A DNA stretch of 64,000 nt from an uncultured Alphaproteobacteria bacterium (GCA_944392835.1 CALXYB010000003.1:2179-66178), one strand, 5' to 3'. Positions 1-64,000 are shown, counted from the first letter of the stretch. A program made the numbers and translations. The notes: generated by a model from the sequence alone, not told the origin.

Positions 1-2
1 TG

Positions 3-695
3 GCAAGGTCTGTTTTAGTATTGGCAACTTCGGATGAAAGTCCCTTAATGCGCCGTCAGGCTGCCTATGTGGCAATGGCTGTTTCGGAATATTTCCGTGA
101 TTTGAACAAAGATGTCTTGTGCATGATGGATTCCATCACCCGTTTTGCTATGGCGCAAAGGGAGATTTCTTTAAGCGTTGGCGAACCTCCGGCATCTAAA
201 GGTTATACCCCGAGTGTCTTTGCCGAGCTTCCGCGCCTTTTGGAAAGAGCCGGACCGGGAGCGGGGATAGGTTCTATCACGGGGTTGTTCACGGTTTTGG
301 TGGACGGTGATGACCATAACGAACCCGTGGCAGATGCCGTGCGTTCAATTCTGGACGGACATATTGTTCTGGACAGAGCCATTGCCGAGCGCAATCGTTA
401 TCCGGCCATAAATATCTTACGTTCGGTTTCCCGTACAATGCCCGATTGCAACACGGATGAAGAAAACGAGATAGTCAATAAAGCCCGCCGTTATATTGCC
501 GCTTATGAAGATATGGCAGAGCTGATTCGTTTGGGCGCATATAAAAAAGGTTCAAACAAAGAGGTAGATGAAGCAATTTTCTATTATCCGAAGATTGAAG
601 ACTTTTTGGCGCAAAAGAAAAATGAAAAAGTAACCTTGGCGGAAGGTTATGCGGAGTTGAAGGAAATTCTGGATACGCCTTATAAGGCATCATAG
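3..695 (+). CDS. fliI: Flagellum-specific T3SS ATPase FliI, C-terminal part (5' end outside window)
   Basis: The ORF runs in from the window edge. It carries F1/T3SS-ATPase C-terminal motifs (SEYFRD..., [65 protein letters not shown]). A FliJ-like gene follows. Confidence 0.9.
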
Positions 696-706
696 AGGCG
701 GTTTAG

Positions 707-1126
707 ATGAAAACATCACTACAAACTCTGCAGAGAATCCAAAAATTTAATATTGACGAACAGCGAAAAATTTTGGTTGAGCTACGAACCAAAGAAGAAG
801 AATTACAAAATAATCTCAATAGGTTAAACGCCGAATATGAACGAGAACTTGAATTTGCCACCCAAAATCCGGGCGTTGGAGATTTCGGGGCTTATACGCA
901 GAGATATTTGCAATATCGCGAGGCTTTTGAGGCGCAGTTGGCAGCACTTCGTGCAGAGATAGAAAAGGTGAGGGACAAGATGTCCGATATGTTCAAAGAG
1001 CAAAAGACTTATGAGATTGTGGATACTAATCGCCAAAAACGCAGAGAAAAAGAAGAATCCGCCAAAGACCAAAAGACACTTGATGAAATCGGCACCAATG
1101 CCTATATAAAAAGAAGAAAACACTAA
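707..1126 (+). CDS. fliJ: Flagellar export protein FliJ-like (coiled coil)
   Basis: 139-aa charged coiled-coil protein 12 nt downstream of fliI, the usual fliJ position and size. No strong motif supports the call. Confidence 0.55.
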   Translation: MKTSLQTLQRIQKFNIDEQRKILVELRTKEEELQNNLNRLNAEYERELEFATQNPGVGDFGAYTQRYLQYREAFEAQLAALRAEIEKVRDKMSDMFKEQKTYEIVDTNRQKRREKEESAKDQKTLDEIGTNAYIKRRKH

Positions 1127-1150
1127 AACACAACAACAAGGAGAACTTAT

Positions 1151-1720
1151 ATGTTTGATTTACCGCCTTTGCCTTACCCGATGGATGCACTTGCGCCCTA
1201 TATTTCGGAACAAACCATGGAGTTTCACTATGGTAAACACCATAAGGCTTATGTAGACAACTTAAATAAGCTGATTAAAGACACTGAATTTGAACAAATG
1301 TCTTTGGAAGATATTGTTAAAAATACGGCAGAGCGCAAAGATTTAGGCGGAATTTTCAACAATGCCGCACAAGCATGGAATCATGCCTTTTTCTGGAAAT
1401 CAATGAAACCTAATGGTGGCGGCGAGCCAAGCGGAGAGCTGAAGAAGAAAATTGAGCGTGATTTTGGCTCTTATGATAATTTTAAGGCAGAGTTCAAAAC
1501 CGCGGCCACCACACAGTTTGGCTCAGGCTGGGCATGGTTGGTTGAAAAAGACGGCAAATTAAGCATAATGAAAACATCAAATGCCGATACACCGATTGCT
1601 CACGGCTATAAACCGATTATTACCGTGGATGTATGGGAACACGCTTATTATCTGGACTACCAAAACCGTAGACCCGATTTCGTGGAAGCTTATTTAGCAC
1701 ATCTGGTAAATTGGAACTAA
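1151..1720 (+). CDS. sodB: Iron superoxide dismutase
   Basis: Typical Fe/Mn-SOD sequence ([51 protein letters not shown]). An RBS (aaggag) lies upstream. Confidence 0.93.
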
Positions 1721-1732
1721 GATAGAAATATT

Positions 1733-1765
1733 TAACCCCTTAAGAGTTTTCTTAAGGGGTTTTTA
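1733..1765 (+). terminator. Intrinsic terminator after sodB
   Basis: Hairpin aaccccttaag / cttaaggggtt followed by a T-run. Confidence 0.7.
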
Positions 1766-1820
1766 ATGTTTGGAACTTATATATATTGTGCATAAATAAA
1801 TATCCTTTATTGACTTTTGA

Positions 1821-1849
1821 TTGACAAATTTTGTCTAAAATTGTACAAT
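1821..1849 (+). promoter_or_regulatory. Sigma70-like promoter for the 1881-2734 two-gene operon
   Basis: TTGACA, a 17-nt spacer, then TACAAT, about 30 nt upstream of RBS acggagg and the ATG at 1881. Confidence 0.5.
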
Positions 1850-1880
1850 AAAGTTAATAAAGATAAAAACGGAGGCCAAA

Positions 1881-2363
1881 ATGAGTAAGGGTTATGTAAG
1901 TGGCGAAAAGCAAAACAGCGAAACAGCCAAAAAGCAAATAGCTAATTTTGCAGAAGCAGCCAAAGGAATGGGTTTTGCTTTAGGTGTTATTGCTACCGGA
2001 GAGAAAGCTGTAAATTTAGGTAAAAATGCAATTGAAAATGCAACCGTAACAACAATAACAGCCGATGATGCATGGGGCGCACGCGAGGGAGATCAAGTAG
2101 TGAAAATTGATGGGGCATCCGTCTCAGGAGGCATGGCTTTTGGAGCATCTGCTGTCATCTTGGCTTATACTGGTCGCCGCGAGATGAAAAAAGCTTTCGT
2201 TTATGGTGTTAAGGGATTGTATAAAGCTTCTAAGACCACGTTGAGTTTTGCCAAAAAGGCAGTTGATGAGTTGCAGCACTTAACGCAAGAATATGTAGCG
2301 GAAGACAAAGCTCATCCCAATAAGCCGACTAGAGTTAACGCATTTTTCGGAAAGTCAAGATAG
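1881..2363 (+). CDS. Hypothetical protein with two Gly/Ala-rich hydrophobic segments
   Basis: 160-aa ORF with a good RBS. It contains the segments GMGFALGVIATG and GGMAFGASAVILAYTG. I do not recognise a family. Confidence 0.6.
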   Translation: MSKGYVSGEKQNSETAKKQIANFAEAAKGMGFALGVIATGEKAVNLGKNAIENATVTTITADDAWGAREGDQVVKIDGASVSGGMAFGASAVILAYTGRREMKKAFVYGVKGLYKASKTTLSFAKKAVDELQHLTQEYVAEDKAHPNKPTRVNAFFGKSR

Positions 2364-2365
2364 CG

Positions 2366-2734
2366 ATGGCAAATTATACAAAAGAAGGATGTTTTTTAAT
2401 TGCTGAAGGCGGTCAGAGTGGTGATGAGCTGTATATCTTTATGCAGGCCAAAAAGAAGCACCCCGAGCTTCCGCGTATTATCTATGATGGACGCGACCAT
2501 GCGATTTTTCTGCGCAACTCCGAACAAAAAATCATTTTGGACTACATACATCCCGAGATTCGAGACAAATTGCGCAAAGCTTTTCAGGTTATGGTTGTTG
2601 AGACGATTCTGGATAATATAAAAGAAACTTATCCGGTAGAAATAGAGATTGTGGACAACATTCCGTTAGACTGGAACAAGGCTGGATTAGGTGCTTGGGA
2701 AGAAGTTTTTTTATCAGAAAACAAACCTGCATAA
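2366..2734 (+). CDS. Hypothetical protein
   Basis: 122-aa ORF starting 2 nt after the previous stop, so translationally coupled. I do not recognise a family. Confidence 0.6.
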   Translation: MANYTKEGCFLIAEGGQSGDELYIFMQAKKKHPELPRIIYDGRDHAIFLRNSEQKIILDYIHPEIRDKLRKAFQVMVVETILDNIKETYPVEIEIVDNIPLDWNKAGLGAWEEVFLSENKPA

Positions 2735-2790
2735 AAAAACACTTGCAATTTTAATTGTTTTAGATTATGTAAAAGAAGAATTTTGCATAA

Positions 2791-2815
2791 GGTCCCATCG
2801 TCTAGTGGCCTAGGA
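2791..2815 (+). pseudogene. Orphan copy of the first ~25 nt of tRNA-Glu (acceptor 5' strand plus D-arm)
   Basis: ggtcccatcgtctagtggcctagga is identical to 2950-2974 of the intact tRNA. The similarity ends after that. Confidence 0.7.
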
Positions 2816-2824
2816 ACGCTAAGT

Positions 2825-2850
2825 AAAAATAACAAAGATTTGTTATTTTT
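2825..2850. other. Perfect AT-rich 12-bp hairpin directly after the tRNA fragment
   Basis: aaaaataacaaa ga tttgttattttt. Confidence 0.4.
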
Positions 2851-2949
2851 GTCTGCAAGTTCTTCGGAATATCTTATTGAGCGAGGGAACTGAAAGGACT
2901 GAAGCGAAATTAGATACCGAAGAGGTGTCCTTATTATTTTAACACATAC

Positions 2950-3025
2950 GGTCCCATCGTCTAGTGGCCTAGGACACGGCCCTCTCAAGGCTGTAACACG
3001 AGTTCGACTCTCGTTGGGATCACCA
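2950..3025 (+). tRNA. tRNA-Glu, anticodon CUC
   Basis: 76 nt folded by hand. Acceptor GGTCCCA/TGGGATC, D-arm GTCT..GGAC, anticodon stem CGGCC/GGCTG with loop CTCTCAA, T-arm ACGAG TTCGACT CTCGT, and an encoded CCA. It aligns with the E. coli tRNA-Glu layout. Confidence 0.9.
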
Positions 3026-3065
3026 ATACAAAAACACCCTCCCTTGCGGAGGGTGTTTTTGTATT
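3025..3065. terminator. Bidirectional terminator: 18-bp perfect palindrome after tRNA-Glu
   Basis: aatacaaaaacaccctcc cttgc ggagggtgtttttgtatt. The GC core is flanked by A- and T-runs. Confidence 0.75.
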
Positions 3066-3345
3066 GTGTTCATCCCCGAGAGGCGAACGAGTAGAGTTCG
3101 GGCTGGAGCGAAGCGGAAGCAGGCGTATGTGAGGAGCGAAGCGAGGAACTAGCCACTCTCGTTGTCGTAACTTCGTTACGAAGTGAAACAGGTACTATAC
3201 ACCCTCCCTTGCGGAGGGTGTTTTTGTATTGTGTTCATCCCCGAGAGGCGAACGAGCAGAGTTCGGGCTGGAGCGAAGCGGAAGCAGGCGTATGTGAGGA
3301 GCAAAGCGAGGAACTAGCTAATCTCGTCGTTGAGAAGTGAAACAG
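3034..3345 (+). repeat. Tandem direct repeat, about 165-bp unit, about 1.9 copies
   Basis: Units start at 3034 and 3199 (acaccctcccttgcggagggtgtttttgtattgtgttcatccccgagaggcgaacgag...). They are nearly identical apart from a few substitutions and an indel near the unit end. Each unit begins with the terminator hairpin. Confidence 0.85.
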
Positions 3346-3459
3346 AGCCTATTATAGAGACTTACAAAATAACATCTTGATTTTAAGTCAAAATAGGTAT
3401 AAACCAGTCTCAACTTTTGAGATTATTATCCTTATTACTAACGCTTAAATCTTATAACA

Positions 3460-3957
3460 ATGGATATTTATGGTTTTATTTTATTATTTATACTTTGGAT
3501 ATCCCCTTATTGGTGGGTTAGAAAGTTAAGAAAAGAAATCAATGATAAAATATTGATTTTGGGAATAATATTAACAATTCTTTCCTTCCTTTTTATGTCA
3601 TGGATATTTAGTCTAATAATCTTGTTTGGCGGTATGCATTTCTTAATAGCTTATTTGGGCAAATTTGGTTTTCGGGGATGCTATAATGCAATAAACTCTA
3701 AACGAGCTCATATATCTTCTGGCTCACACCGAAAAACAGAGAATTCATGGTCGCATACAGATGAATACTATGTCGGAAGTATGACAACTTATGAACAGGA
3801 TGAGGCTATGCAAAAGTTTAGTGATTATGTTGAAAGTACACAATCATGGAACAGATGGGATGACGTTAGAGACCAATACGGAAACATTGATTACAATGCA
3901 GTTGAAAAAGCAAATGAAGAAATGGAAGCAGAATTACCGTATGGACAAAATGATTAA
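3460..3957 (+). CDS. Hypothetical membrane protein (2-3 N-terminal TM segments, acidic C-terminus)
   Basis: 165-aa ORF followed by a terminator. I do not recognise a family. Confidence 0.55.
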   Translation: MDIYGFILLFILWISPYWWVRKLRKEINDKILILGIILTILSFLFMSWIFSLIILFGGMHFLIAYLGKFGFRGCYNAINSKRAHISSGSHRKTENSWSHTDEYYVGSMTTYEQDEAMQKFSDYVESTQSWNRWDDVRDQYGNIDYNAVEKANEEMEAELPYGQND

Positions 3958-3961
3958 ATTA

Positions 3962-4004
3962 AAACGCCGAGGATTTTTATAATCCCTCGGCGTTTGTCGT
4001 TTTG
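3962..4004 (+). terminator. Intrinsic terminator
   Basis: aaacgccgagg ... cctcggcgttt, followed by gtcgttttg. Confidence 0.6.
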
Positions 4005-4126
4005 TTCGCATAAATAACCGAATTTTCTTGCCTTAAAATCCAAAAAGCAGATAATTATTACCTAAATCTTTATTATAATATTTTTGCCATTATATAAATG
4101 GAGCTGTAAGAAAAGGAGATAAAGGC

Positions 4127-5740
4127 GTGATAAAAAGATTTAAAATATCCTCAACCAAGCTCATATTGTTTATGGCACTATATTTTGGTTTGGTGCTCAA
4201 CTTTGGTTTTTGGCAGTTTATTGCCGCGCATTTTGAAATAAGCAGCTGGGCAGGGTATGCTTTTTTGCTGTCTTTGCCGTTCTTTCTGGTCATCCCTTTA
4301 TATATCTTTTTCAGTCTGATAACATTACCCTATGTAGCTAAGCCTTTATTGATGATTTTGGTGGCATTATCTTCCATAACCAACTACGCAATGTTTGAGT
4401 TAGGGATTTTTATTGATGCCGAGATGTTCCGCAACATTGTGGAGACTAACACGCGCGAGGCCTTGGATTTAGTAAATTTGACATCAATTTTATGGTTTGT
4501 TATTACGGGGTTGTTTCCGATTATCTTATTGTTAGATATGAAGATAATTTATAGTCCGTTCAAGACGGAGTTACTCAAGCGTTTGAAATATATTTTCTTG
4601 GCTTTGCTGATGTTTTTATGTTTTGTGCCCGTATCATACAAAGAATATGTTTCTTTTGGGCGGAACAATCGCGAAGTCAGAAAACTCGTTAATACCTTTA
4701 ATTATATTTATGCGGTAAGCAAACACTACAAGCGTCAGGCTGAAGCATCAAGGCATTTCATCATCTTGGATGATAAGCCGACAATTTCTCAAGATGCAAA
4801 AGCTGAACCTAAAAAACTTCTGATTTTGGTTGTTGGTGAAACCGCGCGAGCTAAAAACTTTTCGCTTTATGGTTATGATAGAGAGACCAATCCTCTGTTA
4901 AGCAAACAAGATATCATTACCTTTGCCGAAACCTCATCTTGCGGTACGGCAACAGCCGTTTCTCTGCCATGTATGTTTTCACTGCTGGATAGAAAAAACT
5001 TTGATGTTGATGATGCCAAATATATGCAAAACCTGATGGATTTGGTAAAGCTTTCCGGCTACAATGCTGTATGGCTTGAAAATGATGATGGCTGCAAGAA
5101 TGTCTGTCATCGTGTAACTTTGGAGGATATGGTTGCTACCAAAAATCCCAAGCATTGTGAAAAAGATTTTTGCCGAGACGAGGTATTGTTGGAGGGGCTG
5201 GAAGAAAGAATATCAAAACTTAACGGCAATACGGTTATAGTATTGCATACAATGGGCAGCCACGGCCCGACTTATTATAAACGTTATACGGATGATTTTA
5301 AGAAGTTTCAGCCGACTTGCGATGGCTCAGACTTGCAAAAATGCAGTCGCGAAGAGATTATTAATACCTATGACAATACCATTTTATATACGGATTTTAT
5401 TTTGTCTTCAGTAATAGATATTTTGAAAAAATTTCCCCAATATGAAACCGGACTGATTTATATGTCTGACCACGGAGAATCCTTAGGCGAGAATAATCTT
5501 TACCTACATGGCTTGCCTTATGCCATAGCCCCTGATGAGCAAACCAAAGTTCCGTTTTTGGTATGGCTTTCGCCACAATTAAAACAAGCGGCAAACATTG
5601 ATGAAGTTTGTTTGAAAAATAAAGCGGAGCAAGGCACTTATTCGCATGACAATCTGTTCCATTCAGTGCTGGGCTTGTTAGATATTCAAACAAAAGTTTA
5701 TAATCAAAAACAGGATGTCTTTCAAAATTGCCGTAAGTAA
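4127..5740 (+). CDS. eptA: Phosphoethanolamine transferase (EptA/MCR family, lipid A or core modifying)
   Basis: Five N-terminal TM helices plus a sulfatase-like domain with family motifs (VVGETARAKNFSLYGY, HTMGSHGPTYYKRY, YMSDHGESLGE). GTG start after aaaggaga. Confidence 0.85.
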   Translation: MIKRFKISSTKLILFMALYFGLVLNFGFWQFIAAHFEISSWAGYAFLLSLPFFLVIPLYIFFSLITLPYVAKPLLMILVALSSITNYAMFELGIFIDAEMFRNIVETNTREALDLVNLTSILWFVITGLFPIILLLDMKIIYSPFKTELLKRLKYIFLALLMFLCFVPVSYKEYVSFGRNNREVRKLVNTFNYIYAVSKHYKRQAEASRHFIILDDKPTISQDAKAEPKKLLILVVGETARAKNFSLYGYDRETNPLLSKQDIITFAETSSCGTATAVSLPCMFSLLDRKNFDVDDAKYMQNLMDLVKLSGYNAVWLENDDGCKNVCHRVTLEDMVATKNPKHCEKDFCRDEVLLEGLEERISKLNGNTVIVLHTMGSHGPTYYKRYTDDFKKFQPTCDGSDLQKCSREEIINTYDNTILYTDFILSSVIDILKKFPQYETGLIYMSDHGESLGENNLYLHGLPYAIAPDEQTKVPFLVWLSPQLKQAANIDEVCLKNKAEQGTYSHDNLFHSVLGLLDIQTKVYNQKQDVFQNCRK

Positions 5741-5808
5741 TTTTAATGACAATTTAATATATTTGATTAATAATATAAAAATAATATAACCACATAAGGG
5801 GATGAAAG

Positions 5809-6357
5809 ATGTTGATGAACAAAGACAATTCTATGCTTCTGGTTATTGATGTTCAGGAAGGCCTAACGCCGGTGCAGGAAAGCCCGCGAGAGGTCATCAA
5901 CGGCTGTATGACACTTTTGGAAGTCGCCGGAGAACTCAATATTCCGTGTATTGTTGCGGAACAAGACCATAAAGTTTTTGGTCCGACAATGATAGACTTG
6001 CGCAATGTCATCAAAAACGATACGGTTTATTATGAGAAAGATACTTTTTCTTGTTATAAGAATGAGAAAATTCGTAAGGCCGTAGAGAAGAGCGGCAAGA
6101 AGCAATTGATTATTGCCGGTCTTGAAATGCACTTGTGTGTTCTGCAAACGGCCATAGATTTTCATGAAGCCGGTTATGAAGTTTTCGTTGTTGTTGATGC
6201 CAGCTCCTCACGCAGCAATTTCCAAAACACACTAGGTGTTCAAAGGCTGAACAAAAACGGCATAGATATCGTCTCGCGCGAGATGGTCTTGTTTGAATGG
6301 CTGGATCGTTCCGGCAGCGAATTATTCAATGATTTGTGGGAACGTCGCCTGCGCTAA
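5809..6357 (+). CDS. Isochorismatase-family cysteine hydrolase
   Basis: MLLVIDVQEG near the N-terminus and LIIAGLEMHLCVLQTAIDF containing the catalytic Cys motif. Confidence 0.8.
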   Translation: MLMNKDNSMLLVIDVQEGLTPVQESPREVINGCMTLLEVAGELNIPCIVAEQDHKVFGPTMIDLRNVIKNDTVYYEKDTFSCYKNEKIRKAVEKSGKKQLIIAGLEMHLCVLQTAIDFHEAGYEVFVVVDASSSRSNFQNTLGVQRLNKNGIDIVSREMVLFEWLDRSGSELFNDLWERRLR

Positions 6358-6833
6358 TCAATACGCACATATTGCTCAACAATCTTTTCAATGGCTTCCG
6401 CATCGCGGAAGTCCATTGCGTATAAGGGGATTGAAAAAGCCGAAAATTTTGAATTTTTGATAAGCTTTTGCATAAAGTTCAGCTTGTATTTTGATAAGTT
6501 TTTGACCTCAAATATAATAAGTTCCTTAGGACCCAAAACAGCTTTGCGAGCACGTTTAATGTCTTTCCACTTAAGAGGTGCACAGAAATCTATTTTAATA
6601 GATGAGGAAGAAATAACCGCCAGAGGATGACGAATAATCATCGCAATAACAATCGCCAAAACAGACAGCGCACAAGTCGCAAGCGCAAAGCTGTAAATAA
6701 GCTCATATTGCGGAAAAATAACCCAAGTAAAGAACAACGCCAAAGACAATAAACCGAGGTTAAACAAAAGGTAGAAGACCAGTTTTTTGCGGCTGTAATA
6801 AAAGACATCTGTTTTAACAAGTTTTTTATTCAT
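6354..6833 (-). CDS. Hypothetical membrane protein
   Basis: 159-aa ORF with two TM helices and then a soluble domain. It overlaps the preceding stop by 4 nt (convergent). Confidence 0.5.
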   Translation of the reverse strand: MNKKLVKTDVFYYSRKKLVFYLLFNLGLLSLALFFTWVIFPQYELIYSFALATCALSVLAIVIAMIIRHPLAVISSSSIKIDFCAPLKWKDIKRARKAVLGPKELIIFEVKNLSKYKLNFMQKLIKNSKFSAFSIPLYAMDFRDAEAIEKIVEQYVRID

Positions 6834-6920
6834 GGCACTATCCTCCCTGATGACAATAATTTATTCTAACCCAAAACCCAACATACCGCAACAGCGATAG
6901 CATTACAAATTTATGACAAA

Positions 6921-7457
6921 ATGTTTAGTTTTTATAAACGAATATTTATATATATTATGAATATGAAAAACAGAAAAATACTTAACTTATTGATTATAGC
7001 TGTCTTTTGCGCGGTGGTCATTTGGAAGTTCAATCCGCCGCAAGTATCAGACACGGCATATAGTCAGGAAGAGTTAGATAAGGTTTCATCATTTATTTTG
7101 TACCGCAAACGCTTAACTGAGGCAATGTATGATTATTGTTTGTCCTATAATTACCAATTAGATATTTTTATCCAAAAATTTAATGAACTACATTCGCGCC
7201 AAATAGAAGAAGCTGAAAGTTTTATTGCTAAGTTTCAGCCACAAGAACGCTTAGCTTTTTATAAAGAGATAAACAACGCATTTGCTGAGCAAAAGCCCGA
7301 ATTTTTTGCTCAAATAGAAAAAAATTATGATGAGAATAAACGCCTAATGTCTTTGGTTAATCAATCGCTAACGCGCCAAGACTTTTGCAAATGGATTGAT
7401 GAACATCCGACAGAATTGTTTAAAGGAAAAACAGATAATGAGGTTATGCCGCTTTAA
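6921..7457 (+). CDS. Hypothetical exported or membrane-anchored protein
   Basis: ORF with an N-terminal hydrophobic anchor. The true start may be MNMKNRK near 6957. Confidence 0.5.
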   Translation: MFSFYKRIFIYIMNMKNRKILNLLIIAVFCAVVIWKFNPPQVSDTAYSQEELDKVSSFILYRKRLTEAMYDYCLSYNYQLDIFIQKFNELHSRQIEEAESFIAKFQPQERLAFYKEINNAFAEQKPEFFAQIEKNYDENKRLMSLVNQSLTRQDFCKWIDEHPTELFKGKTDNEVMPL

Positions 7458-7909
7458 GCTTTTTGTTGCCAGCGGCCGTTGCTTTCTTGCTGCCAATAAT
7501 AGATTTCTATGCCGGCAGTTTTAAGAGCTTTCCAAAAAACACGAGCTTCGTTAACAGCGGTTTCGGAGTTTCCGTCAAAGATATTAAAAACGCGCTCAAA
7601 TTGTTGCACATAATCAACTTCTACTTTGGCTCCATCTACCAAAAAAAGCATAGTTGCCTCATTGGGTATATCATCATTAGCAGAAATCCAAATCGGTTGC
7701 ATTTCGGCAAAACCGTCTTTTTTAGAGCCGTGCGGAATAAAAGATTGATCATCAAAGGTCCAAAGAAGCGTGTTGATAAACTCCACACGTTCTTCGTTTC
7801 CGACTTTGATTTTAATTTTTTTACCTGTTTCATAAGCTTTTTCAAGAAGCTTAGGCAAAACATTTTCAAGGGTCTGGTTTTGCAAATGATAAAAATCTAC
7901 GCGGCTCAT
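7454..7909 (-). CDS. holC: DNA polymerase III chi subunit
   Basis: 151 aa. VDFYHL...LPKLLEKA...LLWTFDDQSFIPHG is characteristic of HolC. Confidence 0.75.
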   Translation of the reverse strand: MSRVDFYHLQNQTLENVLPKLLEKAYETGKKIKIKVGNEERVEFINTLLWTFDDQSFIPHGSKKDGFAEMQPIWISANDDIPNEATMLFLVDGAKVEVDYVQQFERVFNIFDGNSETAVNEARVFWKALKTAGIEIYYWQQESNGRWQQKA

Positions 7910-9342
7910 TTACTTTCTTTCAGTTTAAGTGCGGCAAAATGAACAATTCCCTTGTCTTGGATTAGGAGCAATACGGGGCGGTTGTTTTCCATTTTTGCTT
8001 CGTTCACGAAGTTTCTGACATCAGCCAAAGTAAAGACATCTTTCTTATCAATCTTGGCAACAACGTCTCCGGCTCTGAGCCCTTTTTTCTCAGCATCGGA
8101 GCCTGGCAAAATCTCGGTTATGACCACACCTTTGGCATCGGGCGCAAGAGAATACTTATCCATCAGTTCTGGAGAGATTTCTTCAAACCTTATATCAAGC
8201 TCCTCAATCATACCATTATTTTCGGTTTGCGGAGCAGAAACTTTCTCCGTAACAGTTTTCGGCGTATTTTCAGGCTCATCAGGCATTTCAATAATTTCCA
8301 CTTGCAACGGCAGACGTTTTTTATTGCGCCAGAGCTCAATGGTAACTTTTCGTCCGATTTGCGTTTCAGCCACCATACGAGATAGGTTTTTGGTGTTATC
8401 AATAGGATGCCCGTCAAAGCTCAAAATAACATCCCCGACAACAATTCCGGCTGTCGTGGCTGAAGCTCCGTCGCTCAGGCCCGAAACCAAAACACCTTCT
8501 TGTGCATTTAAGCCAAGGCTTGCGGCAATTTCATCATTATTGGGTTGAATTTTAACGCCAATCCAACCGCGTTTAACTTCACCTTTAGTTTTGAGCTGAT
8601 CAATCACCCATTTGGCCATATTAACAGGGATTGCAAAGCCGATTCCCATACTTCCGCCTGTCGTTGAGAAAATGGCGCTGTTGATACCGATAACTTCACC
8701 CTTCATATCAAACATCGGCCCGCCGGAGCTTCCTTGGTTGATGGAAGCATCTGTTTGAATAAAGTTATCATAAGGCCCGGCTTCAATATCGCGTGATTTT
8801 GCGGAGACAATTCCAGCCGTAACACTTCCGCCCAAACCAAAGGGGTTGCCTATGGCCAAAATCCAATCGCCGACACGGATTTTATCAGAATCTCCTAACA
8901 CAGCAGGCTGAAGTTTTTTAGAAGTCTCAATTTTAATCAGAGCTAAATCCGTTTTTTTATCAATACCAATCAGTTTTGCTTCAACGGAAGTATTATCAGC
9001 TAAAGTAACGGTAATTTCTTCCGCTTTGTCAATAACATGGTTATTGGTGATGATGTAGCCGTCATCGCTGATGATAAAGCCGGAGCCTAAAGCCGTCTGG
9101 TTGCTGCTTTGGGGATTAAAATAGCGGTTAATTGCCGGATTCGGACTTGAAAAAGTTGCTGTTTCACTAACCGTTTCTGCATCTGGCTGATGGATGGTTG
9201 AAATATTAACAACCGAAGGAGTCAACCGCTCCACCAAGTCGGCAAAAGAAGGCATATTTTGTTGTGCCAAAGCCGGACTGCCGCAAAAAGCAAACAGCCC
9301 GACCAAAAGAAATTTAAGCTCTTTCTGATAAAACATCGGCAA
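7906..9342 (-). CDS. degP: Periplasmic serine endoprotease DegP/HtrA (Do family), two PDZ domains
   Basis: Signal peptide. Catalytic motifs TNNHV and GSSGGPMF. Located downstream of hflKC, as in many alphaproteobacteria. Confidence 0.92.
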   Translation of the reverse strand: MPMFYQKELKFLLVGLFAFCGSPALAQQNMPSFADLVERLTPSVVNISTIHQPDAETVSETATFSSPNPAINRYFNPQSSNQTALGSGFIISDDGYIITNNHVIDKAEEITVTLADNTSVEAKLIGIDKKTDLALIKIETSKKLQPAVLGDSDKIRVGDWILAIGNPFGLGGSVTAGIVSAKSRDIEAGPYDNFIQTDASINQGSSGGPMFDMKGEVIGINSAIFSTTGGSMGIGFAIPVNMAKWVIDQLKTKGEVKRGWIGVKIQPNNDEIAASLGLNAQEGVLVSGLSDGASATTAGIVVGDVILSFDGHPIDNTKNLSRMVAETQIGRKVTIELWRNKKRLPLQVEIIEMPDEPENTPKTVTEKVSAPQTENNGMIEELDIRFEEISPELMDKYSLAPDAKGVVITEILPGSDAEKKGLRAGDVVAKIDKKDVFTLADVRNFVNEAKMENNRPVLLLIQDKGIVHFAALKLKESK

Positions 9343-10218
9343 TTATCTTCCCGTTTTCATAGACTTCCCAAAATAGCTGAAAAACTCAGAATCAGGTGAT
9401 AAAATCAGCTCTGCCGTACCATCACCAAAAGAGTTTTGATAAGCTTTCAGCGTACGATAAAAAGCAAAGAACTCTGGGTCATTTCCGGCCGCATTATTCC
9501 AAATCTGGATAGCAGTCTCATCACCCTGACCACGCAAAATCTGCGCTTGTTTTTCTGCTTCGGCAATAATGATTGTTTTTTCCTTGTCGGCTGCTGCACG
9601 AATTTGTTGTGCTTGCTGTTGACCTTGAGCGCGAAACTCTTTGGCATCTCTTTCACGTTCGGTCTTCATTCTGGCGTTAATCGCTTGCAAAACCTCAATC
9701 GGCAAATCGGCACGACGAATACGAACATCTGCCACGCTCACACCGATTTGCTCGGCATCAACCTTAACGGCATTGCTGATATCTCGCATAATCTCGGTTC
9801 TTTGCTGAGACAAAAGTTCTTGAAGCGTAATCCGACCCAAAATTTTGCGTACGGAGGAGTTAACAATTTCCTCTAACTTACCGCGTGCAATCGGTTCTGT
9901 CCGTACGGTTTGATAAAACTTGAGCGGATCAACGATTTTATAACGCGTAAAGCTGTCCACATCCAAACGCTTTTTGTCGTTCAAGACAACTTCCTGAGCC
10001 GGCGGGTCAAGGTTCAAAAGGCGCGTATCATACAAGACAACATTTTGTATGAACGGAACTTTGAGCTTCAGCCCAGGTTCTTTAACCAGACGTACGGGTT
10101 CACCAAATTGCAAAACAATTGCTTGTTCGGCTTGGCTGACCACATAAACCGAATTTGCGCCCACAAACAACAGAGCAGCAAAAACAAATCCGAGATAATA
10201 TTTCAAGTTGCTATTCAT
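9343..10218 (-). CDS. hflC: Protease modulator HflC (SPFH/band-7)
   Basis: N-terminal TM plus an SPFH domain and a coiled coil. Immediately downstream of hflK. Confidence 0.9.
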   Translation of the reverse strand: MNSNLKYYLGFVFAALLFVGANSVYVVSQAEQAIVLQFGEPVRLVKEPGLKLKVPFIQNVVLYDTRLLNLDPPAQEVVLNDKKRLDVDSFTRYKIVDPLKFYQTVRTEPIARGKLEEIVNSSVRKILGRITLQELLSQQRTEIMRDISNAVKVDAEQIGVSVADVRIRRADLPIEVLQAINARMKTERERDAKEFRAQGQQQAQQIRAAADKEKTIIIAEAEKQAQILRGQGDETAIQIWNNAAGNDPEFFAFYRTLKAYQNSFGDGTAELILSPDSEFFSYFGKSMKTGR

Positions 10219-11324
10219 TATTTGCTCTCCTGTGCTTGAGTGTTACGGTTTAAGGGTAAAATCGGCAGAACATTTCCACCTTTGGCAGAAGGGTCAAGAA
10301 TAACTTTTTTAGAGTTTGTCAACACACCTTCCATTGTCTCTAAGTACATACGTTTAGCTGTAATTTCCTTGCCTTGCTTATAAGCATTATAAACAGACAA
10401 GAAACGCTCCGCATCACCTCTGGCTTTGTTCACAACGGCTTCTTTGTATGCTTGAGCATCTTGCAGGCGTTTGGCCGCTTCACCTCTTGCTTTAGGCAAA
10501 ACCTCGTTGCGGTAGGCTTCTGCTTCGTTTTTAAAGCGCTCCATATCAGCTTTGGCACGTTGAACCTCGTTAAATGCGTCTACGACTTGCTTCGGAGGGT
10601 CAGCCTTTTGGAGCTTAACACGGACGATTTGAATACCGGAGCCAAACTCGTCCAAAACTTTTTGGAGCTCAGCCTTGGTTTCATCTTCAACCTTGCCGCG
10701 GTCGCCGGTGATAATCGGCTGCATTTCGGATTGTCCGACAATCTCGCGCAGAACGGATTGTGCTGCAACACGAACAGTAACATCGGGACTACGCATATTA
10801 AAGAGATAATCTTTCGCGTCTTTAATCTTCCAAACCACCGTGAGGTTAATATCTACAATATTTTCATCTCCCGTGAGCATATGGCTTTCAGTAAAGGAGT
10901 TGAGAGAGCTGTTAGAGGAAGCAGCATATCTGTTGTTGCGGAAAATAGCTTGGTTAGAAGCATCATAAGGCTCCGTAACACCGAGTGTAATACTGCGCTC
11001 TTGCGTAATGCTGACTTTTTCAACCTTCTCAATCGGGTAGGGCAGATGATAATGCAAACCTGCATCGGTCGTGCGGTTATAAGCACCGAAGCGGAGTACA
11101 ACACCTTGTTCGCTTGGTTGAATTTGGTAAAAACCGGAAGCCAACCAAACAAGCAACAAAATCAGCACAGCCCATTTGATTTTGAAGTCAAAATCACCGT
11201 TATCGCCCTTGCGGTCAATAATTTTTTCAAAATTCACGACCTTTGGTTTGGAAGCCGCATTTTCTGCGGTTCCCCAAGGATTAAGGTCATCACTGCTGCC
11301 CCAAGGGCCTTCATTTTTTGCCAT
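10218..11324 (-). CDS. hflK: Protease modulator HflK (SPFH/band-7)
   Basis: N-terminal GPWG-type region, a TM segment, an SPFH domain and the C-terminal coiled coil typical of HflK. Confidence 0.9.
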   Translation of the reverse strand: MAKNEGPWGSSDDLNPWGTAENAASKPKVVNFEKIIDRKGDNGDFDFKIKWAVLILLLVWLASGFYQIQPSEQGVVLRFGAYNRTTDAGLHYHLPYPIEKVEKVSITQERSITLGVTEPYDASNQAIFRNNRYAASSNSSLNSFTESHMLTGDENIVDINLTVVWKIKDAKDYLFNMRSPDVTVRVAAQSVLREIVGQSEMQPIITGDRGKVEDETKAELQKVLDEFGSGIQIVRVKLQKADPPKQVVDAFNEVQRAKADMERFKNEAEAYRNEVLPKARGEAAKRLQDAQAYKEAVVNKARGDAERFLSVYNAYKQGKEITAKRMYLETMEGVLTNSKKVILDPSAKGGNVLPILPLNRNTQAQESK

Positions 11325-11435
11325 ATATTTATCCCTTTATCAGTTTATTTTGTTGTATTAGTTCAATATATAATATATATGATTTCTAAAAACAATTATT
11401 GATAAAACTATATCAACAGGGGCTTTAGAAGCATT

Positions 11436-12434
11436 ATGGAAGAGAAGATAAAAAAACTGGTCGGCGCGCTGTTTGCGCCAGAGCAGATAGAAAGCGTTAA
11501 GGTTTTTGGCAAACGCGTGATTGTAACTTTGCAAAACATTGCGGAAGACAAAGAGATTACGGAGCGCCTTAAAGCGGCGATAGAGGCTGTTGAAGGCGTT
11601 GAGAAAGTTTCTATTGTTTATACGGCTGTCAAAAGCAATGTTAGCTTGAAGCCGGAAAACCCCAAATGGGAGATTAAAGGCGTTAAGAAAATAATCGGCG
11701 TGGCTTCCGGCAAAGGCGGTGTTGGCAAATCTACCACGGCGGTTAATCTTGCTTTGGCGCTGGCCAAGTTGGGGCTGAAAACAGCCTTGTTTGATGCCGA
11801 TATTTACGGTCCGTCCGTTCCCACAATGTTGGGTTATGAAGGGGTAGGGGCTGTTTCTTATGACGGCAAAACCTTTGAGCCTTTCCGCTATCAAGACATT
11901 GCTTCAATGTCCATCGGTACCCTGATTGACAAGGATGTCCCGCTCATCTGGCGCGGAGCAAAAGCTTGTGGTGCCATAGAACAGCTATTAACCGAAGTTA
12001 ACTGGGGCGAGATTGATGTTATGGTTATTGATATGCCCCCCGGAACCGGAGATATTCAAATCACCTTGTCGCAAAAGATAGATATGGACGGCGTGGTAAT
12101 TGTTTCCACACCGCAGGATATTGCCCTGATAGATGCCATTAAGGGTGTCAATATGTTCAAACGTGTCAATGTTCCGATTCTGGGGATTATAGAGAATATG
12201 AGCTATTATATTTGCGAAAAATGCGGCACCAGAGCAGACATTTTCGGACACGAAGGCGCTCGTAAAACTGCTGAGAATATGGGTGTTCCGTTCTTAGGTG
12301 AGATTCCTTTGCATATTGATATCAGAACCAATGCGGACAACGGCACACCGATTGTGGTCGCCAAGCCGGACAGCCAGCATACCAAGGCTTATCTGGACAT
12401 CGCCGCCAAGGTCAAAGCCGAACTCGGATTATAA
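11436..12434 (+). CDS. apbC: Fe-S cluster carrier ATPase Mrp/ApbC
   Basis: Small N-terminal domain, deviant Walker A SGKGGVGKSTTAVNLA, and CEKCG (CxxC) downstream. Confidence 0.9.
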   Translation: MEEKIKKLVGALFAPEQIESVKVFGKRVIVTLQNIAEDKEITERLKAAIEAVEGVEKVSIVYTAVKSNVSLKPENPKWEIKGVKKIIGVASGKGGVGKSTTAVNLALALAKLGLKTALFDADIYGPSVPTMLGYEGVGAVSYDGKTFEPFRYQDIASMSIGTLIDKDVPLIWRGAKACGAIEQLLTEVNWGEIDVMVIDMPPGTGDIQITLSQKIDMDGVVIVSTPQDIALIDAIKGVNMFKRVNVPILGIIENMSYYICEKCGTRADIFGHEGARKTAENMGVPFLGEIPLHIDIRTNADNGTPIVVAKPDSQHTKAYLDIAAKVKAELGL

Positions 12435-12450
12435 ATAAGCAACCAAACAA

Positions 12451-12480
12451 AAGCCCCGCCAAAGCGAGGCTTCGTTTTTT
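12451..12480. terminator. Terminator between convergent genes
   Basis: aagccccgc caaa gcgaggctt followed by a T-run. Confidence 0.5.
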
Positions 12481-13585
12481 AACAAGGATAAGAACACTGA
12501 TATTCACAACGATAATTCCCGTCATTATAAATACCTAAGCTTGTATGATCATCAGTACAAGACCATGTATGACAAGGAGAATCCCAACCAGGAAAACAAT
12601 CATCACCAGTTGAACAAGAACCCCCGGTTACAAACTGAGTACAATAGCATTGTTCATATCCGCCATAGCAAGTTTTAGTGCCGCATTCATTTCTTTGCGA
12701 TGAAGGACAACCGCCCGGATGAGTCGTGCTCATACCGGAAGGGCAATCTTCGCTGCATTTTCGGCAAGCCTGACCGCATTCATTATAGCCAACGATTGTC
12801 CCGCTATAAGATGTAGAGCTGCCGGAAGGACAAGTTTTGTTGCAGTTGTAACAAGTGTTTCCACATTCAGTTCGACCAGCGGCAGAACCGGTATAATTTT
12901 TGCCGGTTCCTGAAGGACAAGTATCATCGCAGCATTTTTTGCAACTCTTAAACTTTTGAGTAGAGCCCGTGTAACAGACAGAGGAACCGACTTCGCCGCC
13001 GCATTCGCAAGTCGTGTAACCTGAGCAGGGGTTTTCTTTGCGTTTATATTTTGTTTCGGAACAGCTTAAACAGCTACCGTCGGCAACATAACCTTGGGCT
13101 GTAGCTTGTGCATAGGTATAAGTATAACCCGAACAAGGGTTACATTTACATTTTTTGTAGTTAGCATCATAAGAGCAGGTTGTATCCACAACCATACCGG
13201 AAAAGCATTGAGTTTGAGTAAATCCGGTTTCATTACAAGCTCTGGGCCTGTCCTCTACACATTTAGCAAAATATTTATCGTTATAAGGACATTGACCGGA
13301 AGTGTATGAAGGTAAGGAGCAAGCGGTAACGGAATAACCTTCATTTTGGCATTGTTTGATTGTGTCCACAATATAACCATCATCACCGTCAATAGAACCG
13401 AAGCCTCCGTCGCCACAATCACCATACCCCAAAAAACAAACAGAGGCAAGTTTAAGTCCGGAAGAAGAGGATATGGGCTTCAACTCAATAGGTGTGGTGT
13501 GTGTATGTGAAGAAAAGTCGGGAGCGGCTAAGCCAACTGCCGGAACCACAAGTAAAGTAACAGTAGATAAAAGCAAGTTTCGCAT
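12479..13585 (-). CDS. Secreted cysteine-rich repeat protein (unknown family)
   Basis: Start chosen at MRNLLLSTVTLLVVPAVGLAAP (signal peptide); the ORF track extends to 13621. About 42 Cys by my count. It contains three roughly 30-aa CPSG...ECG..C..C repeats. Confidence 0.7.
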   Translation of the reverse strand: MRNLLLSTVTLLVVPAVGLAAPDFSSHTHTTPIELKPISSSSGLKLASVCFLGYGDCGDGGFGSIDGDDGYIVDTIKQCQNEGYSVTACSLPSYTSGQCPYNDKYFAKCVEDRPRACNETGFTQTQCFSGMVVDTTCSYDANYKKCKCNPCSGYTYTYAQATAQGYVADGSCLSCSETKYKRKENPCSGYTTCECGGEVGSSVCYTGSTQKFKSCKKCCDDTCPSGTGKNYTGSAAGRTECGNTCYNCNKTCPSGSSTSYSGTIVGYNECGQACRKCSEDCPSGMSTTHPGGCPSSQRNECGTKTCYGGYEQCYCTQFVTGGSCSTGDDCFPGWDSPCHTWSCTDDHTSLGIYNDGNYRCEYQCSYPC

Positions 13586-13663
13586 AGTCAATCTCCCAAT
13601 AATTCTAGAGTTAAAGTCCATATCTGAATATTAGGATACACTGATTTTGGGAATGAGTCAACT

Positions 13664-13709
13664 ATTAATGAGACTACAATTTTTTTTGTCTACCATTAAT
13701 GAGCCTACA
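13664..13709. promoter_or_regulatory. Two 15-nt direct repeats upstream of the Cys-rich gene
   Basis: attaatgagactaca (13664-13678) and attaatgagcctaca (13695-13709). They match at 14 of 15 positions and their starts are 31 nt apart. Confidence 0.3.
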
Positions 13710-13728
13710 TAAATTTTTCGCAAAAAAA

Positions 13729-13830
13729 CATAAGGCACAAAAGCAAGATATGCACTTAGGAAGCAACGCGATTCAACAATGATTGCCAAAGCAGCCATTG
13801 CCGCGGTCAAACTGGCTCCAGTTTGTGGCA
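13729..13830. repeat. Dispersed repeat family, copy A
   Basis: cataaggcacaaaagcaagatatgcacttaggaagcaacgcgattcaacaa...gcagccattgccgcggtcaaactggc is about 85% identical by eye to 45567-45660. Confidence 0.6.
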
Positions 13831-13840
13831 ACAGCTTGGG

Positions 13841-15217
13841 CTACAGCTTGCGGTTTTTTGAAGGGGAAAGTTCCTCAAGACGATTAAGCAAATCGTCAAT
13901 TTTAAGACGGAGTTGCGGGGAAGGTGATGATTTAAGAGCCTGATTAGCTTGTTTTTTTGTAATATCATAAGCGCCGATACGCAAGCTATATTCTGCCGAA
14001 GCATAATTTGAGTTCGCCAGGTCATTTAAGCCACCGTAAGCTCGTGCCAACAACAACCATCCGTAAGTATCTGGTTTTTGTACCAGAGATTTATTGAGTA
14101 AAGCCGCTGTTTGTTTAAGCTCAGCTTGGGTAGGATTATCTTCCAGCACGGCATGCGCCAAATTGATTTGAAACAGAGCCGAGTTGGGAAGCAAAGCTAA
14201 GGCTTTTTGATATTCGGCCCGAGCTGGTTTAATTTTTCCCGTCTCCATAAAAATTTGGCCTTTAAGTTCATGAAAATAGGGGTTGTCGGGCTCTTCTGAA
14301 ATCAACTCGTTTATCAATTTAAGAGATTGATTAAGCTTAAGCATTCTGAAAAAAACAATTGATTGCGCATAGCGTGCGGCAACAGACTTATCCGAAAGCG
14401 GATATTTTTGCAAAACTTTATTCGGTTCTTCCAAAAAAGCTGAGAGTTTGGCCTTAATGCGCAAAAACTCTTCGCTGGGGCGTTTGCTTTGCGGAAAAGG
14501 AGAATTTTGCGCGGCATAATTCAAAAAAGCGATTCTTTCGGATGTAACCGGGTGAGTACGGAAATATGGGTTCTCACTGACCCCGCTCAAACGATTTTGA
14601 TGCTCAATTTTTTTCATAAAATTACGCATTCCGATAGGACTTTGCTTGGTTGCACTCAGAAGTTTTATGGCGGATTCATCAGCGCTTCTTTCTTCCTCAA
14701 CCTGATAAGCCATCATCGCATTTAGGACAGAGCTTTGCGTGCCCATCATAATCGCCATAGCCGCATCGGCGCGCCCCGTTGCCGCCGCAGCAGCTCCGGC
14801 AGCCAATAAGGAAGCCAAACTAACCTGTTGCATGTCTTGTAGTTTGAGCTTTTGGCGCAAAATATGTCCGCCCATAATATGCCCTGTTTCATGAGCCAAA
14901 ACGCCGACAATCTCATTTTCATCATCAGCGCGCATTATGGTTCCGGTGTTAACAAACATATTGTTTCCGTCGCTGACAAAAGCGTTAAGCGAATTGTCAT
15001 TAACAATATAAATATTATTGCGGTTGAAAGGAATGCCGGCGGCATTAAAAATAGGTTTGAGTTGCTTGGCCAAAAAATCTTCGGTTTCTTCGTCCGAAAT
15101 AAGGCTGATTGAATCTGCTTGGGCATAGGACAAAAGAGCTGATTGCAGCAAGATACTGCAAATCAGCCCCAAAAGAAACTTATGCCACAAAAAGCTTATC
15201 CGATGAGTTTTCGCCAC
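13841..15217 (-). CDS. M48-family zinc metalloprotease with C-terminal TPR domain (BepA/YfgC-like)
   Basis: Signal peptide, HETGHIMGGH (HExxH) and TPR-like C-terminal repeats. Confidence 0.8.
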   Translation of the reverse strand: MAKTHRISFLWHKFLLGLICSILLQSALLSYAQADSISLISDEETEDFLAKQLKPIFNAAGIPFNRNNIYIVNDNSLNAFVSDGNNMFVNTGTIMRADDENEIVGVLAHETGHIMGGHILRQKLKLQDMQQVSLASLLAAGAAAAATGRADAAMAIMMGTQSSVLNAMMAYQVEEERSADESAIKLLSATKQSPIGMRNFMKKIEHQNRLSGVSENPYFRTHPVTSERIAFLNYAAQNSPFPQSKRPSEEFLRIKAKLSAFLEEPNKVLQKYPLSDKSVAARYAQSIVFFRMLKLNQSLKLINELISEEPDNPYFHELKGQIFMETGKIKPARAEYQKALALLPNSALFQINLAHAVLEDNPTQAELKQTAALLNKSLVQKPDTYGWLLLARAYGGLNDLANSNYASAEYSLRIGAYDITKKQANQALKSSPSPQLRLKIDDLLNRLEELSPSKNRKL

Positions 15218-17847
15218 CAGTTTGTCTTCTCCTGTTTTTCAGCATCATTCTGCGGTTTAATATCTTCATGAGAGTTGTACAAAATGATGGTCTCGGATTT
15301 TTCTTTGTGCTGCTCGTGGTTTTGAGCATTTTCATCATTATTGTGGTTGTCGCGGTTTCTTCTGTCTCTGCGGCGGTCGCGTCCACGGCGATCTCTGCGT
15401 CTATCACGGCGGCGGCCTCTGCGATCATTGTTATAACCGCTAACCTCTTTTTCTTCCTCTGAAGGAGTTTCTTCAGAAGTTTCTTCAGCCGGAGCTTCCT
15501 TAATTTCTTCAGCTTCGGTCTGAACGGCTTCTTCAGCCGGTTGAGCTTGTTGTTTGCGTCTGTTTCCTTTTTTACCGCGACGATTATTTTCTTCCTTAAC
15601 CGGCTCCTCAGTTGTAGCGGCTTCCTCTTCGGCAGCTTTCTTTTCTTCTAAAGCTTCTTTCTGGCTTTTAATGCGCTCAAGCTTATATTCGGAAACATTT
15701 TTAATGCTGTCATCGGCACAAATAACAATTTCCATATTATAACGCTGTTCCAAAGAGCAAAGGGTTTGACGCTTTTGGTTTAAGAGATAGATGGCAATAT
15801 CTGTCGGAACGGCGATACTAATCTTAGCCGAGCGATTTTTAATGCCTTCTTCTTCAATAGCACGCAAAATCAGAACAGCACCGGATTCCGTAGTCCTGAC
15901 CACACCCAAACCATGGCAATGCGGACAAACCTGATAATTGCTTTCCATAAAGGAAGAGTGCATTCTCTGACGAGAAATTTCCAGCAAGCCGAAACAACTC
16001 ATTTTTGCAATCTGCACACGAGCGCGGTCTTGCTTCATGGCCTCTTTCATACGTTTTTCAACGGCGTGGTTGTTTTGCGGGTCTTCCATATCAATAAAGT
16101 CAACCACAATCAAACCGGCAAGGTTACGCATACGAAGCTGTTTAGCAATTTCATCGGCCGCTTCCAAGTTGGTTTTAAGAGCGGTCTCTTCCAAATCTTT
16201 CTCTTTGGTAGCGCGACCGGAGTTTACGTCAATAGAAACCAGAGCTTCTGTCGGGTTAATAACCAAATATCCGCCCGATTCCAGCTGAACATTGCAGTCA
16301 TGAAGTTTGTCAAGCTGGCTCTCAACCTGAAAACGCTGGAACAAAGGAATATCGTTCTTCTTGCAAGATTTGATTTTTTTCAAGTTGTGCGGAGAGAGAA
16401 TTTTAACAAAATCTCTGGCCATCTGATAAGCTTTGTCGCCATCAACGATAATTTCGGAAATATCTTTGGTGTACATATCGCGCAAAGCACGCTTAATCAG
16501 ATTTCCTTCTTCATGAATAAGAGCCGGAGCCTTGTTTTTCAAGGCATCTAAGCGGATCTGGTTCCAAGAGCGAATAAGGTAATTATAGTCGCGAACAATA
16601 TCTGCTTTAGTTTTGTCTTCACCTGCGGTACGTATAATCATGGACATATCACTAGTCAAAGGCAGTTCGCGCATAATGGCTTTAAGTCTTTTACGGTCAG
16701 CTGCAGTGGTAATTTTGCGAGAAACACCGCCGCTTTTGATGCGGTTGGGCATCAAAACGCAATAACGTCCGGCCAAAGACAAATAAGTTGTCATTGCGGC
16801 ACCTTTGTTTCCACGCTCTTCTTTAACAACCTGAACAACTAAAATCTGGCCTTCTTTAATCACATCCTGAATATTGCTGCGATGAAACAGTTTTCTGACC
16901 TTAATGAGTTTTCTTTGCAGCTCAAAGTCATATTCTTCATCTTCATCATCGTCATCAACGGCATCGTCATCATTCATATAAGAAGATGATTTTTCTGTTT
17001 TTACCGTTTCCTGAGCTTCTGATCCCTGAGTTTCTGAAACTTCATTATTTTCGCAAACCTCTTCCGAAACGGATTCCTCTTCCGTACCTGTAGATTCGCT
17101 TAAAACCTTGAGCTCAGCTTTTTCTTGTTCTTCGGCAAGTTTTTTCTTATAGCGTTTTTTGAGTATTCTTCTTTTGCGCGGTTTCTTATCTGCATTGGCT
17201 TCTTCCTCAATGCCTTTTTCTTCGGCAGCATGAGCATCCTCAACCGTTTGCTCTTCGGATTTTTCTAAAGCTTGTTGGTCAGAACTTTCAGTTGCTGAAA
17301 CTGCTTCCGTATTTTCTACAGCAGTAACTTCTTCCACATTTTCAGAAACAACTTCTTCTTCAGAATTTTGGCTTTCTAAAGCGGCATCATTTGTGCTTTG
17401 CTCTTCCGAAGCTGCCTCTTGCGCGGCAAGGGCAGCAGCTTTTTCAGCCTCTTCTTGCGCTTTTCTGGCCTCATATTGTGCGCGGCGTTCGGCGCGTTCA
17501 ATACGTTGTCTTTCGCGCTGTTCTTCGCGTTCTTTAAGGGCTTGTTTTTTTGCCTCAATAATGGCATCTACCTCTTTGTCAACCTCAGCCATTTCTTCAT
17601 CCGAAATATTATAATAATCAGGATGAATTTCGCCAAAGGCCAAGAAACCGTGCTTGTTTCCGCCATAATCAACGAATGCGGCCTGCAAAGAAGGCTCAAT
17701 TCTCATAACTTTGGCAAGATAGATATTTCCTTTGATTTGTTTGCGGTTGCTGGATTCAAACTCAACATCCTCAACCTTATTTCCGTTTACGACAACGACG
17801 CGAGTTTCTTCAGGATGCGTGTCATCAATCAACATTCTTTTGGTCAT
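15196..17847 (-). CDS. rne: Ribonuclease E
   Basis: N-terminal MLID...EETRVA-type S1 and catalytic domain (GNIYLAKVMRIEPSLQAAFVDYG, DVNSGRAT, CPHCHGLG zinc link). A long acidic/coiled insertion interrupts the S1 region. The C-terminal tail is Arg-rich. Confidence 0.92.
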   Translation of the reverse strand: MTKRMLIDDTHPEETRVVVVNGNKVEDVEFESSNRKQIKGNIYLAKVMRIEPSLQAAFVDYGGNKHGFLAFGEIHPDYYNISDEEMAEVDKEVDAIIEAKKQALKEREEQRERQRIERAERRAQYEARKAQEEAEKAAALAAQEAASEEQSTNDAALESQNSEEEVVSENVEEVTAVENTEAVSATESSDQQALEKSEEQTVEDAHAAEEKGIEEEANADKKPRKRRILKKRYKKKLAEEQEKAELKVLSESTGTEEESVSEEVCENNEVSETQGSEAQETVKTEKSSSYMNDDDAVDDDDEDEEYDFELQRKLIKVRKLFHRSNIQDVIKEGQILVVQVVKEERGNKGAAMTTYLSLAGRYCVLMPNRIKSGGVSRKITTAADRKRLKAIMRELPLTSDMSMIIRTAGEDKTKADIVRDYNYLIRSWNQIRLDALKNKAPALIHEEGNLIKRALRDMYTKDISEIIVDGDKAYQMARDFVKILSPHNLKKIKSCKKNDIPLFQRFQVESQLDKLHDCNVQLESGGYLVINPTEALVSIDVNSGRATKEKDLEETALKTNLEAADEIAKQLRMRNLAGLIVVDFIDMEDPQNNHAVEKRMKEAMKQDRARVQIAKMSCFGLLEISRQRMHSSFMESNYQVCPHCHGLGVVRTTESGAVLILRAIEEEGIKNRSAKISIAVPTDIAIYLLNQKRQTLCSLEQRYNMEIVICADDSIKNVSEYKLERIKSQKEALEEKKAAEEEAATTEEPVKEENNRRGKKGNRRKQQAQPAEEAVQTEAEEIKEAPAEETSEETPSEEEKEVSGYNNDRRGRRRDRRRDRRGRDRRRDRRNRDNHNNDENAQNHEQHKEKSETIILYNSHEDIKPQNDAEKQEKTNWWRKLIG

Positions 17848-18300
17848 AAATAAACTCCATAATAGCTTGCAACATCAAAGCCATATTGCAAGAAATTTCA
17901 CCAGCCGGCAGGCCGAGGGAGCATTTAAACTAAACCAAACACCCGTAGACACACGGGCTCAATCAACAGACTGTCAAAGCTTCAACCTTAAAGGGAAGCC
18001 TCGTATATAAAAACTCTCTCTTTGGCCTCGGGCATCTTTATTGCTTATTTATTATCTGTGCCCGAAACCCGGACCTTAATCCGGCAAAAATCTTTTCCTC
18101 ATCATTATATGCAAAGCACGCTTTTCGCCATGAAAAACGGCGGTACCGAAATTTAGGCCTTGAAAAAATGTTCCAAATTCTGTAAGAAGACCTAAAGCCG
18201 ATACATAAAAATACATATAATTCCGCTTTAGAATATACGATTTGATTTAAAACACAACAGCAAATTTATGCGGAAGATTAAGTTTTTTTGTTTGTGGTTT
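17848..18300 (-). promoter_or_regulatory. Long rne 5' leader or promoter region
   Basis: About 500 nt of non-coding DNA upstream of rne containing several stable hairpins (for example cacccgtagacacacgggc). rne genes commonly have long autoregulatory leaders. Confidence 0.3.
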
Positions 18301-18363
18301 TAACAGATTGGTAATAAGTATTCCTTATAATCAAAATATATAAGTTTAATTTTTGGGTAAGAT

Positions 18364-19605
18364 ATGAAGAAAGCGTTGAAAAATCTTTCACAATTTTTCG
18401 GATGCAGATTGTTTTGCAGTCTGCTGCTTTTGTGCGCTTTGTTCGTTTCTTTGCCGGCTGAGGCTGCCTCTGGTATCAAGTCTATGCGTATAGGACAGGG
18501 CGTGGGCACTGTTCGTATTGTTTTTGATGCGGATAAGAAGTTTGACTACAAAGTCTTTTTGCTGAACAATCCTAAGCGCTTGGTTGTGGATACTTTTGAT
18601 ATCAATGTCAGCAAAAAATTGGAAGATTATGATGATAAAAATAATTTAGTGAGCCAAACCCGCTTGGGAACTGTAGGAACAGATGGCACCCGAATTGTTT
18701 TTGACTTAAAGAAACCGGCAATCATCAAAAAAGCCTTTATGTTGCCGCCGCAGTCAACTTTCGGCTGGCGTTTTGTCGTGGATGTCTCTGTAGCTTCTGA
18801 ACGTGAGTTTGCCTCTAAAGTTGGTTCCGACCATATCTTCTCAAGCGATTCTGCCCCGACAAAAGTTGCCTCAAAATCTCGCTCTAATCCGGTGAAAGCA
18901 GTTAAAAAGGATTCTAAAAAAATTATTGTCTTAGACCCGGGACACGGCGGCCGAGACCCCGGAGCCATCGGTTATTCCGGCGTATACGAAAAGAACATTA
19001 CCTTGGCTATGGGCAAAGAGCTGAAAAAGATTTTGGAAAAAGAAGGCTATAAGGTTTATTTGACTCGCAGTACGGATATCTTCATTCCGCTGCGTGAGCG
19101 TGTGCGGATTGCGCGCCGCTATAAGGCAGATTTGTTCTTGTCTATTCATGCGGACAGCGCTGTCAACCGCAGTGCCAAGGGTTTGTCTGTTTATACGCTT
19201 TCAGAAACTGCATCAGACAAAGAAGCCGAGGCCTTGGCTGAAAGAGAAAATAAGGCTGATGTCATCGGCGGGCTTAATTTGGTGGAACACTCCAAAGAAG
19301 TTTCGGATATCTTAATCAATCTGGCACAGCGCGAGAGTATGAACCGTTCTTCAGAGTTTGCGACCTTTATGGTTCAGGAAATGCGCAAATCCGTTCAGTT
19401 GGTGGATAACACACACCGCTTTGCCGGTTTTGCCGTTCTAAAAGCGCCGGATATTCCGTCCGCCTTGCTTGAGATGGGCTATTTATCCAACCGTACGGAA
19501 GAGCGCTTGCTCAAACAAGCTTCTTACCGCAAAAAACTTGCCGTATCAACAACAAAGGCGGTTAACAAGTTTTTTGACAATATGCAACACGCTTCCATAT
19601 TTTAA
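18364..19605 (+). CDS. amiC: N-acetylmuramoyl-L-alanine amidase (AMIN domain plus Amidase_3)
   Basis: Signal peptide, N-terminal AMIN-like domain, and LDPGHGGRDPGA...SIHADS...GYLSN amidase_3 motifs. Confidence 0.85.
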   Translation: MKKALKNLSQFFGCRLFCSLLLLCALFVSLPAEAASGIKSMRIGQGVGTVRIVFDADKKFDYKVFLLNNPKRLVVDTFDINVSKKLEDYDDKNNLVSQTRLGTVGTDGTRIVFDLKKPAIIKKAFMLPPQSTFGWRFVVDVSVASEREFASKVGSDHIFSSDSAPTKVASKSRSNPVKAVKKDSKKIIVLDPGHGGRDPGAIGYSGVYEKNITLAMGKELKKILEKEGYKVYLTRSTDIFIPLRERVRIARRYKADLFLSIHADSAVNRSAKGLSVYTLSETASDKEAEALAERENKADVIGGLNLVEHSKEVSDILINLAQRESMNRSSEFATFMVQEMRKSVQLVDNTHRFAGFAVLKAPDIPSALLEMGYLSNRTEERLLKQASYRKKLAVSTTKAVNKFFDNMQHASIF

Positions 19606-19712
19606 TTTATAAAAATTATCCAACTATCATAAAATTTTGCTGTTCTATTGTGATAAATTGTAATAGATTGCAATTAACGCAAAAAATTAATCAATTTTTC
19701 GGATGCTTTTTT

Positions 19713-22181
19713 ATGTTTAAAACACTATCGTCTTTGTTAAGTACATTTTTCTTTTTCGCAGTTATTGGTTTTGTCATTATCATCAGTAGCTTGTGGAAAT
19801 ACGCCGGAGAACTACCTGACTATCATCAGCTGGAAAAATATGAGCCGCCGGTAACCACGCGTCTTTATGCCGGTGATGGTCAGCTCTTGATGGAATATGC
19901 GGCAGAAAAACGTTTCTTCGTGCCGATAGACAAGATTCCGGACCAAGTCAAAAATGCCTTCATTGCTGCTGAAGACAAAAATTTTTATACCCATGGCGGA
20001 ATTGATTATTTAGGCATCATTCGCGCCATGTTGGGCAATATCAAAAATATTGGCACGGGTCGTCGTCCGGCCGGAGCATCAACCATCACGCAACAAGTTG
20101 CCAAAAATATGTTGTTGTCCTCAGAGCTTTCTTATACGCGCAAAATCAAAGAGGCTATTCTGGCAACCCGAATTGAAAATGCTTTCAGCAAAGACCACAT
20201 TTTGGAATTATACCTAAATGAGATATATTTGGGAAATCGTTCTTACGGTGTTGCGGCCGCGGCTCTAAACTATTTTGGTAAGTCTTTGAACGAATTAAGC
20301 ATTGAGGAAATAGCTTATTTGGCAGCTTTGCCCAAAGGCCCGAACAATTATCACCCCAAACGCAAATATGAAGCGGCTGTCGGTCGCCGCAACTGGGTCT
20401 TAGACCGTATGGCGGAAGAGGGATACATTACGCAGGAAGAGGCAGATGAAGCCAAAGAGAAACCCTTGCTGACGGTAGAGCGCAGCAGCGGATTCTTAAA
20501 AAATGCCGAATATTTTAGCGAAGAGGTTAGACGTGAAATAAGCGGTGATTTCGGCGATGAAGCTTTGTATGAAGGCGGTCTGATTGTAAGAACAACTTTG
20601 GACCCGAAACTTCAAGATATTGCGACCAAAGTCTTTCATGATGAGATAATGAACTATGACCGCAGACATGGCTGGCGCGGTCCGGTTGCCAATATTGCTT
20701 TAGATGAAAAATATAAAGAAAATTTTGATAAGGTTGAAATGCCCAAAGGTGCGGATGCAGATTGGCAAAAAGCCATTGTTTTGGATGTAAAAGCAGATAA
20801 GGCCTTGATAGAAACGGCAGAGAATGAAAAGGGTGAGATACCTTTAAGTTTACTGAGCTGGGCAAGGAAAAATCTGCCCAAGACGCAAGATGTCGGCGGT
20901 GCGCCGAAAGCTGTTTCTGATGTTTTGCATAAGGGCGATGTTGTCTTTGTAGAAAGAATTGAGAAGAAAACGGCAGAAAAGAAAAAATTACCGGAAGATT
21001 CTTACGAACTTCGCCAGGTTCCGAATGCGGAAGGCGCGTTGATAGCAATGGATCCGCATACGGGAAAAGTTTTGGCTGTCGTCGGCGGTTATTCTTTTAA
21101 GAAGTCGCAGTTTAACCGAGCTACGCAGGCGCGCCGTCAAACCGGTTCAGCTTTCAAACCTTTTGTATATCTGACAGCTTTGGAAAACGGTTATTCCCCG
21201 ACAGATTTAATTTTGGATGCTCCCTTTGTTTTGGACCAAGGCGCAGGCTTACCGAAATGGAAACCGGTAAACTATTCCAAAAAGTTTTATGGCTTAATGA
21301 CTTTGCGGCAGGGTATTGAAAAATCGCGCAACCTAATGACGGTTCGTTTGGCACAAGATGTCGGTATGGATAAGGTTTCGGAGTTATCCAAGCGCATAGG
21401 CGTAAATCCGAACTTGCCGGAGCTGTTGTCAATGTCGCTCGGGGCCGGAGATACAAGACTGATAGATATGGCAAGCGCCTATGCCGTGATTGTCAATGGT
21501 GGTAAAAAGGTTGAGCCATATTTTATAGAGCGTATTCAAAACCGCGAAGGAAAAACGATTTTGAAGCAAGATAAAAGGGCTTGTGAAAATTGCAATGCCG
21601 ATAAGTTTGAAAATCAGGATATTCCGCTTTTAGCAGATGCAAGAGAGCAAATTGTTGATCCTTTGTCAGCTTACCAAATGACCAGCATTCTGGAAGGCGT
21701 AGCCGTGCGAGGTACAGGTGCCAGACTGCGCTCTATTGGCAAACACTTGGCCGGCAAGACCGGAACATCAAACCAGAACAAAGATGCTTGGTTTATGGGC
21801 TTTTCACCGGATTTGGTCGTCGGTGTCTATGTTGGTTTTGACGAACCGAGAACCTTGGGTAGAAGAGAAACGGGTGCTGCCGCGGCGTTACCGATATTCT
21901 ATGGCTTTATGAAAGAGGCCTTAGCCAACCAGCCGGATATCCCGTTCCGTATTCCGCAAGGAATTAAACTGGTCAGAATCAATCACGATACGGGCAAACC
22001 GGCAGTCCCGACAGATAAATCCGTAATTGTTGAGGCCTTGAAACCTGATTTTGATTTTGATAAAGTAGGCCAACGCGTTATCGGTAGCAATACCGAAGCC
22101 GAGAATGATAACAATGCCGAAGGCGGAGCCGTCTTTGAAAACTCATCTAACAGTGATTTTCAGTTAGGCGCGGAATATTAA
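19713..22181 (+). CDS. mrcA: Penicillin-binding protein 1A (bifunctional transglycosylase/transpeptidase)
   Basis: GT51 motifs (EDKNFYTHGGID, RKIKEA). Transpeptidase motifs SAFKPF (SxxK), SRN and KTGTS. ATG at 19713 preferred over the upstream GTG at 19650. Confidence 0.9.
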   Translation: MFKTLSSLLSTFFFFAVIGFVIIISSLWKYAGELPDYHQLEKYEPPVTTRLYAGDGQLLMEYAAEKRFFVPIDKIPDQVKNAFIAAEDKNFYTHGGIDYLGIIRAMLGNIKNIGTGRRPAGASTITQQVAKNMLLSSELSYTRKIKEAILATRIENAFSKDHILELYLNEIYLGNRSYGVAAAALNYFGKSLNELSIEEIAYLAALPKGPNNYHPKRKYEAAVGRRNWVLDRMAEEGYITQEEADEAKEKPLLTVERSSGFLKNAEYFSEEVRREISGDFGDEALYEGGLIVRTTLDPKLQDIATKVFHDEIMNYDRRHGWRGPVANIALDEKYKENFDKVEMPKGADADWQKAIVLDVKADKALIETAENEKGEIPLSLLSWARKNLPKTQDVGGAPKAVSDVLHKGDVVFVERIEKKTAEKKKLPEDSYELRQVPNAEGALIAMDPHTGKVLAVVGGYSFKKSQFNRATQARRQTGSAFKPFVYLTALENGYSPTDLILDAPFVLDQGAGLPKWKPVNYSKKFYGLMTLRQGIEKSRNLMTVRLAQDVGMDKVSELSKRIGVNPNLPELLSMSLGAGDTRLIDMASAYAVIVNGGKKVEPYFIERIQNREGKTILKQDKRACENCNADKFENQDIPLLADAREQIVDPLSAYQMTSILEGVAVRGTGARLRSIGKHLAGKTGTSNQNKDAWFMGFSPDLVVGVYVGFDEPRTLGRRETGAAAALPIFYGFMKEALANQPDIPFRIPQGIKLVRINHDTGKPAVPTDKSVIVEALKPDFDFDKVGQRVIGSNTEAENDNNAEGGAVFENSSNSDFQLGAEY

Positions 22182-22196
22182 GGAGAACAAAAGAAA

Positions 22197-23301
22197 ATGC
22201 GAGCCGAATTAAGCGAAATAGCCGCAAAAATTGAGCACTCATTGGAGCTGCTGAGGAGGTCTCTTTGACTATGACAATGCGTTGCTCCGCTTGGATGAAT
22301 TAAACACGCTTTCCGAAGACCCGAAATTATGGGACGATGCGGACAAAGCGCAACGCCTAATGTCTGAAAAAAACAATCTGGAAGAGGCCATCAATAATTA
22401 TCAGGAGATGGAGCGTTCATTAAAAGACCTGACAGATTTAGCCGAGATGGCGGAAGAAGAAGGCGACGAGGCTTTAGTTGCGGACATTCAGCAACAAATG
22501 GAAGATTTGGCACATCGGGCACAAAGAGGAGAACTGGAGGCTTTGCTTTCAGGTGAGGTAGATGCCAATGATGCTTATTTGGAAGTTCATGCCGGAAGTG
22601 GTGGCACCGAAGCTCAAGACTGGGCGGAAATGTTGCTCAGAATGTATTCTCGTTGGGCAGAAGCGCATAAATATAAGGTTGAATATGTGGAGGAAACGGA
22701 AGGCGATGTTGCCGGCATAAAATCCGTAACCATCAAAATCAGCGGACATAATGCTTATGGCTGGTTGAAGTCTGAAACAGGGGTGCACCGTCTGGTCAGA
22801 ATTTCGCCTTTTGACAGTGCGGGCCGTCGCCATACGAGTTTTGCTTCAGTCGGCGTATATCCGGTTATTGATGATAAGATAGAGATTGCAATTAACGAGG
22901 CAGATTGTCGGGTAGATACTTATAGAGCATCCGGTGCGGGCGGACAACATATTAACAAGACCGATTCTGCCGTGCGTATTACCCATATTCCGACAGGTAT
23001 TGTCGTGCAGTGCCAGAGCCAACGTTCACAGTTCCAAAACCGCGAGAGTGCATGGAATATGCTAAAAGCGCGTTTGTACGAGATTGAGCTCAAAAAGCGC
23101 GAGGCGGAAGCTCAGGGCATACGCGATTCTCAGGGAGATAATGGTTGGGGTTATCAGATTCGTTCGTATGTTTTGCAGCCCTACAAAATGGTCAAGGATT
23201 TGCGAACCGAAGCCGAAACCTCGGATACCAAAGCGGTGTTAGACGGCGATATTGACTTGTTTTTGTCTGCGGCTTTGGCTGGTAAGGTAGGCGCGGCATG
23301 A
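22197..23301 (+). CDS. prfB: Peptide chain release factor 2, expressed via programmed +1 frameshift at 22266
   Basis: Frame 0 runs ATG 22197 ... CTT(22263) TGA(22266). The +1 frame continues GAC TAT GAC ... to 23301. It contains SPF and GGQ ([19 protein letters not shown]). Confidence 0.92.
22254..22269 (+). promoter_or_regulatory. RF2 autoregulatory frameshift site
   Basis: AGGAGG tct CTT TGA C. This is an internal SD-like element 3 nt before the slippery CUU UGA C, matching the E. coli AGGGGG uau CUU UGA C architecture. Confidence 0.85.
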
Positions 23302-24143
23302 AAAAGTTTTTAGCCTATGTTATTGGGGTTTGCGCGGCGGTTTATGCCGTACTTTGCGGTTTGGTATTTTTTGTGCCGCAAATACTGTTTTATGCCCCAT
23401 CAAACATTGTCTCGGATATTGAGACGGCGAAAGAAAGCGGTTTGAATGTTGAGCAAATAGAATATAAGTCAGAGGATGGTACCAAACTTTGGGCATGGTA
23501 TGTAAAACCGAGCAACGGCAATGACAAAGTTGTCGTGTTCATGCATGGCAATGCACATAATATTGAGGGCTTTTTTCATAAGCTAGTGCCTTTTGCACGC
23601 AAGGGATACGGCATCTTTTTGCCTGAGTATAGAGGTTTTGGCGGGCTTGACGGCGAGATAAATCAAAAAAATTTGGAAGCAGATGCTTTGGCTGCGACAA
23701 CAGAGCTGCAAAATTTAGGATACAAAAATAAAGATATCATAATTTACGGAATGTCTTTAGGCTCGCATACAGCAGTTCATACGGCTTATGTTTTGCAAAA
23801 AGAAAATCCGGTTGCAGCGGTGGTGTTAGAGGTGCCGTTTGACAGCTTGGCTAATGTCGTTCAGGACAAAGTCAAAGTTCCGATGCCTTTGGAGTTTTTA
23901 ATGAAAGAGCATTATTACGACAATTTGGAGCTTGTTTCGCAAATAAAAAGTCCTGTTATGATAATGGGCGGCAATAAGGATGAGTTGGTTCCCGTAAAGC
24001 TTGCAAAAAATTTATATCAATTTGCGCAAGAACCGAAAAAAATGATTATATATCCTTATGCCGGGCATAATGATTTATACCGTTTTCGCAATTATAATGA
24101 CATAATTTCGTGGCTGGAGGAAAATGAAAAAGGTCTCAAATAA
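23298..24143 (+). CDS. Alpha/beta hydrolase (membrane-anchored)
   Basis: N-terminal TM, HGNAHN, nucleophile elbow GMSLGS and a late GHND histidine motif. Overlaps the prfB stop (ATGA). Confidence 0.7.
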
Positions 24144-27100
24144 AATCTATAAAGCCCGTAAAATTATGGACTATACAGGCGTAGTCTTTCTGGTCTTGCT
24201 GCTGTTGTTTTTGTGGCAGCTTTATCGTGGTCCTATTGCCGTACCTTTTTTGAAGCCTTATATCATCAAGGCGCTCAATCATGATGATACCGAATATCAG
24301 GTAACGGTAGAAGCCGTAAACCTGGAGCTTGTGCGCTCCATCCAGCCGATTAAGATTATTGCCAATAATGTGGTTTATAAGAAAAATGACGGAACATTTA
24401 TTATCAATGCGCCCAAGACTTCTGTATCGTTTAGTATCAGAGCTTTATTAAGAGGTGTTATTGCGCCGAGCTCGGTAGAGGTCAATTCGCCTTCGGTTTA
24501 TTTGTTCACGACTTATGGTGTTAACAAGGATAACAAAAACGAGATAAATAAGAAAAAGCTGGAATATTATTTTGCCTCTTTTGAGGACTTTGTAGAAAGG
24601 TTTAATTCGGAAGACAAAGCTTATCCGGAGAGCTATATTAATGATATCGCAATCAAAAATGCAGAGCTGGAGTTTCATGAGGTAGATTTGGGGCGCAAAT
24701 GGGTTTTCTCGGATTTGAACTATACTTTTGAGCGTAATTTCACCAATATGGAAACAGACTTTAATGCTTTGCTTAAAATCAAGGATCGCATTTCAACCGT
24801 GGGGATTGATGCCGAATATCGCCCCGGCAGTAGTAAGTTGGGACTACGTTTCTATTTTTCGGACCTTGTTCCGGCAGATGTTGTTGATACATTTTTAGAA
24901 AAGCAGCTAAGCGAAAACTTATATTCCGTCAATCTGCCGATGAGCGGAAAGATAGAAGCCCTGATAGACTTTGCCGATGTCTTGCAACACAAAGATGATT
25001 TGATAAAAAGCTTGGACACGGCGGTTGAAAACATAAACTTCCAGTTTGAAGGCGGACAGGGAGATATAATGTTTTCTGAAGATGAAAATTCCAGATACGA
25101 CATAGCATCTTTCTTGCTGGAAGGAAATATCAACGGCGGGGTGGATAAGATAGAAATCAAAGATGCAGATTTTGACCTTGGTGGGCAAAAGACCAAGTTG
25201 GGATTGCAAATAAGCGGTATGAAAAAGTTTTTCTTTGAGAACTCCTTGGCTGATTTGCAGATTAAGGCGAGAGCAGATGTCAAAAAACTGGCTTTTGATG
25301 ACTTGAACAAATATTGGCCGAGATATGTCGGAGAAGATGCATGGCTCTGGGTAAAAGACAGCATCTATGGTGGAAACGTAGAAAATGCAACCTTTAAGCT
25401 TGAGTTTGACTATGATAAAAAATCAGGAAAACTAAAATTTGCTAATTTGGATGGTAAGGGAACGATAATAGATTCAAACTTGAATTATTTGAAAGGGATG
25501 CCGGATATTAAAAATATGTACGGCACGGCATATTTTACCGGAGACAGCATCAAGATAGATGTAGACAAAGGTGTCTCTAACGGCGTTATTTTGACTGGTG
25601 GCAGTGTTTTGCTGTATGATTTAGATAAGTATGACAACTTTGCCGATATTAACTTGCAAATTACCTCCAGCATAACCGATGCTTTGAAGTTGATAGATAA
25701 TCCACCGTTAGGCTATACCTCTGAAATGGGAATTGATGCCAATGCTATTCAAGGCGATGCCGAAACAAATTTGTCCTTAAAATTTGAACTCAAAAATGAC
25801 TTGGAACCGGATGAAGTAAAGGTAAATGTTAAGTCTGTTTTAACAAATGTAACTATTCCCCGCATTGTCCAAGAAAAAACGGTTAAGTCCGAAACACTTA
25901 ACTTGGTTGTAGATAATAACGGAATGTCTGTTATAGGAGATGCTTTGCTTGATGATATTCCTTTGCGCTTGGTTTGGGATGAAAACTTCCAAAGCAAAGA
26001 CTATAAGAGCAAATATAAAATCTCATTTAAGTTTGACGATAGCGTAAAGCAAAAGTTAGGCATAAATGTCGGGATGCTTAATCCGCCCTATATTGATGGC
26101 TATGCAGATGTAGATGCCGAGATAACCAAATATAATGATAAAAAATTTGATATAGATATTTTAGCTTCTTTAACCGACGCTACCATAGATTATTCATTTT
26201 TAGGGTTCAGAAAGCCGCTCAAGCAACAAGCAGCAATTAAGGCAAAGCTTTCTTTTGTGAATGATAAATTAGCAGATATTCCAAATTTTGGTTTATCTAA
26301 GGAGGACTTTAAGGTCAACGGCAATATCAAGTTGGATAATAAGGGTGAAGTTAAAGTTGTAGATATTACAAGAATCAAAGGCCCAAAAACTTCTGCCAAA
26401 GCCAAAATAGAATTTTTGAGCCAGCCAAATAAGAAAATAAAAATTAACATTTCAGGCAACAGCTATGATTTAACCGAGCTTTTTAAGCGGGATGAAGAAA
26501 GCATGAAGAGCAAAGCTCGCATAAAGAAGATGGAGCCAAGCAAACAAGAAGATGATAGCGAGTTGGAAAAAGTAACGGATACGGATATATTTATTGCTGT
26601 AAACAATTTGTGGACAAACCCAGACGTTCCGATAACCAATTTTGCAGGCTCGGCAGAATTGCGTAACGGCATAGGTTTTTCAGAGGTGCATCTGGTAGGC
26701 AATTTCGGAACAAGCACCAAAGCCCGAATCAAAGCAGATTATGTTCCCAAGCCCAATGGTGAATATTTCTTGTCAATTGATTCCAACAATGCCGGAAGTA
26801 CATTGAAGGTGTTGAGAGTTTATGAAAACATGCGTGGCGGAAATCTGAAGATAGAAGCCAGAAGAAATAAGGACAAGCAGTTTATCGGTCATGCCTCAAT
26901 CAGAGATTTCAATATTTATAATACGCCGATTATAGCCAAATTGTTGACAATGGCTTCCTTCACGGGAATGGTTAATTTATTAACCGGAGAGGGAATGGCA
27001 TTTTCTCATTTTGATGCTCCATTTGAGTACAAGAACAAAACCTTGTTTGTAACGAACGGTAAGGCTTTTGGAAATGTGATGGGCATAACAGGAAACGGCG

Positions 27101-27366
27101 CATATAACCGAGCAACTGAGGTTTTGGATGTTAAAGGTGTTATTGCTCCGGCCTATAGTATCAATACATTCATTGGAAAAATTCCGGTTGTCGGCAGCTT
27201 ATTAGCCGGAAAAGATGGTACGGTATTTGCCGCCAATTATACCATTGCGGGAGACATTGCTAATCCGAAAATAAGCATCAATCCATTATCCGCACTCAGT
27301 CCGAGTTCGCTGAAAGATTTGTTTTCAAATTTATTCGGAGATGATGACAATGTCAGAATCCGCTAA
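24124..27366 (+). CDS. Large AsmA/YhdP-like (DUF3971-type) envelope protein
   Basis: 1080 aa with a single N-terminal TM and a long beta-rich body. The C-terminal TIAGDIANPKISINPLSALSPSSLKDLF resembles the AsmA-like C-terminal region of YhdP/TamB relatives. Confidence 0.6.
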   Translation: MKKVSNKIYKARKIMDYTGVVFLVLLLLFLWQLYRGPIAVPFLKPYIIKALNHDDTEYQVTVEAVNLELVRSIQPIKIIANNVVYKKNDGTFIINAPKTSVSFSIRALLRGVIAPSSVEVNSPSVYLFTTYGVNKDNKNEINKKKLEYYFASFEDFVERFNSEDKAYPESYINDIAIKNAELEFHEVDLGRKWVFSDLNYTFERNFTNMETDFNALLKIKDRISTVGIDAEYRPGSSKLGLRFYFSDLVPADVVDTFLEKQLSENLYSVNLPMSGKIEALIDFADVLQHKDDLIKSLDTAVENINFQFEGGQGDIMFSEDENSRYDIASFLLEGNINGGVDKIEIKDADFDLGGQKTKLGLQISGMKKFFFENSLADLQIKARADVKKLAFDDLNKYWPRYVGEDAWLWVKDSIYGGNVENATFKLEFDYDKKSGKLKFANLDGKGTIIDSNLNYLKGMPDIKNMYGTAYFTGDSIKIDVDKGVSNGVILTGGSVLLYDLDKYDNFADINLQITSSITDALKLIDNPPLGYTSEMGIDANAIQGDAETNLSLKFELKNDLEPDEVKVNVKSVLTNVTIPRIVQEKTVKSETLNLVVDNNGMSVIGDALLDDIPLRLVWDENFQSKDYKSKYKISFKFDDSVKQKLGINVGMLNPPYIDGYADVDAEITKYNDKKFDIDILASLTDATIDYSFLGFRKPLKQQAAIKAKLSFVNDKLADIPNFGLSKEDFKVNGNIKLDNKGEVKVVDITRIKGPKTSAKAKIEFLSQPNKKIKINISGNSYDLTELFKRDEESMKSKARIKKMEPSKQEDDSELEKVTDTDIFIAVNNLWTNPDVPITNFAGSAELRNGIGFSEVHLVGNFGTSTKARIKADYVPKPNGEYFLSIDSNNAGSTLKVLRVYENMRGGNLKIEARRNKDKQFIGHASIRDFNIYNTPIIAKLLTMASFTGMVNLLTGEGMAFSHFDAPFEYKNKTLFVTNGKAFGNVMGITGNGAYNRATEVLDVKGVIAPAYSINTFIGKIPVVGSLLAGKDGTVFAANYTIAGDIANPKISINPLSALSPSSLKDLFSNLFGDDDNVRIR

Positions 27367-27841
27367 AATAAGAATAGGATTGGATTTTCACGGAGTTATA
27401 ACCGATAATCCGTCATATTTCAAAAACTTTGCCGCAGAAGCCTTAAAAAGAGGCATGGAAATATATATTATCAGCGGCGGGCCTAAGGCCACCATAGCAG
27501 AATATCTCAAGAAATGGCAAATTCCCTATACAACGATTTTTGCTATTTTAGATTATTATGATGCCAAGGGTTGCGTAAAGTTTTTTGACAATGGCGAATT
27601 TAAGGTTGACGATGAGCTGTGGAATTCCGCCAAAGCAACCTATTGCAAGGAACATCATATAGATTTGCACATAGACGATTCTTTATCTTACAGCGAAGGC
27701 TTCAGCACGCCTTTTTGCTATTATGACGGAGAAAACAAACAATGCCAGATAGAGGACCGTTGGCATATAAACTTCAAACATTCGCCTGAGCAAACCTTAA
27801 ACAATATTGAAGCATTTATCAAAGAACAAAGAGAAAAATAG
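27341..27841 (+). CDS. Hypothetical protein, possibly HAD-like with degenerate motif I
   Basis: IGLDFHGVITDNP resembles HAD motif I, but with His in place of the second Asp. A late DDS motif is present. The call is weak. Confidence 0.4.
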   Translation: MMTMSESAKIRIGLDFHGVITDNPSYFKNFAAEALKRGMEIYIISGGPKATIAEYLKKWQIPYTTIFAILDYYDAKGCVKFFDNGEFKVDDELWNSAKATYCKEHHIDLHIDDSLSYSEGFSTPFCYYDGENKQCQIEDRWHINFKHSPEQTLNNIEAFIKEQREK

Positions 27842-27842
27842 A

Positions 27843-28073
27843 TTATAAATTTTTGATGGCATAATCTCTATATTCTCTAAGACTTTTTTCGGAAAGCGAA
27901 GTGTCAGCGTTTAGATTGCGTAAATCAGAAATTTCTTCCATTTTAATACGGCAAATTTTATCTAAAGACTTTGCAGCAGCCTGATTAGTCATATCAGGAA
28001 TAAAATCAAATTTCTTTTCGGTTTCATCAAGTGTGTTAAAATTTTGTTGCAAGTAAAATTTATGTAAATTCAT
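27843..28073 (-). CDS. Hypothetical small protein co-transcribed with the repressor
   Basis: Start chosen at MNLHKFY (ATG 28073) with AAGGAA 7 nt upstream, 11 nt after the repressor stop. Confidence 0.45.
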   Translation of the reverse strand: MNLHKFYLQQNFNTLDETEKKFDFIPDMTNQAAAKSLDKICRIKMEEISDLRNLNADTSLSEKSLREYRDYAIKNL

Positions 28074-28084
28074 TAATCTGTTCC

Positions 28085-28705
28085 TTATTGGCTGGCCCAA
28101 ACAATTCGGTGAACAAGGTGAACATCATCAATATTGATAGAAAGTTTTTCCTTGCCGATAATCTCTTTTGTTTCAAGGGTTGTAGCCGTACGGCGGATAA
28201 ATTCGGCAACAACAATCTCATTATTTTTCATAAAGACGACAACGCGATCTCCGCCTCTGATTTCGGATGCCTGAGATAAGATTAAAAGAGTTCCCTCACG
28301 ATAAACGGGAGCAAAATTATCAGTGTTCAAATCAAGTGCATATAAATTATCTTTGCCGTCCGGAAACTGGATTTTTTGCCAGTTATTATTTGAAAAATCA
28401 GCTGAGATAGAGATACGTCCATCACAAAGGTCAGAATAGGAAACATAGGGAATGGAGTGTGTGAGTTTGTCCTCCTCATCATCTGAGACAAGGGCAAAAA
28501 ACTCATCAAAGCTGATATTGCAGACATCAATGATTTTGTTTAGGCTATCAAGCGATGGCCATCTTTTTTTACCATCCGGACGCGTGCGTTTGCTTTTATT
28601 AAAGGTTGTAGAATCAAGTCCGGCTTTTTTGGCCAGTCCGGATGGAGAAAGTCCATTAATTTTAGCTAACTTATCAACAGCTTCCCAAACTTGTTCATAT
28701 TTCAT
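28085..28705 (-). CDS. Phage CI/LexA-like repressor (N-terminal HTH plus C-terminal S24 peptidase-like domain)
   Basis: LSPSGLAKKAGLDSTTFNKSKR is an HTH. The C-terminal beta domain (GDRVVVFMKNNEIVVAEFIRR) is typical of S24 repressors. The gene is divergent from the phage-like genes. Confidence 0.8.
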   Translation of the reverse strand: MKYEQVWEAVDKLAKINGLSPSGLAKKAGLDSTTFNKSKRTRPDGKKRWPSLDSLNKIIDVCNISFDEFFALVSDDEEDKLTHSIPYVSYSDLCDGRISISADFSNNNWQKIQFPDGKDNLYALDLNTDNFAPVYREGTLLILSQASEIRGGDRVVVFMKNNEIVVAEFIRRTATTLETKEIIGKEKLSINIDDVHLVHRIVWASQ

Positions 28706-28861
28706 ATTTCACCTCAAAATCTAAAGATTTCAGCACATAAATAGATTATAAGACATTTTATGTTAGGAATCAAATCTTTTTTTATGTTGAAATTCCTACA
28801 ACTTTATATATAACTTTTAAAAGTTAACATTTGGTTAAGTTGTAATTTGGGGGACTAAAAT
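28706..28861. promoter_or_regulatory. Divergent control region with several symmetric elements
   Basis: Elements seen:
- ACATAAA-N15-TTTATGT (28735-28763);
- TAGGAAT-N21-ATTCCTA (28764-28798);
- direct 9-mers ttttatgtt at 28756 and 28780;
- 16-bp palindrome TAACTTTTAAAAGTTA (28811-28826);
- TTAA-N7-TTAA (28824-28838). Confidence 0.45.
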
Positions 28862-29191
28862 ATGAGGGAAGATTATGAGCCGTTTGATAATGCCGAAGAA
28901 GTATGGTTTTGGTTTTGTCAGTCTTTAGAAGCCAGAGGGGAAGGCCTGCGCTCAAGATGTGATTATTCTGGAAAAATAAGATGCTTGGAGATAGGTGATG
29001 TTGAGAGGATATTGAAAAGAATGCGCGCCAAAAGTGAAGTTAACAATCGCTGTCTGCGCGTGATGTTTAGATGGGGAAGAATAGGCACGCCGCCTTATTA
29101 TGACAAGCGCGCAAAACCAAGCGAAACCAGACTTTGGGAAAACGGAATTTATATTTTTGGTCTCTACCTGCAGGCAAAAGGAATTATATAG
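28862..29191 (+). CDS. Hypothetical early protein
   Basis: 109-aa ORF and the first gene rightward of the control region. I do not recognise a family. Confidence 0.55.
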   Translation: MREDYEPFDNAEEVWFWFCQSLEARGEGLRSRCDYSGKIRCLEIGDVERILKRMRAKSEVNNRCLRVMFRWGRIGTPPYYDKRAKPSETRLWENGIYIFGLYLQAKGII

Positions 29192-29192
29192 A

Positions 29193-29582
29193 ATGAACGA
29201 AAATACAAAGGCTTATGTTGTTTTTACAAATACAACAGGTTTATGGTGGCTAAGGTTTCTAAAATCAGGTTTTAGGCATTGTTATCTTTTGTTTTCAATG
29301 CAAAACGGACGCAAATGGTTGGAGATAAATCCTTATTCCAACCAAGTGGTTATAAGCTTACATAGATTTGATGAACCTCAAAGTATAGAGGATATATTAC
29401 AGATTAGGGGAGATAATTTGTCTTGTGCAGTTCAAATAAAAAATGCGCCGCAAAAATGTGCGCCTTTGGGTTTTTTTACTTGTGTTGAGTTGGTAAAGAG
29501 AGTTTTAGGGATTCATTCGGCAAGAATCATCACGCCGTATCAGTTGTATAAAAAATTAAAAGTTGTAGGAAAAAACTCTTGA
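29193..29582 (+). CDS. Hypothetical early protein
   Basis: Start chosen at MNENTK (ATG 29193), 1 nt after the previous stop. The ORF-track start at 29100 would overlap the previous gene. Confidence 0.5.
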   Translation: MNENTKAYVVFTNTTGLWWLRFLKSGFRHCYLLFSMQNGRKWLEINPYSNQVVISLHRFDEPQSIEDILQIRGDNLSCAVQIKNAPQKCAPLGFFTCVELVKRVLGIHSARIITPYQLYKKLKVVGKNS

Positions 29583-29607
29583 CAAATGATTTTTTTTATG
29601 TTACACC
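29579..29607 (+). promoter_or_regulatory. Candidate promoter (TTGACA, 17-nt spacer, extended -10 TGtTACACC)
   Basis: The TTGACA overlaps the stop of the upstream ORF. The -10 hexamer is weak, but a TG sits at the extended -10 position. Confidence 0.3.
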
Positions 29608-29658
29608 CTAAACATCACTTGCTAGTAGTGTATCTAAAATAAACTGAGCAATGAAAAA

Positions 29659-29688
29659 CAGACCTCCTGATGCGAGGTCTTTTTTTTA
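29659..29688 (+). terminator. Intrinsic terminator immediately upstream of the late operon
   Basis: agacctc ctgatgc gaggtct followed by 7 T, 16 nt before the ATG at 29704. Confidence 0.65.
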
Positions 29689-29703
29689 TGGGGTTTAATC
29701 AGA

Positions 29704-30015
29704 ATGACAACAAAAAAAATAAAAACGCTAAAGGCTCTGAAAAGCAGGCTTCGCAAAACGCTGCCCGAAAAAATTTCTGAGGTCATAGACAGCTATGAAA
29801 ATTTTTCGGAGCAACCCGTTCCGGAAGATGCCAAAGGTTTCAGCGCACATCATTCCGCTTGCAAGTCGGCAGTTGTACATGCCGAAACTCTCCTCAAACT
29901 TGCCGAGTGGACGGATAGCAAAGATACCGATTCGGAGCCTCAAAACGAGAACAAACAACTAATGTCGTTTTTGCAGGAAGCACAAGACGAACTGAGTTCA
30001 GATGATGAAGATTAA
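29704..30015 (+). CDS. Small acidic protein in the terminase small-subunit position
   Basis: 103 aa with a basic N-terminus and an acidic C-terminus. It overlaps the TerL start by 14 nt. The call is positional only. Confidence 0.35.
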   Translation: MTTKKIKTLKALKSRLRKTLPEKISEVIDSYENFSEQPVPEDAKGFSAHHSACKSAVVHAETLLKLAEWTDSKDTDSEPQNENKQLMSFLQEAQDELSSDDED

Positions 30016-31489
30016 TTTTTTTGAGTTTGTGTATGTCTGGTTCAGATTGCAGGGTCTAAGAGTTCCCAAACATCAAAAGAAGATGTCTAAGTGGTTGTCT
30101 TTTTTATGGAACAAAGAGGGTGACCGTCAAGCATTGCTGATGGCTTTCAGAAACTCCGGCAAGTCAACCATTGTCGGTCTTTTTTGCGCTTGGGTTTTAT
30201 ACACCAATCCGTCAATCAGAATTTTGGTTATGGCGGCAGATCATGCTTTGGCAAAAAAAATGGTGCGAAACGTGAAAAGAATTATAGAGCAACATCTGCT
30301 GACCAAGGGGCTTAAACCGCCGCGTTTGGACCAATGGGCATCAGACCAATTTACGGTTTGCCGCGCTTTGGAGCTTCGCGATCCGTCAATGTTGGCAAAA
30401 GGCTTGGGGGCGAACATTACGGGTTTGCGTGCAGACTTGATAATTTGTGATGATGTGGAGGTTCCCAAAAATTGCGATACGCCACTCAAGCGTCAGGAAC
30501 TAAGAGAGAAGTTAAATGAACTTGATTATATTCTAACGCCGAACGGCATGCAGCTTTATATCGGAACACCACATACTTATTATACGATTTATCAGACGGA
30601 AACAGATCCCAAGAAGCCGGATACAGAGCCTTTTTTGCAAGGGTTTACGAAGCTGTTGCTGCCTATCCTAAATACGGAAGGAAAAAGCGCTTGGCCTGAA
30701 AGATTTTCGGAAGAAAAAATTGCCGCTATAAGGATTCGTTCCGGCGAAAATAAATTTCTTTCACAGATGATGTTGCAACCCGTAAACTTCAGGGACAGCA
30801 CATTATCTCCGGAAAGACTTTGTGTTTATGACGGAGAGATAGAGATAACTTTTGCCAACGAACGTGAGATATTAAAAATCGGCGGTAAAAGGATGCTTTC
30901 AGCCTCTTGCTGGTGGGACCCGTCTTTTGCGGCAAAAGAGAAGGGGGACAATAGCGTCATTGCTTGCGTTTTTAGTGATGAAGACGGCAAGTTTTGGCTG
31001 CATGATATGGAGTATATTCGCATCCCTTCAGAGAATGCGGATAATGCGGCCACTTTACAATGCAGCAAAGTTGCGGATTTTTTGGTGCGCAATCACTTAT
31101 CATCTGTTCGGGTTGAGGTAAACGGCATCGGCAGATTTTTGCCGGGGATTCTCAAACAAGTTTTGAAAGAACGCAGGATTCGCGCGGCTGTTTTGGAGGC
31201 TTATTCCAAAGACAACAAACAGCAACGGATTTTAGAGGCCTTTGAGGTTTTATTGGCGGAACGCGCGCTCCATGTTCATCGCAAAATTTGGCAAACGCCG
31301 TTTATTGAGGAAATGCGCGAATGGAGTGTTGACGGAACCTCGCATGATGATGCCTTGGATGCGGTGGCTGGTTGCTTGGCTTCCGAGCCCATACGCATAG
31401 GTTCAACCATTGCCAACACACCTTTGTCAGCAGCCAAGTGGCAAGGAAACTCAAAACAATTTTCGGCAGAAACGAATTTTACTTTATAA
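30002..31489 (+). CDS. Terminase large subunit
   Basis: Walker A FRNSGKSTIVG and Walker B LIICDDVE. The C-terminal RNaseH-like nuclease has WWDPS...SVIAC and HDDALDAVAGCL. Confidence 0.88.
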   Translation: MMKINFFEFVYVWFRLQGLRVPKHQKKMSKWLSFLWNKEGDRQALLMAFRNSGKSTIVGLFCAWVLYTNPSIRILVMAADHALAKKMVRNVKRIIEQHLLTKGLKPPRLDQWASDQFTVCRALELRDPSMLAKGLGANITGLRADLIICDDVEVPKNCDTPLKRQELREKLNELDYILTPNGMQLYIGTPHTYYTIYQTETDPKKPDTEPFLQGFTKLLLPILNTEGKSAWPERFSEEKIAAIRIRSGENKFLSQMMLQPVNFRDSTLSPERLCVYDGEIEITFANEREILKIGGKRMLSASCWWDPSFAAKEKGDNSVIACVFSDEDGKFWLHDMEYIRIPSENADNAATLQCSKVADFLVRNHLSSVRVEVNGIGRFLPGILKQVLKERRIRAAVLEAYSKDNKQQRILEAFEVLLAERALHVHRKIWQTPFIEEMREWSVDGTSHDDALDAVAGCLASEPIRIGSTIANTPLSAAKWQGNSKQFSAETNFTL

Positions 31490-31501
31490 GGAGAAACAAC
31501 C

Positions 31502-31759
31502 ATGTTTTTAGATACCTTTAATTGGGTAACGATGATTGAGATTCCGCTGTTGGCAGCCTTGTTCAAAATCATCTTCAAACAAAAGAAGGATTGTGAAAAC
31601 TCAATCAGCTTTTGCAAGGATGCTCTGGCAGAGTTCAAGTTGCATGTTGCCCGTAACTATGTATCGGTAAATTATCTCAAAGATGTTGAAAACCGCATAA
31701 CCGATCATCTCCTGCGCATAGAAAAGAAACTTGATAATGTGGGGAGAAGCAAAAGATGA
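31502..31759 (+). CDS. Small membrane protein (holin or lysis-accessory candidate)
   Basis: 85 aa with one N-terminal TM and then a coiled coil. Directly precedes, and overlaps, the lysin gene. Confidence 0.4.
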   Translation: MFLDTFNWVTMIEIPLLAALFKIIFKQKKDCENSISFCKDALAEFKLHVARNYVSVNYLKDVENRITDHLLRIEKKLDNVGRSKR

Positions 31760-32172
31760 ACAAAGAGGCAGATATTTTAGCCCGAACCATTTACGGCGAA
31801 GCAAGAGGCGAGAGCATTTCCGGACAGGAGGCAATCGCCTCTGTTGTTTTAAACCGCGTCGCATTTGCCAAAAAGAAGGGGCGCTATTGGTGGGGCAATA
31901 GCATAGCTGGTGTATGTCGGGCTCCAAAGCAATTTTCCTGCTGGAACGCAGACGACCCAAACTGCAAAATCATTAAGAAAGTTGATGAGTCAGATATTGG
32001 TTTTTGCATTTGCAAAAGAATAGCTTTGCGGGCAGTTTCCGGTTTGCTTGAAGATAAAACCAGTGGAGCCACGCATTATCACACCAGAAATCTGCGCCCA
32101 AAATGGTCGGTCGGTAAAATTCCTTGTGCGGAAATCGGCAGTCATATTTTTTATAACGACATTGAGGCATAG
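31756..32172 (+). CDS. Cell-wall hydrolase, SleB/Hydrolase_2 type (endolysin)
   Basis: ARTIYGEARGES...AIASVVLNRV...QFSCWN...ATHYH are hallmark SleB-family motifs. Confidence 0.8.
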   Translation: MNKEADILARTIYGEARGESISGQEAIASVVLNRVAFAKKKGRYWWGNSIAGVCRAPKQFSCWNADDPNCKIIKKVDESDIGFCICKRIALRAVSGLLEDKTSGATHYHTRNLRPKWSVGKIPCAEIGSHIFYNDIEA

Positions 32173-32174
32173 CC

Positions 32175-32492
32175 ATGAACAAATTAATAAACGGCATTTC
32201 TTTTCCGTTCAAGCTCATAGGGGGCTTAAGCCATAAGAGCTTTAGCGGAAGAAAAAACAAACCGCTTTGGCAATCGGCCTTTGGTTGGTCGGTATCCATA
32301 GCTTGGTTTATGGTTATGAGCACAATCTGTTGGGCGGTAATCAGCGGCAATCCTGATGCCTCCGAAATTATTATGGCTATGGTGGAAACTTCGCCTTTAT
32401 GGGGCGTAGCATTAGGTGTTTTGGGTATTGCTTTTGTTAAAAGCGATAATTCACCATCTTCGGCAAGACCGAGAAAGCAAACAAAAAAATAA
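32175..32492 (+). CDS. Membrane protein (holin or lysis-accessory candidate)
   Basis: 105 aa with 2-3 TM segments and a basic C-terminus, adjacent to the lysin. Confidence 0.4.
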   Translation: MNKLINGISFPFKLIGGLSHKSFSGRKNKPLWQSAFGWSVSIAWFMVMSTICWAVISGNPDASEIIMAMVETSPLWGVALGVLGIAFVKSDNSPSSARPRKQTKK

Positions 32493-32518
32493 CTCAAACT
32501 TTATGAAAGGAACAAAAA

Positions 32519-32710
32519 ATGGGAGGATTTAAACCGTCTCGTAAACTTCTTATTTTGCAAATGATAGAGCAAGACCGCAAAAGAAAAGAAGAGCTGGAGC
32601 GCAAACATCGCGGTTATGACAGCTTAGTCAAAACTTCTTATACCGGCATCAAGGAAGAAGAAGATAATGAGAAGAACCCGACAGAACGCAAAAAACTTCT
32701 TGGAGAATAA
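32519..32710 (+). CDS. Small highly charged protein
   Basis: 63-aa Lys/Glu-rich ORF with an RBS, located just before the portal gene. Confidence 0.4.
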   Translation: MGGFKPSRKLLILQMIEQDRKRKEELERKHRGYDSLVKTSYTGIKEEEDNEKNPTERKKLLGE

Positions 32711-32712
32711 AA

Positions 32713-34272
32713 ATGGAAAACGACAAACTAGAAAAATTGGTGGCTCGTTACCAAAAAGCCTCTGAGAAAAAAAGCAACTGGGAAGAACATTGGCGAGAGT
32801 GCTATGAATATGCTTTTCCGCAGCGAGAAAATGTCAGCTCGGAGGGCTTGTCTGAAAATTATGGTGCCAAAAACAATTTGCACTTATATGACGGCACGGC
32901 ACCGGACGCGGTGGACCAGTTGGCTTCATCTTTGCTGGCGGAACTTACGCCGGCCTGGGCAAAATGGTTTGGTCTGAAATCCGGCAGTGAATTGACGGAA
33001 ACGGAAAAAACACAAGTAGCGCCTGTTTTGGAAAAAACCACGGATATTATGCTCCAAAATTTTGAGCACTCAAATTTTGCGGTAGAAATTCACCAATGCT
33101 ATCTGGATTTGGTAACGGCAGGCACGGCTTGCTTAATGTTTGAGGAAGCGCCTTTGGGCGAGGCTTCTGCGTTTCGGTTTTATGCCGTACCCTTAAGAGA
33201 AATAGCCATAGAAGAAAGCGCATCCGGAAAAATTGACACAACATTCAGATGCTCACGCATCAATTTGGGCGGTATCCGAGAGCGTTTTCCGGAAAGCGAA
33301 GTCCCCGCGGATTTCTTAAAGAAAAGCGAGGATGAGCCGGATTATAAAGTTCGCTTGATAGAGGCTGTAACACCGCGTAACGGCAATTGCGGCGCTTGCG
33401 GTTATGATTATACGGCATTTATCTGGGATAGCGATGTTGGTTTTAATTCCGGCTTTATCTTAAGGGAGGGTGTCTTTGAGACATCACCTTTTATCAATTT
33501 TCGTTGGTTGAAAGCCCCCGGAGAGATTTATGGGCGTTCGCCGGTGATGAAAGCTTTGCCGGATATCAAGACCGCAAACAAAGTGGTAGAGCTCATTTTG
33601 AAAAATGCCTCTATTTCTGTAACGGGCATTTGGCAGGCAGATGATGACGGCGTGCTCAATCCGGCAAATATCAAATTGGTTCCGGGAGCCATTATTCCGA
33701 AAGCTGTTGGTTCAAAGGGCTTAACGGCATTGGAAGCCCCCGGAAAGTTTGATGTTTCGCAGCTCGTGCTGGAAGATTTGCGCAAAAGAATCAACCATGC
33801 TTTGTTGGCAGACAGACTGGCAGAGATTAACACGCCGTCTATGACTGCCACCGAAGTCTTGGAGCGTTCGGCAGAAATAGCCCGCATCTTGGGCGCAAGC
33901 TTTGGGCGTTTGCAGTCAGAACTTTTAACACCGCTGCTTAAAAGAGCTTTTTATATCTTAAGAAGACGCGGCGATGTTATGAACTTTGATTTAGACGGCA
34001 AAATTGTTGACCTTCAGTACAAATCTCCTTTGGCAATGTCTCAGGCCAGAAAAGATGTCAACAACGTAACCGAATGGATAACTCAGGCGGCAATGCTTGG
34101 CGCAGATGGTCAAGCCGCCGTAAATATGTTTGAAGCCGCCAAGTGGCTTGGACATACCCTGAATGTTCCGGCTTCTTTGATTGTTGAGGAAAAACCGGCG
34201 ACTGATACAGGTTTAGCAGAGCTTGCGTCAGCCATAACGGGGGAGGCAACACAAGATGCCGGAGTTTTATGA
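32713..34272 (+). CDS. Portal protein, T7 gp8-like head-to-tail connector
   Basis: 519 aa. It has a YGRSP motif. MTATEVLERSAEIARILGASFGRLQSELLTPLL parallels the T7 gp8 segment VTAEEIRYVASELEDTLGGVYSILSQELQLPL as I recall it. Confidence 0.8.
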   Translation: MENDKLEKLVARYQKASEKKSNWEEHWRECYEYAFPQRENVSSEGLSENYGAKNNLHLYDGTAPDAVDQLASSLLAELTPAWAKWFGLKSGSELTETEKTQVAPVLEKTTDIMLQNFEHSNFAVEIHQCYLDLVTAGTACLMFEEAPLGEASAFRFYAVPLREIAIEESASGKIDTTFRCSRINLGGIRERFPESEVPADFLKKSEDEPDYKVRLIEAVTPRNGNCGACGYDYTAFIWDSDVGFNSGFILREGVFETSPFINFRWLKAPGEIYGRSPVMKALPDIKTANKVVELILKNASISVTGIWQADDDGVLNPANIKLVPGAIIPKAVGSKGLTALEAPGKFDVSQLVLEDLRKRINHALLADRLAEINTPSMTATEVLERSAEIARILGASFGRLQSELLTPLLKRAFYILRRRGDVMNFDLDGKIVDLQYKSPLAMSQARKDVNNVTEWITQAAMLGADGQAAVNMFEAAKWLGHTLNVPASLIVEEKPATDTGLAELASAITGEATQDAGVL

Positions 34273-34480
34273 TACCAAGGACATGAGTGAAGAGGAAATC
34301 CGAAACGCTTATGTCAGGTGTTTTGCAAGCAGAGAGGGAAAGATAGTTCTCTCTCATTTAAGAAAAATTACCCTAGAGCGCTATCTCGGGCCGGCCAGTT
34401 CTTCCGATGAACTCAGACATCTGGAAGGTCAGCGGCATTTAGTAAGTTGTATCTTGGCGCTTTCGGGTAATAAATTTTAA
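34256..34480 (+). CDS. Small phage protein (unknown)
   Basis: 74-aa ORF overlapping the portal stop by 17 nt. Confidence 0.45.
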   Translation: MPEFYDTKDMSEEEIRNAYVRCFASREGKIVLSHLRKITLERYLGPASSSDELRHLEGQRHLVSCILALSGNKF

Positions 34481-34507
34481 CAACTTCTTTTTTTGAAAGG
34501 AAAAATA

Positions 34508-35203
34508 ATGAACAAAAAATTTGAAGGAAATCTGATTGAAAAATCACCTTCCGCTCAGGCAGGCAAACCGGCCGGACTTCCGGACAAATTCTGGAATGAA
34601 GAAACCGGTCAGGTAAACCTTGAGGCTTTGATTGAAGACTATAATTATATGGCTTCGCGCGATGATAATTTGGTTGAAATTCACAATCGTAATATGCCGG
34701 AAAGTTATGATAAATATATGGTTAAATTTCCACATCCTTTGCTTGACAGAGATGATGAAATTTTCAAACGCTTTTATGAAAAAGGCTTTACGAACGAGCA
34801 GGCACAGTTGGTTTATGATTTGGCCAACGAAAGAGTCATTCCGGTCCTAGACAGCCTCGCATCGGATTATGAAGCAGAAAGACAACTGGACAAACTCAAA
34901 CGCTATTTCGGTTCAGAGGAAAAATTCAGCGAAGTCTGCCGCCAGATTTCCGTTTGGGCAAAAAGAAACCTGCAAACCGATGTTTATGAGGCTTTGGGCT
35001 CAACCGCGGATGGTGTAATTGCCTTGTATAAGATGATGTCTTCAAATGAGCCGTCTTTGGGCAAAGACAGAGACTTTGGCGAAGACTTAAGCGAGGAAAA
35101 CTTGCGCAAGATGATGGAAGACCCGCGTTATTGGCGAGACAAAGACAAAGCCTATATCGCCAAAATCACCAAAGGCTTTGAAAAACTTTATCCTGAGAAA
35201 TAA
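34508..35203 (+). CDS. Scaffolding protein candidate
   Basis: 231-aa acidic, helical protein between portal and capsid (the T7 gp9 position). ATG at 34508 follows aaagga. Confidence 0.5.
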   Translation: MNKKFEGNLIEKSPSAQAGKPAGLPDKFWNEETGQVNLEALIEDYNYMASRDDNLVEIHNRNMPESYDKYMVKFPHPLLDRDDEIFKRFYEKGFTNEQAQLVYDLANERVIPVLDSLASDYEAERQLDKLKRYFGSEEKFSEVCRQISVWAKRNLQTDVYEALGSTADGVIALYKMMSSNEPSLGKDRDFGEDLSEENLRKMMEDPRYWRDKDKAYIAKITKGFEKLYPEK

Positions 35204-35265
35204 AACCTCAGGATTTTTTTTAATCAAAACAAAATCTTTTTTTTTAATTTTATGGAGAAAAAATA

Positions 35266-36096
35266 ATGTCAACACAAGTAAGTGAATCTTTTATCAAACA
35301 ATTTGAAGCAGATGTTCACCTTTGTTATCAGCAAAACGGTTCTAAGCTGAGAAACACTGTTCGTTATAAGAATGGTGTGAAGGGCTCTTCAACCGTATTC
35401 CAAAAGGTTGGCAAGGGTATTGCTTCTCAAAAAGCGCGCCATGGTTTGGTTCCGGTAATGAGCTTGGATCATTCTCCCGTTGAATGCGAGTTGCAGGATT
35501 ACTACGCCGGCGATTGGGTAGATGCTTTGGACGAGCTCAAATTGAGCATTGACGAGCGCCGGGTTATTGCCAACTCCGGAGCTTATGCTTTGGGCCGCAA
35601 GACAGATGAGCTGATTATCAATGCTTTGGCTCAGGTTGGTCCGGAAAATGATGTCGGTGATTATGCCGAGGTCATGACCAAAAAAGAAATTTTGGATGCT
35701 TTTGCCAAGCTGAATGAAAACGATGTTCCGGATGATGGTCAGCGTTTTGGCTTGGTTGGTCCGCATCAGTGGAATGCTTTGCTCAATATTCAGGAATTTT
35801 CAAATTCGGATTATGCCGGAGATAACTTGCCGTTCTTAAAAGGTACGGAAAGCCGCAAATGGTTGGGTATTAACTGGATTATGCACACAGGTTTGCCGCT
35901 TGATGGCACCAATCGCGATTGCTTCATCTTCCACAAAACCGCAGTCGGACATGCTTGCGGTCAGGAAGTAAAGTCAGACATCAGCTGGCACGGCGACCAT
36001 GCGGCACACTTCGTTAATAATATGATGAGCCAAGGTGCTTGCCTGATTGACGGCACGGGTGTCATCCGCATCAAATGCAAAGAAGCTTCAATTTAG
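35266..36096 (+). CDS. Major capsid protein candidate
   Basis: 276 aa in the gp10 position after the scaffold, with a strong RBS (tggagaaaaaataATG) and a terminator shortly downstream. Family membership is not verifiable by eye. Confidence 0.65.
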   Translation: MSTQVSESFIKQFEADVHLCYQQNGSKLRNTVRYKNGVKGSSTVFQKVGKGIASQKARHGLVPVMSLDHSPVECELQDYYAGDWVDALDELKLSIDERRVIANSGAYALGRKTDELIINALAQVGPENDVGDYAEVMTKKEILDAFAKLNENDVPDDGQRFGLVGPHQWNALLNIQEFSNSDYAGDNLPFLKGTESRKWLGINWIMHTGLPLDGTNRDCFIFHKTAVGHACGQEVKSDISWHGDHAAHFVNNMMSQGACLIDGTGVIRIKCKEASI

Positions 36097-36119
36097 TAGA
36101 ATAAGAAAGGAATAAAACA

Positions 36120-36380
36120 ATGGCATTTAATTCAAAAAACTTTAGCGTAATGGCCTATGCAAATGGTTTCACACTTTGGAACTATCAAACTCCCGATACT
36201 TTGGAAACCGTCAAAGGAGCAGGGTATTTTAATGATGTTTCTGCCTTTGCGCGCAAGGGAGATATGATTTTGGTCGTAGCTAATAATGCGGCCGCTGTTG
36301 CACCGGCAATTTTGAGTGTAACGGATATTGCCGCCGGCTCCGTAACAGTAGCTGACACCATCTCTCAGGCAGCCGCTTAG
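36120..36380 (+). CDS. Small head-associated protein candidate (decoration or cement?)
   Basis: 86-aa ORF with RBS aaaggaa, co-transcribed with the capsid gene ahead of the internal terminator. Confidence 0.4.
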   Translation: MAFNSKNFSVMAYANGFTLWNYQTPDTLETVKGAGYFNDVSAFARKGDMILVVANNAAAVAPAILSVTDIAAGSVTVADTISQAAA

Positions 36381-36418
36381 GTTTATAAAAACAAACGCAT
36401 TATTAGCAAATGATAACC

Positions 36419-36451
36419 GGGAAGTCGCGTAAAAGCGGCTTCCCATTTTTT
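36419..36451 (+). terminator. Internal terminator after the capsid genes
   Basis: gggaagtcgc gtaaaa gcggcttccc (10 bp including one G-U pair) followed by attttttat. Confidence 0.55.
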
Positions 36452-36464
36452 ATGGAGAAACAAA

Positions 36465-37034
36465 ATGGCTTATACCGATATCAGCATTTGTTCAAATGCT
36501 TTATTAAAAATCGGCGCGGAGAGCATAACATCTTTTCTGGACGGAACAGCGGAGGCAGAAGTTGCCGCAAACTTATACCCGATGATAAGAGACGGTTTGT
36601 TAGCCTCATATCCTTGGAGCTTTGCCGTTGGCCAAAAATCTTTACCGCGTTTGGCCGGAGGTCCTCTGGCAGATTATAGTTATGCATACCAGTTGCCTAA
36701 CGACTTCTTGCGTGTTTTGTCAGCAGGAAGCGGAAGAAATGGCAGAGGCATAGAATATCGCATCGTTGAAAACCGTCTGCATACAAATGTTCCGGAAGTT
36801 AATCTGACATATATTTTTCGCCCGCATGAAAGCTTGTTTCCGGCATATTTTTGCGAACTGCTGATTGCGAGATTAGCTTCAGAATTTTGCCTCCCGTTGA
36901 CTGAAAGCACCACACGTTCGGAATATCTGCAAAAAACCTTTGAGGAACTGGAAAAAAGAACCCGTTTGATTGACTCACAACAATCAACCCCCAAATGTTT
37001 TGAGGACTTCACACTGGTGGAGGCAAGACAATGA
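36465..37034 (+). CDS. Tail adaptor/gatekeeper, T7 gp11-like
   Basis: 189 aa (T7 gp11 is 196 aa). ICSNALLKIGAESITSFLDGTAEAEVAANLYPMIRDGLLASYPWSF parallels T7 gp11 [46 protein letters not shown] as I recall it. Confidence 0.7.
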   Translation: MAYTDISICSNALLKIGAESITSFLDGTAEAEVAANLYPMIRDGLLASYPWSFAVGQKSLPRLAGGPLADYSYAYQLPNDFLRVLSAGSGRNGRGIEYRIVENRLHTNVPEVNLTYIFRPHESLFPAYFCELLIARLASEFCLPLTESTTRSEYLQKTFEELEKRTRLIDSQQSTPKCFEDFTLVEARQ

Positions 37035-38932
37035 GTAATATGCTTCAGGTCAAAACAAATTTCACGGCCGGATATATCGGGCGAAATTTGTATGGGCGAG
37101 GTGATTTAAGCATATTTGAAAATGGTGCTCGCACGTTAGAAAATGTCATTATCCATCCAACCGGCGGGGTATCAAGACGCAAAGGCTTGGCAAAAGTAGA
37201 TAAACTAAGCAAACGCGCGAGATTAATACCATTTGAGTTTAATACGGAGCAAATTTACCTAATCGCCATAAGCGAAGGAGAAATACGTGTTTATAGTGAA
37301 GGTGTTTGCATCAAGACATTGAGCTCTCCTTGGACAGAGGAACAGCTACATTCATTAAATTATACGCAAAGCGCGGATACCTTGTTGGTCGTCCATCCGG
37401 ATGTTGCGCCGCAACAAATCACGCGCGGTAATAATGAAGATTGGCAAATCTCAAAGATGGAATATTATACAAAAGACGGAAGAATTTATTGTCCGTTTTA
37501 TAATTATTATAACCATAAAGTAAATATCTCACCAAGCGGAACAAGTGGAACAATCACCATATCATCCCCCTCAGAAATATTTACAACAGCTTCTATCGGA
37601 AGTCTGATTAATGTTCGCGGAGGGCAGGTAACAATAAGTGAATATGTTAGCCCAACAGAAGTAAAGGCAACAGTAAACTATAAACTTTCATCATCAGGTT
37701 CAACGAACGACTGGGAGGAATCAGCTTTTTCACCACAAAGAGGTTGGCCGAATTCTATAACCTTTCATCAAAATCGGCTAGTCTTTGGTGGCTCTAAGAG
37801 TTTGCCAAACCGCTTATGGTTTTCCAAATCGGGAGATTTATTTAATTTTGATATCGGAGAAGGATTAGATGATGAGGCCATAGAGTTTGGCATATTGTCA
37901 GATCAAGTTAATGTTATCAAATCATTAGTTTCTGCAAGACATTTATTGGTTTTTACGACCGGTGCGGAATGGATGGTAAGTGGAAATCCCTTAACCCCGA
38001 CCAGCATTCAACTCAGTCGTCAAACCAGCACGGGAAGCTATGACCAATGCAGTATATATCCGCAACAAATTGACGGCGCTACGGTATTTGTATCACAAAG
38101 CGGACATCAATTGCGCGAATTTTTATATACCGATACGGAACAAGCATATCAGTCAAAAGACTTAACCCTAATGTCCGGAGAGATAATAAGCACCCCCGTA
38201 GATAACGACTTTAGCCGTGATGAATGTGTTTTATATATTGTATTGGCAGATGGTACGGTTTCTTGCCTGACCAGTTATCGCACGGAAGAAGTAACCGCTT
38301 GGAGCAAATTAAAGACGGAAGGAAAGTTTTTATCAATAGCCGTAATTGGTAATGAAATTTATTTCTGTACCCTAAGAAAAAATGGTTACTTCATTGAAAA
38401 GATGAGTGATGAATTTTATGCCGATTGCGCTATCAAACTTCATTCGGAAACTCCAAAAAACTTGTGGTCAGGCTTGGAGCATCTGGAAGGATGTGAGGTT
38501 TCTGTTCTGGCTGATGATTTTAGTGTCGGAAAATACAAGGTTGAGGATGGCTGCATAGATTTATTGGAGGAGGCCTCGGATTTGGTCGTTGGTTTGCCTT
38601 ATGAACATATCATTGAGCCGTTACCTTATGTTGCCGATGCTGTCAGACCATACTCACCACAAGCCTTAAGGGTAATTAGCGGCCTTTTCCGTATCTTAAA
38701 TACACGCTGTTTTTGTATTGATATGGGAAGTGGTTATTTGCAAGTTCCGCTAAAACGTCTTTTTAAGGATGAAATTTTAGATGCTCCACCGAGTTTTTAC
38801 AGTGGTGATGTCCGCCTTCGTGCTTTGGGTTGGATAAGAGAGATGGACAAGCCGCTTTGGAGCATAAAATCAGATGAACCGTTGGCATTTACCTTATTGT
38901 CAGCAGTATTAGAAGTTAAAATCAAAGGATAA
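37031..38932 (+). CDS. Tail nozzle, T7 gp12-like
   Basis: 633 aa. RGWPNSITFHQNRLVFGGSKSLPNRLWFSKSGDLFNFD parallels T7 gp12 WPSFVGSSINDVFFFRNRLGFLSGENIILSRTAKYFNFYP as I recall it. The gene overlaps the gp11-like stop. Confidence 0.7.
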   Translation: MSNMLQVKTNFTAGYIGRNLYGRGDLSIFENGARTLENVIIHPTGGVSRRKGLAKVDKLSKRARLIPFEFNTEQIYLIAISEGEIRVYSEGVCIKTLSSPWTEEQLHSLNYTQSADTLLVVHPDVAPQQITRGNNEDWQISKMEYYTKDGRIYCPFYNYYNHKVNISPSGTSGTITISSPSEIFTTASIGSLINVRGGQVTISEYVSPTEVKATVNYKLSSSGSTNDWEESAFSPQRGWPNSITFHQNRLVFGGSKSLPNRLWFSKSGDLFNFDIGEGLDDEAIEFGILSDQVNVIKSLVSARHLLVFTTGAEWMVSGNPLTPTSIQLSRQTSTGSYDQCSIYPQQIDGATVFVSQSGHQLREFLYTDTEQAYQSKDLTLMSGEIISTPVDNDFSRDECVLYIVLADGTVSCLTSYRTEEVTAWSKLKTEGKFLSIAVIGNEIYFCTLRKNGYFIEKMSDEFYADCAIKLHSETPKNLWSGLEHLEGCEVSVLADDFSVGKYKVEDGCIDLLEEASDLVVGLPYEHIIEPLPYVADAVRPYSPQALRVISGLFRILNTRCFCIDMGSGYLQVPLKRLFKDEILDAPPSFYSGDVRLRALGWIREMDKPLWSIKSDEPLAFTLLSAVLEVKIKG

Positions 38933-38948
38933 AAGAAAGGAGAAAATC

Positions 38949-39470
38949 ATGGGAGGATTATCAGCGGCCGCAGCTGCCGGAACAGCAGGTTCAGCAGGAG
39001 CAGCGGGAGCAGCAGGTTCAGCCGGAGCAGCAAGCAGCATTTTAGGCGGAGCTTCTGCTCTGGGTGCATCAAAAATAGCATCACAAGCAAGTGGCGGCTT
39101 ATCATTAAAGTCGCTATTAGGACCAATCGGTACGGCAAGTGATATAAAAAGCATTTTTGATTCTAAAAGTTCGGCCAAAAGGCAAGAAAAAAATGCTACA
39201 ATATTACAATATCTGAATATGCAACGTAAGAAGAATATCTTGGAGCAACAACTAGCTACAAGACATGCGCGTATGTCCAGTATGGGTATATCATCTTCCG
39301 CTTCGGCAGATGCAGCCAATAATCGGCTTATTGATGAAGCTTTTGATGATATTGAGAGAGATAACGTCGCATTCATGTCTCAGCAAGAAGAATACAACAA
39401 TACCCAAAACCAATATCGTAAGAATCTTCTGGATAAAGGGTTATCTATCGCCAATAAAGTATTAAAATAA
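38949..39470 (+). CDS. Gly/Ala-rich virion-associated protein candidate
   Basis: 173 aa. The N-terminal ~60 aa are low complexity (GGLSAAAAAGTAGSAGAAGAAGSAGAASS), followed by a coiled coil. This is the position of internal or tail-accessory proteins. Confidence 0.4.
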   Translation: MGGLSAAAAAGTAGSAGAAGAAGSAGAASSILGGASALGASKIASQASGGLSLKSLLGPIGTASDIKSIFDSKSSAKRQEKNATILQYLNMQRKKNILEQQLATRHARMSSMGISSSASADAANNRLIDEAFDDIERDNVAFMSQQEEYNNTQNQYRKNLLDKGLSIANKVLK

Positions 39471-39479
39471 GGAGGTATA

Positions 39480-39674
39480 ATGCCGAGAAGAAAGCTCACC
39501 TATCAAGAAAAACGTCGTAGGGCTTATGAAAAAACTTTACCTTTGGGCGACCAATTAGATGCCATTTTGAAAGCTTTTGATATGGTTTTGCAAGATGGAG
39601 GCGATTTGCCTTATGAGTTGATAGACATTATTGAAAAATGGCAAGATATTAAAGAAAAATATCCCAAGTCCTGA
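39480..39674 (+). CDS. Small protein, last gene of the late operon
   Basis: 64-aa ORF with RBS aaggagg, followed by a strong terminator. Confidence 0.4.
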   Translation: MPRRKLTYQEKRRRAYEKTLPLGDQLDAILKAFDMVLQDGGDLPYELIDIIEKWQDIKEKYPKS

Positions 39675-39677
39675 TAA

Positions 39678-39718
39678 ATATCCCCCGAAGTTTGGCTTCG
39701 GGGGATATATTTTTTTTG
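39678..39718 (+). terminator. Strong intrinsic terminator ending the late operon
   Basis: atatcccccgaag tttgg cttcgggggatat followed by a T-run of 8. Confidence 0.8.
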
Positions 39719-39785
39719 TATGTTTATTTTATATTAACAATTTTTTTGTAAAGAAACTTAAGGATAAATAGGGAAGGTAGAACCA

Positions 39786-40499
39786 TTGCCGGATTTAATC
39801 ACAGAGGAAATCGTACACGTTAAAGGTCATCCCAAGCGGTTGGTCGTGTTTTTGCATGGCTATATAGATTCATCTGAGGTCATAGATAAAACCATAACGC
39901 CGCTGATAGATAAACTTGATGACGTTGCCGTACATGTGCCGCAATCACCTTTTATGTGCGAAATACACCCCAACAAAAGGCAGTGGTATTCTATGCACCG
40001 TTTTGATCCCAATGACGACCGTAAGACCGTGCCGACATTGAAAGAATGCGTCGCTTTTTATGAAAAAATGGCCCCGGGTTATCGCGAAGCTTTTGAATAT
40101 GTAAACCCCTATATTGATAATTGTTTGAACGAATATCAACTGGAAGATAAGGATTTGTATTTATGCGGTTTTTCGCAAGGTGCAATGTTGGCGACATATA
40201 TATCATTGATGCGGGAGAACAAAATCGGTGGCTGTATAAGCTTCAGCGGTATTGTTGCACCAGCAAAATTTTTGCTAAAGCATGCCAAAAGTTCGCCGGA
40301 TATGCTGCTCATACATGGAGATGAGGATAATTTAGTGCGCTTTGAGGCGCTGGATTTCTCCAAACAAAATCTGCAAAAAATGGGCTGTGCGGTAGAAACT
40401 TATGTTATAAAAGGAGGCCGCCATCGTGTTACGGAAGATGCCTTGGATGCGGCTGCAAAATATCTGAAAGCAAAGTTTATAAAAATGGCTGCGGAATAA
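39786..40499 (+). CDS. Phospholipase/carboxylesterase-family alpha/beta hydrolase
   Basis: VVFLHGY..., nucleophile elbow GFSQGAML, and late HGDEDNLV plus GGRH motifs. TTG start. Confidence 0.75.
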   Translation: MPDLITEEIVHVKGHPKRLVVFLHGYIDSSEVIDKTITPLIDKLDDVAVHVPQSPFMCEIHPNKRQWYSMHRFDPNDDRKTVPTLKECVAFYEKMAPGYREAFEYVNPYIDNCLNEYQLEDKDLYLCGFSQGAMLATYISLMRENKIGGCISFSGIVAPAKFLLKHAKSSPDMLLIHGDEDNLVRFEALDFSKQNLQKMGCAVETYVIKGGRHRVTEDALDAAAKYLKAKFIKMAAE

Positions 40500-41514
40500 T
40501 CAAACCACCGTCTTTCATAAGCTTATTTTGCTCTCTCTCAAGTTTAAATTCAGATTTTTTTCCCAAATTTCTTTCATAGATTTCGCCATAATTCCCAAGC
40601 TCTTTAAGCTCTTGGCGAAGCCATTGCGGATTCTGAACCTTAAACTTGTTCCACAAGTCAGGATTAACACCGAGCAGATTCTTTGTGGAAGTATCGCTGA
40701 CCCCGATAAAAATATCAATATTTTCAGATGTAATGCCGATATCTTCAGCCAATTTGAGCGCATTAAGCAACCATTTTGCCGAAATCCGCCATGTGTTATT
40801 TCCTTTTGAAGCAAAAGCATAAACCGGTTTAACGCTGATAACTTCAGGCAAAACCTGAGTCGTTGTGTCTTTGATACCGGTAGATTTCAAGACATTTGTC
40901 AAAAATAAAGCATTTCCGGTTAACAGCGTGCAACGATTAAGCAAAAAAGCTTCTTTGGCACGTTGGTTGTTGGAGAAGAACAAAGGTTTAAGGTCAAGAT
41001 TATAACGTGCGTTATACTCTTCCAGATTATATTGGTCATCAGAGTTGTTAACAACACAAACTTTTTGCCCTTTATAGTCTTCCATAGAGGTTGCTTTGTC
41101 GGCGTTTCTGGCCAAAAACATCTGCTTGTCGTAGTAGATGATGTCAACAGGAGTTGCCAAAGAACGAATTTCGTTACTGGCAGAGTAGGGCGCACCACCG
41201 AGCATAATATCAATTTTGTTGGTGGTCAGATATTTTGAAACCATATTTGTTGAAACGTTAACCATTTCAATGCGTTCTTTGTCTCCAAGCACGGCCAAAG
41301 CCAACACGCGGCACAAATCCGCGTCAATTCCGCGCCAATAGCCGTTTTCATCTTTGTAAGCATAGGTTTGCGCGGACAAATCCGTTCCGCAACGAACCAC
41401 GCCTCTGGTCTGCATATAGCGCAAACCGGCATCAGCTGCAGCTAAAGCCTCTGAGGCAAAAGTTAAAGACAAAAAACAACAAAAAACGAATTTAAGTTTC
41501 ATTTTATTAACCAA
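40477..41514 (-). CDS. Amino-acid ABC transporter substrate-binding protein (AapJ/BztA-like)
   Basis: Signal peptide. RGVVRCGTDLS...GYWRGIDADLCRVLALAVLGD is typical of general L-amino-acid SBPs. No permease or ATPase gene is adjacent. Confidence 0.8.
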   Translation of the reverse strand: MVNKMKLKFVFCCFLSLTFASEALAAADAGLRYMQTRGVVRCGTDLSAQTYAYKDENGYWRGIDADLCRVLALAVLGDKERIEMVNVSTNMVSKYLTTNKIDIMLGGAPYSASNEIRSLATPVDIIYYDKQMFLARNADKATSMEDYKGQKVCVVNNSDDQYNLEEYNARYNLDLKPLFFSNNQRAKEAFLLNRCTLLTGNALFLTNVLKSTGIKDTTTQVLPEVISVKPVYAFASKGNNTWRISAKWLLNALKLAEDIGITSENIDIFIGVSDTSTKNLLGVNPDLWNKFKVQNPQWLRQELKELGNYGEIYERNLGKKSEFKLEREQNKLMKDGGLIIPQPFL

Positions 41515-41562
41515 ATGATGTTATACTCATACAAAAGATAGGACAATAATAAGAGATTTTTT

Positions 41563-42228
41563 ATGAAAAGTAAGATTTTTTTGCAACTTATCATATTTTG
41601 TTTTGCTTGTTTTGTCGGGCTTGCTTCAGCTGCGGAAAAAATCAATCCTAAGGAAGCAGAAGCTTGGGCAAACCAAAAGGGGCGAGCTTTGCTTGATGCT
41701 TTTTCACTTCAAGACCTCAAAAGCAAATATGCCAAGTTAGACGAGATGTTTCTAAATGATGTTGACTTAGATTATATCGGCAAGTTTGTTGTCGGCAAAT
41801 ATTGGCGGCAGATGAGTAAAGAGCAGCAGGAGAGATATATTCCGCTGTTCAAACGCTATTCTTTAAGTCTGTATAAAAGTTTTCCCTTGTCGTTTAGTCT
41901 GGATATTGATTTTAAGGTAACAAATGTAAAGCTGGAAAAAGATTACGCGGATATAACAACCCAAATCATTTTGGATGAGCCCGAACTGGCAGCGCAAAAT
42001 CAGGACAAGATTCTTGTTGTTTTTAGGGTTCATAAAGTGAAAGATAAGCTAAAAATCATAGACCTGAAGTTGGCTGAAAGTAGCTTGATTCTCTCATACA
42101 GAGGACGTTTTTATGAGATGATAAGAGAGCTTGATGATGAGATGGAGTGGTTCTTGGAAGATTTAGAAACCATCACCGCATCAGCCGAGCAACAAAACCA
42201 AATGAAGTTGGAACAACAAAATTTCTAA
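41563..42228 (+). CDS. MlaC/Ttg2D-family phospholipid-binding protein
   Basis: Signal peptide. DLDYIGKFVVGKYWRQMSKEQQERYIPLFKRYSLSLY resembles the MlaC family signature. Confidence 0.6.
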   Translation: MKSKIFLQLIIFCFACFVGLASAAEKINPKEAEAWANQKGRALLDAFSLQDLKSKYAKLDEMFLNDVDLDYIGKFVVGKYWRQMSKEQQERYIPLFKRYSLSLYKSFPLSFSLDIDFKVTNVKLEKDYADITTQIILDEPELAAQNQDKILVVFRVHKVKDKLKIIDLKLAESSLILSYRGRFYEMIRELDDEMEWFLEDLETITASAEQQNQMKLEQQNF

Positions 42229-42301
42229 AAATCTGTTGAATTTATTGTAACAAACTTATATTATCCGCTATAGTTTTGCAAAACTTTAGTGGATTTTTTT
42301 T

Positions 42302-43618
42302 ATGAGTAATAATATCAAAGTTAGATTTGCGCCGAGCCCGACCGGCTATATGCACATCGGCAATACGCGCACAGCATTGTTTAATTGGCTTTTGGCCAAA
42401 AAATTAGGTGGTCGTTTTATGCTCCGTATTGATGACACGGACAGAGAACGTTCTAAAAAAGAATATGAAGATTCCTTGAGAGAGTCTTTGGTTTGGCTAG
42501 GGTTGAACTGGACGGAGGAAGCCCGCCAGTCCGCCAGAATGGAGCGGTATAATGAGATTGTGGCACAACTCAAACAACAAGGCCGGATTTATGCTTGCTG
42601 GGAAACTCCCGAAGAATTGGAGCTGATGCGCAAGCAACTTATGGCTAAAGGACAACCGCCGATTTATGCACGCAGATTGAGCGATGAAGAAATCGCTCAG
42701 CGCAAGAAAGACGGCCGTCATCCGCATTATCGTTTCAAACTTGTTTCCGGTGAGATTAAGTGGAATGACCTGATTCGCGGCGAAGTTAAGTATGATGCCT
42801 CTAAGTTGAGCGACCCGATTGTCATCCGTGAGGATGGAACTTTCTTGTATCATCTGCCATCGGTTATTGATGATGTTGATTTTGGTATTACGCATATTGT
42901 CCGCGGTGAGGACCATGTAACCAATACAGCGGTTCAGATAGAGATGTTTAATGCTATCGGCGGCAGAGTGCCTGAGTTTGCACACTTGCCTTTGCTCACG
43001 GGTAAGGAAGGCAAGTTATCCAAACGTCTAGGGTCTTTGGGCGTTCGCGAGTTGAGAGCCGAAGGCGTTGAGCCTATGGCAATTTGCTCTTTCTTGGCAA
43101 AGCTCGGCACCTCTGAAAGTATTGAGCCTTTTTATGCTCTGGAAGATTTAGCAGCTTCTTTGGATTTTGGTCGTTTGGGACGTTCTCAGCCAAAGTTTGA
43201 TGCTGAGGATTTGCGCCGTTTCAATACGGTTTATCTGCATGCTCTGCCTTATGAAAATGTTAAGGATAGGGTGAATGTCAGTGAAGAATTTTGGAATGCC
43301 GTCCGCGGTAATTTAAGCAAAGTTGATGATGTTCAGATTTGGGCTGATGTTTGCTTTAAGAATATTAAACCTGTGCTTGAAGATGAGGTTGTAACCAAGG
43401 CTGCTGCCGAACTTTTGCCGCAAGAGCCGTGGAATGATGAAACATGGAAAACTTGGACCGATTCCATTAAGCAACAAACCGGCAAAAAAGGAAAAGATTT
43501 GTTCCACCCGTTGCGTTTGGCTTTAACAGGCTTGCCGGATGGTCCGGAACTGAAACATCTCTTGCCGTTCATCGGCAGAGAAAAGGCTCAAAAACGCCTT
43601 ATGGGAATAAGTGATTAG
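42302..43618 (+). CDS. gltX: Glutamyl-tRNA synthetase
   Basis: RFAPSPTGYMHIGNTRTALFNW (HIGH) and KLSKR (KMSKS). Confidence 0.92.
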   Translation: MSNNIKVRFAPSPTGYMHIGNTRTALFNWLLAKKLGGRFMLRIDDTDRERSKKEYEDSLRESLVWLGLNWTEEARQSARMERYNEIVAQLKQQGRIYACWETPEELELMRKQLMAKGQPPIYARRLSDEEIAQRKKDGRHPHYRFKLVSGEIKWNDLIRGEVKYDASKLSDPIVIREDGTFLYHLPSVIDDVDFGITHIVRGEDHVTNTAVQIEMFNAIGGRVPEFAHLPLLTGKEGKLSKRLGSLGVRELRAEGVEPMAICSFLAKLGTSESIEPFYALEDLAASLDFGRLGRSQPKFDAEDLRRFNTVYLHALPYENVKDRVNVSEEFWNAVRGNLSKVDDVQIWADVCFKNIKPVLEDEVVTKAAAELLPQEPWNDETWKTWTDSIKQQTGKKGKDLFHPLRLALTGLPDGPELKHLLPFIGREKAQKRLMGISD

Positions 43619-43628
43619 GAGACAGAAA

Positions 43629-45014
43629 ATGAAAATCAGCCTGCATAATACGCTGTTGCGCCGCAAACAAGAGTTTACCCCGATTGATGCAAACAATGTG
43701 CGTATGTATGTCTGTGGTCCGACAGTTTATGACCGCGCGCATCTGGGTAATGCCAAAACCTCGGTTGTTTTTGATGTGTTGTATCGTTTTCTGTGTCAGG
43801 TATATGGCAAAGAGCACGTAACTTACGTGTCTAATATTACGGATGTTGATGACAAGATTCTAAACAAGCACAAAGAAACCGGAAAATCCATCCGGGAGAT
43901 TACGGAACAGACTTTTCAGTGGTATCTGGACGATATGAAAAAGTTAAATGTTCTGAACCCGAATTATCGCCCGCGTGCAACTGAATATATTCAGGAGATG
44001 ATAGAGCTGGTTAAGTTGCTGTTGCAAAACGGTCATGCTTATGAGGCAGAGGGGCATGTTTTGTTCAGTGTAGATTCTATGCCGAATTATGGTTTTCTTT
44101 CCGGACGCTCCATGAAGGAGATGTTAGCCGGCGCGCGCATTGAGGTTGCGGATTATAAGAAAAATCCGGCAGACTTCATTTTGTGGAAACCATCTGACCC
44201 CGACCAACCCGGATGGGACAGCCCTTGGGGCTATGGCCGCCCCGGCTGGCACTTGGAATGCTCGGCGATGAGCTCCAAATTGTTGGGCGATTCTTTTGAT
44301 ATTCACGGCGGCGGTTCAGACTTGATTTTCCCGCACCATGAGAACGAATGCGCTCAGTCTTGCTGCGCACATCCCGGCTCAAGTTTTGCCAAATATTGGG
44401 TGCATGCCGGAATGTTGATGGTAGATGGTGTTAAGATGTCCAAGTCTTTGGGCAACTTCTATAATGTGGACGAGATTATATCCAAATATCCGGCAGAGGC
44501 TCTGCGTCTGTTGTTCTTGACCACACATTATCATCAGCCGTTTAACTTCACTTTTGAGGGGCTGAATCAGGCAAAAGCGGCGTTGGATAAGTTCTATAAT
44601 GCTTTGCGTCAGAATGCCGATGTTAAGGCTGAAAAAACAGCTCCGAACGCTAAGTTGATGGAAGCTCTGGCTGATGACATCAACACACCTTTGGCATTGT
44701 CTGTTCTGCACGAGATTGTCAATAATCTGAACAAAGCCGAAACAATGGAAGATAAGGCTAAGTATAAGTCTGAGCTTTTGGCTTCGGCAGATGTTTTGGG
44801 CTTGTTGTACCAAGAACCGGAAGTCTGGTTTAAGGGCGGAACCGATGAAGAAGGCGGAATGAGCGAGGCTGATATTGAGGCAAAGATTGCGGAGCGTTTG
44901 GCAGCCAAAAAGAACAAAGATTATGCTTTAGCCGACAAGATTCGCAATGAGCTGAAAGAAGCCGGCATTATCTTGGAAGACACGCCTTCCGGCACAAGTT
45001 GGAAAAGAGCATAA
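43629..45014 (+). CDS. cysS: Cysteinyl-tRNA synthetase
   Basis: CGPTVYDRAHLGNAKT (HIGH), WHLECS and KMSKSLGNF. ATG 43629 follows aggaga; the ORF track starts at 43611. Confidence 0.93.
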   Translation: MKISLHNTLLRRKQEFTPIDANNVRMYVCGPTVYDRAHLGNAKTSVVFDVLYRFLCQVYGKEHVTYVSNITDVDDKILNKHKETGKSIREITEQTFQWYLDDMKKLNVLNPNYRPRATEYIQEMIELVKLLLQNGHAYEAEGHVLFSVDSMPNYGFLSGRSMKEMLAGARIEVADYKKNPADFILWKPSDPDQPGWDSPWGYGRPGWHLECSAMSSKLLGDSFDIHGGGSDLIFPHHENECAQSCCAHPGSSFAKYWVHAGMLMVDGVKMSKSLGNFYNVDEIISKYPAEALRLLFLTTHYHQPFNFTFEGLNQAKAALDKFYNALRQNADVKAEKTAPNAKLMEALADDINTPLALSVLHEIVNNLNKAETMEDKAKYKSELLASADVLGLLYQEPEVWFKGGTDEEGGMSEADIEAKIAERLAAKKNKDYALADKIRNELKEAGIILEDTPSGTSWKRA

Positions 45015-45020
45015 TAAAGA

Positions 45021-45042
45021 AGCACCGCAAGGTGCTTTTTTT
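45021..45042 (+). terminator. Intrinsic terminator after cysS
   Basis: agcacc gcaa ggtgct followed by 7 T. Confidence 0.7.
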
Positions 45043-45047
45043 ATGTG

Positions 45048-45075
45048 TTGCAAAATAGAATGAAACCTTTATAAT
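45048..45075 (+). promoter_or_regulatory. Sigma70-like promoter
   Basis: TTGCAA, a 16-nt spacer, then TATAAT. Confidence 0.5.
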
Positions 45076-45082
45076 CACATCC

Positions 45083-45254
45083 GTCATCAGCAATGGTTAA
45101 GCTGGTGTCGGAGTGTGGAAACTCCTTACAGAAAATAATTAACCTCCCATTGTGGAGGATGGTGCGATATAAGCCGTTTTTTGCGGGCGAATAAGCACAC
45201 TGTTTCTGTACAGTTTCCAACTCCTCCGCTCTCAAGTGAGAGCGGTTTTGTTTT
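45083..45254 (+). ncRNA. Candidate ~170-nt structured leader or sRNA ending in an intrinsic terminator
   Basis: It runs from the promoter at 45048-45075 to terminator ccgctctc aagt gagagcgg + ttttgtttt (45226-45254). It contains CUCC, CCUCCC and CUCCUCC motifs. caactcctc (45218-45226) is perfectly complementary to the RBS region gaggagttg (45263-45271) of the next gene. Confidence 0.35.
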
Positions 45255-45277
45255 ATACAAAAGAGGAGTTGAACAGT

Positions 45278-45571
45278 ATGAATTTGGGTTTTAATCTGCA
45301 AAATATAAATCGCAAACGCAAATTGCGCCGACAATTAGGTTTTGTACTTTTTAGATGTCGGTATCATAAGAATGTAACTTTACAAAGCGTTTCCCGCCGA
45401 ACGGGGCTTACCCCCACAATCATTGACCGCATAGAGTTGGGCAAAGGCAATGTGCAATGGAGCGATTTTTTGATTCTGATAAATTTCTATGGCAAAGATT
45501 TTAGCTTTGAAATGGAAAAAATACACGCCCGTTCAGAGGAGCTTTGCTCCGAAGAATCCATAACGACATAG
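45278..45571 (+). CDS. Small XRE-type HTH protein
   Basis: 97 aa. VTLQSVSRRTGLTPTIIDRIELGKGN is an HTH. ATG 45278 follows aagaggag. Confidence 0.5.
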   Translation: MNLGFNLQNINRKRKLRRQLGFVLFRCRYHKNVTLQSVSRRTGLTPTIIDRIELGKGNVQWSDFLILINFYGKDFSFEMEKIHARSEELCSEESITT

Positions 45572-45710
45572 GGCACAAAAGATAGATATGCACTTAGGAA
45601 GCATCGCGGTTCAACAAAGGTTCTCAAAGCAGCCATTGATGCGGTCAAGCTGGCAACAGTTTGCGCGGTTCAACAAAGGTTAGCACCACAGCCATTGATG
45701 CGGTCAAGGG
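45567..45710. repeat. Dispersed repeat family, copy B (internally duplicated)
   Basis: catagggcacaaaagatagatatgcacttaggaagcatcgcggttcaacaaaggtt...cagccattgatgcggtcaag matches 13729-13830. The ~55-nt core cggttcaacaaaggtt..cagccattgatgcggtcaag occurs twice in tandem. Confidence 0.6.
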
Positions 45711-45720
45711 CGTCCCCTTG

Positions 45721-46407
45721 TCAGGGGAGCATAATTTTGCATTGAATGTTGGTTGCGGATTCCAGCTTGGTTTTAAAGTCAAGCGGGTCAACTTTCCCTT
45801 CCGTGAAGAGGTCATAGTGGATGGGCACGACGATTTGGGGATTAAGCCAACCGGCGGCGATGATTGCTTCATCAATATTCATATTCGCGCGCCCGCCGAT
45901 GGGAATAAAGGCAATGTCGGGTTTATAAACTTCGCCGACAAGCTTAAAATCTTGCTGGAGAGCCGTATCGCCCAAGGCATAGACTTTGACCTTGCCAAAG
46001 TTCATAAAGATGCTGGCAGCTTGACCGAAGGGTTTTCCGTTGGGCAAAAATCCGCTGTGCATGGCATAACGAAATTGTGCCGTTCCCCAAGGATATTTCC
46101 AAGTGCCGCCGATGGGAAGGCGGATGATTTCCGCACCTTGCTCGGCGCAATATTCGGCAAGCTCCATAACAGCGGTAATCGGGGCTTTGTTGGCTTTAGA
46201 AATGGCAACGGCATCACCCAAATGGTCGGCGTGGCCGTGGGTGAGCAAAATATCCGTAGCTTTAATGGATTCCGGTTTTTGGGTTGCCATAGGTGCGTTG
46301 GTCAAAAAGGGGTCAATCACCACGGAAGATTCGCCCTTGTTGAGCACAAAACCGCTGTGCCCGAGAAAGCTGATTCGCAAGTCCTCATATTGCAAGATGT
46401 CAGACAT
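45721..46407 (-). CDS. UPF0173-type metal-dependent hydrolase (metallo-beta-lactamase fold)
   Basis: 228 aa with LGHSGF..., DPFL and LLTHGHADHLGDA motifs. Confidence 0.8.
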   Translation of the reverse strand: MSDILQYEDLRISFLGHSGFVLNKGESSVVIDPFLTNAPMATQKPESIKATDILLTHGHADHLGDAVAISKANKAPITAVMELAEYCAEQGAEIIRLPIGGTWKYPWGTAQFRYAMHSGFLPNGKPFGQAASIFMNFGKVKVYALGDTALQQDFKLVGEVYKPDIAFIPIGGRANMNIDEAIIAAGWLNPQIVVPIHYDLFTEGKVDPLDFKTKLESATNIQCKIMLP

Positions 46408-46559
46408 ATTTACTTCTCCGAAAAGATTTAAGATTAAGAAGATGGTACAAGATTTTTTGCTGATTGTATATAAACTTTTTGGGCAATTTTATTAGTGATT
46501 GACAGATGTTGTAACAGGCGGTAGAAAAAATAAAAGTCAAATGTAAAAGAGAGGAAATT

Positions 46560-46904
46560 ATGGCTGAAGCATTGGAAGAGTTTTTTCCGATTCTGATAGA
46601 AAATTATATCCGTTTTGAAACGGCCAAACGCTATGTACAAATCAGAGATGAGGGGACAGATGCACCTTTGACCACCAAGTTTAAGATAGCCAAAGAATAT
46701 TATGAGAAGATGATAAACTTTGATGTAACGGCACCGTTGATAGGGCTGGAGTTGAGCTATGATGAAGCATCTTCAATTTTAAGCGTGGAACCGACAGATT
46801 ATTTTAAGGAACTGTATGAGAATAAGATAATGAGCGATGTCGCCATCAAGCAGTCTAATGAATCGGTCGGGCGATATTCAAACTTTATTGAGGTAATGGA
46901 ATAA
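46560..46904 (+). CDS. Hypothetical protein
   Basis: 114-aa ORF with RBS agaggaaattATG and a terminator directly after it. Confidence 0.5.
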   Translation: MAEALEEFFPILIENYIRFETAKRYVQIRDEGTDAPLTTKFKIAKEYYEKMINFDVTAPLIGLELSYDEASSILSVEPTDYFKELYENKIMSDVAIKQSNESVGRYSNFIEVME

Positions 46905-46939
46905 AAAAAAAGACCTGTGAGAAACAGGTCTTTTTTTTT
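46903..46939. terminator. Bidirectional terminator
   Basis: An A-run, then agacctgt gagaa acaggtct, then a T-run. It lies between a + strand ORF and the minus-strand tRNA-Leu. Confidence 0.8.
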
Positions 46940-46942
46940 GAT

Positions 46943-47028
46943 TGGTAGGGGTAGTCAGACTTGAACTGACACGGCCTGAGGCCACAAGATTTTGAGTCTA
47001 GCGCGTCTACCAGTTCCGCCATACCCCC
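46943..47028 (-). tRNA. tRNA-Leu, anticodon CAA (class II, long variable arm)
   Basis: The reverse complement is GGGGGTATGGCGGAACTGGTAGACGCGCTAGACTCAAAATCTTGTGGCCTCAGGCCGTGTCAGTTCAAGTCTGACTACCCCTACCA. It aligns with the E. coli tRNA-Leu architecture. There is one U-U mismatch in the anticodon stem. Confidence 0.9.
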
Positions 47029-47135
47029 ATCGTTTACGAGAAGAATAGATATAATATTTATTTCCAGTCGTCAATAGTTTTTTTACTAAAAATCATTAAA
47101 AATATCAATAAATTTGCAAGAAAAGGGGTAAGACA

Positions 47136-48647
47136 TTGTCAAATCTGGAAAATATGGCGCAAGAATATTATCAAAAAGGCGAGTTTCCTTTGGCGCTTTC
47201 CGCTTGGTTGGAGCTTGCGCAAAGCAACCCCGAAAAAGAAGATTACTATATTTGCGCGGGAAATTGTTTTGATGCCATGGGCAATAAAGAGTCGGCAGTT
47301 AAGTGTTATCTCAAAGCACATAAGCAAAACAAAAAATCTCTTCCGGCCATAAGTAATTTGGCAACGGCATATTATGAATTGGAAAATTTGGAGGAGGCAA
47401 AAAAATATTCTTGCTTGGCCTTAAAATATGATTCTGAAAATCTGTCAGCGCTGATAAATTTAGGCAATGTTTTTTATCGTCAGAAAAAATATACCGAAGC
47501 ATTGGAATATTATAAAAAAGCAGTTGAGATAAACGAAGACTATTTTGTTGCCGTCATCAATCTTGCCAACACCTATTTTGACCTTAAAGATTATGCAGCA
47601 TCTTTGCACTATGCCAAACAAGCAACAAAGTTGGATTCTAAAGCATTGCAGGCTTGGACATTGGTTGGAAATTCAGCACTTGAAACAGGTGATTATGACG
47701 AAGCATTATCGGCATTTTTAACAGCCGAAAAAATCGATTCTGCAGACCCCTGGATTCACAATTACTTATCACAAGCTTATCAGAAAAAATCGCTGTGGAA
47801 AAATGCCCTTGAAAATGGATGGCAGGCTGTGGAAAAAAGTGGCGGAGAAGAGTCGCACCACATAAATTTTGGTTATCTTTTATATGAAGCAAAATTAGAA
47901 AAACAAGATTCTCTTTGTGCAAAATATGTAAAAATTTGGCAGGAAAAATATGGTGAAAATAAGATTGTTTTGCATACGAGCAAAGCCTTGTCAGACGGGC
48001 GTTCGGAGGATGTTGCTCCTGCGGAATATGTACGAAATATTTTTGATGTTTTTGCACCCGATTTTGAACAAGTTTTGCATGGACTTGAATATCATGCGCC
48101 GGATTTAATTTTTAGATTCTTACAAGAAATTTATGGTGCAAAAAAATACTTCGGCTTACGGATTCTGGATGCGGGTTGCGGGACCGGATTATGCGGAAAA
48201 TTCTTAAAAAAATATGCCTCCTTCAGAGGACTGATTGGGGTGGATTTGTCTTCCGGAATGCTCAAAGAAGCAGCCGCTAAAAAGATATATAACCAGTTGA
48301 TTTGCCAAGATATTATAGAGCATCTTGAATGCCAAAAATCATCTTATGATTTGATTGTTGCTGCCGATGTTTTTACCTATATCGGAGATATGGAAAAACT
48401 CTTTTCCGCGCTCGCATATTCTCTCAAAAAAAATGGTCGTATTGTCTTTACTGTTTCAGAAAATTCCATAAACGATTCTGACTGGTTTTTGCATGCATCC
48501 GGACGCTTTTTGCATAGCTTAAAATATGTTGAAAACTTGCTTGAGAAAAACGGTTTTTTAGAAGAAAAAATCAGTCGTGAAAAACTAAGAAATGAAGGGG
48601 ATTCCGAAGTTTTGGGCTATGTAATTTCGGCGCAAAAAAGGCAATAA
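47136..48647 (+). CDS. TPR-repeat protein fused to a class I SAM-dependent methyltransferase
   Basis: About 6 N-terminal TPR units. The C-terminal LDAGCGTGLCG (SAM motif I) and VAADVFTYIG motifs are present. The start may be TTG 47136 or ATG 47154. Confidence 0.75.
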   Translation: MSNLENMAQEYYQKGEFPLALSAWLELAQSNPEKEDYYICAGNCFDAMGNKESAVKCYLKAHKQNKKSLPAISNLATAYYELENLEEAKKYSCLALKYDSENLSALINLGNVFYRQKKYTEALEYYKKAVEINEDYFVAVINLANTYFDLKDYAASLHYAKQATKLDSKALQAWTLVGNSALETGDYDEALSAFLTAEKIDSADPWIHNYLSQAYQKKSLWKNALENGWQAVEKSGGEESHHINFGYLLYEAKLEKQDSLCAKYVKIWQEKYGENKIVLHTSKALSDGRSEDVAPAEYVRNIFDVFAPDFEQVLHGLEYHAPDLIFRFLQEIYGAKKYFGLRILDAGCGTGLCGKFLKKYASFRGLIGVDLSSGMLKEAAAKKIYNQLICQDIIEHLECQKSSYDLIVAADVFTYIGDMEKLFSALAYSLKKNGRIVFTVSENSINDSDWFLHASGRFLHSLKYVENLLEKNGFLEEKISREKLRNEGDSEVLGYVISAQKRQ

Positions 48648-48678
48648 AAAAACCTCTCAAATTTGAGAGGTTTTTTTT
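48645..48678. terminator. Bidirectional terminator
   Basis: aaaaaaa cctctcaa at ttgagagg tttttttt. Confidence 0.75.
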
Positions 48679-48703
48679 ATTTTTCAACTCTAAAAAAGTG
48701 CGA

Positions 48704-48955
48704 TTATTTTGCAGATTTTTTAGTAGAAGAAGTGCTCTTGCAAGAAGAAGTTTTGCTGCAAGTTTTCTTAGAAGAAGCAGAGGTCTTCTTTGAGTTGCAA
48801 GAAGTGTTAGACTTGCAAGAAGAAGATTTGCAATTGTTAGAAAACTGAGCTACAGCCAAAGACCAAAAATACTCGTCCTGACCCATCGGGCGACCAGCAT
48901 TTTCCCACAAATAGTAAGCAGCTTCTTTGATTGCATTTTCGTTGTATTTAACCAT
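48704..48955 (-). CDS. DUF2934-like protein with a Ser/Lys/Cys-rich repetitive tail
   Basis: IKEAAYYLWENAGRPMGQDEYFW matches the DUF2934 signature. The tail is NNCKSSSCKSNTSCNSKKTSASSKKTCSKTSSCKSTSSTKKSAK. Start chosen at MVKYNEN (48955) after ggag. Confidence 0.65.
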   Translation of the reverse strand: MVKYNENAIKEAAYYLWENAGRPMGQDEYFWSLAVAQFSNNCKSSSCKSNTSCNSKKTSASSKKTCSKTSSCKSTSSTKKSAK

Positions 48956-49154
48956 AACTAACTCCAAATAAAAATAAAAAATGTTTGCTAACACGTTCTA
49001 ATATACATTCAAAATTTTATACGTCAACAACAAATCTTGAGATAATATTGATTTTGCAAAATAAAAGATAAACAGGTTATGAATTTGCCTTGCAATTAAA
49101 ATGAGAAGAATTTATATCTAATTTTGAAGGGCGATTTTATTATCAAAATTAATT

Positions 49155-51377
49155 ATGTCTAAGTCTATAGGGGGCTATATGGAATATCTGTTATCAAAAG
49201 AAGAAATGCAGGCGGTAATTGACGGCAATCACGGCAATGTTTTTGCCGTTTTGGGCATACACAGAGACAAGGGAAACAAGGAAGTTTATATCAGAGCATA
49301 TCAACCGAATACGCGCTCAATTGAGGTCATAAAAAATGACGGAACTTCACTTGGAAAAATGACCAAATTAGATGATCGTGGTTTTTATCAAATCAATCTT
49401 GGTGTCGGTGAAAATTTTGCATATCGTTTCAAAATTGAGAATGACTTAGGCAATGTTTATATGGCTGAAGATGTCTATCGTTTTCAGTCCAACATCGGCG
49501 ATATTGACGCATATCTTTTAGCTGAAGGAACACATCTGGATATGTATAAAAAACTCGGCGCACATCCGATGATGATGGATGGGGTTGCCGGTGTAAGTTT
49601 TGCTGTTTGGGCCCCGAATGCCAAAAGAGTTTCGGTTGTCGGAAATTTCAACAACTGGGATGGCCGTGTCAATGTGATGCGCAAGCACCCGACTTGCGGT
49701 GTGTGGGATATCTTTATTCCGGGCATCGGTCAGGGTGAGTTATACAAGTATGAAGTAAAAACCCAACAAGATTATATTTTGGTCAAATCTGACCCGGTTG
49801 CTTTTTATTCCGAAAAAAGACCAAACACAGCCTCCATTGTTTATAACATTGATAACTATCATTGGGAAGATGAAGGCTGGATGAACTATCGCGAACAAGC
49901 CAACAGCTTTGATCGTCCGATGTCTGTTTATGAGGTTCATTTGGGTTCATGGCGGCGTAAAGGTGAACAAGGAGAAGAATATCTGACCTATCGTGAATTT
50001 GCTGATTATTTAGTCCCCTATGTCAGCAATATGGGCTTTACGCATGTTGAATTTTTACCTTTGGCTGAGCACCCGTTAGATGCATCTTGGGGTTATCAAG
50101 TAACAGGTATGTTTGCCCCCACATCTCGTTTCGGTAATCCAGATGATTTTCGTTATATGATTGACAAGTTCCACCAAGCCGGTATCGGTGTGATTATGGA
50201 TTGGGTTCCGGCACACTTCCCGAAAGACGGACATGGTCTGGTAGAATTTGACGGCACGCATTTGTATGAGCATGCCGATCCTCGCAAAGGAGAGCATACG
50301 GATTGGGGAACAAAGATTTATAACTATGGTCGCACCGAAGTATGCAACTTCTTGTGTGCAAGTGCGCTTTACTGGCTGAAGGAATACCATATTGATGGTT
50401 TGCGTGTGGATGCGGTTGCGTCCATGTTGTATCTGGATTATTCGCGCAAGAACGGCGAGTGGATTCCAAACATCTATGGCGGTAATGAAAACTTGGAGGC
50501 AATATCGTTCCTGCGTAAGATGAATGAGCTGGTTTATGGACATAACAAAGGCGCATTTACTTGTGCGGAAGAGTCTACGGCATGGCCGATGGTTTCTCGT
50601 CCGACCTCAATGGGCGGCTTGGGTTTTGGTTATAAGTGGAATATGGGCTGGATGAACGATACTTTGCGTTACATCAGCAAAGATCCAGTTCACCGCAAAT
50701 ATCACCATGGTATGCTGACCTTTGGCTTGCTCTATGCGTTTAATGAGAACTTTATTTTGCCGATTTCGCATGACGAAGTTGTTCATGGTAAGGGTTCAAT
50801 GCTGGCTAAGATGCCGGGAGATGAGTGGCAAAAATTTGCAAACTTAAGAGCTTATTACGGCTTTATGTTTACCCACCCCGGAAAGAAGCTTTTGTTTATG
50901 GGTAACGAATTTGGTCAGGATTGGGAATGGAATGCGGAAGAGAGTTTGCGTTGGCACTTGTTGCAATACCCGATGTATAAAGGTATGCAAAATTGCGTCC
51001 GTGATTTGAACCTGATGTATAAGGGCAACTCGGCGCTATATGAAGTTGACTTTGATTACCGCGGCTTTGAGTGGATAGAGCACTCTAATGCGGATGATAG
51101 TGTTATTTCATATATCCGTAAAGGCAGCCAGCCCGGAGATTATCTGATTACGATTTGTAACTTTACACCTGTTGTCAGAAGAGATTATCGCGTAGGTGTC
51201 TTTGAAAAATGTCGTTATCAAGAAATTTTTAATAGTGATGATGTAAACTACTGGGGTAGCGGCGTTAAGAACGAAGGTCTTATGGAAGCTGAAGAACAGG
51301 AATGGAATATGAAACCATATTCTATTCGCATAACGCTTCCACCTTTGTCAACCATCGTAATTAAGCCGATACGCTAG
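49155..51377 (+). CDS. glgB: 1,4-alpha-glucan branching enzyme
   Basis: GH13 branching-enzyme motifs are present ([38 protein letters not shown]). Confidence 0.92.
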
Positions 51378-51408
51378 GAAGAGTTTTTAAAACAAGCGGA
51401 GAACGATT

Positions 51409-53481
51409 ATGGCAAGCAACAAACCCTCAAGCGGTAAACCTTATCCACTAGGTTCGGTTTACGACGGGAAGGGTGTAAACTTTGCCTTGTTTTCGGCACA
51501 TGCCGAAAAGGTCGAACTCTGCTTGTTTGATAAAACAGGTTCGCAAGAGCTAAAGCGTTATGTTATAACCGAGAATGATAACAGTATCTGGCATATTTAT
51601 ATTCCGGGACTGGAGCCAGGGCAAGTTTATGGCTATCGTGTTTACGGACCGTATAAGCCGGAAGAAGGTAAAAGGTTTAATCCGAATAAATTATTGATAG
51701 ATCCCTATGGCAAACAGCTTGTCGGCAAGCTCATTTGGCATAAGGCCATATTTGGCTATGATTGGGATAGTCCGGATAAGGATTTGTCTTTTTCGGAGCT
51801 GGACAGCGCGCCTTATGTTCCGAAGTCTGTTGTCGTTGAAGATGATTATGACTGGGAAGGCGATGAACCGCTAAAACACCCGTTTGAAGAAACCATTATT
51901 TATGAAACCCATACAAGGGGATTTACGCGTCTGCACCCCAAAGTTCCGGATGTCCAGCGCGGAACATTTTTAGGTATGAGTCATAAGTCGGTAGTCGGTT
52001 ATCTGAAATGGTTGGGCGTAACGGCGGTAGAATTGTTGCCGATACACGCTTTTTTTGGCAATAGGCATAAGAAAGGCTATGTGGTTGATAACTATTGGGG
52101 CTATGAGAGCTTTTCATTTTTCGCGCCCGAACAGTCATATCTGGAGCACGGAGAGATAAAAGAATTTAAGGATATGGTCAAAAAGCTTCATCAGAATAAT
52201 CTGGAGGTTATTTTGGATGTGGTTTATAACCATACAGGTGAGGGCAACCAATTAGGACCAACTTTGTGTTATCGTGGCATTGATAATGAATCTTATTATA
52301 TTTTGAACCCGGAGAATAAGCGTTATTACTTTGACACAACCGGCTGCGGAGCATCATTTAATGTTCAAAATCCTAATGTCTTAACATTAGTGATGGATTC
52401 CTTGCGCTATTGGGTTAAGGAAATGCACGTTGATGGTTTTCGTTTTGATTTAGCGACCACGGTAAGCAGACAAAACAAAGAGTTTAGCCAGCAAAGCGGA
52501 TTTTTATATGCTGCGGGACAAGACCCTCTGTTGCGCGAAACCAAGCTGATTGCCGAACCATGGGATGTCGGTTTTGGCGGCTATCAGGTTGGTGCTTTTC
52601 CGCCGGGTTGGGCAGAGTGGAATGACAAGTTCAGAGATGTTGTCCGCCGTTTTTGGAAGGGTGATTTAGGTCAGACAGCAGAATTAGCAAGTCGTTTGGC
52701 CGGCTCTTCGGATGTGTTTAATTATAACAACAGAAACATTTGGGCGAGTGTAAATTTTGTAACCGCGCATGATGGTTTTTGTTTGAGAGACTTGGTTAGC
52801 TTTAACGGCAAACACAACAACTCCAATGGCGAAGAAAATAGAGATGGAAGTGATAGCAACTGGAGCTGGAACTCCGGAGCCGAAGGCGAGAGTGATAACA
52901 AGACGGTAAAGGCCAATCGTTATGCGCGAGCACGTGCACTTATGACCACGTTGCTGATGTCTTTCGGAACACCGATGATATTGTCAGGTGATGAACTGGC
53001 ACGGACACAGTTTGGCAATAACAATCCCTATTGTCAGGATAATATTTTGACATGGCTTGCTTGGGAGGCCATAACAAACGAAAATAGAACCTATGCGCGT
53101 TTTGTAAAGAAGTTGATAGGTTTAAGAAAAAAGCTCAAAATTTTTGACCGCCGCAAATTTTTCACCGGTCATCCGCAAGGCAGAAACGGTATCAAAGATA
53201 TAACCTGGTATACCGAAAGAGGCGACGAATTTACGGAAGCGGATTGGCATAATCCGCAACGTAAAAATATCGCCTATAGTGTTTATTCCGGCGGGCATTA
53301 TGTAATGTGTATTTTTAATGCTGATTTTAATGAGCAAAATTGGAAACTTCCAGAATTTGATGAAAAATTAAGCTGGACACTTTTGGTGGATAGCTCAGAG
53401 AAGTTTAGCGGCACGCCGGCATCGGGTAAAACGATAAAAGTTCCGGGCTGGAGCGTATTGGTATTTGAAATAAAAAAATAA
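51409..53481 (+). CDS. glgX: Glycogen debranching enzyme
   Basis: GKPYPLG...GVNFALFS N-terminus, YWGY, DVVYNHT, GFRFDLA, EPWD and VTAHDGF motifs. Confidence 0.9.
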   Translation: MASNKPSSGKPYPLGSVYDGKGVNFALFSAHAEKVELCLFDKTGSQELKRYVITENDNSIWHIYIPGLEPGQVYGYRVYGPYKPEEGKRFNPNKLLIDPYGKQLVGKLIWHKAIFGYDWDSPDKDLSFSELDSAPYVPKSVVVEDDYDWEGDEPLKHPFEETIIYETHTRGFTRLHPKVPDVQRGTFLGMSHKSVVGYLKWLGVTAVELLPIHAFFGNRHKKGYVVDNYWGYESFSFFAPEQSYLEHGEIKEFKDMVKKLHQNNLEVILDVVYNHTGEGNQLGPTLCYRGIDNESYYILNPENKRYYFDTTGCGASFNVQNPNVLTLVMDSLRYWVKEMHVDGFRFDLATTVSRQNKEFSQQSGFLYAAGQDPLLRETKLIAEPWDVGFGGYQVGAFPPGWAEWNDKFRDVVRRFWKGDLGQTAELASRLAGSSDVFNYNNRNIWASVNFVTAHDGFCLRDLVSFNGKHNNSNGEENRDGSDSNWSWNSGAEGESDNKTVKANRYARARALMTTLLMSFGTPMILSGDELARTQFGNNNPYCQDNILTWLAWEAITNENRTYARFVKKLIGLRKKLKIFDRRKFFTGHPQGRNGIKDITWYTERGDEFTEADWHNPQRKNIAYSVYSGGHYVMCIFNADFNEQNWKLPEFDEKLSWTLLVDSSEKFSGTPASGKTIKVPGWSVLVFEIKK

Positions 53482-53498
53482 TAAAGGGGAAATAAAAG

Positions 53499-55658
53499 AT
53501 GGATGATAATCTGAGAGAGCTGGCGGAGAAATTAGGTCTTTCCGTTCGTTTTACGGATGCGGGTTTGATAAGAAAAGATTATGAAGTCAGCGAAGATGTC
53601 ATCCGCCGTATAGCAGACAGTTTAGGATATAAAGCTTGGACAAATGAGGATGTAAATAATTCTTTAGCTGAATTTGAACGCCGCAAATGGAGCCGCACAT
53701 TAGAGACAATATATGTCGTAGAAGAAGGTAATGTTGAGTTTACGGCAGTTATCCCTTCATCAAAATTAAATGCCGAGATTGATATTATCGCAGCGCCCGA
53801 AAATTCTGGCCCCGGTATGTTTGGCCAGCTTTCTTTTCGCATAAATGATACCGGTGAAAGATATGTATTAAATGAGGTTGAGTTGGCGCGTATAGAAATA
53901 CGCATCAATACAACTTTGAGCTTCGGTTATTATAATTTATCATTCAAGGTGGATGAAGATATTTATTATGCAACTTTAGCCGTTGCCCCAAGAAGGTGCT
54001 ATGAGAATGCGGCTTTGGCAAGCGGTAAGATATGGGGCTTAAATATCCAGTTATATTCATTAAAGAGTGAGCATAACTGGGGTATCGGCGATTTTACGGA
54101 TTTAGCGGAGTTGGTAAAGATAGCAGCCCGCAACGGTGCAAACATAATAGGTTTAAATCCGTTAAATGTTTTGAATCATACTTATCCCGAAGATGCCAGC
54201 CCGTATAGCTCATTGAGCCGCTTGTTTATGAATCCGATGTATATTGATATTGAGAATGTACCGGAGTTTAATCCGTCAGACAGAGAAGAACACTTAGAAC
54301 AGATAAAAGAATTAAGAGAGAGCGAATTAATCAGATATACGGAAGTTTATCAGTTGAAAGTAAAGCTTCTGGAAGAGTTTTATAAAAGGTTCAAATTCGG
54401 CAAAGACCAAAACCGCCAAACAGATTATCAGCGCTATTGCGAAAGCAAAGGTGTGGATTTGGAAAAGATGGCAACTTTCCAATGCTTATATGATGAAAAA
54501 TGCTCATTTAATTGGGGCGGTGGCTGGCGCGCATGGGAAAAAGATTTTCAGGACTTCAATAGTGAAGGAATGCAAAAATACATAGCCGCGCATAAGGATA
54601 AGATAGAGTTTTTCAAATTTATGCAGTTTGAGGCGGAGAGGCAGTTTGACTTAGCCTATCAGACGGCAGTTGAATGCGGATTAAGACTAGGCTTTTATCG
54701 TGATTTACCGGTAGGCGTGAGCGCGGACAGTACGGAAGTTTGGAGCAATCCGGAGTTGTTTATTCCGGGGGTTGGTGCAGGTGCGCCGCCGGATGCATTC
54801 TTTCCGGCAGGTCAAAAATGGTGCTTGGGAACATTTAACCCTTTTGTGCTCAAAGATAAATGCTATCAGCCTTTTATCAAAATTTTAAGAGCCAATATGC
54901 GCTCGGCGGGCGCTTTGCGTATAGACCACGTTATGGGATTGATGCGGCTGTATATTATTCCGGATGACGGCACAGCCGGAACATATCTGTATTTTAATTT
55001 TAGGGATATGCTTAACATTGTTGCTTTGGAAAGCCATTTGAATCAGTGTATGATAGTAGGCGAGAGTATCGGTAATGTTCCGGAAGGTTTTATGGATACG
55101 TTAAGAGCCAGAAATGTCTATTCTTTAGGTGTTTTGTGGGCGGAAAGATTTGATGCCGGCTGGGGAGATTTTCGCAGCCCGCAGCAATACCCCGAATATG
55201 CTTTCACGTCTATCGGCACGCATGATATGGCACCGCTTCGGATGTGGTGGTTTGGCTATGATATTGCTTTGATGCGTAGCTTGGATATCATAGATAATGA
55301 TGAAGTTCAGGCACAAGCTTATCAAAAAAGAGAAGCAGACAGGTGGAAGCTGTTGCACGTTTTGGATATCAACGGTGTTTGGCCGGAGGATAATTTCAGA
55401 AAAGCGGACTATCTTTTTGGTGAAGCTTATCCTGAAGGCATTGAGGAGGCAGTACACCGTTTTGGCGCAAGGACGGTTTCCAAAGTCTTTCTGGCGCAGC
55501 CGGAAGATATATTTCATGTAGAAAAAATGCAAAACTTACCGGGTGTTGATAGAGACAAACATCCGAACTGGCGGCGCAAACTTCCGGTAAATTTAGAAAA
55601 GTTTGAAGAAGATATTGCATTTATTAGAAATATCAAAGCCATAAGGCGAGAGAGATAA
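53499..55658 (+). CDS. malQ: 4-alpha-glucanotransferase (amylomaltase) with N-terminal extension
   Basis: GH77 motifs are present (WGIGDFTDL, SPYSSLSRLFMNP, RIDHVMGL, IGESIGNVP, THD). Confidence 0.88.
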   Translation: MDDNLRELAEKLGLSVRFTDAGLIRKDYEVSEDVIRRIADSLGYKAWTNEDVNNSLAEFERRKWSRTLETIYVVEEGNVEFTAVIPSSKLNAEIDIIAAPENSGPGMFGQLSFRINDTGERYVLNEVELARIEIRINTTLSFGYYNLSFKVDEDIYYATLAVAPRRCYENAALASGKIWGLNIQLYSLKSEHNWGIGDFTDLAELVKIAARNGANIIGLNPLNVLNHTYPEDASPYSSLSRLFMNPMYIDIENVPEFNPSDREEHLEQIKELRESELIRYTEVYQLKVKLLEEFYKRFKFGKDQNRQTDYQRYCESKGVDLEKMATFQCLYDEKCSFNWGGGWRAWEKDFQDFNSEGMQKYIAAHKDKIEFFKFMQFEAERQFDLAYQTAVECGLRLGFYRDLPVGVSADSTEVWSNPELFIPGVGAGAPPDAFFPAGQKWCLGTFNPFVLKDKCYQPFIKILRANMRSAGALRIDHVMGLMRLYIIPDDGTAGTYLYFNFRDMLNIVALESHLNQCMIVGESIGNVPEGFMDTLRARNVYSLGVLWAERFDAGWGDFRSPQQYPEYAFTSIGTHDMAPLRMWWFGYDIALMRSLDIIDNDEVQAQAYQKREADRWKLLHVLDINGVWPEDNFRKADYLFGEAYPEGIEEAVHRFGARTVSKVFLAQPEDIFHVEKMQNLPGVDRDKHPNWRRKLPVNLEKFEEDIAFIRNIKAIRRER

Positions 55659-55663
55659 AACAA

Positions 55664-55693
55664 AAAGGCCTTTCCGTTCTGGAAAGGCCTTTC
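55664..55693. terminator. Bidirectional terminator between malQ and flgL
   Basis: aaaggcctttcc gttct ggaaaggccttt. Confidence 0.7.
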
Positions 55694-55718
55694 TTCTGCC
55701 CCGATTACCTTTCGTCTT

Positions 55719-57962
55719 CTACTTGAGGTAATCCAAAATTGACAAACTCAGAGTAGTTTGCATAACCGAATAAGAAGCCTGCAGGTTTTCTGCCGCAAGG
55801 AGCAACTTGGTTGCTGCTTCTGTCTTGTCAACATTCTTTAAGGAGGTTATGTTATTCTCCAAATTGTTTTTAACCATTGTTTGGTTTTCCGTAACACTGT
55901 TAAGCAAAACCGTGTCGGAGTTAACTTTAGCCAATACCGAATACATATCCGGATTAGATGTTGTTCCGGCTGAAGAGTTAAACAAGGCATTTTGAATCAA
56001 GTCTAACGAACCCATAACTCTTTCCATAGCTTGGTCAGCATTGATTGTGCTTTCAATACCGTCAGCGGGATTACGCATATCAACCAAGTTACCTTGTGCG
56101 ATTTGTCCGAGCGCACGGAACATTTGCTCAAATACGGCATCTTGACCGTTTATGTTAAAGGTCAGGCTCTGGTTGTCTGAAATCATCTTGTTGGAAGAGA
56201 GCGTACCGCCTTGATAATAAGATTGTGTTTCAAGCTTCCATTTATCGGATGCTGCAACGACTTGCGGATTTCCTTCTTCCGGTAGGTAACTTGGGTCAGC
56301 CGTAACATAAAGTGTAGATCCGTCATCACTAATTCCGGTAACCTGGACGCGCGGAGCAGTATTGCTGCTAAAGCCTTCCATATTGATAACCGAGCCGACC
56401 GGGAAAGAAGTTGAGAAAGTAACATTGTCTGTCGGAGACACGGTCATACTTTCCATAATCGGTGTACTTTCATCAACGGTAATGGTTTTGCCGTCAGAGG
56501 AAACAGATTTTACGGTGTAGGCTTTAGCGTTTGTTCCTGCACCGTCTCCGCCGATAACGATAGTGTCGCCGGCTTTAAGGGAAGCAAAAGCACCGTGTTG
56601 TGTTGCTTTGATAGTGCCTTTTTCTTTGTCAAAGGTTAAATCACCGGTAGTGCGGTCATTTGCGGTAATACCTTCTTTTAAGAAGCCTCCGGCATTTCCG
56701 GCGGTGAGCGTTGCCGTATTTCCGCCGGTTGAAGCAATGGTCAAATCACCGATTTTGTCGCCATCCATAGTCATATTAGTCAGGTTTGCGGCGGCACTGC
56801 TCGGAAACTTGATGTTAATACCGTCATAGTAGCTTTGGAAGTCTTCTAATGAGCTGAACGGAAAGTTAATCGGTGCGGTAGAGGTATTTCCGCCGCCAAA
56901 CAAATACTTGCCGTTAACAAAGGTGTTTAAGCTGTCCACAAGGAGCTTAAGAGAAGAAAACGCGTTTGTCTGGAGCTGTTTCATCTCTTGGTATTGGTCG
57001 TTGCTCATTGTATGAGGTTCGCCGGTTGTAACGCCGTTTGCTTTAAGTACGGTAGAAGAGCCGTTAATCGTATAAAGCGGGAAGGAAAACTTTGTTCCCT
57101 CAAACTTAAAATCGGTGTTGGAAGGAAGTTTGTTTTGCAAAGCAGTCATAATCTCTTCGGCGGAAGTTAAGCCGCTGATGTCAATGTTGTTACCGTCACC
57201 GTTGTCAGCAAAAGTGTAGGTAACACCGTTAACGGTGAGAGTTTTGCCCAAATAGTCATTAATATTATCGCTTGAGAAGTTGATTTCACCACCGGTATAA
57301 TCCGGAGTAAGATTTCCGACCAAAGCCACACTTTCTGTTTTAGGAGTTCCGGTCGTAACTCCATTGGCATCCAAAATAGATGAGGTGTTGTCAACCGTAT
57401 ATAAAGGATAAGAAAATGTTGTGCCGTTGAATGAAAAATCAGGGTTGGCAGGAAGTTTTGCTTCCAAGGCATCCATCACATCCTGCGCAGAAGCTGCGCC
57501 GCTAATGTCTATATTGTTGCCGATTCTGTCTTCGGCAAAGGTGTAGGTCGTGCCGTTAACCGTAATGGATTTTCCGAGATAATCCGCCTTATCATCACTT
57601 GAGAAAGTAATTTCACCGCCGGTTTTGTCAGGGTCTTTTTGGGTGGATGTATCGCTAACCGAACCGCTGAAAGAAGTAAGCATACTCTTAAAGTCGTTAA
57701 TGGTAGATTGTACGGATTCAAGCGAGTTGCTGAGAGTATTCAGCTCAACTTGCAAAATGCTGTTGTTGTCCATATAGTTGTTGTTAACGGTCAAGGCCGC
57801 TTCAAGGCTCACAATGCTATAGGCGCTCATTCCGTAGCCGGAATAAGTCTGAGATTTCAAGCCCGTAATAGATTGAAAACTATATTGATCAACGAGTTGC
57901 TTATTCTTAAGCGCGCCGTTCATCAAACTCATATAAGTTGAATAAGTAGGAACTCTTACCAT
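55719..57962 (-). CDS. flgL: Flagellar hook-associated protein 3 (FlgL), greatly expanded
   Basis: Alpha-type FlgL N-terminus (VRVPTYSTY...GLKSQTYSGYG) and a flagellin-like C-terminus. It lies downstream of flgK. At 747 aa it contains a large central insertion. Confidence 0.75.
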   Translation of the reverse strand: MVRVPTYSTYMSLMNGALKNKQLVDQYSFQSITGLKSQTYSGYGMSAYSIVSLEAALTVNNNYMDNNSILQVELNTLSNSLESVQSTINDFKSMLTSFSGSVSDTSTQKDPDKTGGEITFSSDDKADYLGKSITVNGTTYTFAEDRIGNNIDISGAASAQDVMDALEAKLPANPDFSFNGTTFSYPLYTVDNTSSILDANGVTTGTPKTESVALVGNLTPDYTGGEINFSSDNINDYLGKTLTVNGVTYTFADNGDGNNIDISGLTSAEEIMTALQNKLPSNTDFKFEGTKFSFPLYTINGSSTVLKANGVTTGEPHTMSNDQYQEMKQLQTNAFSSLKLLVDSLNTFVNGKYLFGGGNTSTAPINFPFSSLEDFQSYYDGINIKFPSSAAANLTNMTMDGDKIGDLTIASTGGNTATLTAGNAGGFLKEGITANDRTTGDLTFDKEKGTIKATQHGAFASLKAGDTIVIGGDGAGTNAKAYTVKSVSSDGKTITVDESTPIMESMTVSPTDNVTFSTSFPVGSVINMEGFSSNTAPRVQVTGISDDGSTLYVTADPSYLPEEGNPQVVAASDKWKLETQSYYQGGTLSSNKMISDNQSLTFNINGQDAVFEQMFRALGQIAQGNLVDMRNPADGIESTINADQAMERVMGSLDLIQNALFNSSAGTTSNPDMYSVLAKVNSDTVLLNSVTENQTMVKNNLENNITSLKNVDKTEAATKLLLAAENLQASYSVMQTTLSLSILDYLK
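57015..57620 (-). repeat. Tandem ~109-aa duplication inside flgL
   Basis: aa 115-208 is GGEITFSSDDKADYLGKSITVNGTTYTFAEDRIGNNIDISGAASAQDVMDALEAKLPANPDFSFNGTTFSYPLYTV...ANGVTTG. aa 224-316 is GGEINFSSDNINDYLGKTLTVNGVTYTFADNGDGNNIDISGLTSAEEIMTALQNKLPSNTDFKFEGTKFSFPLYTI...ANGVTTG. Confidence 0.8.
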
Positions 57963-57973
57963 GGCCGTATCTC

Positions 57974-60157
57974 CTATTTAACCATACCTAAAAGCATATC
58001 CAAAATCTCTTTGGACGCGGTAAACATTTGTGCACAAGCAGCGTAGCTTTGCTGATATACAATCAATTGGCTAAGTTCTTCGTCCATATCCACACCGCTG
58101 ATTTGCGCTTCTTTGGTTGAAATTGAACTGGTCAGCTCTTGCTGATAGGCAAGGGTTTTAGCAGCTTCGTTTGTTTCTGTAGCAATATTTCCGACAAAGG
58201 TTGAAGCATAGTTTGATAAGGTCGTTGACATAGAAGACAAAGTTCCGGATTGTCCGAAAGATTGTGTCTCAGTAAAGACCTTTACCATCTCGTTCGCAAT
58301 CGTGTTTGAAGCTTGATTAAGCTTATATTCGCTACTTGCCACATCATATTGCGGTGAACCATTAGCAATCAAAGCCGGTGTCGTTTGCAATTCCTCTCTG
58401 ACGGAGATTGAAGCAGACACGGAAGCATTAGAAGGAGCCAGACCAAGCTTCTCAATCACGCCGCCCTGACCGCCGGGAGCAACACTTTCCGTAATTTCAA
58501 GCTGTTCGCCGGAGGAGTTGACAATACGCAAAACATAGCCGTTTCCGTTCGGAACCAAAGCGGCCTGCAGATTTTCGTTTAAGACAGGGTCATTGTTGAT
58601 TTTGTCAACAATCGTTTGCAAACTATCGTTCGGATAAATATTGATAGCCCCATAGTTCAAACCATGTGATGTGTCAGAGAAATTAAGGGTTACTACGTTT
58701 TTAAGCCCAAGGTTCATACCTTTGCTGACAACTTTTGAGTCATAAATTGCTTCATTAGTGTTGCTGACAAAGAAGTCATTTAAGCCAAAGAAACTGGAGA
58801 AACCTTCGGCAGAACGGTCATAAGTACCATCGCCGTTAGCATCAAAGGATATGCTGACGCTTCCTTGTTCGCTGCCGATTGTAGAGCTGACTTCGTCCAT
58901 AATGGCAACGCTGTATTCGCTGTCGCCGGTGTCAATAACCAAATGTCCATCATCATCAAAACTGGCGGAGGCTTGAGGCAAGTTTGCGCCATTGGGAGAT
59001 TGCAGCCAGTCGTTAATACGCTGGGTCATATCGGCAATACTTCCTTCGGTAAAGCCTAGACCGCCGTTAAGGTTGGTTGTAGCAACCTGGTTGCCTTCCG
59101 AGTCAAAGATAATGAAACGAACATCACCGTTTTCAATTCTGATATTTTGCGCGTTCGGGTCAATAAAGCTGCGTGTACCTGTGAGGTTATAAGGGGTGTT
59201 CGGATAAGCCGTACCTTGGTTATGGATGTTGTTTATCTGTGTTTTCAAAACACCGGCCAACTCATCAAGTTGCGATTGTAGGGAGGGCAGGGTAACATCG
59301 CGGATTTCAATAAGCCCCTGAATCTCACCACCGGCAATTTGTGTTGTGATGTCCACGCCGTCAACATAAATACCCGTAATTCCGCCGCCTGCATAAGAAG
59401 ATGTTGCACTGGCTTGAGCAATGGAACTGTGGCTCAAATGATGTGCGTCTCTGTCCAAAAGCGTAACGCCGTTTTTGGTCTGAATAACCATTTCGCCGTT
59501 TTCACGTGTAAAATAGTTAATGTCAATCAAACCGCTCAAATCGCGCAGAGCAGAATCTCTTTGGTCTTGGAGGTCAGCAACACCGTCATAACCCAAAACC
59601 TGATATTTGACGATTTTATCATTTAAGGTTTTCAGCTCGTCCAAGAGGTTGTTAATCTGGTCAACATCTTCCTTAATGCTCATATCGGCATCGCCGCGGA
59701 GCTTCTGAATTTCTTGAGACAGATAGTTAAGACGAGAAGTAACCGTATTAGCGGCGTTAAGCAGATTATAACGTCCCGTAGCCGAAGTAACATCTGTTGA
59801 GAAGGTATTAAAAGCAGCTTGCAGATCGGCAACACTGGCAGAGATAGAGTCATCACCTTCAGGCGTGCCGAGCAAGGTTTCCGTTTTGTTGAGGTATTGG
59901 CTTTTGCCGTTTGCCGTACCATAGGCATTATTTGCCGCCAAGAAACTTCTAAGCAAGCCTTCATCAACCGTACGCGTAATGTTGCCCAAAGCCACACCGG
60001 CATTTTGTCCGGCTAAGACAACATTTTTCTGCGCCATCGTTTTGCGCGTATACCCTTCCGTGTCCACATTGGCAACATTGCGGCCGATAAGCTCCAGCTG
60101 GCTCTGTGCCACTTTCATTCCGGAGAGGGAAGTTTGTAATCCAGATAATAATGCCAT
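57974..60157 (-). CDS. flgK: Flagellar hook-associated protein 1 (FlgK)
   Basis: MALLSGLQTSLSGMKVAQSQLELIGRNVANVDTEGYTRK N-terminus and a DMDEELSQLIVYQQSYAACAQ C-terminus. Confidence 0.88.
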   Translation of the reverse strand: MALLSGLQTSLSGMKVAQSQLELIGRNVANVDTEGYTRKTMAQKNVVLAGQNAGVALGNITRTVDEGLLRSFLAANNAYGTANGKSQYLNKTETLLGTPEGDDSISASVADLQAAFNTFSTDVTSATGRYNLLNAANTVTSRLNYLSQEIQKLRGDADMSIKEDVDQINNLLDELKTLNDKIVKYQVLGYDGVADLQDQRDSALRDLSGLIDINYFTRENGEMVIQTKNGVTLLDRDAHHLSHSSIAQASATSSYAGGGITGIYVDGVDITTQIAGGEIQGLIEIRDVTLPSLQSQLDELAGVLKTQINNIHNQGTAYPNTPYNLTGTRSFIDPNAQNIRIENGDVRFIIFDSEGNQVATTNLNGGLGFTEGSIADMTQRINDWLQSPNGANLPQASASFDDDGHLVIDTGDSEYSVAIMDEVSSTIGSEQGSVSISFDANGDGTYDRSAEGFSSFFGLNDFFVSNTNEAIYDSKVVSKGMNLGLKNVVTLNFSDTSHGLNYGAINIYPNDSLQTIVDKINNDPVLNENLQAALVPNGNGYVLRIVNSSGEQLEITESVAPGGQGGVIEKLGLAPSNASVSASISVREELQTTPALIANGSPQYDVASSEYKLNQASNTIANEMVKVFTETQSFGQSGTLSSMSTTLSNYASTFVGNIATETNEAAKTLAYQQELTSSISTKEAQISGVDMDEELSQLIVYQQSYAACAQMFTASKEILDMLLGMVK

Positions 60158-60168
60158 GGTAAAAACTC

Positions 60169-60624
60169 CTATAAAGTTCTGTTTATCGCAATTGCGTTTT
60201 TACTGTTATCCAAAGGCGAATACTTGCCTTGAGCACCATACGAGGTAGAAAAGTCCTGCGTACGTTTTTTTGCCAAATTAACGATTGAATCCATAATCGT
60301 TTGGCTAACCTGCATTCTCGTTTGCAGCAAGGTGTGGTTTTGGTGTTGCAGTTCGTCCAACTTCAAAGATTCTTCACGCAAGAGGAGCTTTTCATCTTGC
60401 TCCAAGAGCTTCAACCCTTCTTGGTTTTTGATGAAGAAAGCCACAAAAGCCCGATAAGCCGTAACCAATTTAACCTTTTGCTCATAGAGCGCGGCCACTT
60501 TTTCTGTGTCAAACTGTTCCAAAGCCTCGTTTTCTTCACGGAGCAAATCGGCAAAGTTGCGAACGATTTCCAAATAGTCCGAAACTTTTTCTCTGATTTC
60601 TTCTTTGTGAGATAAAGTATCCAT
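60169..60624 (-). CDS. FlgN-like flagellar chaperone candidate
   Basis: About 151-aa helical protein between the rod-binding gene and flgK. Start chosen at MDTLSHK (60624), 1 nt after the upstream stop. The call rests on position and composition only. Confidence 0.4.
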   Translation of the reverse strand: MDTLSHKEEIREKVSDYLEIVRNFADLLREENEALEQFDTEKVAALYEQKVKLVTAYRAFVAFFIKNQEGLKLLEQDEKLLLREESLKLDELQHQNHTLLQTRMQVSQTIMDSIVNLAKKRTQDFSTSYGAQGKYSPLDNSKNAIAINRTL

Positions 60625-60625
60625 C

Positions 60626-60985
60626 TTACACCTCTTTCGTTTTTGTTCCGTCAATAAAACCCTGAGACTGCACTTCCTGCATCTCCAAGATTGATTTCAT
60701 CACATAGTCAGCCACGCCGACCGTGCCTGTTTTGGCCATAGCTTTGCCATATTCATTAATCAAGAGGGAGCGAAAGACCTTTTCGCCGTTACCGCCGCCA
60801 AACATTCCGTCAGTGGAAATCCCCTCAAACATCGTTTCAACCATACGGCTCAAAAAGAATGCCTCAAAGTCTTCAGCCGTCTGCTTAATCTCATCCATAT
60901 TCTGGTTTTTGGCATTAGACATCAGGTTTTTTTGGCGTTCTATGGCCAAACCGCTGTAATCCGTATGTAAAGCCGCCGTCATCAT
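60626..60985 (-). CDS. flgJ: Flagellar rod-binding protein (FlgJ N-terminal-domain type, no muramidase domain)
   Basis: 119 aa. AEDFEAFFLSRMVETMFEG...FRSLLINEYGKAMA matches the rod-binding domain. It lies directly after flgI. Confidence 0.7.
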   Translation of the reverse strand: MMTAALHTDYSGLAIERQKNLMSNAKNQNMDEIKQTAEDFEAFFLSRMVETMFEGISTDGMFGGGNGEKVFRSLLINEYGKAMAKTGTVGVADYVMKSILEMQEVQSQGFIDGTKTKEV

Positions 60986-60986
60986 C

Positions 60987-62129
60987 TTAAATCACCTCAA
61001 TGTCTGCCTGCAAAGCTCCGCTGGCTTTGATAGCTTGTAAAATGCTGATGAGGTCACGCGGGCTAACCCCCAATGCATTCAAGCCATCTACCAGTTCTTG
61101 CAGATTAACGCCCGTGTCCAAAACGCTGAGCTTAGAATCAACGCTTTCATCAATATCAATGGCTGTTAAGGTATCTACAACCGTTGTTCCGTCAGAGAAA
61201 GGCAAAGGCTGAGAAACGAGAGGCACATCCGTAATTTTGATTGTTAAGTTGCCCTGAGCGATGGCAAGACGATTGATTTTGACATCTTTACCGATAACCA
61301 CAATGCCTGAACTCTCATCAATAACCACTTTTGCTGTCTGGTCAGGTTGAACTTGGAGCTGTTCAATTTTGGTCATCAGGTCAACGATTTTGTCTTTATA
61401 AGCTTCCGGAACATCAAGCTCAATTGTTGCCGGGTCGGTTGCTTTGGCTGTTTGCTCGCCCAAAAAAGCATTGATGGCATCAGAAACACGTCTGGCTGTC
61501 GTAAAGTCAGGGTTTCTGAGAGCAATGCGGATTGTGTCCAAACTTTCCAAAGAGAAGGGAATTTCGTTTTCAATGATTGCACCATTAGCAATACGTCCCG
61601 AGGTCGGAACACCTTTGGTAACGGAAGCATTTGCCCCGCGAGCCGAAACACCGCCGACGGCAACTTGTCCCTGAGCAACGGCATAAACCTCGCCGTTTGC
61701 ACCAACCAAAGGCGTGGCAATCAAAGTACCGCCTTGCAGGTTTGTTGCATCACCCAAGGCAGATACCATAACATCAATGCGGCTACCCTGGCGGGCAAAA
61801 GCCGGCAAATTAGCCGTAACCATAACCGAGGCAATATTTTTAGACTTAACTTGCCCGTCGCGAGAGTTAATGCCGACACTGTCAAGTAAGGAAACCAAAC
61901 TTTCTTTGGCAAAGTTGATTGATTTGATGTTATCGCCCGTTCCGTTCAAGCCCACAACCATACCATAACCGACCAATTGGTTGTCGCGCACGCCTTCAAA
62001 GTCGGCAATATCTTTTATACGCGATGCCGAAAAAGCCGTTCCGCTCATCATCAAAGAGACAAGCGCAACAAGGGCAAAACTGGCTGTTTTCTTAACAAAA
62101 TTGGCATTCATAACGCAGAAACTCCGCAA
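60987..62129 (-). CDS. flgI: Flagellar P-ring protein FlgI
   Basis: Signal peptide, then SRIKDIADFEGVRDNQLVGYGMVVGLNGTGD, and a C-terminal SPRDLISILQAIKASGALQADIEVI. Confidence 0.92.
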   Translation of the reverse strand: MRSFCVMNANFVKKTASFALVALVSLMMSGTAFSASRIKDIADFEGVRDNQLVGYGMVVGLNGTGDNIKSINFAKESLVSLLDSVGINSRDGQVKSKNIASVMVTANLPAFARQGSRIDVMVSALGDATNLQGGTLIATPLVGANGEVYAVAQGQVAVGGVSARGANASVTKGVPTSGRIANGAIIENEIPFSLESLDTIRIALRNPDFTTARRVSDAINAFLGEQTAKATDPATIELDVPEAYKDKIVDLMTKIEQLQVQPDQTAKVVIDESSGIVVIGKDVKINRLAIAQGNLTIKITDVPLVSQPLPFSDGTTVVDTLTAIDIDESVDSKLSVLDTGVNLQELVDGLNALGVSPRDLISILQAIKASGALQADIEVI

Positions 62130-62286
62130 AAATCACATTAAACTTACGTTGTTATATGCAATTTCTGTGCCAATTATTGTAAAAATAAAAAACTGTGCTT
62201 AATTACAAACAAAACTTGTTGTAAAATCAAAAATTAATATACTAAAGTTCTAAAAACGGAATAAGATTTGTAAAGGCGAAGAGCAA

Positions 62287-62457
62287 ATGTTCAAAACATT
62301 GCTGTTTTTGTTGGATTACTTCAAGCTGGGAATAATCGGCTTCTTTATTGTCGTGTCCATATTATATACAATCTATTCCAACCGCATTTATTCTTATGAT
62401 GACACAAATTCAACCTCCGTAAGTCAAGTTTTTCAAACACATACAACAATTTGCTGA
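62287..62457 (+). CDS. Possible small membrane protein (56 aa)
   Basis: MFKTLLFLLDYFKLGIIGFFIVVSILYTIY... has one TM segment. The RBS is weak and the ORF is below the ORF-track size cutoff. Confidence 0.25.
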   Translation: MFKTLLFLLDYFKLGIIGFFIVVSILYTIYSNRIYSYDDTNSTSVSQVFQTHTTIC

Positions 62458-62516
62458 TTCGTTTGCTTAAATTTGTGTTGCACTAGGCGATAGTCTATGC
62501 TATCAACTTTTTCATT

Positions 62517-64000
62517 ATGATAGATATAAACGACATAACGCTGCGTATCGGCTCCAAAGTTCTGTTGGAGCACGCTTTTGCACATATATCAGATGGGCAA
62601 AAGGTCGGCTTGGTCGGTGCAAACGGTTGCGGAAAATCCACGCTGTTTAGAGCTTTGAAAGGTGAGCTTGAAACCGAAACCGGCTCAATATATTTTCCCA
62701 AGGGCTATCGTGTGGTCTTTGTTGAGCAAGAAATGCACGATATCAATATTCCGATAATGGATTTTTTGCTGGCTTCAGATGTTGAACGAGCCGAGCTTTT
62801 GCAAAAGCTTGAAACTGCACCGGAAAGCGAATTAGGCGAAATCCACGAACGTTTGAAGATAATAGAAGCGGCCTCGGCTCCGGCGCGCGCGGCAGAGATT
62901 TTGCATGGTTTAGGTTTTAAGAATGAAGATTTTACGCGTCCGATAAGAGAGTTTTCCGGCGGTTGGCGAATGCGTTTGGCTCTGGCGGCGGCTTTGTTTC
63001 GCCCGTCCGAAGTCCTGCTTTTGGATGAGCCGACCAACCACTTGGATTTGGAAGCCGGAATGTGGCTGGAAAACCATCTGCAAAAATATCGCGGAACTTT
63101 GGTCATCATCAGCCATGACCGCAATATTTTGAACTCTCTGTGCAATTATATCGTGCATTTTGACCATCAGAAGCTCATAACCTATTCCGGCAATTATGAC
63201 ACTTTTCAGGCTACGAGGGCTCAGCAAAAAGAGGTCTTGCAAAAGCAGGCAGAAAAACAGGAACAAAGACGCCGCCACTTGCAGTCTTTCGTTGACCGTT
63301 TCAGATATAAAGCAAGTAAAGCCAAACAGGCGCAAAGCCGTATCAAGATGCTGGAAAAGCTTCAAACCGTAACTTTGATGGAAGATGATGCTTCAACGCA
63401 TTTCAGTTTTCCCGAGGCGGAAGAGCTACCGCCGCCAATGCTGACCATAGAAAACGGTGTTGTCGGTTATGATGGTAAACCGGTTTTAAGAAAACTCAAT
63501 TTGCAAATTGTAGACAATGACCGTATTGCTTTGCTCGGAGCCAACGGCAACGGTAAGTCAACTTTAGCCAAACTCATATCCAAGCGATTACCCTTAATGG
63601 AGGGTAGGGACATTCGCTCTTCCAAGCTCAAAGTAGGTTATTTTGCCCAACATCAGGCAGAAGAACTGCCGATGGATGAAACACCTTGCGCTTTTATGTC
63701 TCATCTGCTGCCGGATTTGCCGGAGCCGAAATTGCGTGCGCATTTGGCAAGATTTGGCTTGGGGCAGGAAAAAGCACAGACCAAAATAAGCTTGCTTTCA
63801 GGAGGCGAAAAAGCCAGACTTTTGTTTGCCGCCATGACTTATAACGCGCCACAGCTCCTGATTTTGGACGAGCCGACCAACCACTTGGATATTGATGGCC
63901 GTGAGGCGCTGATAACCGCCTTAAACGAATATAACGGATCGGTCATTCTCATCACCCACGACATTCATTTAATAGAGCTTATTGCTGATAATTTGTGGCT
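62517..64000 (+). CDS. ABC-F family ATPase (Uup/YheS-like), 3' end outside the window
   Basis: I translated this ORF by hand from ATG 62517. NBD1 has GANGCGKST, LSGGWRMRLALAAAL and LLLDEPTNHLD. A linker (QKQAEKQEQRRRHLQSFVDRFRYKASKAKQAQSR) follows. NBD2 has GANGNGKST, LSGGEKARLLFA and LILDEPTNHLD. The ORF is still open at 64000. Confidence 0.9.
   Translation, partial: MIDINDITLRIGSKVLLEHAFAHISDGQKVGLVGANGCGKSTLFRALKGELETETGSIYFPKGYRVVFVEQEMHDINIPIMDFLLASDVERAELLQKLETAPESELGEIHERLKIIEAASAPARAAEILHGLGFKNEDFTRPIREFSGGWRMRLALAAALFRPSEVLLLDEPTNHLDLEAGMWLENHLQKYRGTLVIISHDRNILNSLCNYIVHFDHQKLITYSGNYDTFQATRAQQKEVLQKQAEKQEQRRRHLQSFVDRFRYKASKAKQAQSRIKMLEKLQTVTLMEDDASTHFSFPEAEELPPPMLTIENGVVGYDGKPVLRKLNLQIVDNDRIALLGANGNGKSTLAKLISKRLPLMEGRDIRSSKLKVGYFAQHQAEELPMDETPCAFMSHLLPDLPEPKLRAHLARFGLGQEKAQTKISLLSGGEKARLLFAAMTYNAPQLLILDEPTNHLDIDGREALITALNEYNGSVILITHDIHLIELIADNLW

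Follow-up and report, generated by a model that had tools for sequence, protein, structure and literature searches.

The alphaproteobacterial gene transfer agent (GTA) RcGTA (Rhodogtaviriformidae) 'resembles a small, tailed bacteriophage' with the gene order terminase, portal, prohead protease and capsid (PMC3899980); its TerL is of the headful type and related to that of P22 (PMC7947584), and its oblate T=3 heads package ~4 kb of DNA (PMC12946183). The particles of BaGTA (Bartogtaviriformidae) are tailless or short-tailed in some reports, and the TerL of Sulfitobacter phage pCB2047-C nests within the BaGTA TerLs (PMC9662315). FpGTA of Faecalibacterium, described in 2026, is a ~10.5-kb gut-bacterial operon encoding TerS, TerL, portal, scaffold and major capsid protein (MCP); it is probably podovirus-like, near-ubiquitous in the genus and, by experiment, packages random DNA of 8.4-8.9 kb, and a second locus holds baseplate, fibre and lysis genes (PMC12946183). 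A podovirus-like GTA candidate has thus already been published and, given this and the BaGTA reports, the view taken in a preliminary description of the present locus that a podovirus-type GTA would be new had to be given up.

Gene content and control region of the module

Positions 27843-39708 of the window (the whole 64-kb stretch of DNA analysed) hold a compact 19-gene T7/LME-1-type module of ~11.9 kb, the boundaries of which (approximately these positions) were set by the empty site of a relative. With a repressor of its own and a pair of early genes in front, the unit carries genes for the head (portal, scaffold, capsid and a small post-capsid protein), a tail stub (adaptor and nozzle), DNA packaging (a TerS-position protein and a T7-type TerL) and lysis (a 1-TM protein, a SleB-type lysin and a 2-TM protein) only. 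Its features are as follows.

27843-28100, minus strand: 85-aa ORF marking the left edge of the unit, in the repressor's orientation and overlapping the end of that gene
28085-28705, minus strand: repressor with Cro/C1-type HTH and S24-fold domain, divergently transcribed
28764-28798, unstranded: inverted repeat resembling an operator, TAGGAATCAA...TTGAAATTCCTA, within the divergent promoter region
28823-28838, unstranded: direct repeat GTTAAC-ATTTG-GTTAA (GTTA-N7-GTTA), immediately before the first plus-strand gene
28862-29191, plus strand: 109-aa early ORF, conserved family-wide, adjoining the repressor
29202-29582, plus strand: 126-aa early ORF, earlier listed as a 160-aa ORF from 29100
29660-29680, bidirectional: hairpin resembling a terminator, separating early ORFs from packaging genes
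29704-30015, plus strand: 103-aa acidic protein in the TerS position, overlapping the TerL start (phrog_31793, 6e-46, function unannotated)
30002-31489, plus strand: TerL of T7 gp19 type (Terminase_6C; N-terminal half against T7 gp19 structures 4bij/8dgc, E 4e-23)
31502-31759, plus strand: 85-aa holin- or spanin-like protein with a single TM segment at the N-terminus (phrog_29007)
31756-32172, plus strand: SleB-type cell-wall hydrolase (endolysin) (Hydrolase_2, 2e-20; phrog_938 'endolysin')
32175-32492, plus strand: 105-aa holin-like protein with two TM segments (TM prediction)
32519-32710, plus strand: 63-aa charged ORF, conserved in part of the clade
32713-34272, plus strand: portal of T7 gp8 / LME-1 type (Head-tail_con PF12236, 2e-133)
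34256-34480, plus strand: Bbp19-like small protein (PF25181, 6e-14)
34493-35203, plus strand: scaffolding protein (PF05396 Phage_T7_Capsid, 7e-16)
35266-36096, plus strand: major capsid protein (Phage_capsid_2 PF19821, 3e-75)
36120-36380, plus strand: 86-aa protein after the capsid (phrog_18004, 1.5e-27), sitting where LME-1 has its head-decoration gene
36419-36444, plus strand: terminator-like hairpin after the capsid pair, 10-bp stem with 7 GC pairs
36465-37034, plus strand: adaptor, T7 gp11 equivalent (phrog_394 'tail protein', 1.7e-49; phrog_9239 'tail tubular protein')
37031-38932, plus strand: nozzle, T7 gp12 equivalent (Phage_nozzle PF25675, 3e-10; phrog_376, 2e-149)
38949-39470, plus strand: 173-aa protein (o173), Gly/Ala-rich N-terminus and helical C-terminus
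39480-39674, plus strand: 64-aa conserved ORF (o64), 62-86% identical in genus-level relatives, dN/dS 0.056
39678-39708, plus strand: strong intrinsic terminator, 14-bp stem then T-run; right edge of the unit

The preliminary description had recognized a block from 29704 to 39674 closed by a strong terminator, and Pfam, PHROG and PDB searches recovered every packaging, lysis, head and tail element that it named; the unit nonetheless reaches further to the left, taking in the repressor, the 85-aa ORF beside it, the two early ORFs and the inverted repeat. The TerL motifs RNSGKST, LIICDDVE and HDDALDAV, likewise picked out beforehand, lie at residues 50, 146 and 448; the catalytic motifs are kept in 27 sequences and the gene has a dN/dS of 0.038 (all dN/dS values were computed against the sister species L007). 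The protein preceding TerL is acidic, as had been noted (21 D+E against 14 K+R), and 54-72% identical in genus-level relatives; its position suggests a TerS role. The dN/dS of the 1-TM protein of the lysis cassette, found with the one-TM, SleB-type and multi-TM composition first proposed for it, is 0.009.

The head and tail proteins matched solved parts of LME-1 and Carin-1. The portal (dN/dS 0.026) matched the LME-1 portal 9efk_A at 7e-33 and T7 portals at ~1e-11, and the closest solved MCP to the capsid protein (dN/dS 0.007) was that of LME-1 (9eg4_A, 2.6e-28), the head of which is T=7 and roughly 60 nm (PMC12407071). The gp11-like and gp12-like assignments, made at first from T7 motifs, were borne out by matches of the adaptor (dN/dS 0.024) to the Carin-1 connector (8ck1_E, 3e-4) and the LME-1 adaptor (9efk_T, 1e-3), and of the nozzle (dN/dS 0.044) to Carin-1 8ck1_A (2e-57) and LME-1 9efk_M (1e-32). 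The scaffold probably starts 15 nt downstream of the called start, yielding a protein of 231 aa. The 86-aa protein, which had no sequence match in the PDB, may be a head-decoration counterpart by positional analogy with LME-1. Past the nozzle, o173 (dN/dS 0.068) resembled neither the Azospirillum gene nor the phage Hodr gene that directly follows the nozzle, and that it acts as a minimal internal or ejection protein is speculation. The o64 counterpart in the relative L173 is placed between the TerS-position gene and TerL, and o64 may thus be linked to packaging. The hairpin at 29660-29680 could serve as a regulatory checkpoint and that at 36419-36444 as an attenuator.

The unit lacks means of excision, replication and integration. 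In agreement with the preliminary description, genes for integrase, replication or RNAP were missing from the gene and Pfam table for the block and its neighbourhood, a search for att-like repeats flanking the cluster returned none, and no tRNA lies closer than those at 2950 and 46943. Nor did the unit encode an ejectosome or internal core proteins, a tail fibre or a spike, o173 and o64 being the only ORFs after the nozzle. The cluster is flanked by YhdP on one side and by esterase, SBP, MlaC, gltX and, in addition to the genes first named, cysS on the other; the remainder of the 64-kb window is ordinary host DNA with nothing phage-like outside the cluster. The host-like composition noted earlier was confirmed by a GC content of 0.435 against 0.434 for host genes and by a correlation of RSCU between cluster and host genes of r = 0.90.

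The repressor (dN/dS 0.083 against L007) matched Peptidase_S24 (7.8e-6), HTH_26 (1.6e-4) and phrog_4 'transcriptional repressor'. Upon alignment with E. coli LexA, the repressor homologues of Rhodovibrio, of Azospirillum and of the uncultured L132, L150 and L153 were found to retain AQAG / GDSM / K, in place of which repressors of the window clade read YSDLCDG / TDNF / E. The LexA-type cleavage site and Ser/Lys dyad have thus been lost in the window clade only, and a repressor unable to cleave itself in the manner of LexA would have to be relieved through another host signal or partner. The inverted repeat, matched once in the window against 0.04 times expected by chance and present at the equivalent place between the genes in every Scatocola-type relative examined, is a putative operator. 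The position of the direct repeat is conserved in relatives, its match by itself not being significant within the window; the equivalent spacer of Rhodovibrio (L162) harbors an exact GTTC-N7-GTTC, which we take to be the alphaproteobacterial form of the LexA box.

The 109-aa early protein (27-61% identity among homologues across the family; dN/dS 0.11) had no match in Pfam, PHROG or PDB. The 126-aa early ORF, called as 126-129 aa in identical contigs, has 70 homologues in which His26, Cys27, Cys94 and Lys99 are invariant; its AF2 model (pLDDT 88) matched only uncharacterised phage proteins in BFVD (TM 0.75-0.79) and had no analogue in the PDB. Homologues of the leftmost 85-aa ORF, which had no Pfam or PHROG match, adjoin the repressor in genus-level relatives including L172 (33-39% identity), and the ORF is missing from the empty-site relative L176, where an o166-like gene abuts the esterase.

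Conservation, selection and inheritance

The arrangement YhdP / cluster / esterase-SBP-MlaC-gltX is common to three genus-level clades, among which YhdP is 47-65%, gltX 70-73% and the capsid 76-90% identical. That the capsid is more conserved than gltX is weaker evidence than it looks at first, since the capsid is 63% identical even to that of a phage, the 35-kb IMG/VR contig L100. NJ trees of the cluster and of its host flanks had identical topologies, a match that holds across distances at which synonymous sites are saturated, and cluster and flank distances were correlated with r = 0.99 (Mantel 0/2000; slope 0.67-0.93). Every cluster gene is under purifying selection and maintained: dN/dS ranged from 0.007 to 0.22, staying within the range of the flanks (0.024-0.060) except for the early and lysis genes, and no disruptive stop or frameshift was found in 18 genes at 12-27 loci per gene. 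The clusters of the relatives L172 and L173 match the window unit in gene content and likewise lack fibre and core genes. Strain-specificity, frameshifted orthologues and att sites, put forward beforehand as marks of an ordinary decaying prophage, were thus all looked for and none was found. Two other relatives, L176 and L177, have an empty site, clean and with a 75-bp spacer in L176; retention is therefore not universal, and some lineages manage without the element. As the deep nodes of the trees lack resolution, the site might also have been occupied more than once independently. Purifying selection, like divergence in step with linked flanks, establishes that the cluster has been kept but says nothing of what the host gains from it.

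Clusters homologous to this one are found in hundreds of Alphaproteobacteria, among them cultured members of Azospirillum, Thalassospira and Rhodovibrio, and at least 588 homologous stretches were confirmed in species-representative genomes. In Ca. Enterousia, the genomes of which are below 1 Mb (PMC12306168), the cluster genes are interleaved with dnaB and lipoate ligase in an order conserved in 34 of 38 species loci, and the capsid is 74-94% identical to that of L028 versus 58-88% for DnaB. Clusters of Azospirillum and Rhodovibrio carry a post-nozzle gene of 646-676 aa, pectate-lyase-like in Azospirillum, where a tail-collar protein is also encoded; the window clade has lost both. In A. lipoferum 4B, portal and scaffold lie away from the capsid and the locus holds only part of the module, indicating that split loci occur in the family.

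The nature of the retained element

The comparative data favour domestication over decay. We consider it reasonably probable that the cluster is what remains of a temperate T7/LME-1-type podophage, domesticated long ago and chromosomally fixed and vertically inherited in a Scatocola-related gut alphaproteobacterium, which most probably draws a GTA-like benefit from it. The unit combines caudovirus-like structural genes with the absence of viral means of replication and integration, as in the general definition of GTAs (PMC9662315), with co-evolution with the host (vertical descent, fixed position, slow rate) and with intact genes under purifying selection. In that definition, particles are also produced under host control, package mostly random host DNA, have heads too small for the complete set of particle genes and transfer DNA to recipient cells; as to control, the unit keeps a phage-type repressor, though one stripped in this clade of its LexA-type cleavage site and Ser/Lys dyad. 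The host-retained particle module of the preliminary description thus stands as regards retention (site, selection and co-divergence), and GTA activity would be its likeliest extension; passed down with the chromosome and undamaged in many species, the cluster makes a strong candidate for a new family of DNA-carrying particles owned by the bacterium. Upon relief of the repressor, the operon would be transcribed in a subpopulation of cells, capsids (by homology with LME-1 probably T=7 and ~60 nm) would assemble and be filled in situ from the unreplicated chromosome, and cell lysis would set free fibreless short-tailed particles, the selected benefit most probably being GTA-like export and transfer of DNA. 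Were the T=7 geometry unchanged, the head might hold ~30-40 kb, more than the 11.9-kb locus and unlike classical GTAs; phage Hodr, with a capsid 43% identical, packages 34 kb. Besides this possible excess of capacity, two points of background count against the proposal. T7-type terminases normally need replicated concatemers with terminal repeats, and we know of no route by which a fibreless, ejectosome-less particle delivers DNA into a Gram-negative host. DNA delivery requires the ejectosome (PMC11440229); delivery by a particle devoid of one would stop at the envelope, and would use recipient uptake or fibre and ejection proteins encoded elsewhere.

This difficulty lends some weight to the reading, unlikely in our judgment and yet the foremost competitor, that particles are made for purposes other than gene transfer, be it altruistic lysis that sets free DNA or other public goods, a PBSX-like defective-phage weapon, or a decoy for or interference with related podophages. 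Delivery looks impaired since the cluster encodes neither a receptor-binding protein nor an ejectosome, the lysis cassette is conserved, the repressor-controlled layout is like that of defective prophages, and the FpGTA study raises an equal ambiguity (PMC12946183). For lysis or interference by itself, however, terminase, portal, adaptor and nozzle would not have to stay intact, and yet the dN/dS of each is about 0.04 or less; a mechanism of killing by a fibreless short-tailed particle is not known.

Less likely again, and overlapping with a domesticated GTA-like element rather than opposed to it, is dependence on a helper, in which another phage in the same cell, or loci elsewhere on the chromosome, would provide fibres, ejection proteins or DNA amplification, as the accessory genes of RcGTA and the second locus of FpGTA do. 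The post-nozzle gene of the Azospirillum and Rhodovibrio clusters, the tail-collar protein of Azospirillum and the split locus of A. lipoferum 4B speak for it, as does a view of the genome confined to 64 kb; yet the window has no phage-like genes elsewhere, genus-level relatives preserve this fibreless gene set, and the unit is without the integrase, replication initiator and att sites that satellites have.

Ordinary decay, with the locus a prophage leftover that no longer does anything, strikes us as very improbable. Modules for replication, integration, core and fibre have indeed disappeared, the equivalent site is empty in L176 and L177, and A. lipoferum 4B keeps a partial module; against this stand the intactness of all 19 ORFs in the whole set of relatives examined, the conserved catalytic motifs, the dN/dS values, the topology shared with the host flanks even at synonymous saturation, and the retention of the cluster in genomes smaller than 1 Mb. 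A miniature temperate phage that is still active, integrating site-specifically beside yhdP through host or trans-acting recombinases, might account for the clean empty site of L176 and for the repressor and early genes, and is the least credible reading of all in light of the missing integrase, excisionase, replication gene and att core, the mirrored phylogenies, and the interleaving with host-type dnaB and lipoate ligase in Enterousia.

Comparison with phages and known particle systems

The podophages Hodr, LME-1 and Carin-1 share with the window unit the order portal, Bbp19-like protein, scaffold, MCP, small post-MCP gene, adaptor and nozzle, as well as a SleB-type lysin. Identity to Pelagibacter phage Hodr is 35% for the portal, 43% for the capsid and 28-35% for the nozzle; L100 has core-like and fibre-like genes, with a weak match to the T7 tail-fibre N-domain. 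A complete phage with the same genes, raised beforehand as a possibility, was thus found only in the form of related structural modules: Hodr and L100 are distant relatives, not the same element. Post-nozzle proteins of 618-1247 aa in L100, L056 and Hodr (783 and 1247 aa in Hodr), and the tail fibre of LME-1 (PMC12407071), have no equivalent in the unit, and the podophages measure 30-35 kb with many further genes, compared to an 11.9-kb unit that is chromosomally fixed and co-diverging with its host. Measured against a T7/LME-1-like virus, the unit has the portal, scaffold, MCP, adaptor and nozzle module and lacks core or ejectosome, fibre or spike, replication, integration and RNAP genes. A capsid-forming PICI or other phage satellite was discarded as well, the unit having no integrase, replication initiator, att sites or variable insertion.

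Defective prophages of the PBSX type are likewise repressor-controlled and chromosomally fixed, with structural and lysis modules, but PBSX is myovirus-like with a killing contractile tail (PMC12946183), and the window element has a nozzle only. BaGTA is, like the element proposed here, an alphaproteobacterial domesticated particle; its packaging and head module is unrelated (portal gene of 1863 bp, ~620 aa; TerL gene of 1344 bp, ~447 aa), and it needs 29 genes over ~79 kb plus a run-off replication origin. Membership of a BaGTA-like class was ruled out by proxy, from these differing gene sizes and from the lack of detectable similarity between phage pCB2047-C and any window protein. FpGTA belongs to a Firmicutes host, and its likeness to the window cluster is one of description.

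RcGTA offers a parallel in its mode of existence. An RcGTA-like class was rejected on the grounds of a T7 gp19-type TerL, a scaffold in place of the protease, and an adaptor and nozzle in place of the long tail; the window cluster, which is T7-type, further differs in having its own repressor and internal lysis genes. Both are nevertheless alphaproteobacterial, chromosomally fixed, vertically inherited and slowly evolving phage-derived head-tail clusters without replication or integration genes (PMC9662315).

Gene content and chromosomal setting

Profile, PDB, hairpin and transmembrane searches bore out the gene inventory of the preliminary description, in which a plus-strand block (29704-39674) had been read as a T7-type head, nozzle and lysis module. 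A repressor gene and two early ORFs lie within the region which that account had delimited, and were undescribed there.

Features of the window cluster, in order along the window
28085-28705, minus strand, divergent: repressor with HTH and S24-fold parts; an 85-aa ORF lies behind it
28862-29191, plus strand: first conserved early ORF (o109)
29202-29582, plus strand: second conserved early ORF (o126)
From 29704, plus strand: acidic 103-aa protein in the TerS position, first gene of the block 29704-39674
Plus strand: large terminase (TerL); N-terminal half matches the T7 gp19 structures 4bij/8dgc (E 4e-23)
Plus strand: lysis genes, a 1-TM protein, then a SleB-type hydrolase, then a 2-TM protein
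Plus strand: T7 gp8-type portal (PF12236, 2e-133)
Plus strand: Bbp19-like protein, then T7-type scaffold, between portal and capsid
Plus strand: 276-aa capsid protein (PF19821, 3e-75), its 86-aa partner (o86) directly after
Plus strand: 189-aa adaptor (phrog_394, 2e-49)
Plus strand: 633-aa nozzle (phrog_376, 2e-149; Carin-1 nozzle 8ck1_A, 2e-57)
To 39674, plus strand: two small ORFs (o173 and o64), then a terminator with a 14-bp stem

The cluster codes for every component of a short-tailed head filled with DNA and of cell lysis. As had been claimed from the sequence, its gene table contains no integrase, replication or RNA polymerase gene, the nearest tRNA lies at least 7 kb away, and a direct-repeat search over 26.5-41 kb for an att duplication returned short chance matches only; comparison with the empty site of a relative (L176) likewise revealed no att core at the cluster junctions. 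Base composition is like that of the host (GC 0.435 in the cluster and 0.434 in host genes), as is codon usage (RSCU r = 0.90). Elsewhere the window holds ordinary chromosomal genes, among them those for RNase E, HflK/C and DegP as well as glycogen and flagellar genes. Two segments of the window (1000-8000 and 47000-50000) have a GC content of 0.36-0.39, below the window mean of 0.42; the second adjoins a tRNA-Leu gene (46943-47028, minus strand) and carries a TPR-methyltransferase gene.

On the left, a 166-aa ORF (o166; 27341-27841) overlaps the yhdP stop and matches phrog_13623 (unknown function, 5e-16). Since o166 is present in empty-site genomes too, it is part of the host operon rather than of the element; its sequence appears HAD-like. 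Among the small ORFs, PDB sequence searches with o109, o126 and o86 gave no match. The confident AF2 model of o126 had no PDB analogue and matched unnamed phage proteins only, leaving unsupported the sequence-based suspicion that o126 is a permuted NlpC/P60- or LRAT-like His/Cys enzyme. No similarity was found between o173 and the genes that come first after the nozzle in Azospirillum and in phage Hodr; the Gly/Ala-rich N-terminus of o173 is coded by a 9-nt periodic GCAGGAGCA-type repeat (38967-39029).

Retention in relatives

The comparison set comprised 27 related loci. The exact window capsid protein was found on at least 22 metagenomic contigs, all with identical synteny, and the check on conserved position placed the cluster at the same site in three genus-level clades, between yhdP-o166 and esterase-SBP-mlaC-gltX-cysS, at identities of 47-65% for YhdP, 70-73% for GltX and 76-90% for the capsid. 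NJ trees of six flank proteins and of six cluster proteins were identical in topology, the flank tree not resolving deep nodes; pairwise distances in cluster and flanks were closely correlated (r = 0.99; Mantel 0/2000) and gave an evolution rate for the cluster of 0.67-0.93 times that of the flanks. Relative to the sister species L007, all listed cluster genes were under purifying selection (dN/dS 0.007-0.216).

dN/dS of cluster and flank genes, window against sister species L007
Cluster: capsid 0.007
Cluster: 1-TM protein 0.009
Cluster: o86 0.011
Cluster: adaptor 0.024
Cluster: portal 0.026
Cluster: TerL 0.038
Cluster: nozzle 0.044
Cluster: o64 0.056
Cluster: o173 0.068
Cluster: repressor 0.083
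Cluster: o109 0.113
Cluster: o126 0.216
Flank: cysS 0.024
Flank: YhdP 0.030
Flank: gltX 0.031
Flank: esterase 0.043
Flank: SBP 0.060

The reported intactness of the ORFs extends to the relatives: disruptive stops occur in none of the orthologues, the few stops seen either preceding a true start or coinciding with the natural end, and TerL retains its Walker A, Walker B and nuclease motifs. Two more distant loci with other right flanks (L172 and L173) carry exactly the gene set of the window cluster. The cluster codes nothing for self-propagation and is maintained by selection. Two readings had been proposed for it, a cryptic prophage and a host-retained particle-producing module. Position, phylogeny, selection, intactness and gene set together form the signature that would be expected of a host-maintained element and not of a decaying prophage; domestication is well supported by these comparative genomic data, which make a decaying prophage unlikely.

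A second sampling was made by flank gene, not by capsid, using three esterase homologues on long contigs. The cluster was present on one of the three (L175) and absent from L176, where yhdP-o166 is followed by 75 bp and then the esterase (7434-8001), and from L177, where one unrelated hexapeptide-repeat gene separates yhdP-o166 from the esterase (6736-8001). Its retention is therefore not universal. YhdP identity is 47% for L172 versus 59% for the empty L176, yet the L172 cluster adjoins yhdP, which favours an old insertion followed by later loss; the deep nodes of the flank NJ tree do not rigorously separate loss from an insertion that never took place.

Wider family and regulation

Homologues of the window capsid number 4617 in the protein collection, and its family accounts for at least 588 confirmed stretches in species-representative genomes and at least 584 in IMG/VR, where most of the matches listed are pieces of this cluster, 4-15 kb long. 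Pieces of the chromosomal cluster are also entering databases under the label of phage, one such being an 'UNVERIFIED Bacteriophage sp.' record of 5,084 bp from human faeces in Mexico (L174, MT838907.1; capsid gene 80% identical). Among the matches listed in a scan of GTDB representatives, the carriers are uncultured gut Alphaproteobacteria, the closest named genus being Candidatus Scatocola, placed in Rhodospirillales by NCBI. Exact look-up added cultured carriers, namely Azospirillum (many species, on the main chromosome), Thalassospira, Rhodovibrio and a Roseomonas. Their gene order runs repressor, o109 and o126, portal, Bbp19-like gene, scaffold, capsid, o86, adaptor and nozzle, followed by ~3 kb of extra genes and then the TerS-position gene, TerL and the lysis genes. 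In Azospirillum and Rhodovibrio, part of this extra DNA is a gene for 646-676 aa, pectate-lyase-like in the former, and Azospirillum clusters also carry a tail-collar protein. In the window clade of Scatocola-type gut relatives, in contrast, the packaging-lysis block precedes the portal and the spike-like gene is gone.

In Candidatus Enterousia, a genus of the order Rs-D84 whose genomes are smaller than 1 Mb (PMC12306168), a lipoate-ligase gene, dnaB and a double-HTH gene are interspersed among the cluster genes, and TerL is split into an ATPase ORF of 197 aa and a nuclease ORF of ~300 aa, ~3.3 kb apart (13758-14351 and 17610-18533 in L028; also in L025-L086). On the opposite strand, dnaB, the double-HTH gene and a 217-aa ORF separate the two halves. 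Of the 38 Enterousia-type species loci, 34 share the order nozzle, TerL-N, dnaB, TerL-C, portal; L035 has its portal between the TerL halves. Compared with L028, Enterousia capsids are 74-94% identical versus 58-88% for DnaB, the capsid being the more conserved.

Among the genuine phages of the family, Pelagibacter phage Hodr (34.2 kb) shares 35% (portal), 43% (capsid) and 28-35% (nozzle) identity with the window proteins and has post-nozzle proteins of 783 and 1247 aa. The IMG/VR stretch L100 (3300028422_001967, 34,955 bp; capsid 63% identical) has proteins of 748 and 1036 aa in that position and codes for a 454-aa protein with a weak match to the T7 tail-fibre N-domain. L056 (OY764545.1, on a 2.8-Mb chromosome) is of (pro)phage type, with post-nozzle ORFs of 669 and 618 aa. 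With capsids 63-65% identical to that of the window, both L100 and L056 are genuine (pro)phage-type relatives and probably stand near the ancestral, free-living form. By gene content, Hodr/L100, spike-bearing, fibreless and Enterousia forms line up as a reduction series, leading from phage through a form with a spike-like gene and the fibreless window form to the interleaved Enterousia form with its split terminase.

Repressors were aligned with E. coli LexA, in which the relevant sites are the cleavage site Ala84-Gly85, Ser119 and Lys156. AQAG, GDSM and the Lys are kept in the homologues of Rhodovibrio, Azospirillum and three uncultured relatives (L132, L150 and L153). All Scatocola-type repressors, the window's included, have YSDLCDG, a TDNF-like motif and Glu at those positions, and Enterousia keeps only the HTH part. 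The window protein, being under selection, is probably still a repressor, and on this alignment we infer that it would no longer be open to RecA-stimulated self-cleavage. The divergent promoter region contains an inverted repeat (28764-28798), conserved between genera, that occurs once in the window against 0.04 expected by chance, and a GTTA-N7-GTTA motif (28823-28838) whose position is conserved in relatives. Rhodovibrio has an exact GTTC-N7-GTTC at the same spot, the alphaproteobacterial LexA-box form; the window occurrence of GTTA-N7-GTTA was not above chance, and it was kept as a positionally conserved motif only, not as an SOS box. Two terminator-like hairpins, one following the early genes (29660-29680) and one following the capsid pair (36419-36444), suggest that expression may be both staged and graded.

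Proposed working and comparison with known systems

In the working that we propose, derepression in some cells would be followed by procapsid assembly on the portal with the scaffold, in situ packaging of chromosomal DNA by the T7-type terminase, attachment of adaptor and nozzle, and lysis by holin and lysin. From homology to LME-1 (PMC12407071), the head probably has T=7 symmetry and a diameter of ~60 nm, so that its capacity would be roughly 30-40 kb, above the 11.9-kb locus. To cross the periplasm, podophages that infect Gram-negative hosts depend on an ejectosome (PMC11440229). The window cluster has neither ejectosome nor fibre, and any delivery would therefore need recipient uptake functions or proteins supplied in trans. 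RcGTA delivery relies on recipient uptake functions. Delivery is the weakest link of reading the cluster as a GTA, and keeps non-transfer functions as rivals; GTA activity is plausible.

Tentatively, and as a minority possibility, we would join these findings into a further independently domesticated GTA-type family of T7/LME-1-like podophage origin across a large part of Rhodospirillales-like Alphaproteobacteria (gut Scatocola-type lineages, Enterousia with its <1-Mb genomes, and cultured Azospirillum, Thalassospira and Rhodovibrio), the gut forms of which, without fibre and ejectosome and with a repressor uncoupled from SOS self-cleavage, would use a delivery and control route undescribed for any GTA. 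Only three GTA families are formally recognised (PMC9662315), plus a few candidates, and particles, if confirmed, would mark a further independent phage domestication, from a T7-type ancestor. The cluster is unusually widespread: the hundreds of species that carry it include many commensals of the human and livestock gut, and it has been kept in genomes smaller than 1 Mb. The graded reduction series and the stepwise loss of repressor self-cleavage offer rare material on the passage from virus to cellular organelle-like device. Because Azospirillum and Thalassospira, which carry homologous clusters, are culturable and genetically tractable, the GTA question is directly testable, and the existence of cultured carriers gives follow-up a high value.

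The cluster may be relevant, too, to the still unexplained ~10-kb particles of random DNA that Azospirillum lipoferum 4B is reported to release on mitomycin C induction (PMC3899980). Azospirillum genome papers, including one of 2012, ascribe these particles to another region of RcGTA-like organisation and leave the cluster locus unmentioned. The homologous locus on the A. lipoferum 4B chromosome (L167; FQ311868, 2443614-2464432) has the capsid as its first gene, immediately next to the host genes fur and sod that precede it, and carries a tail-collar protein and a 676-aa pectate-lyase-like spike, with no adjacent portal or scaffold. Searches of the literature for T7-like or podovirus GTAs in Alphaproteobacteria and for phage genes in RF32 or Enterousia, incomplete in coverage and so not proof of absence, found no description of the cluster.

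In its proposed working, the window cluster resembles a GTA or a defective-phage particle system. With viriform-type GTAs it shares the genomic traits of lacking self-propagation genes, co-evolving with the host and being under purifying selection; agreement in head capacity is doubtful, as a capacity exceeding its own locus would differ from both RcGTA and BaGTA. From RcGTA-like elements it is set apart by its T7-type TerL, by a scaffold where those have a protease, and by the lack of a long tail. Kinship with BaGTA was rejected, by proxy only, there being no similarity to phage pCB2047-C, whose TerL nests among BaGTA TerLs. Conceptually closest is FpGTA of the gut bacterium Faecalibacterium, a podovirus-like ~10.5-kb operon published in 2026, whose host, unlike that of the window, belongs to the Firmicutes. 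The expectation that a podovirus-type GTA would be new has been partly overtaken by FpGTA.
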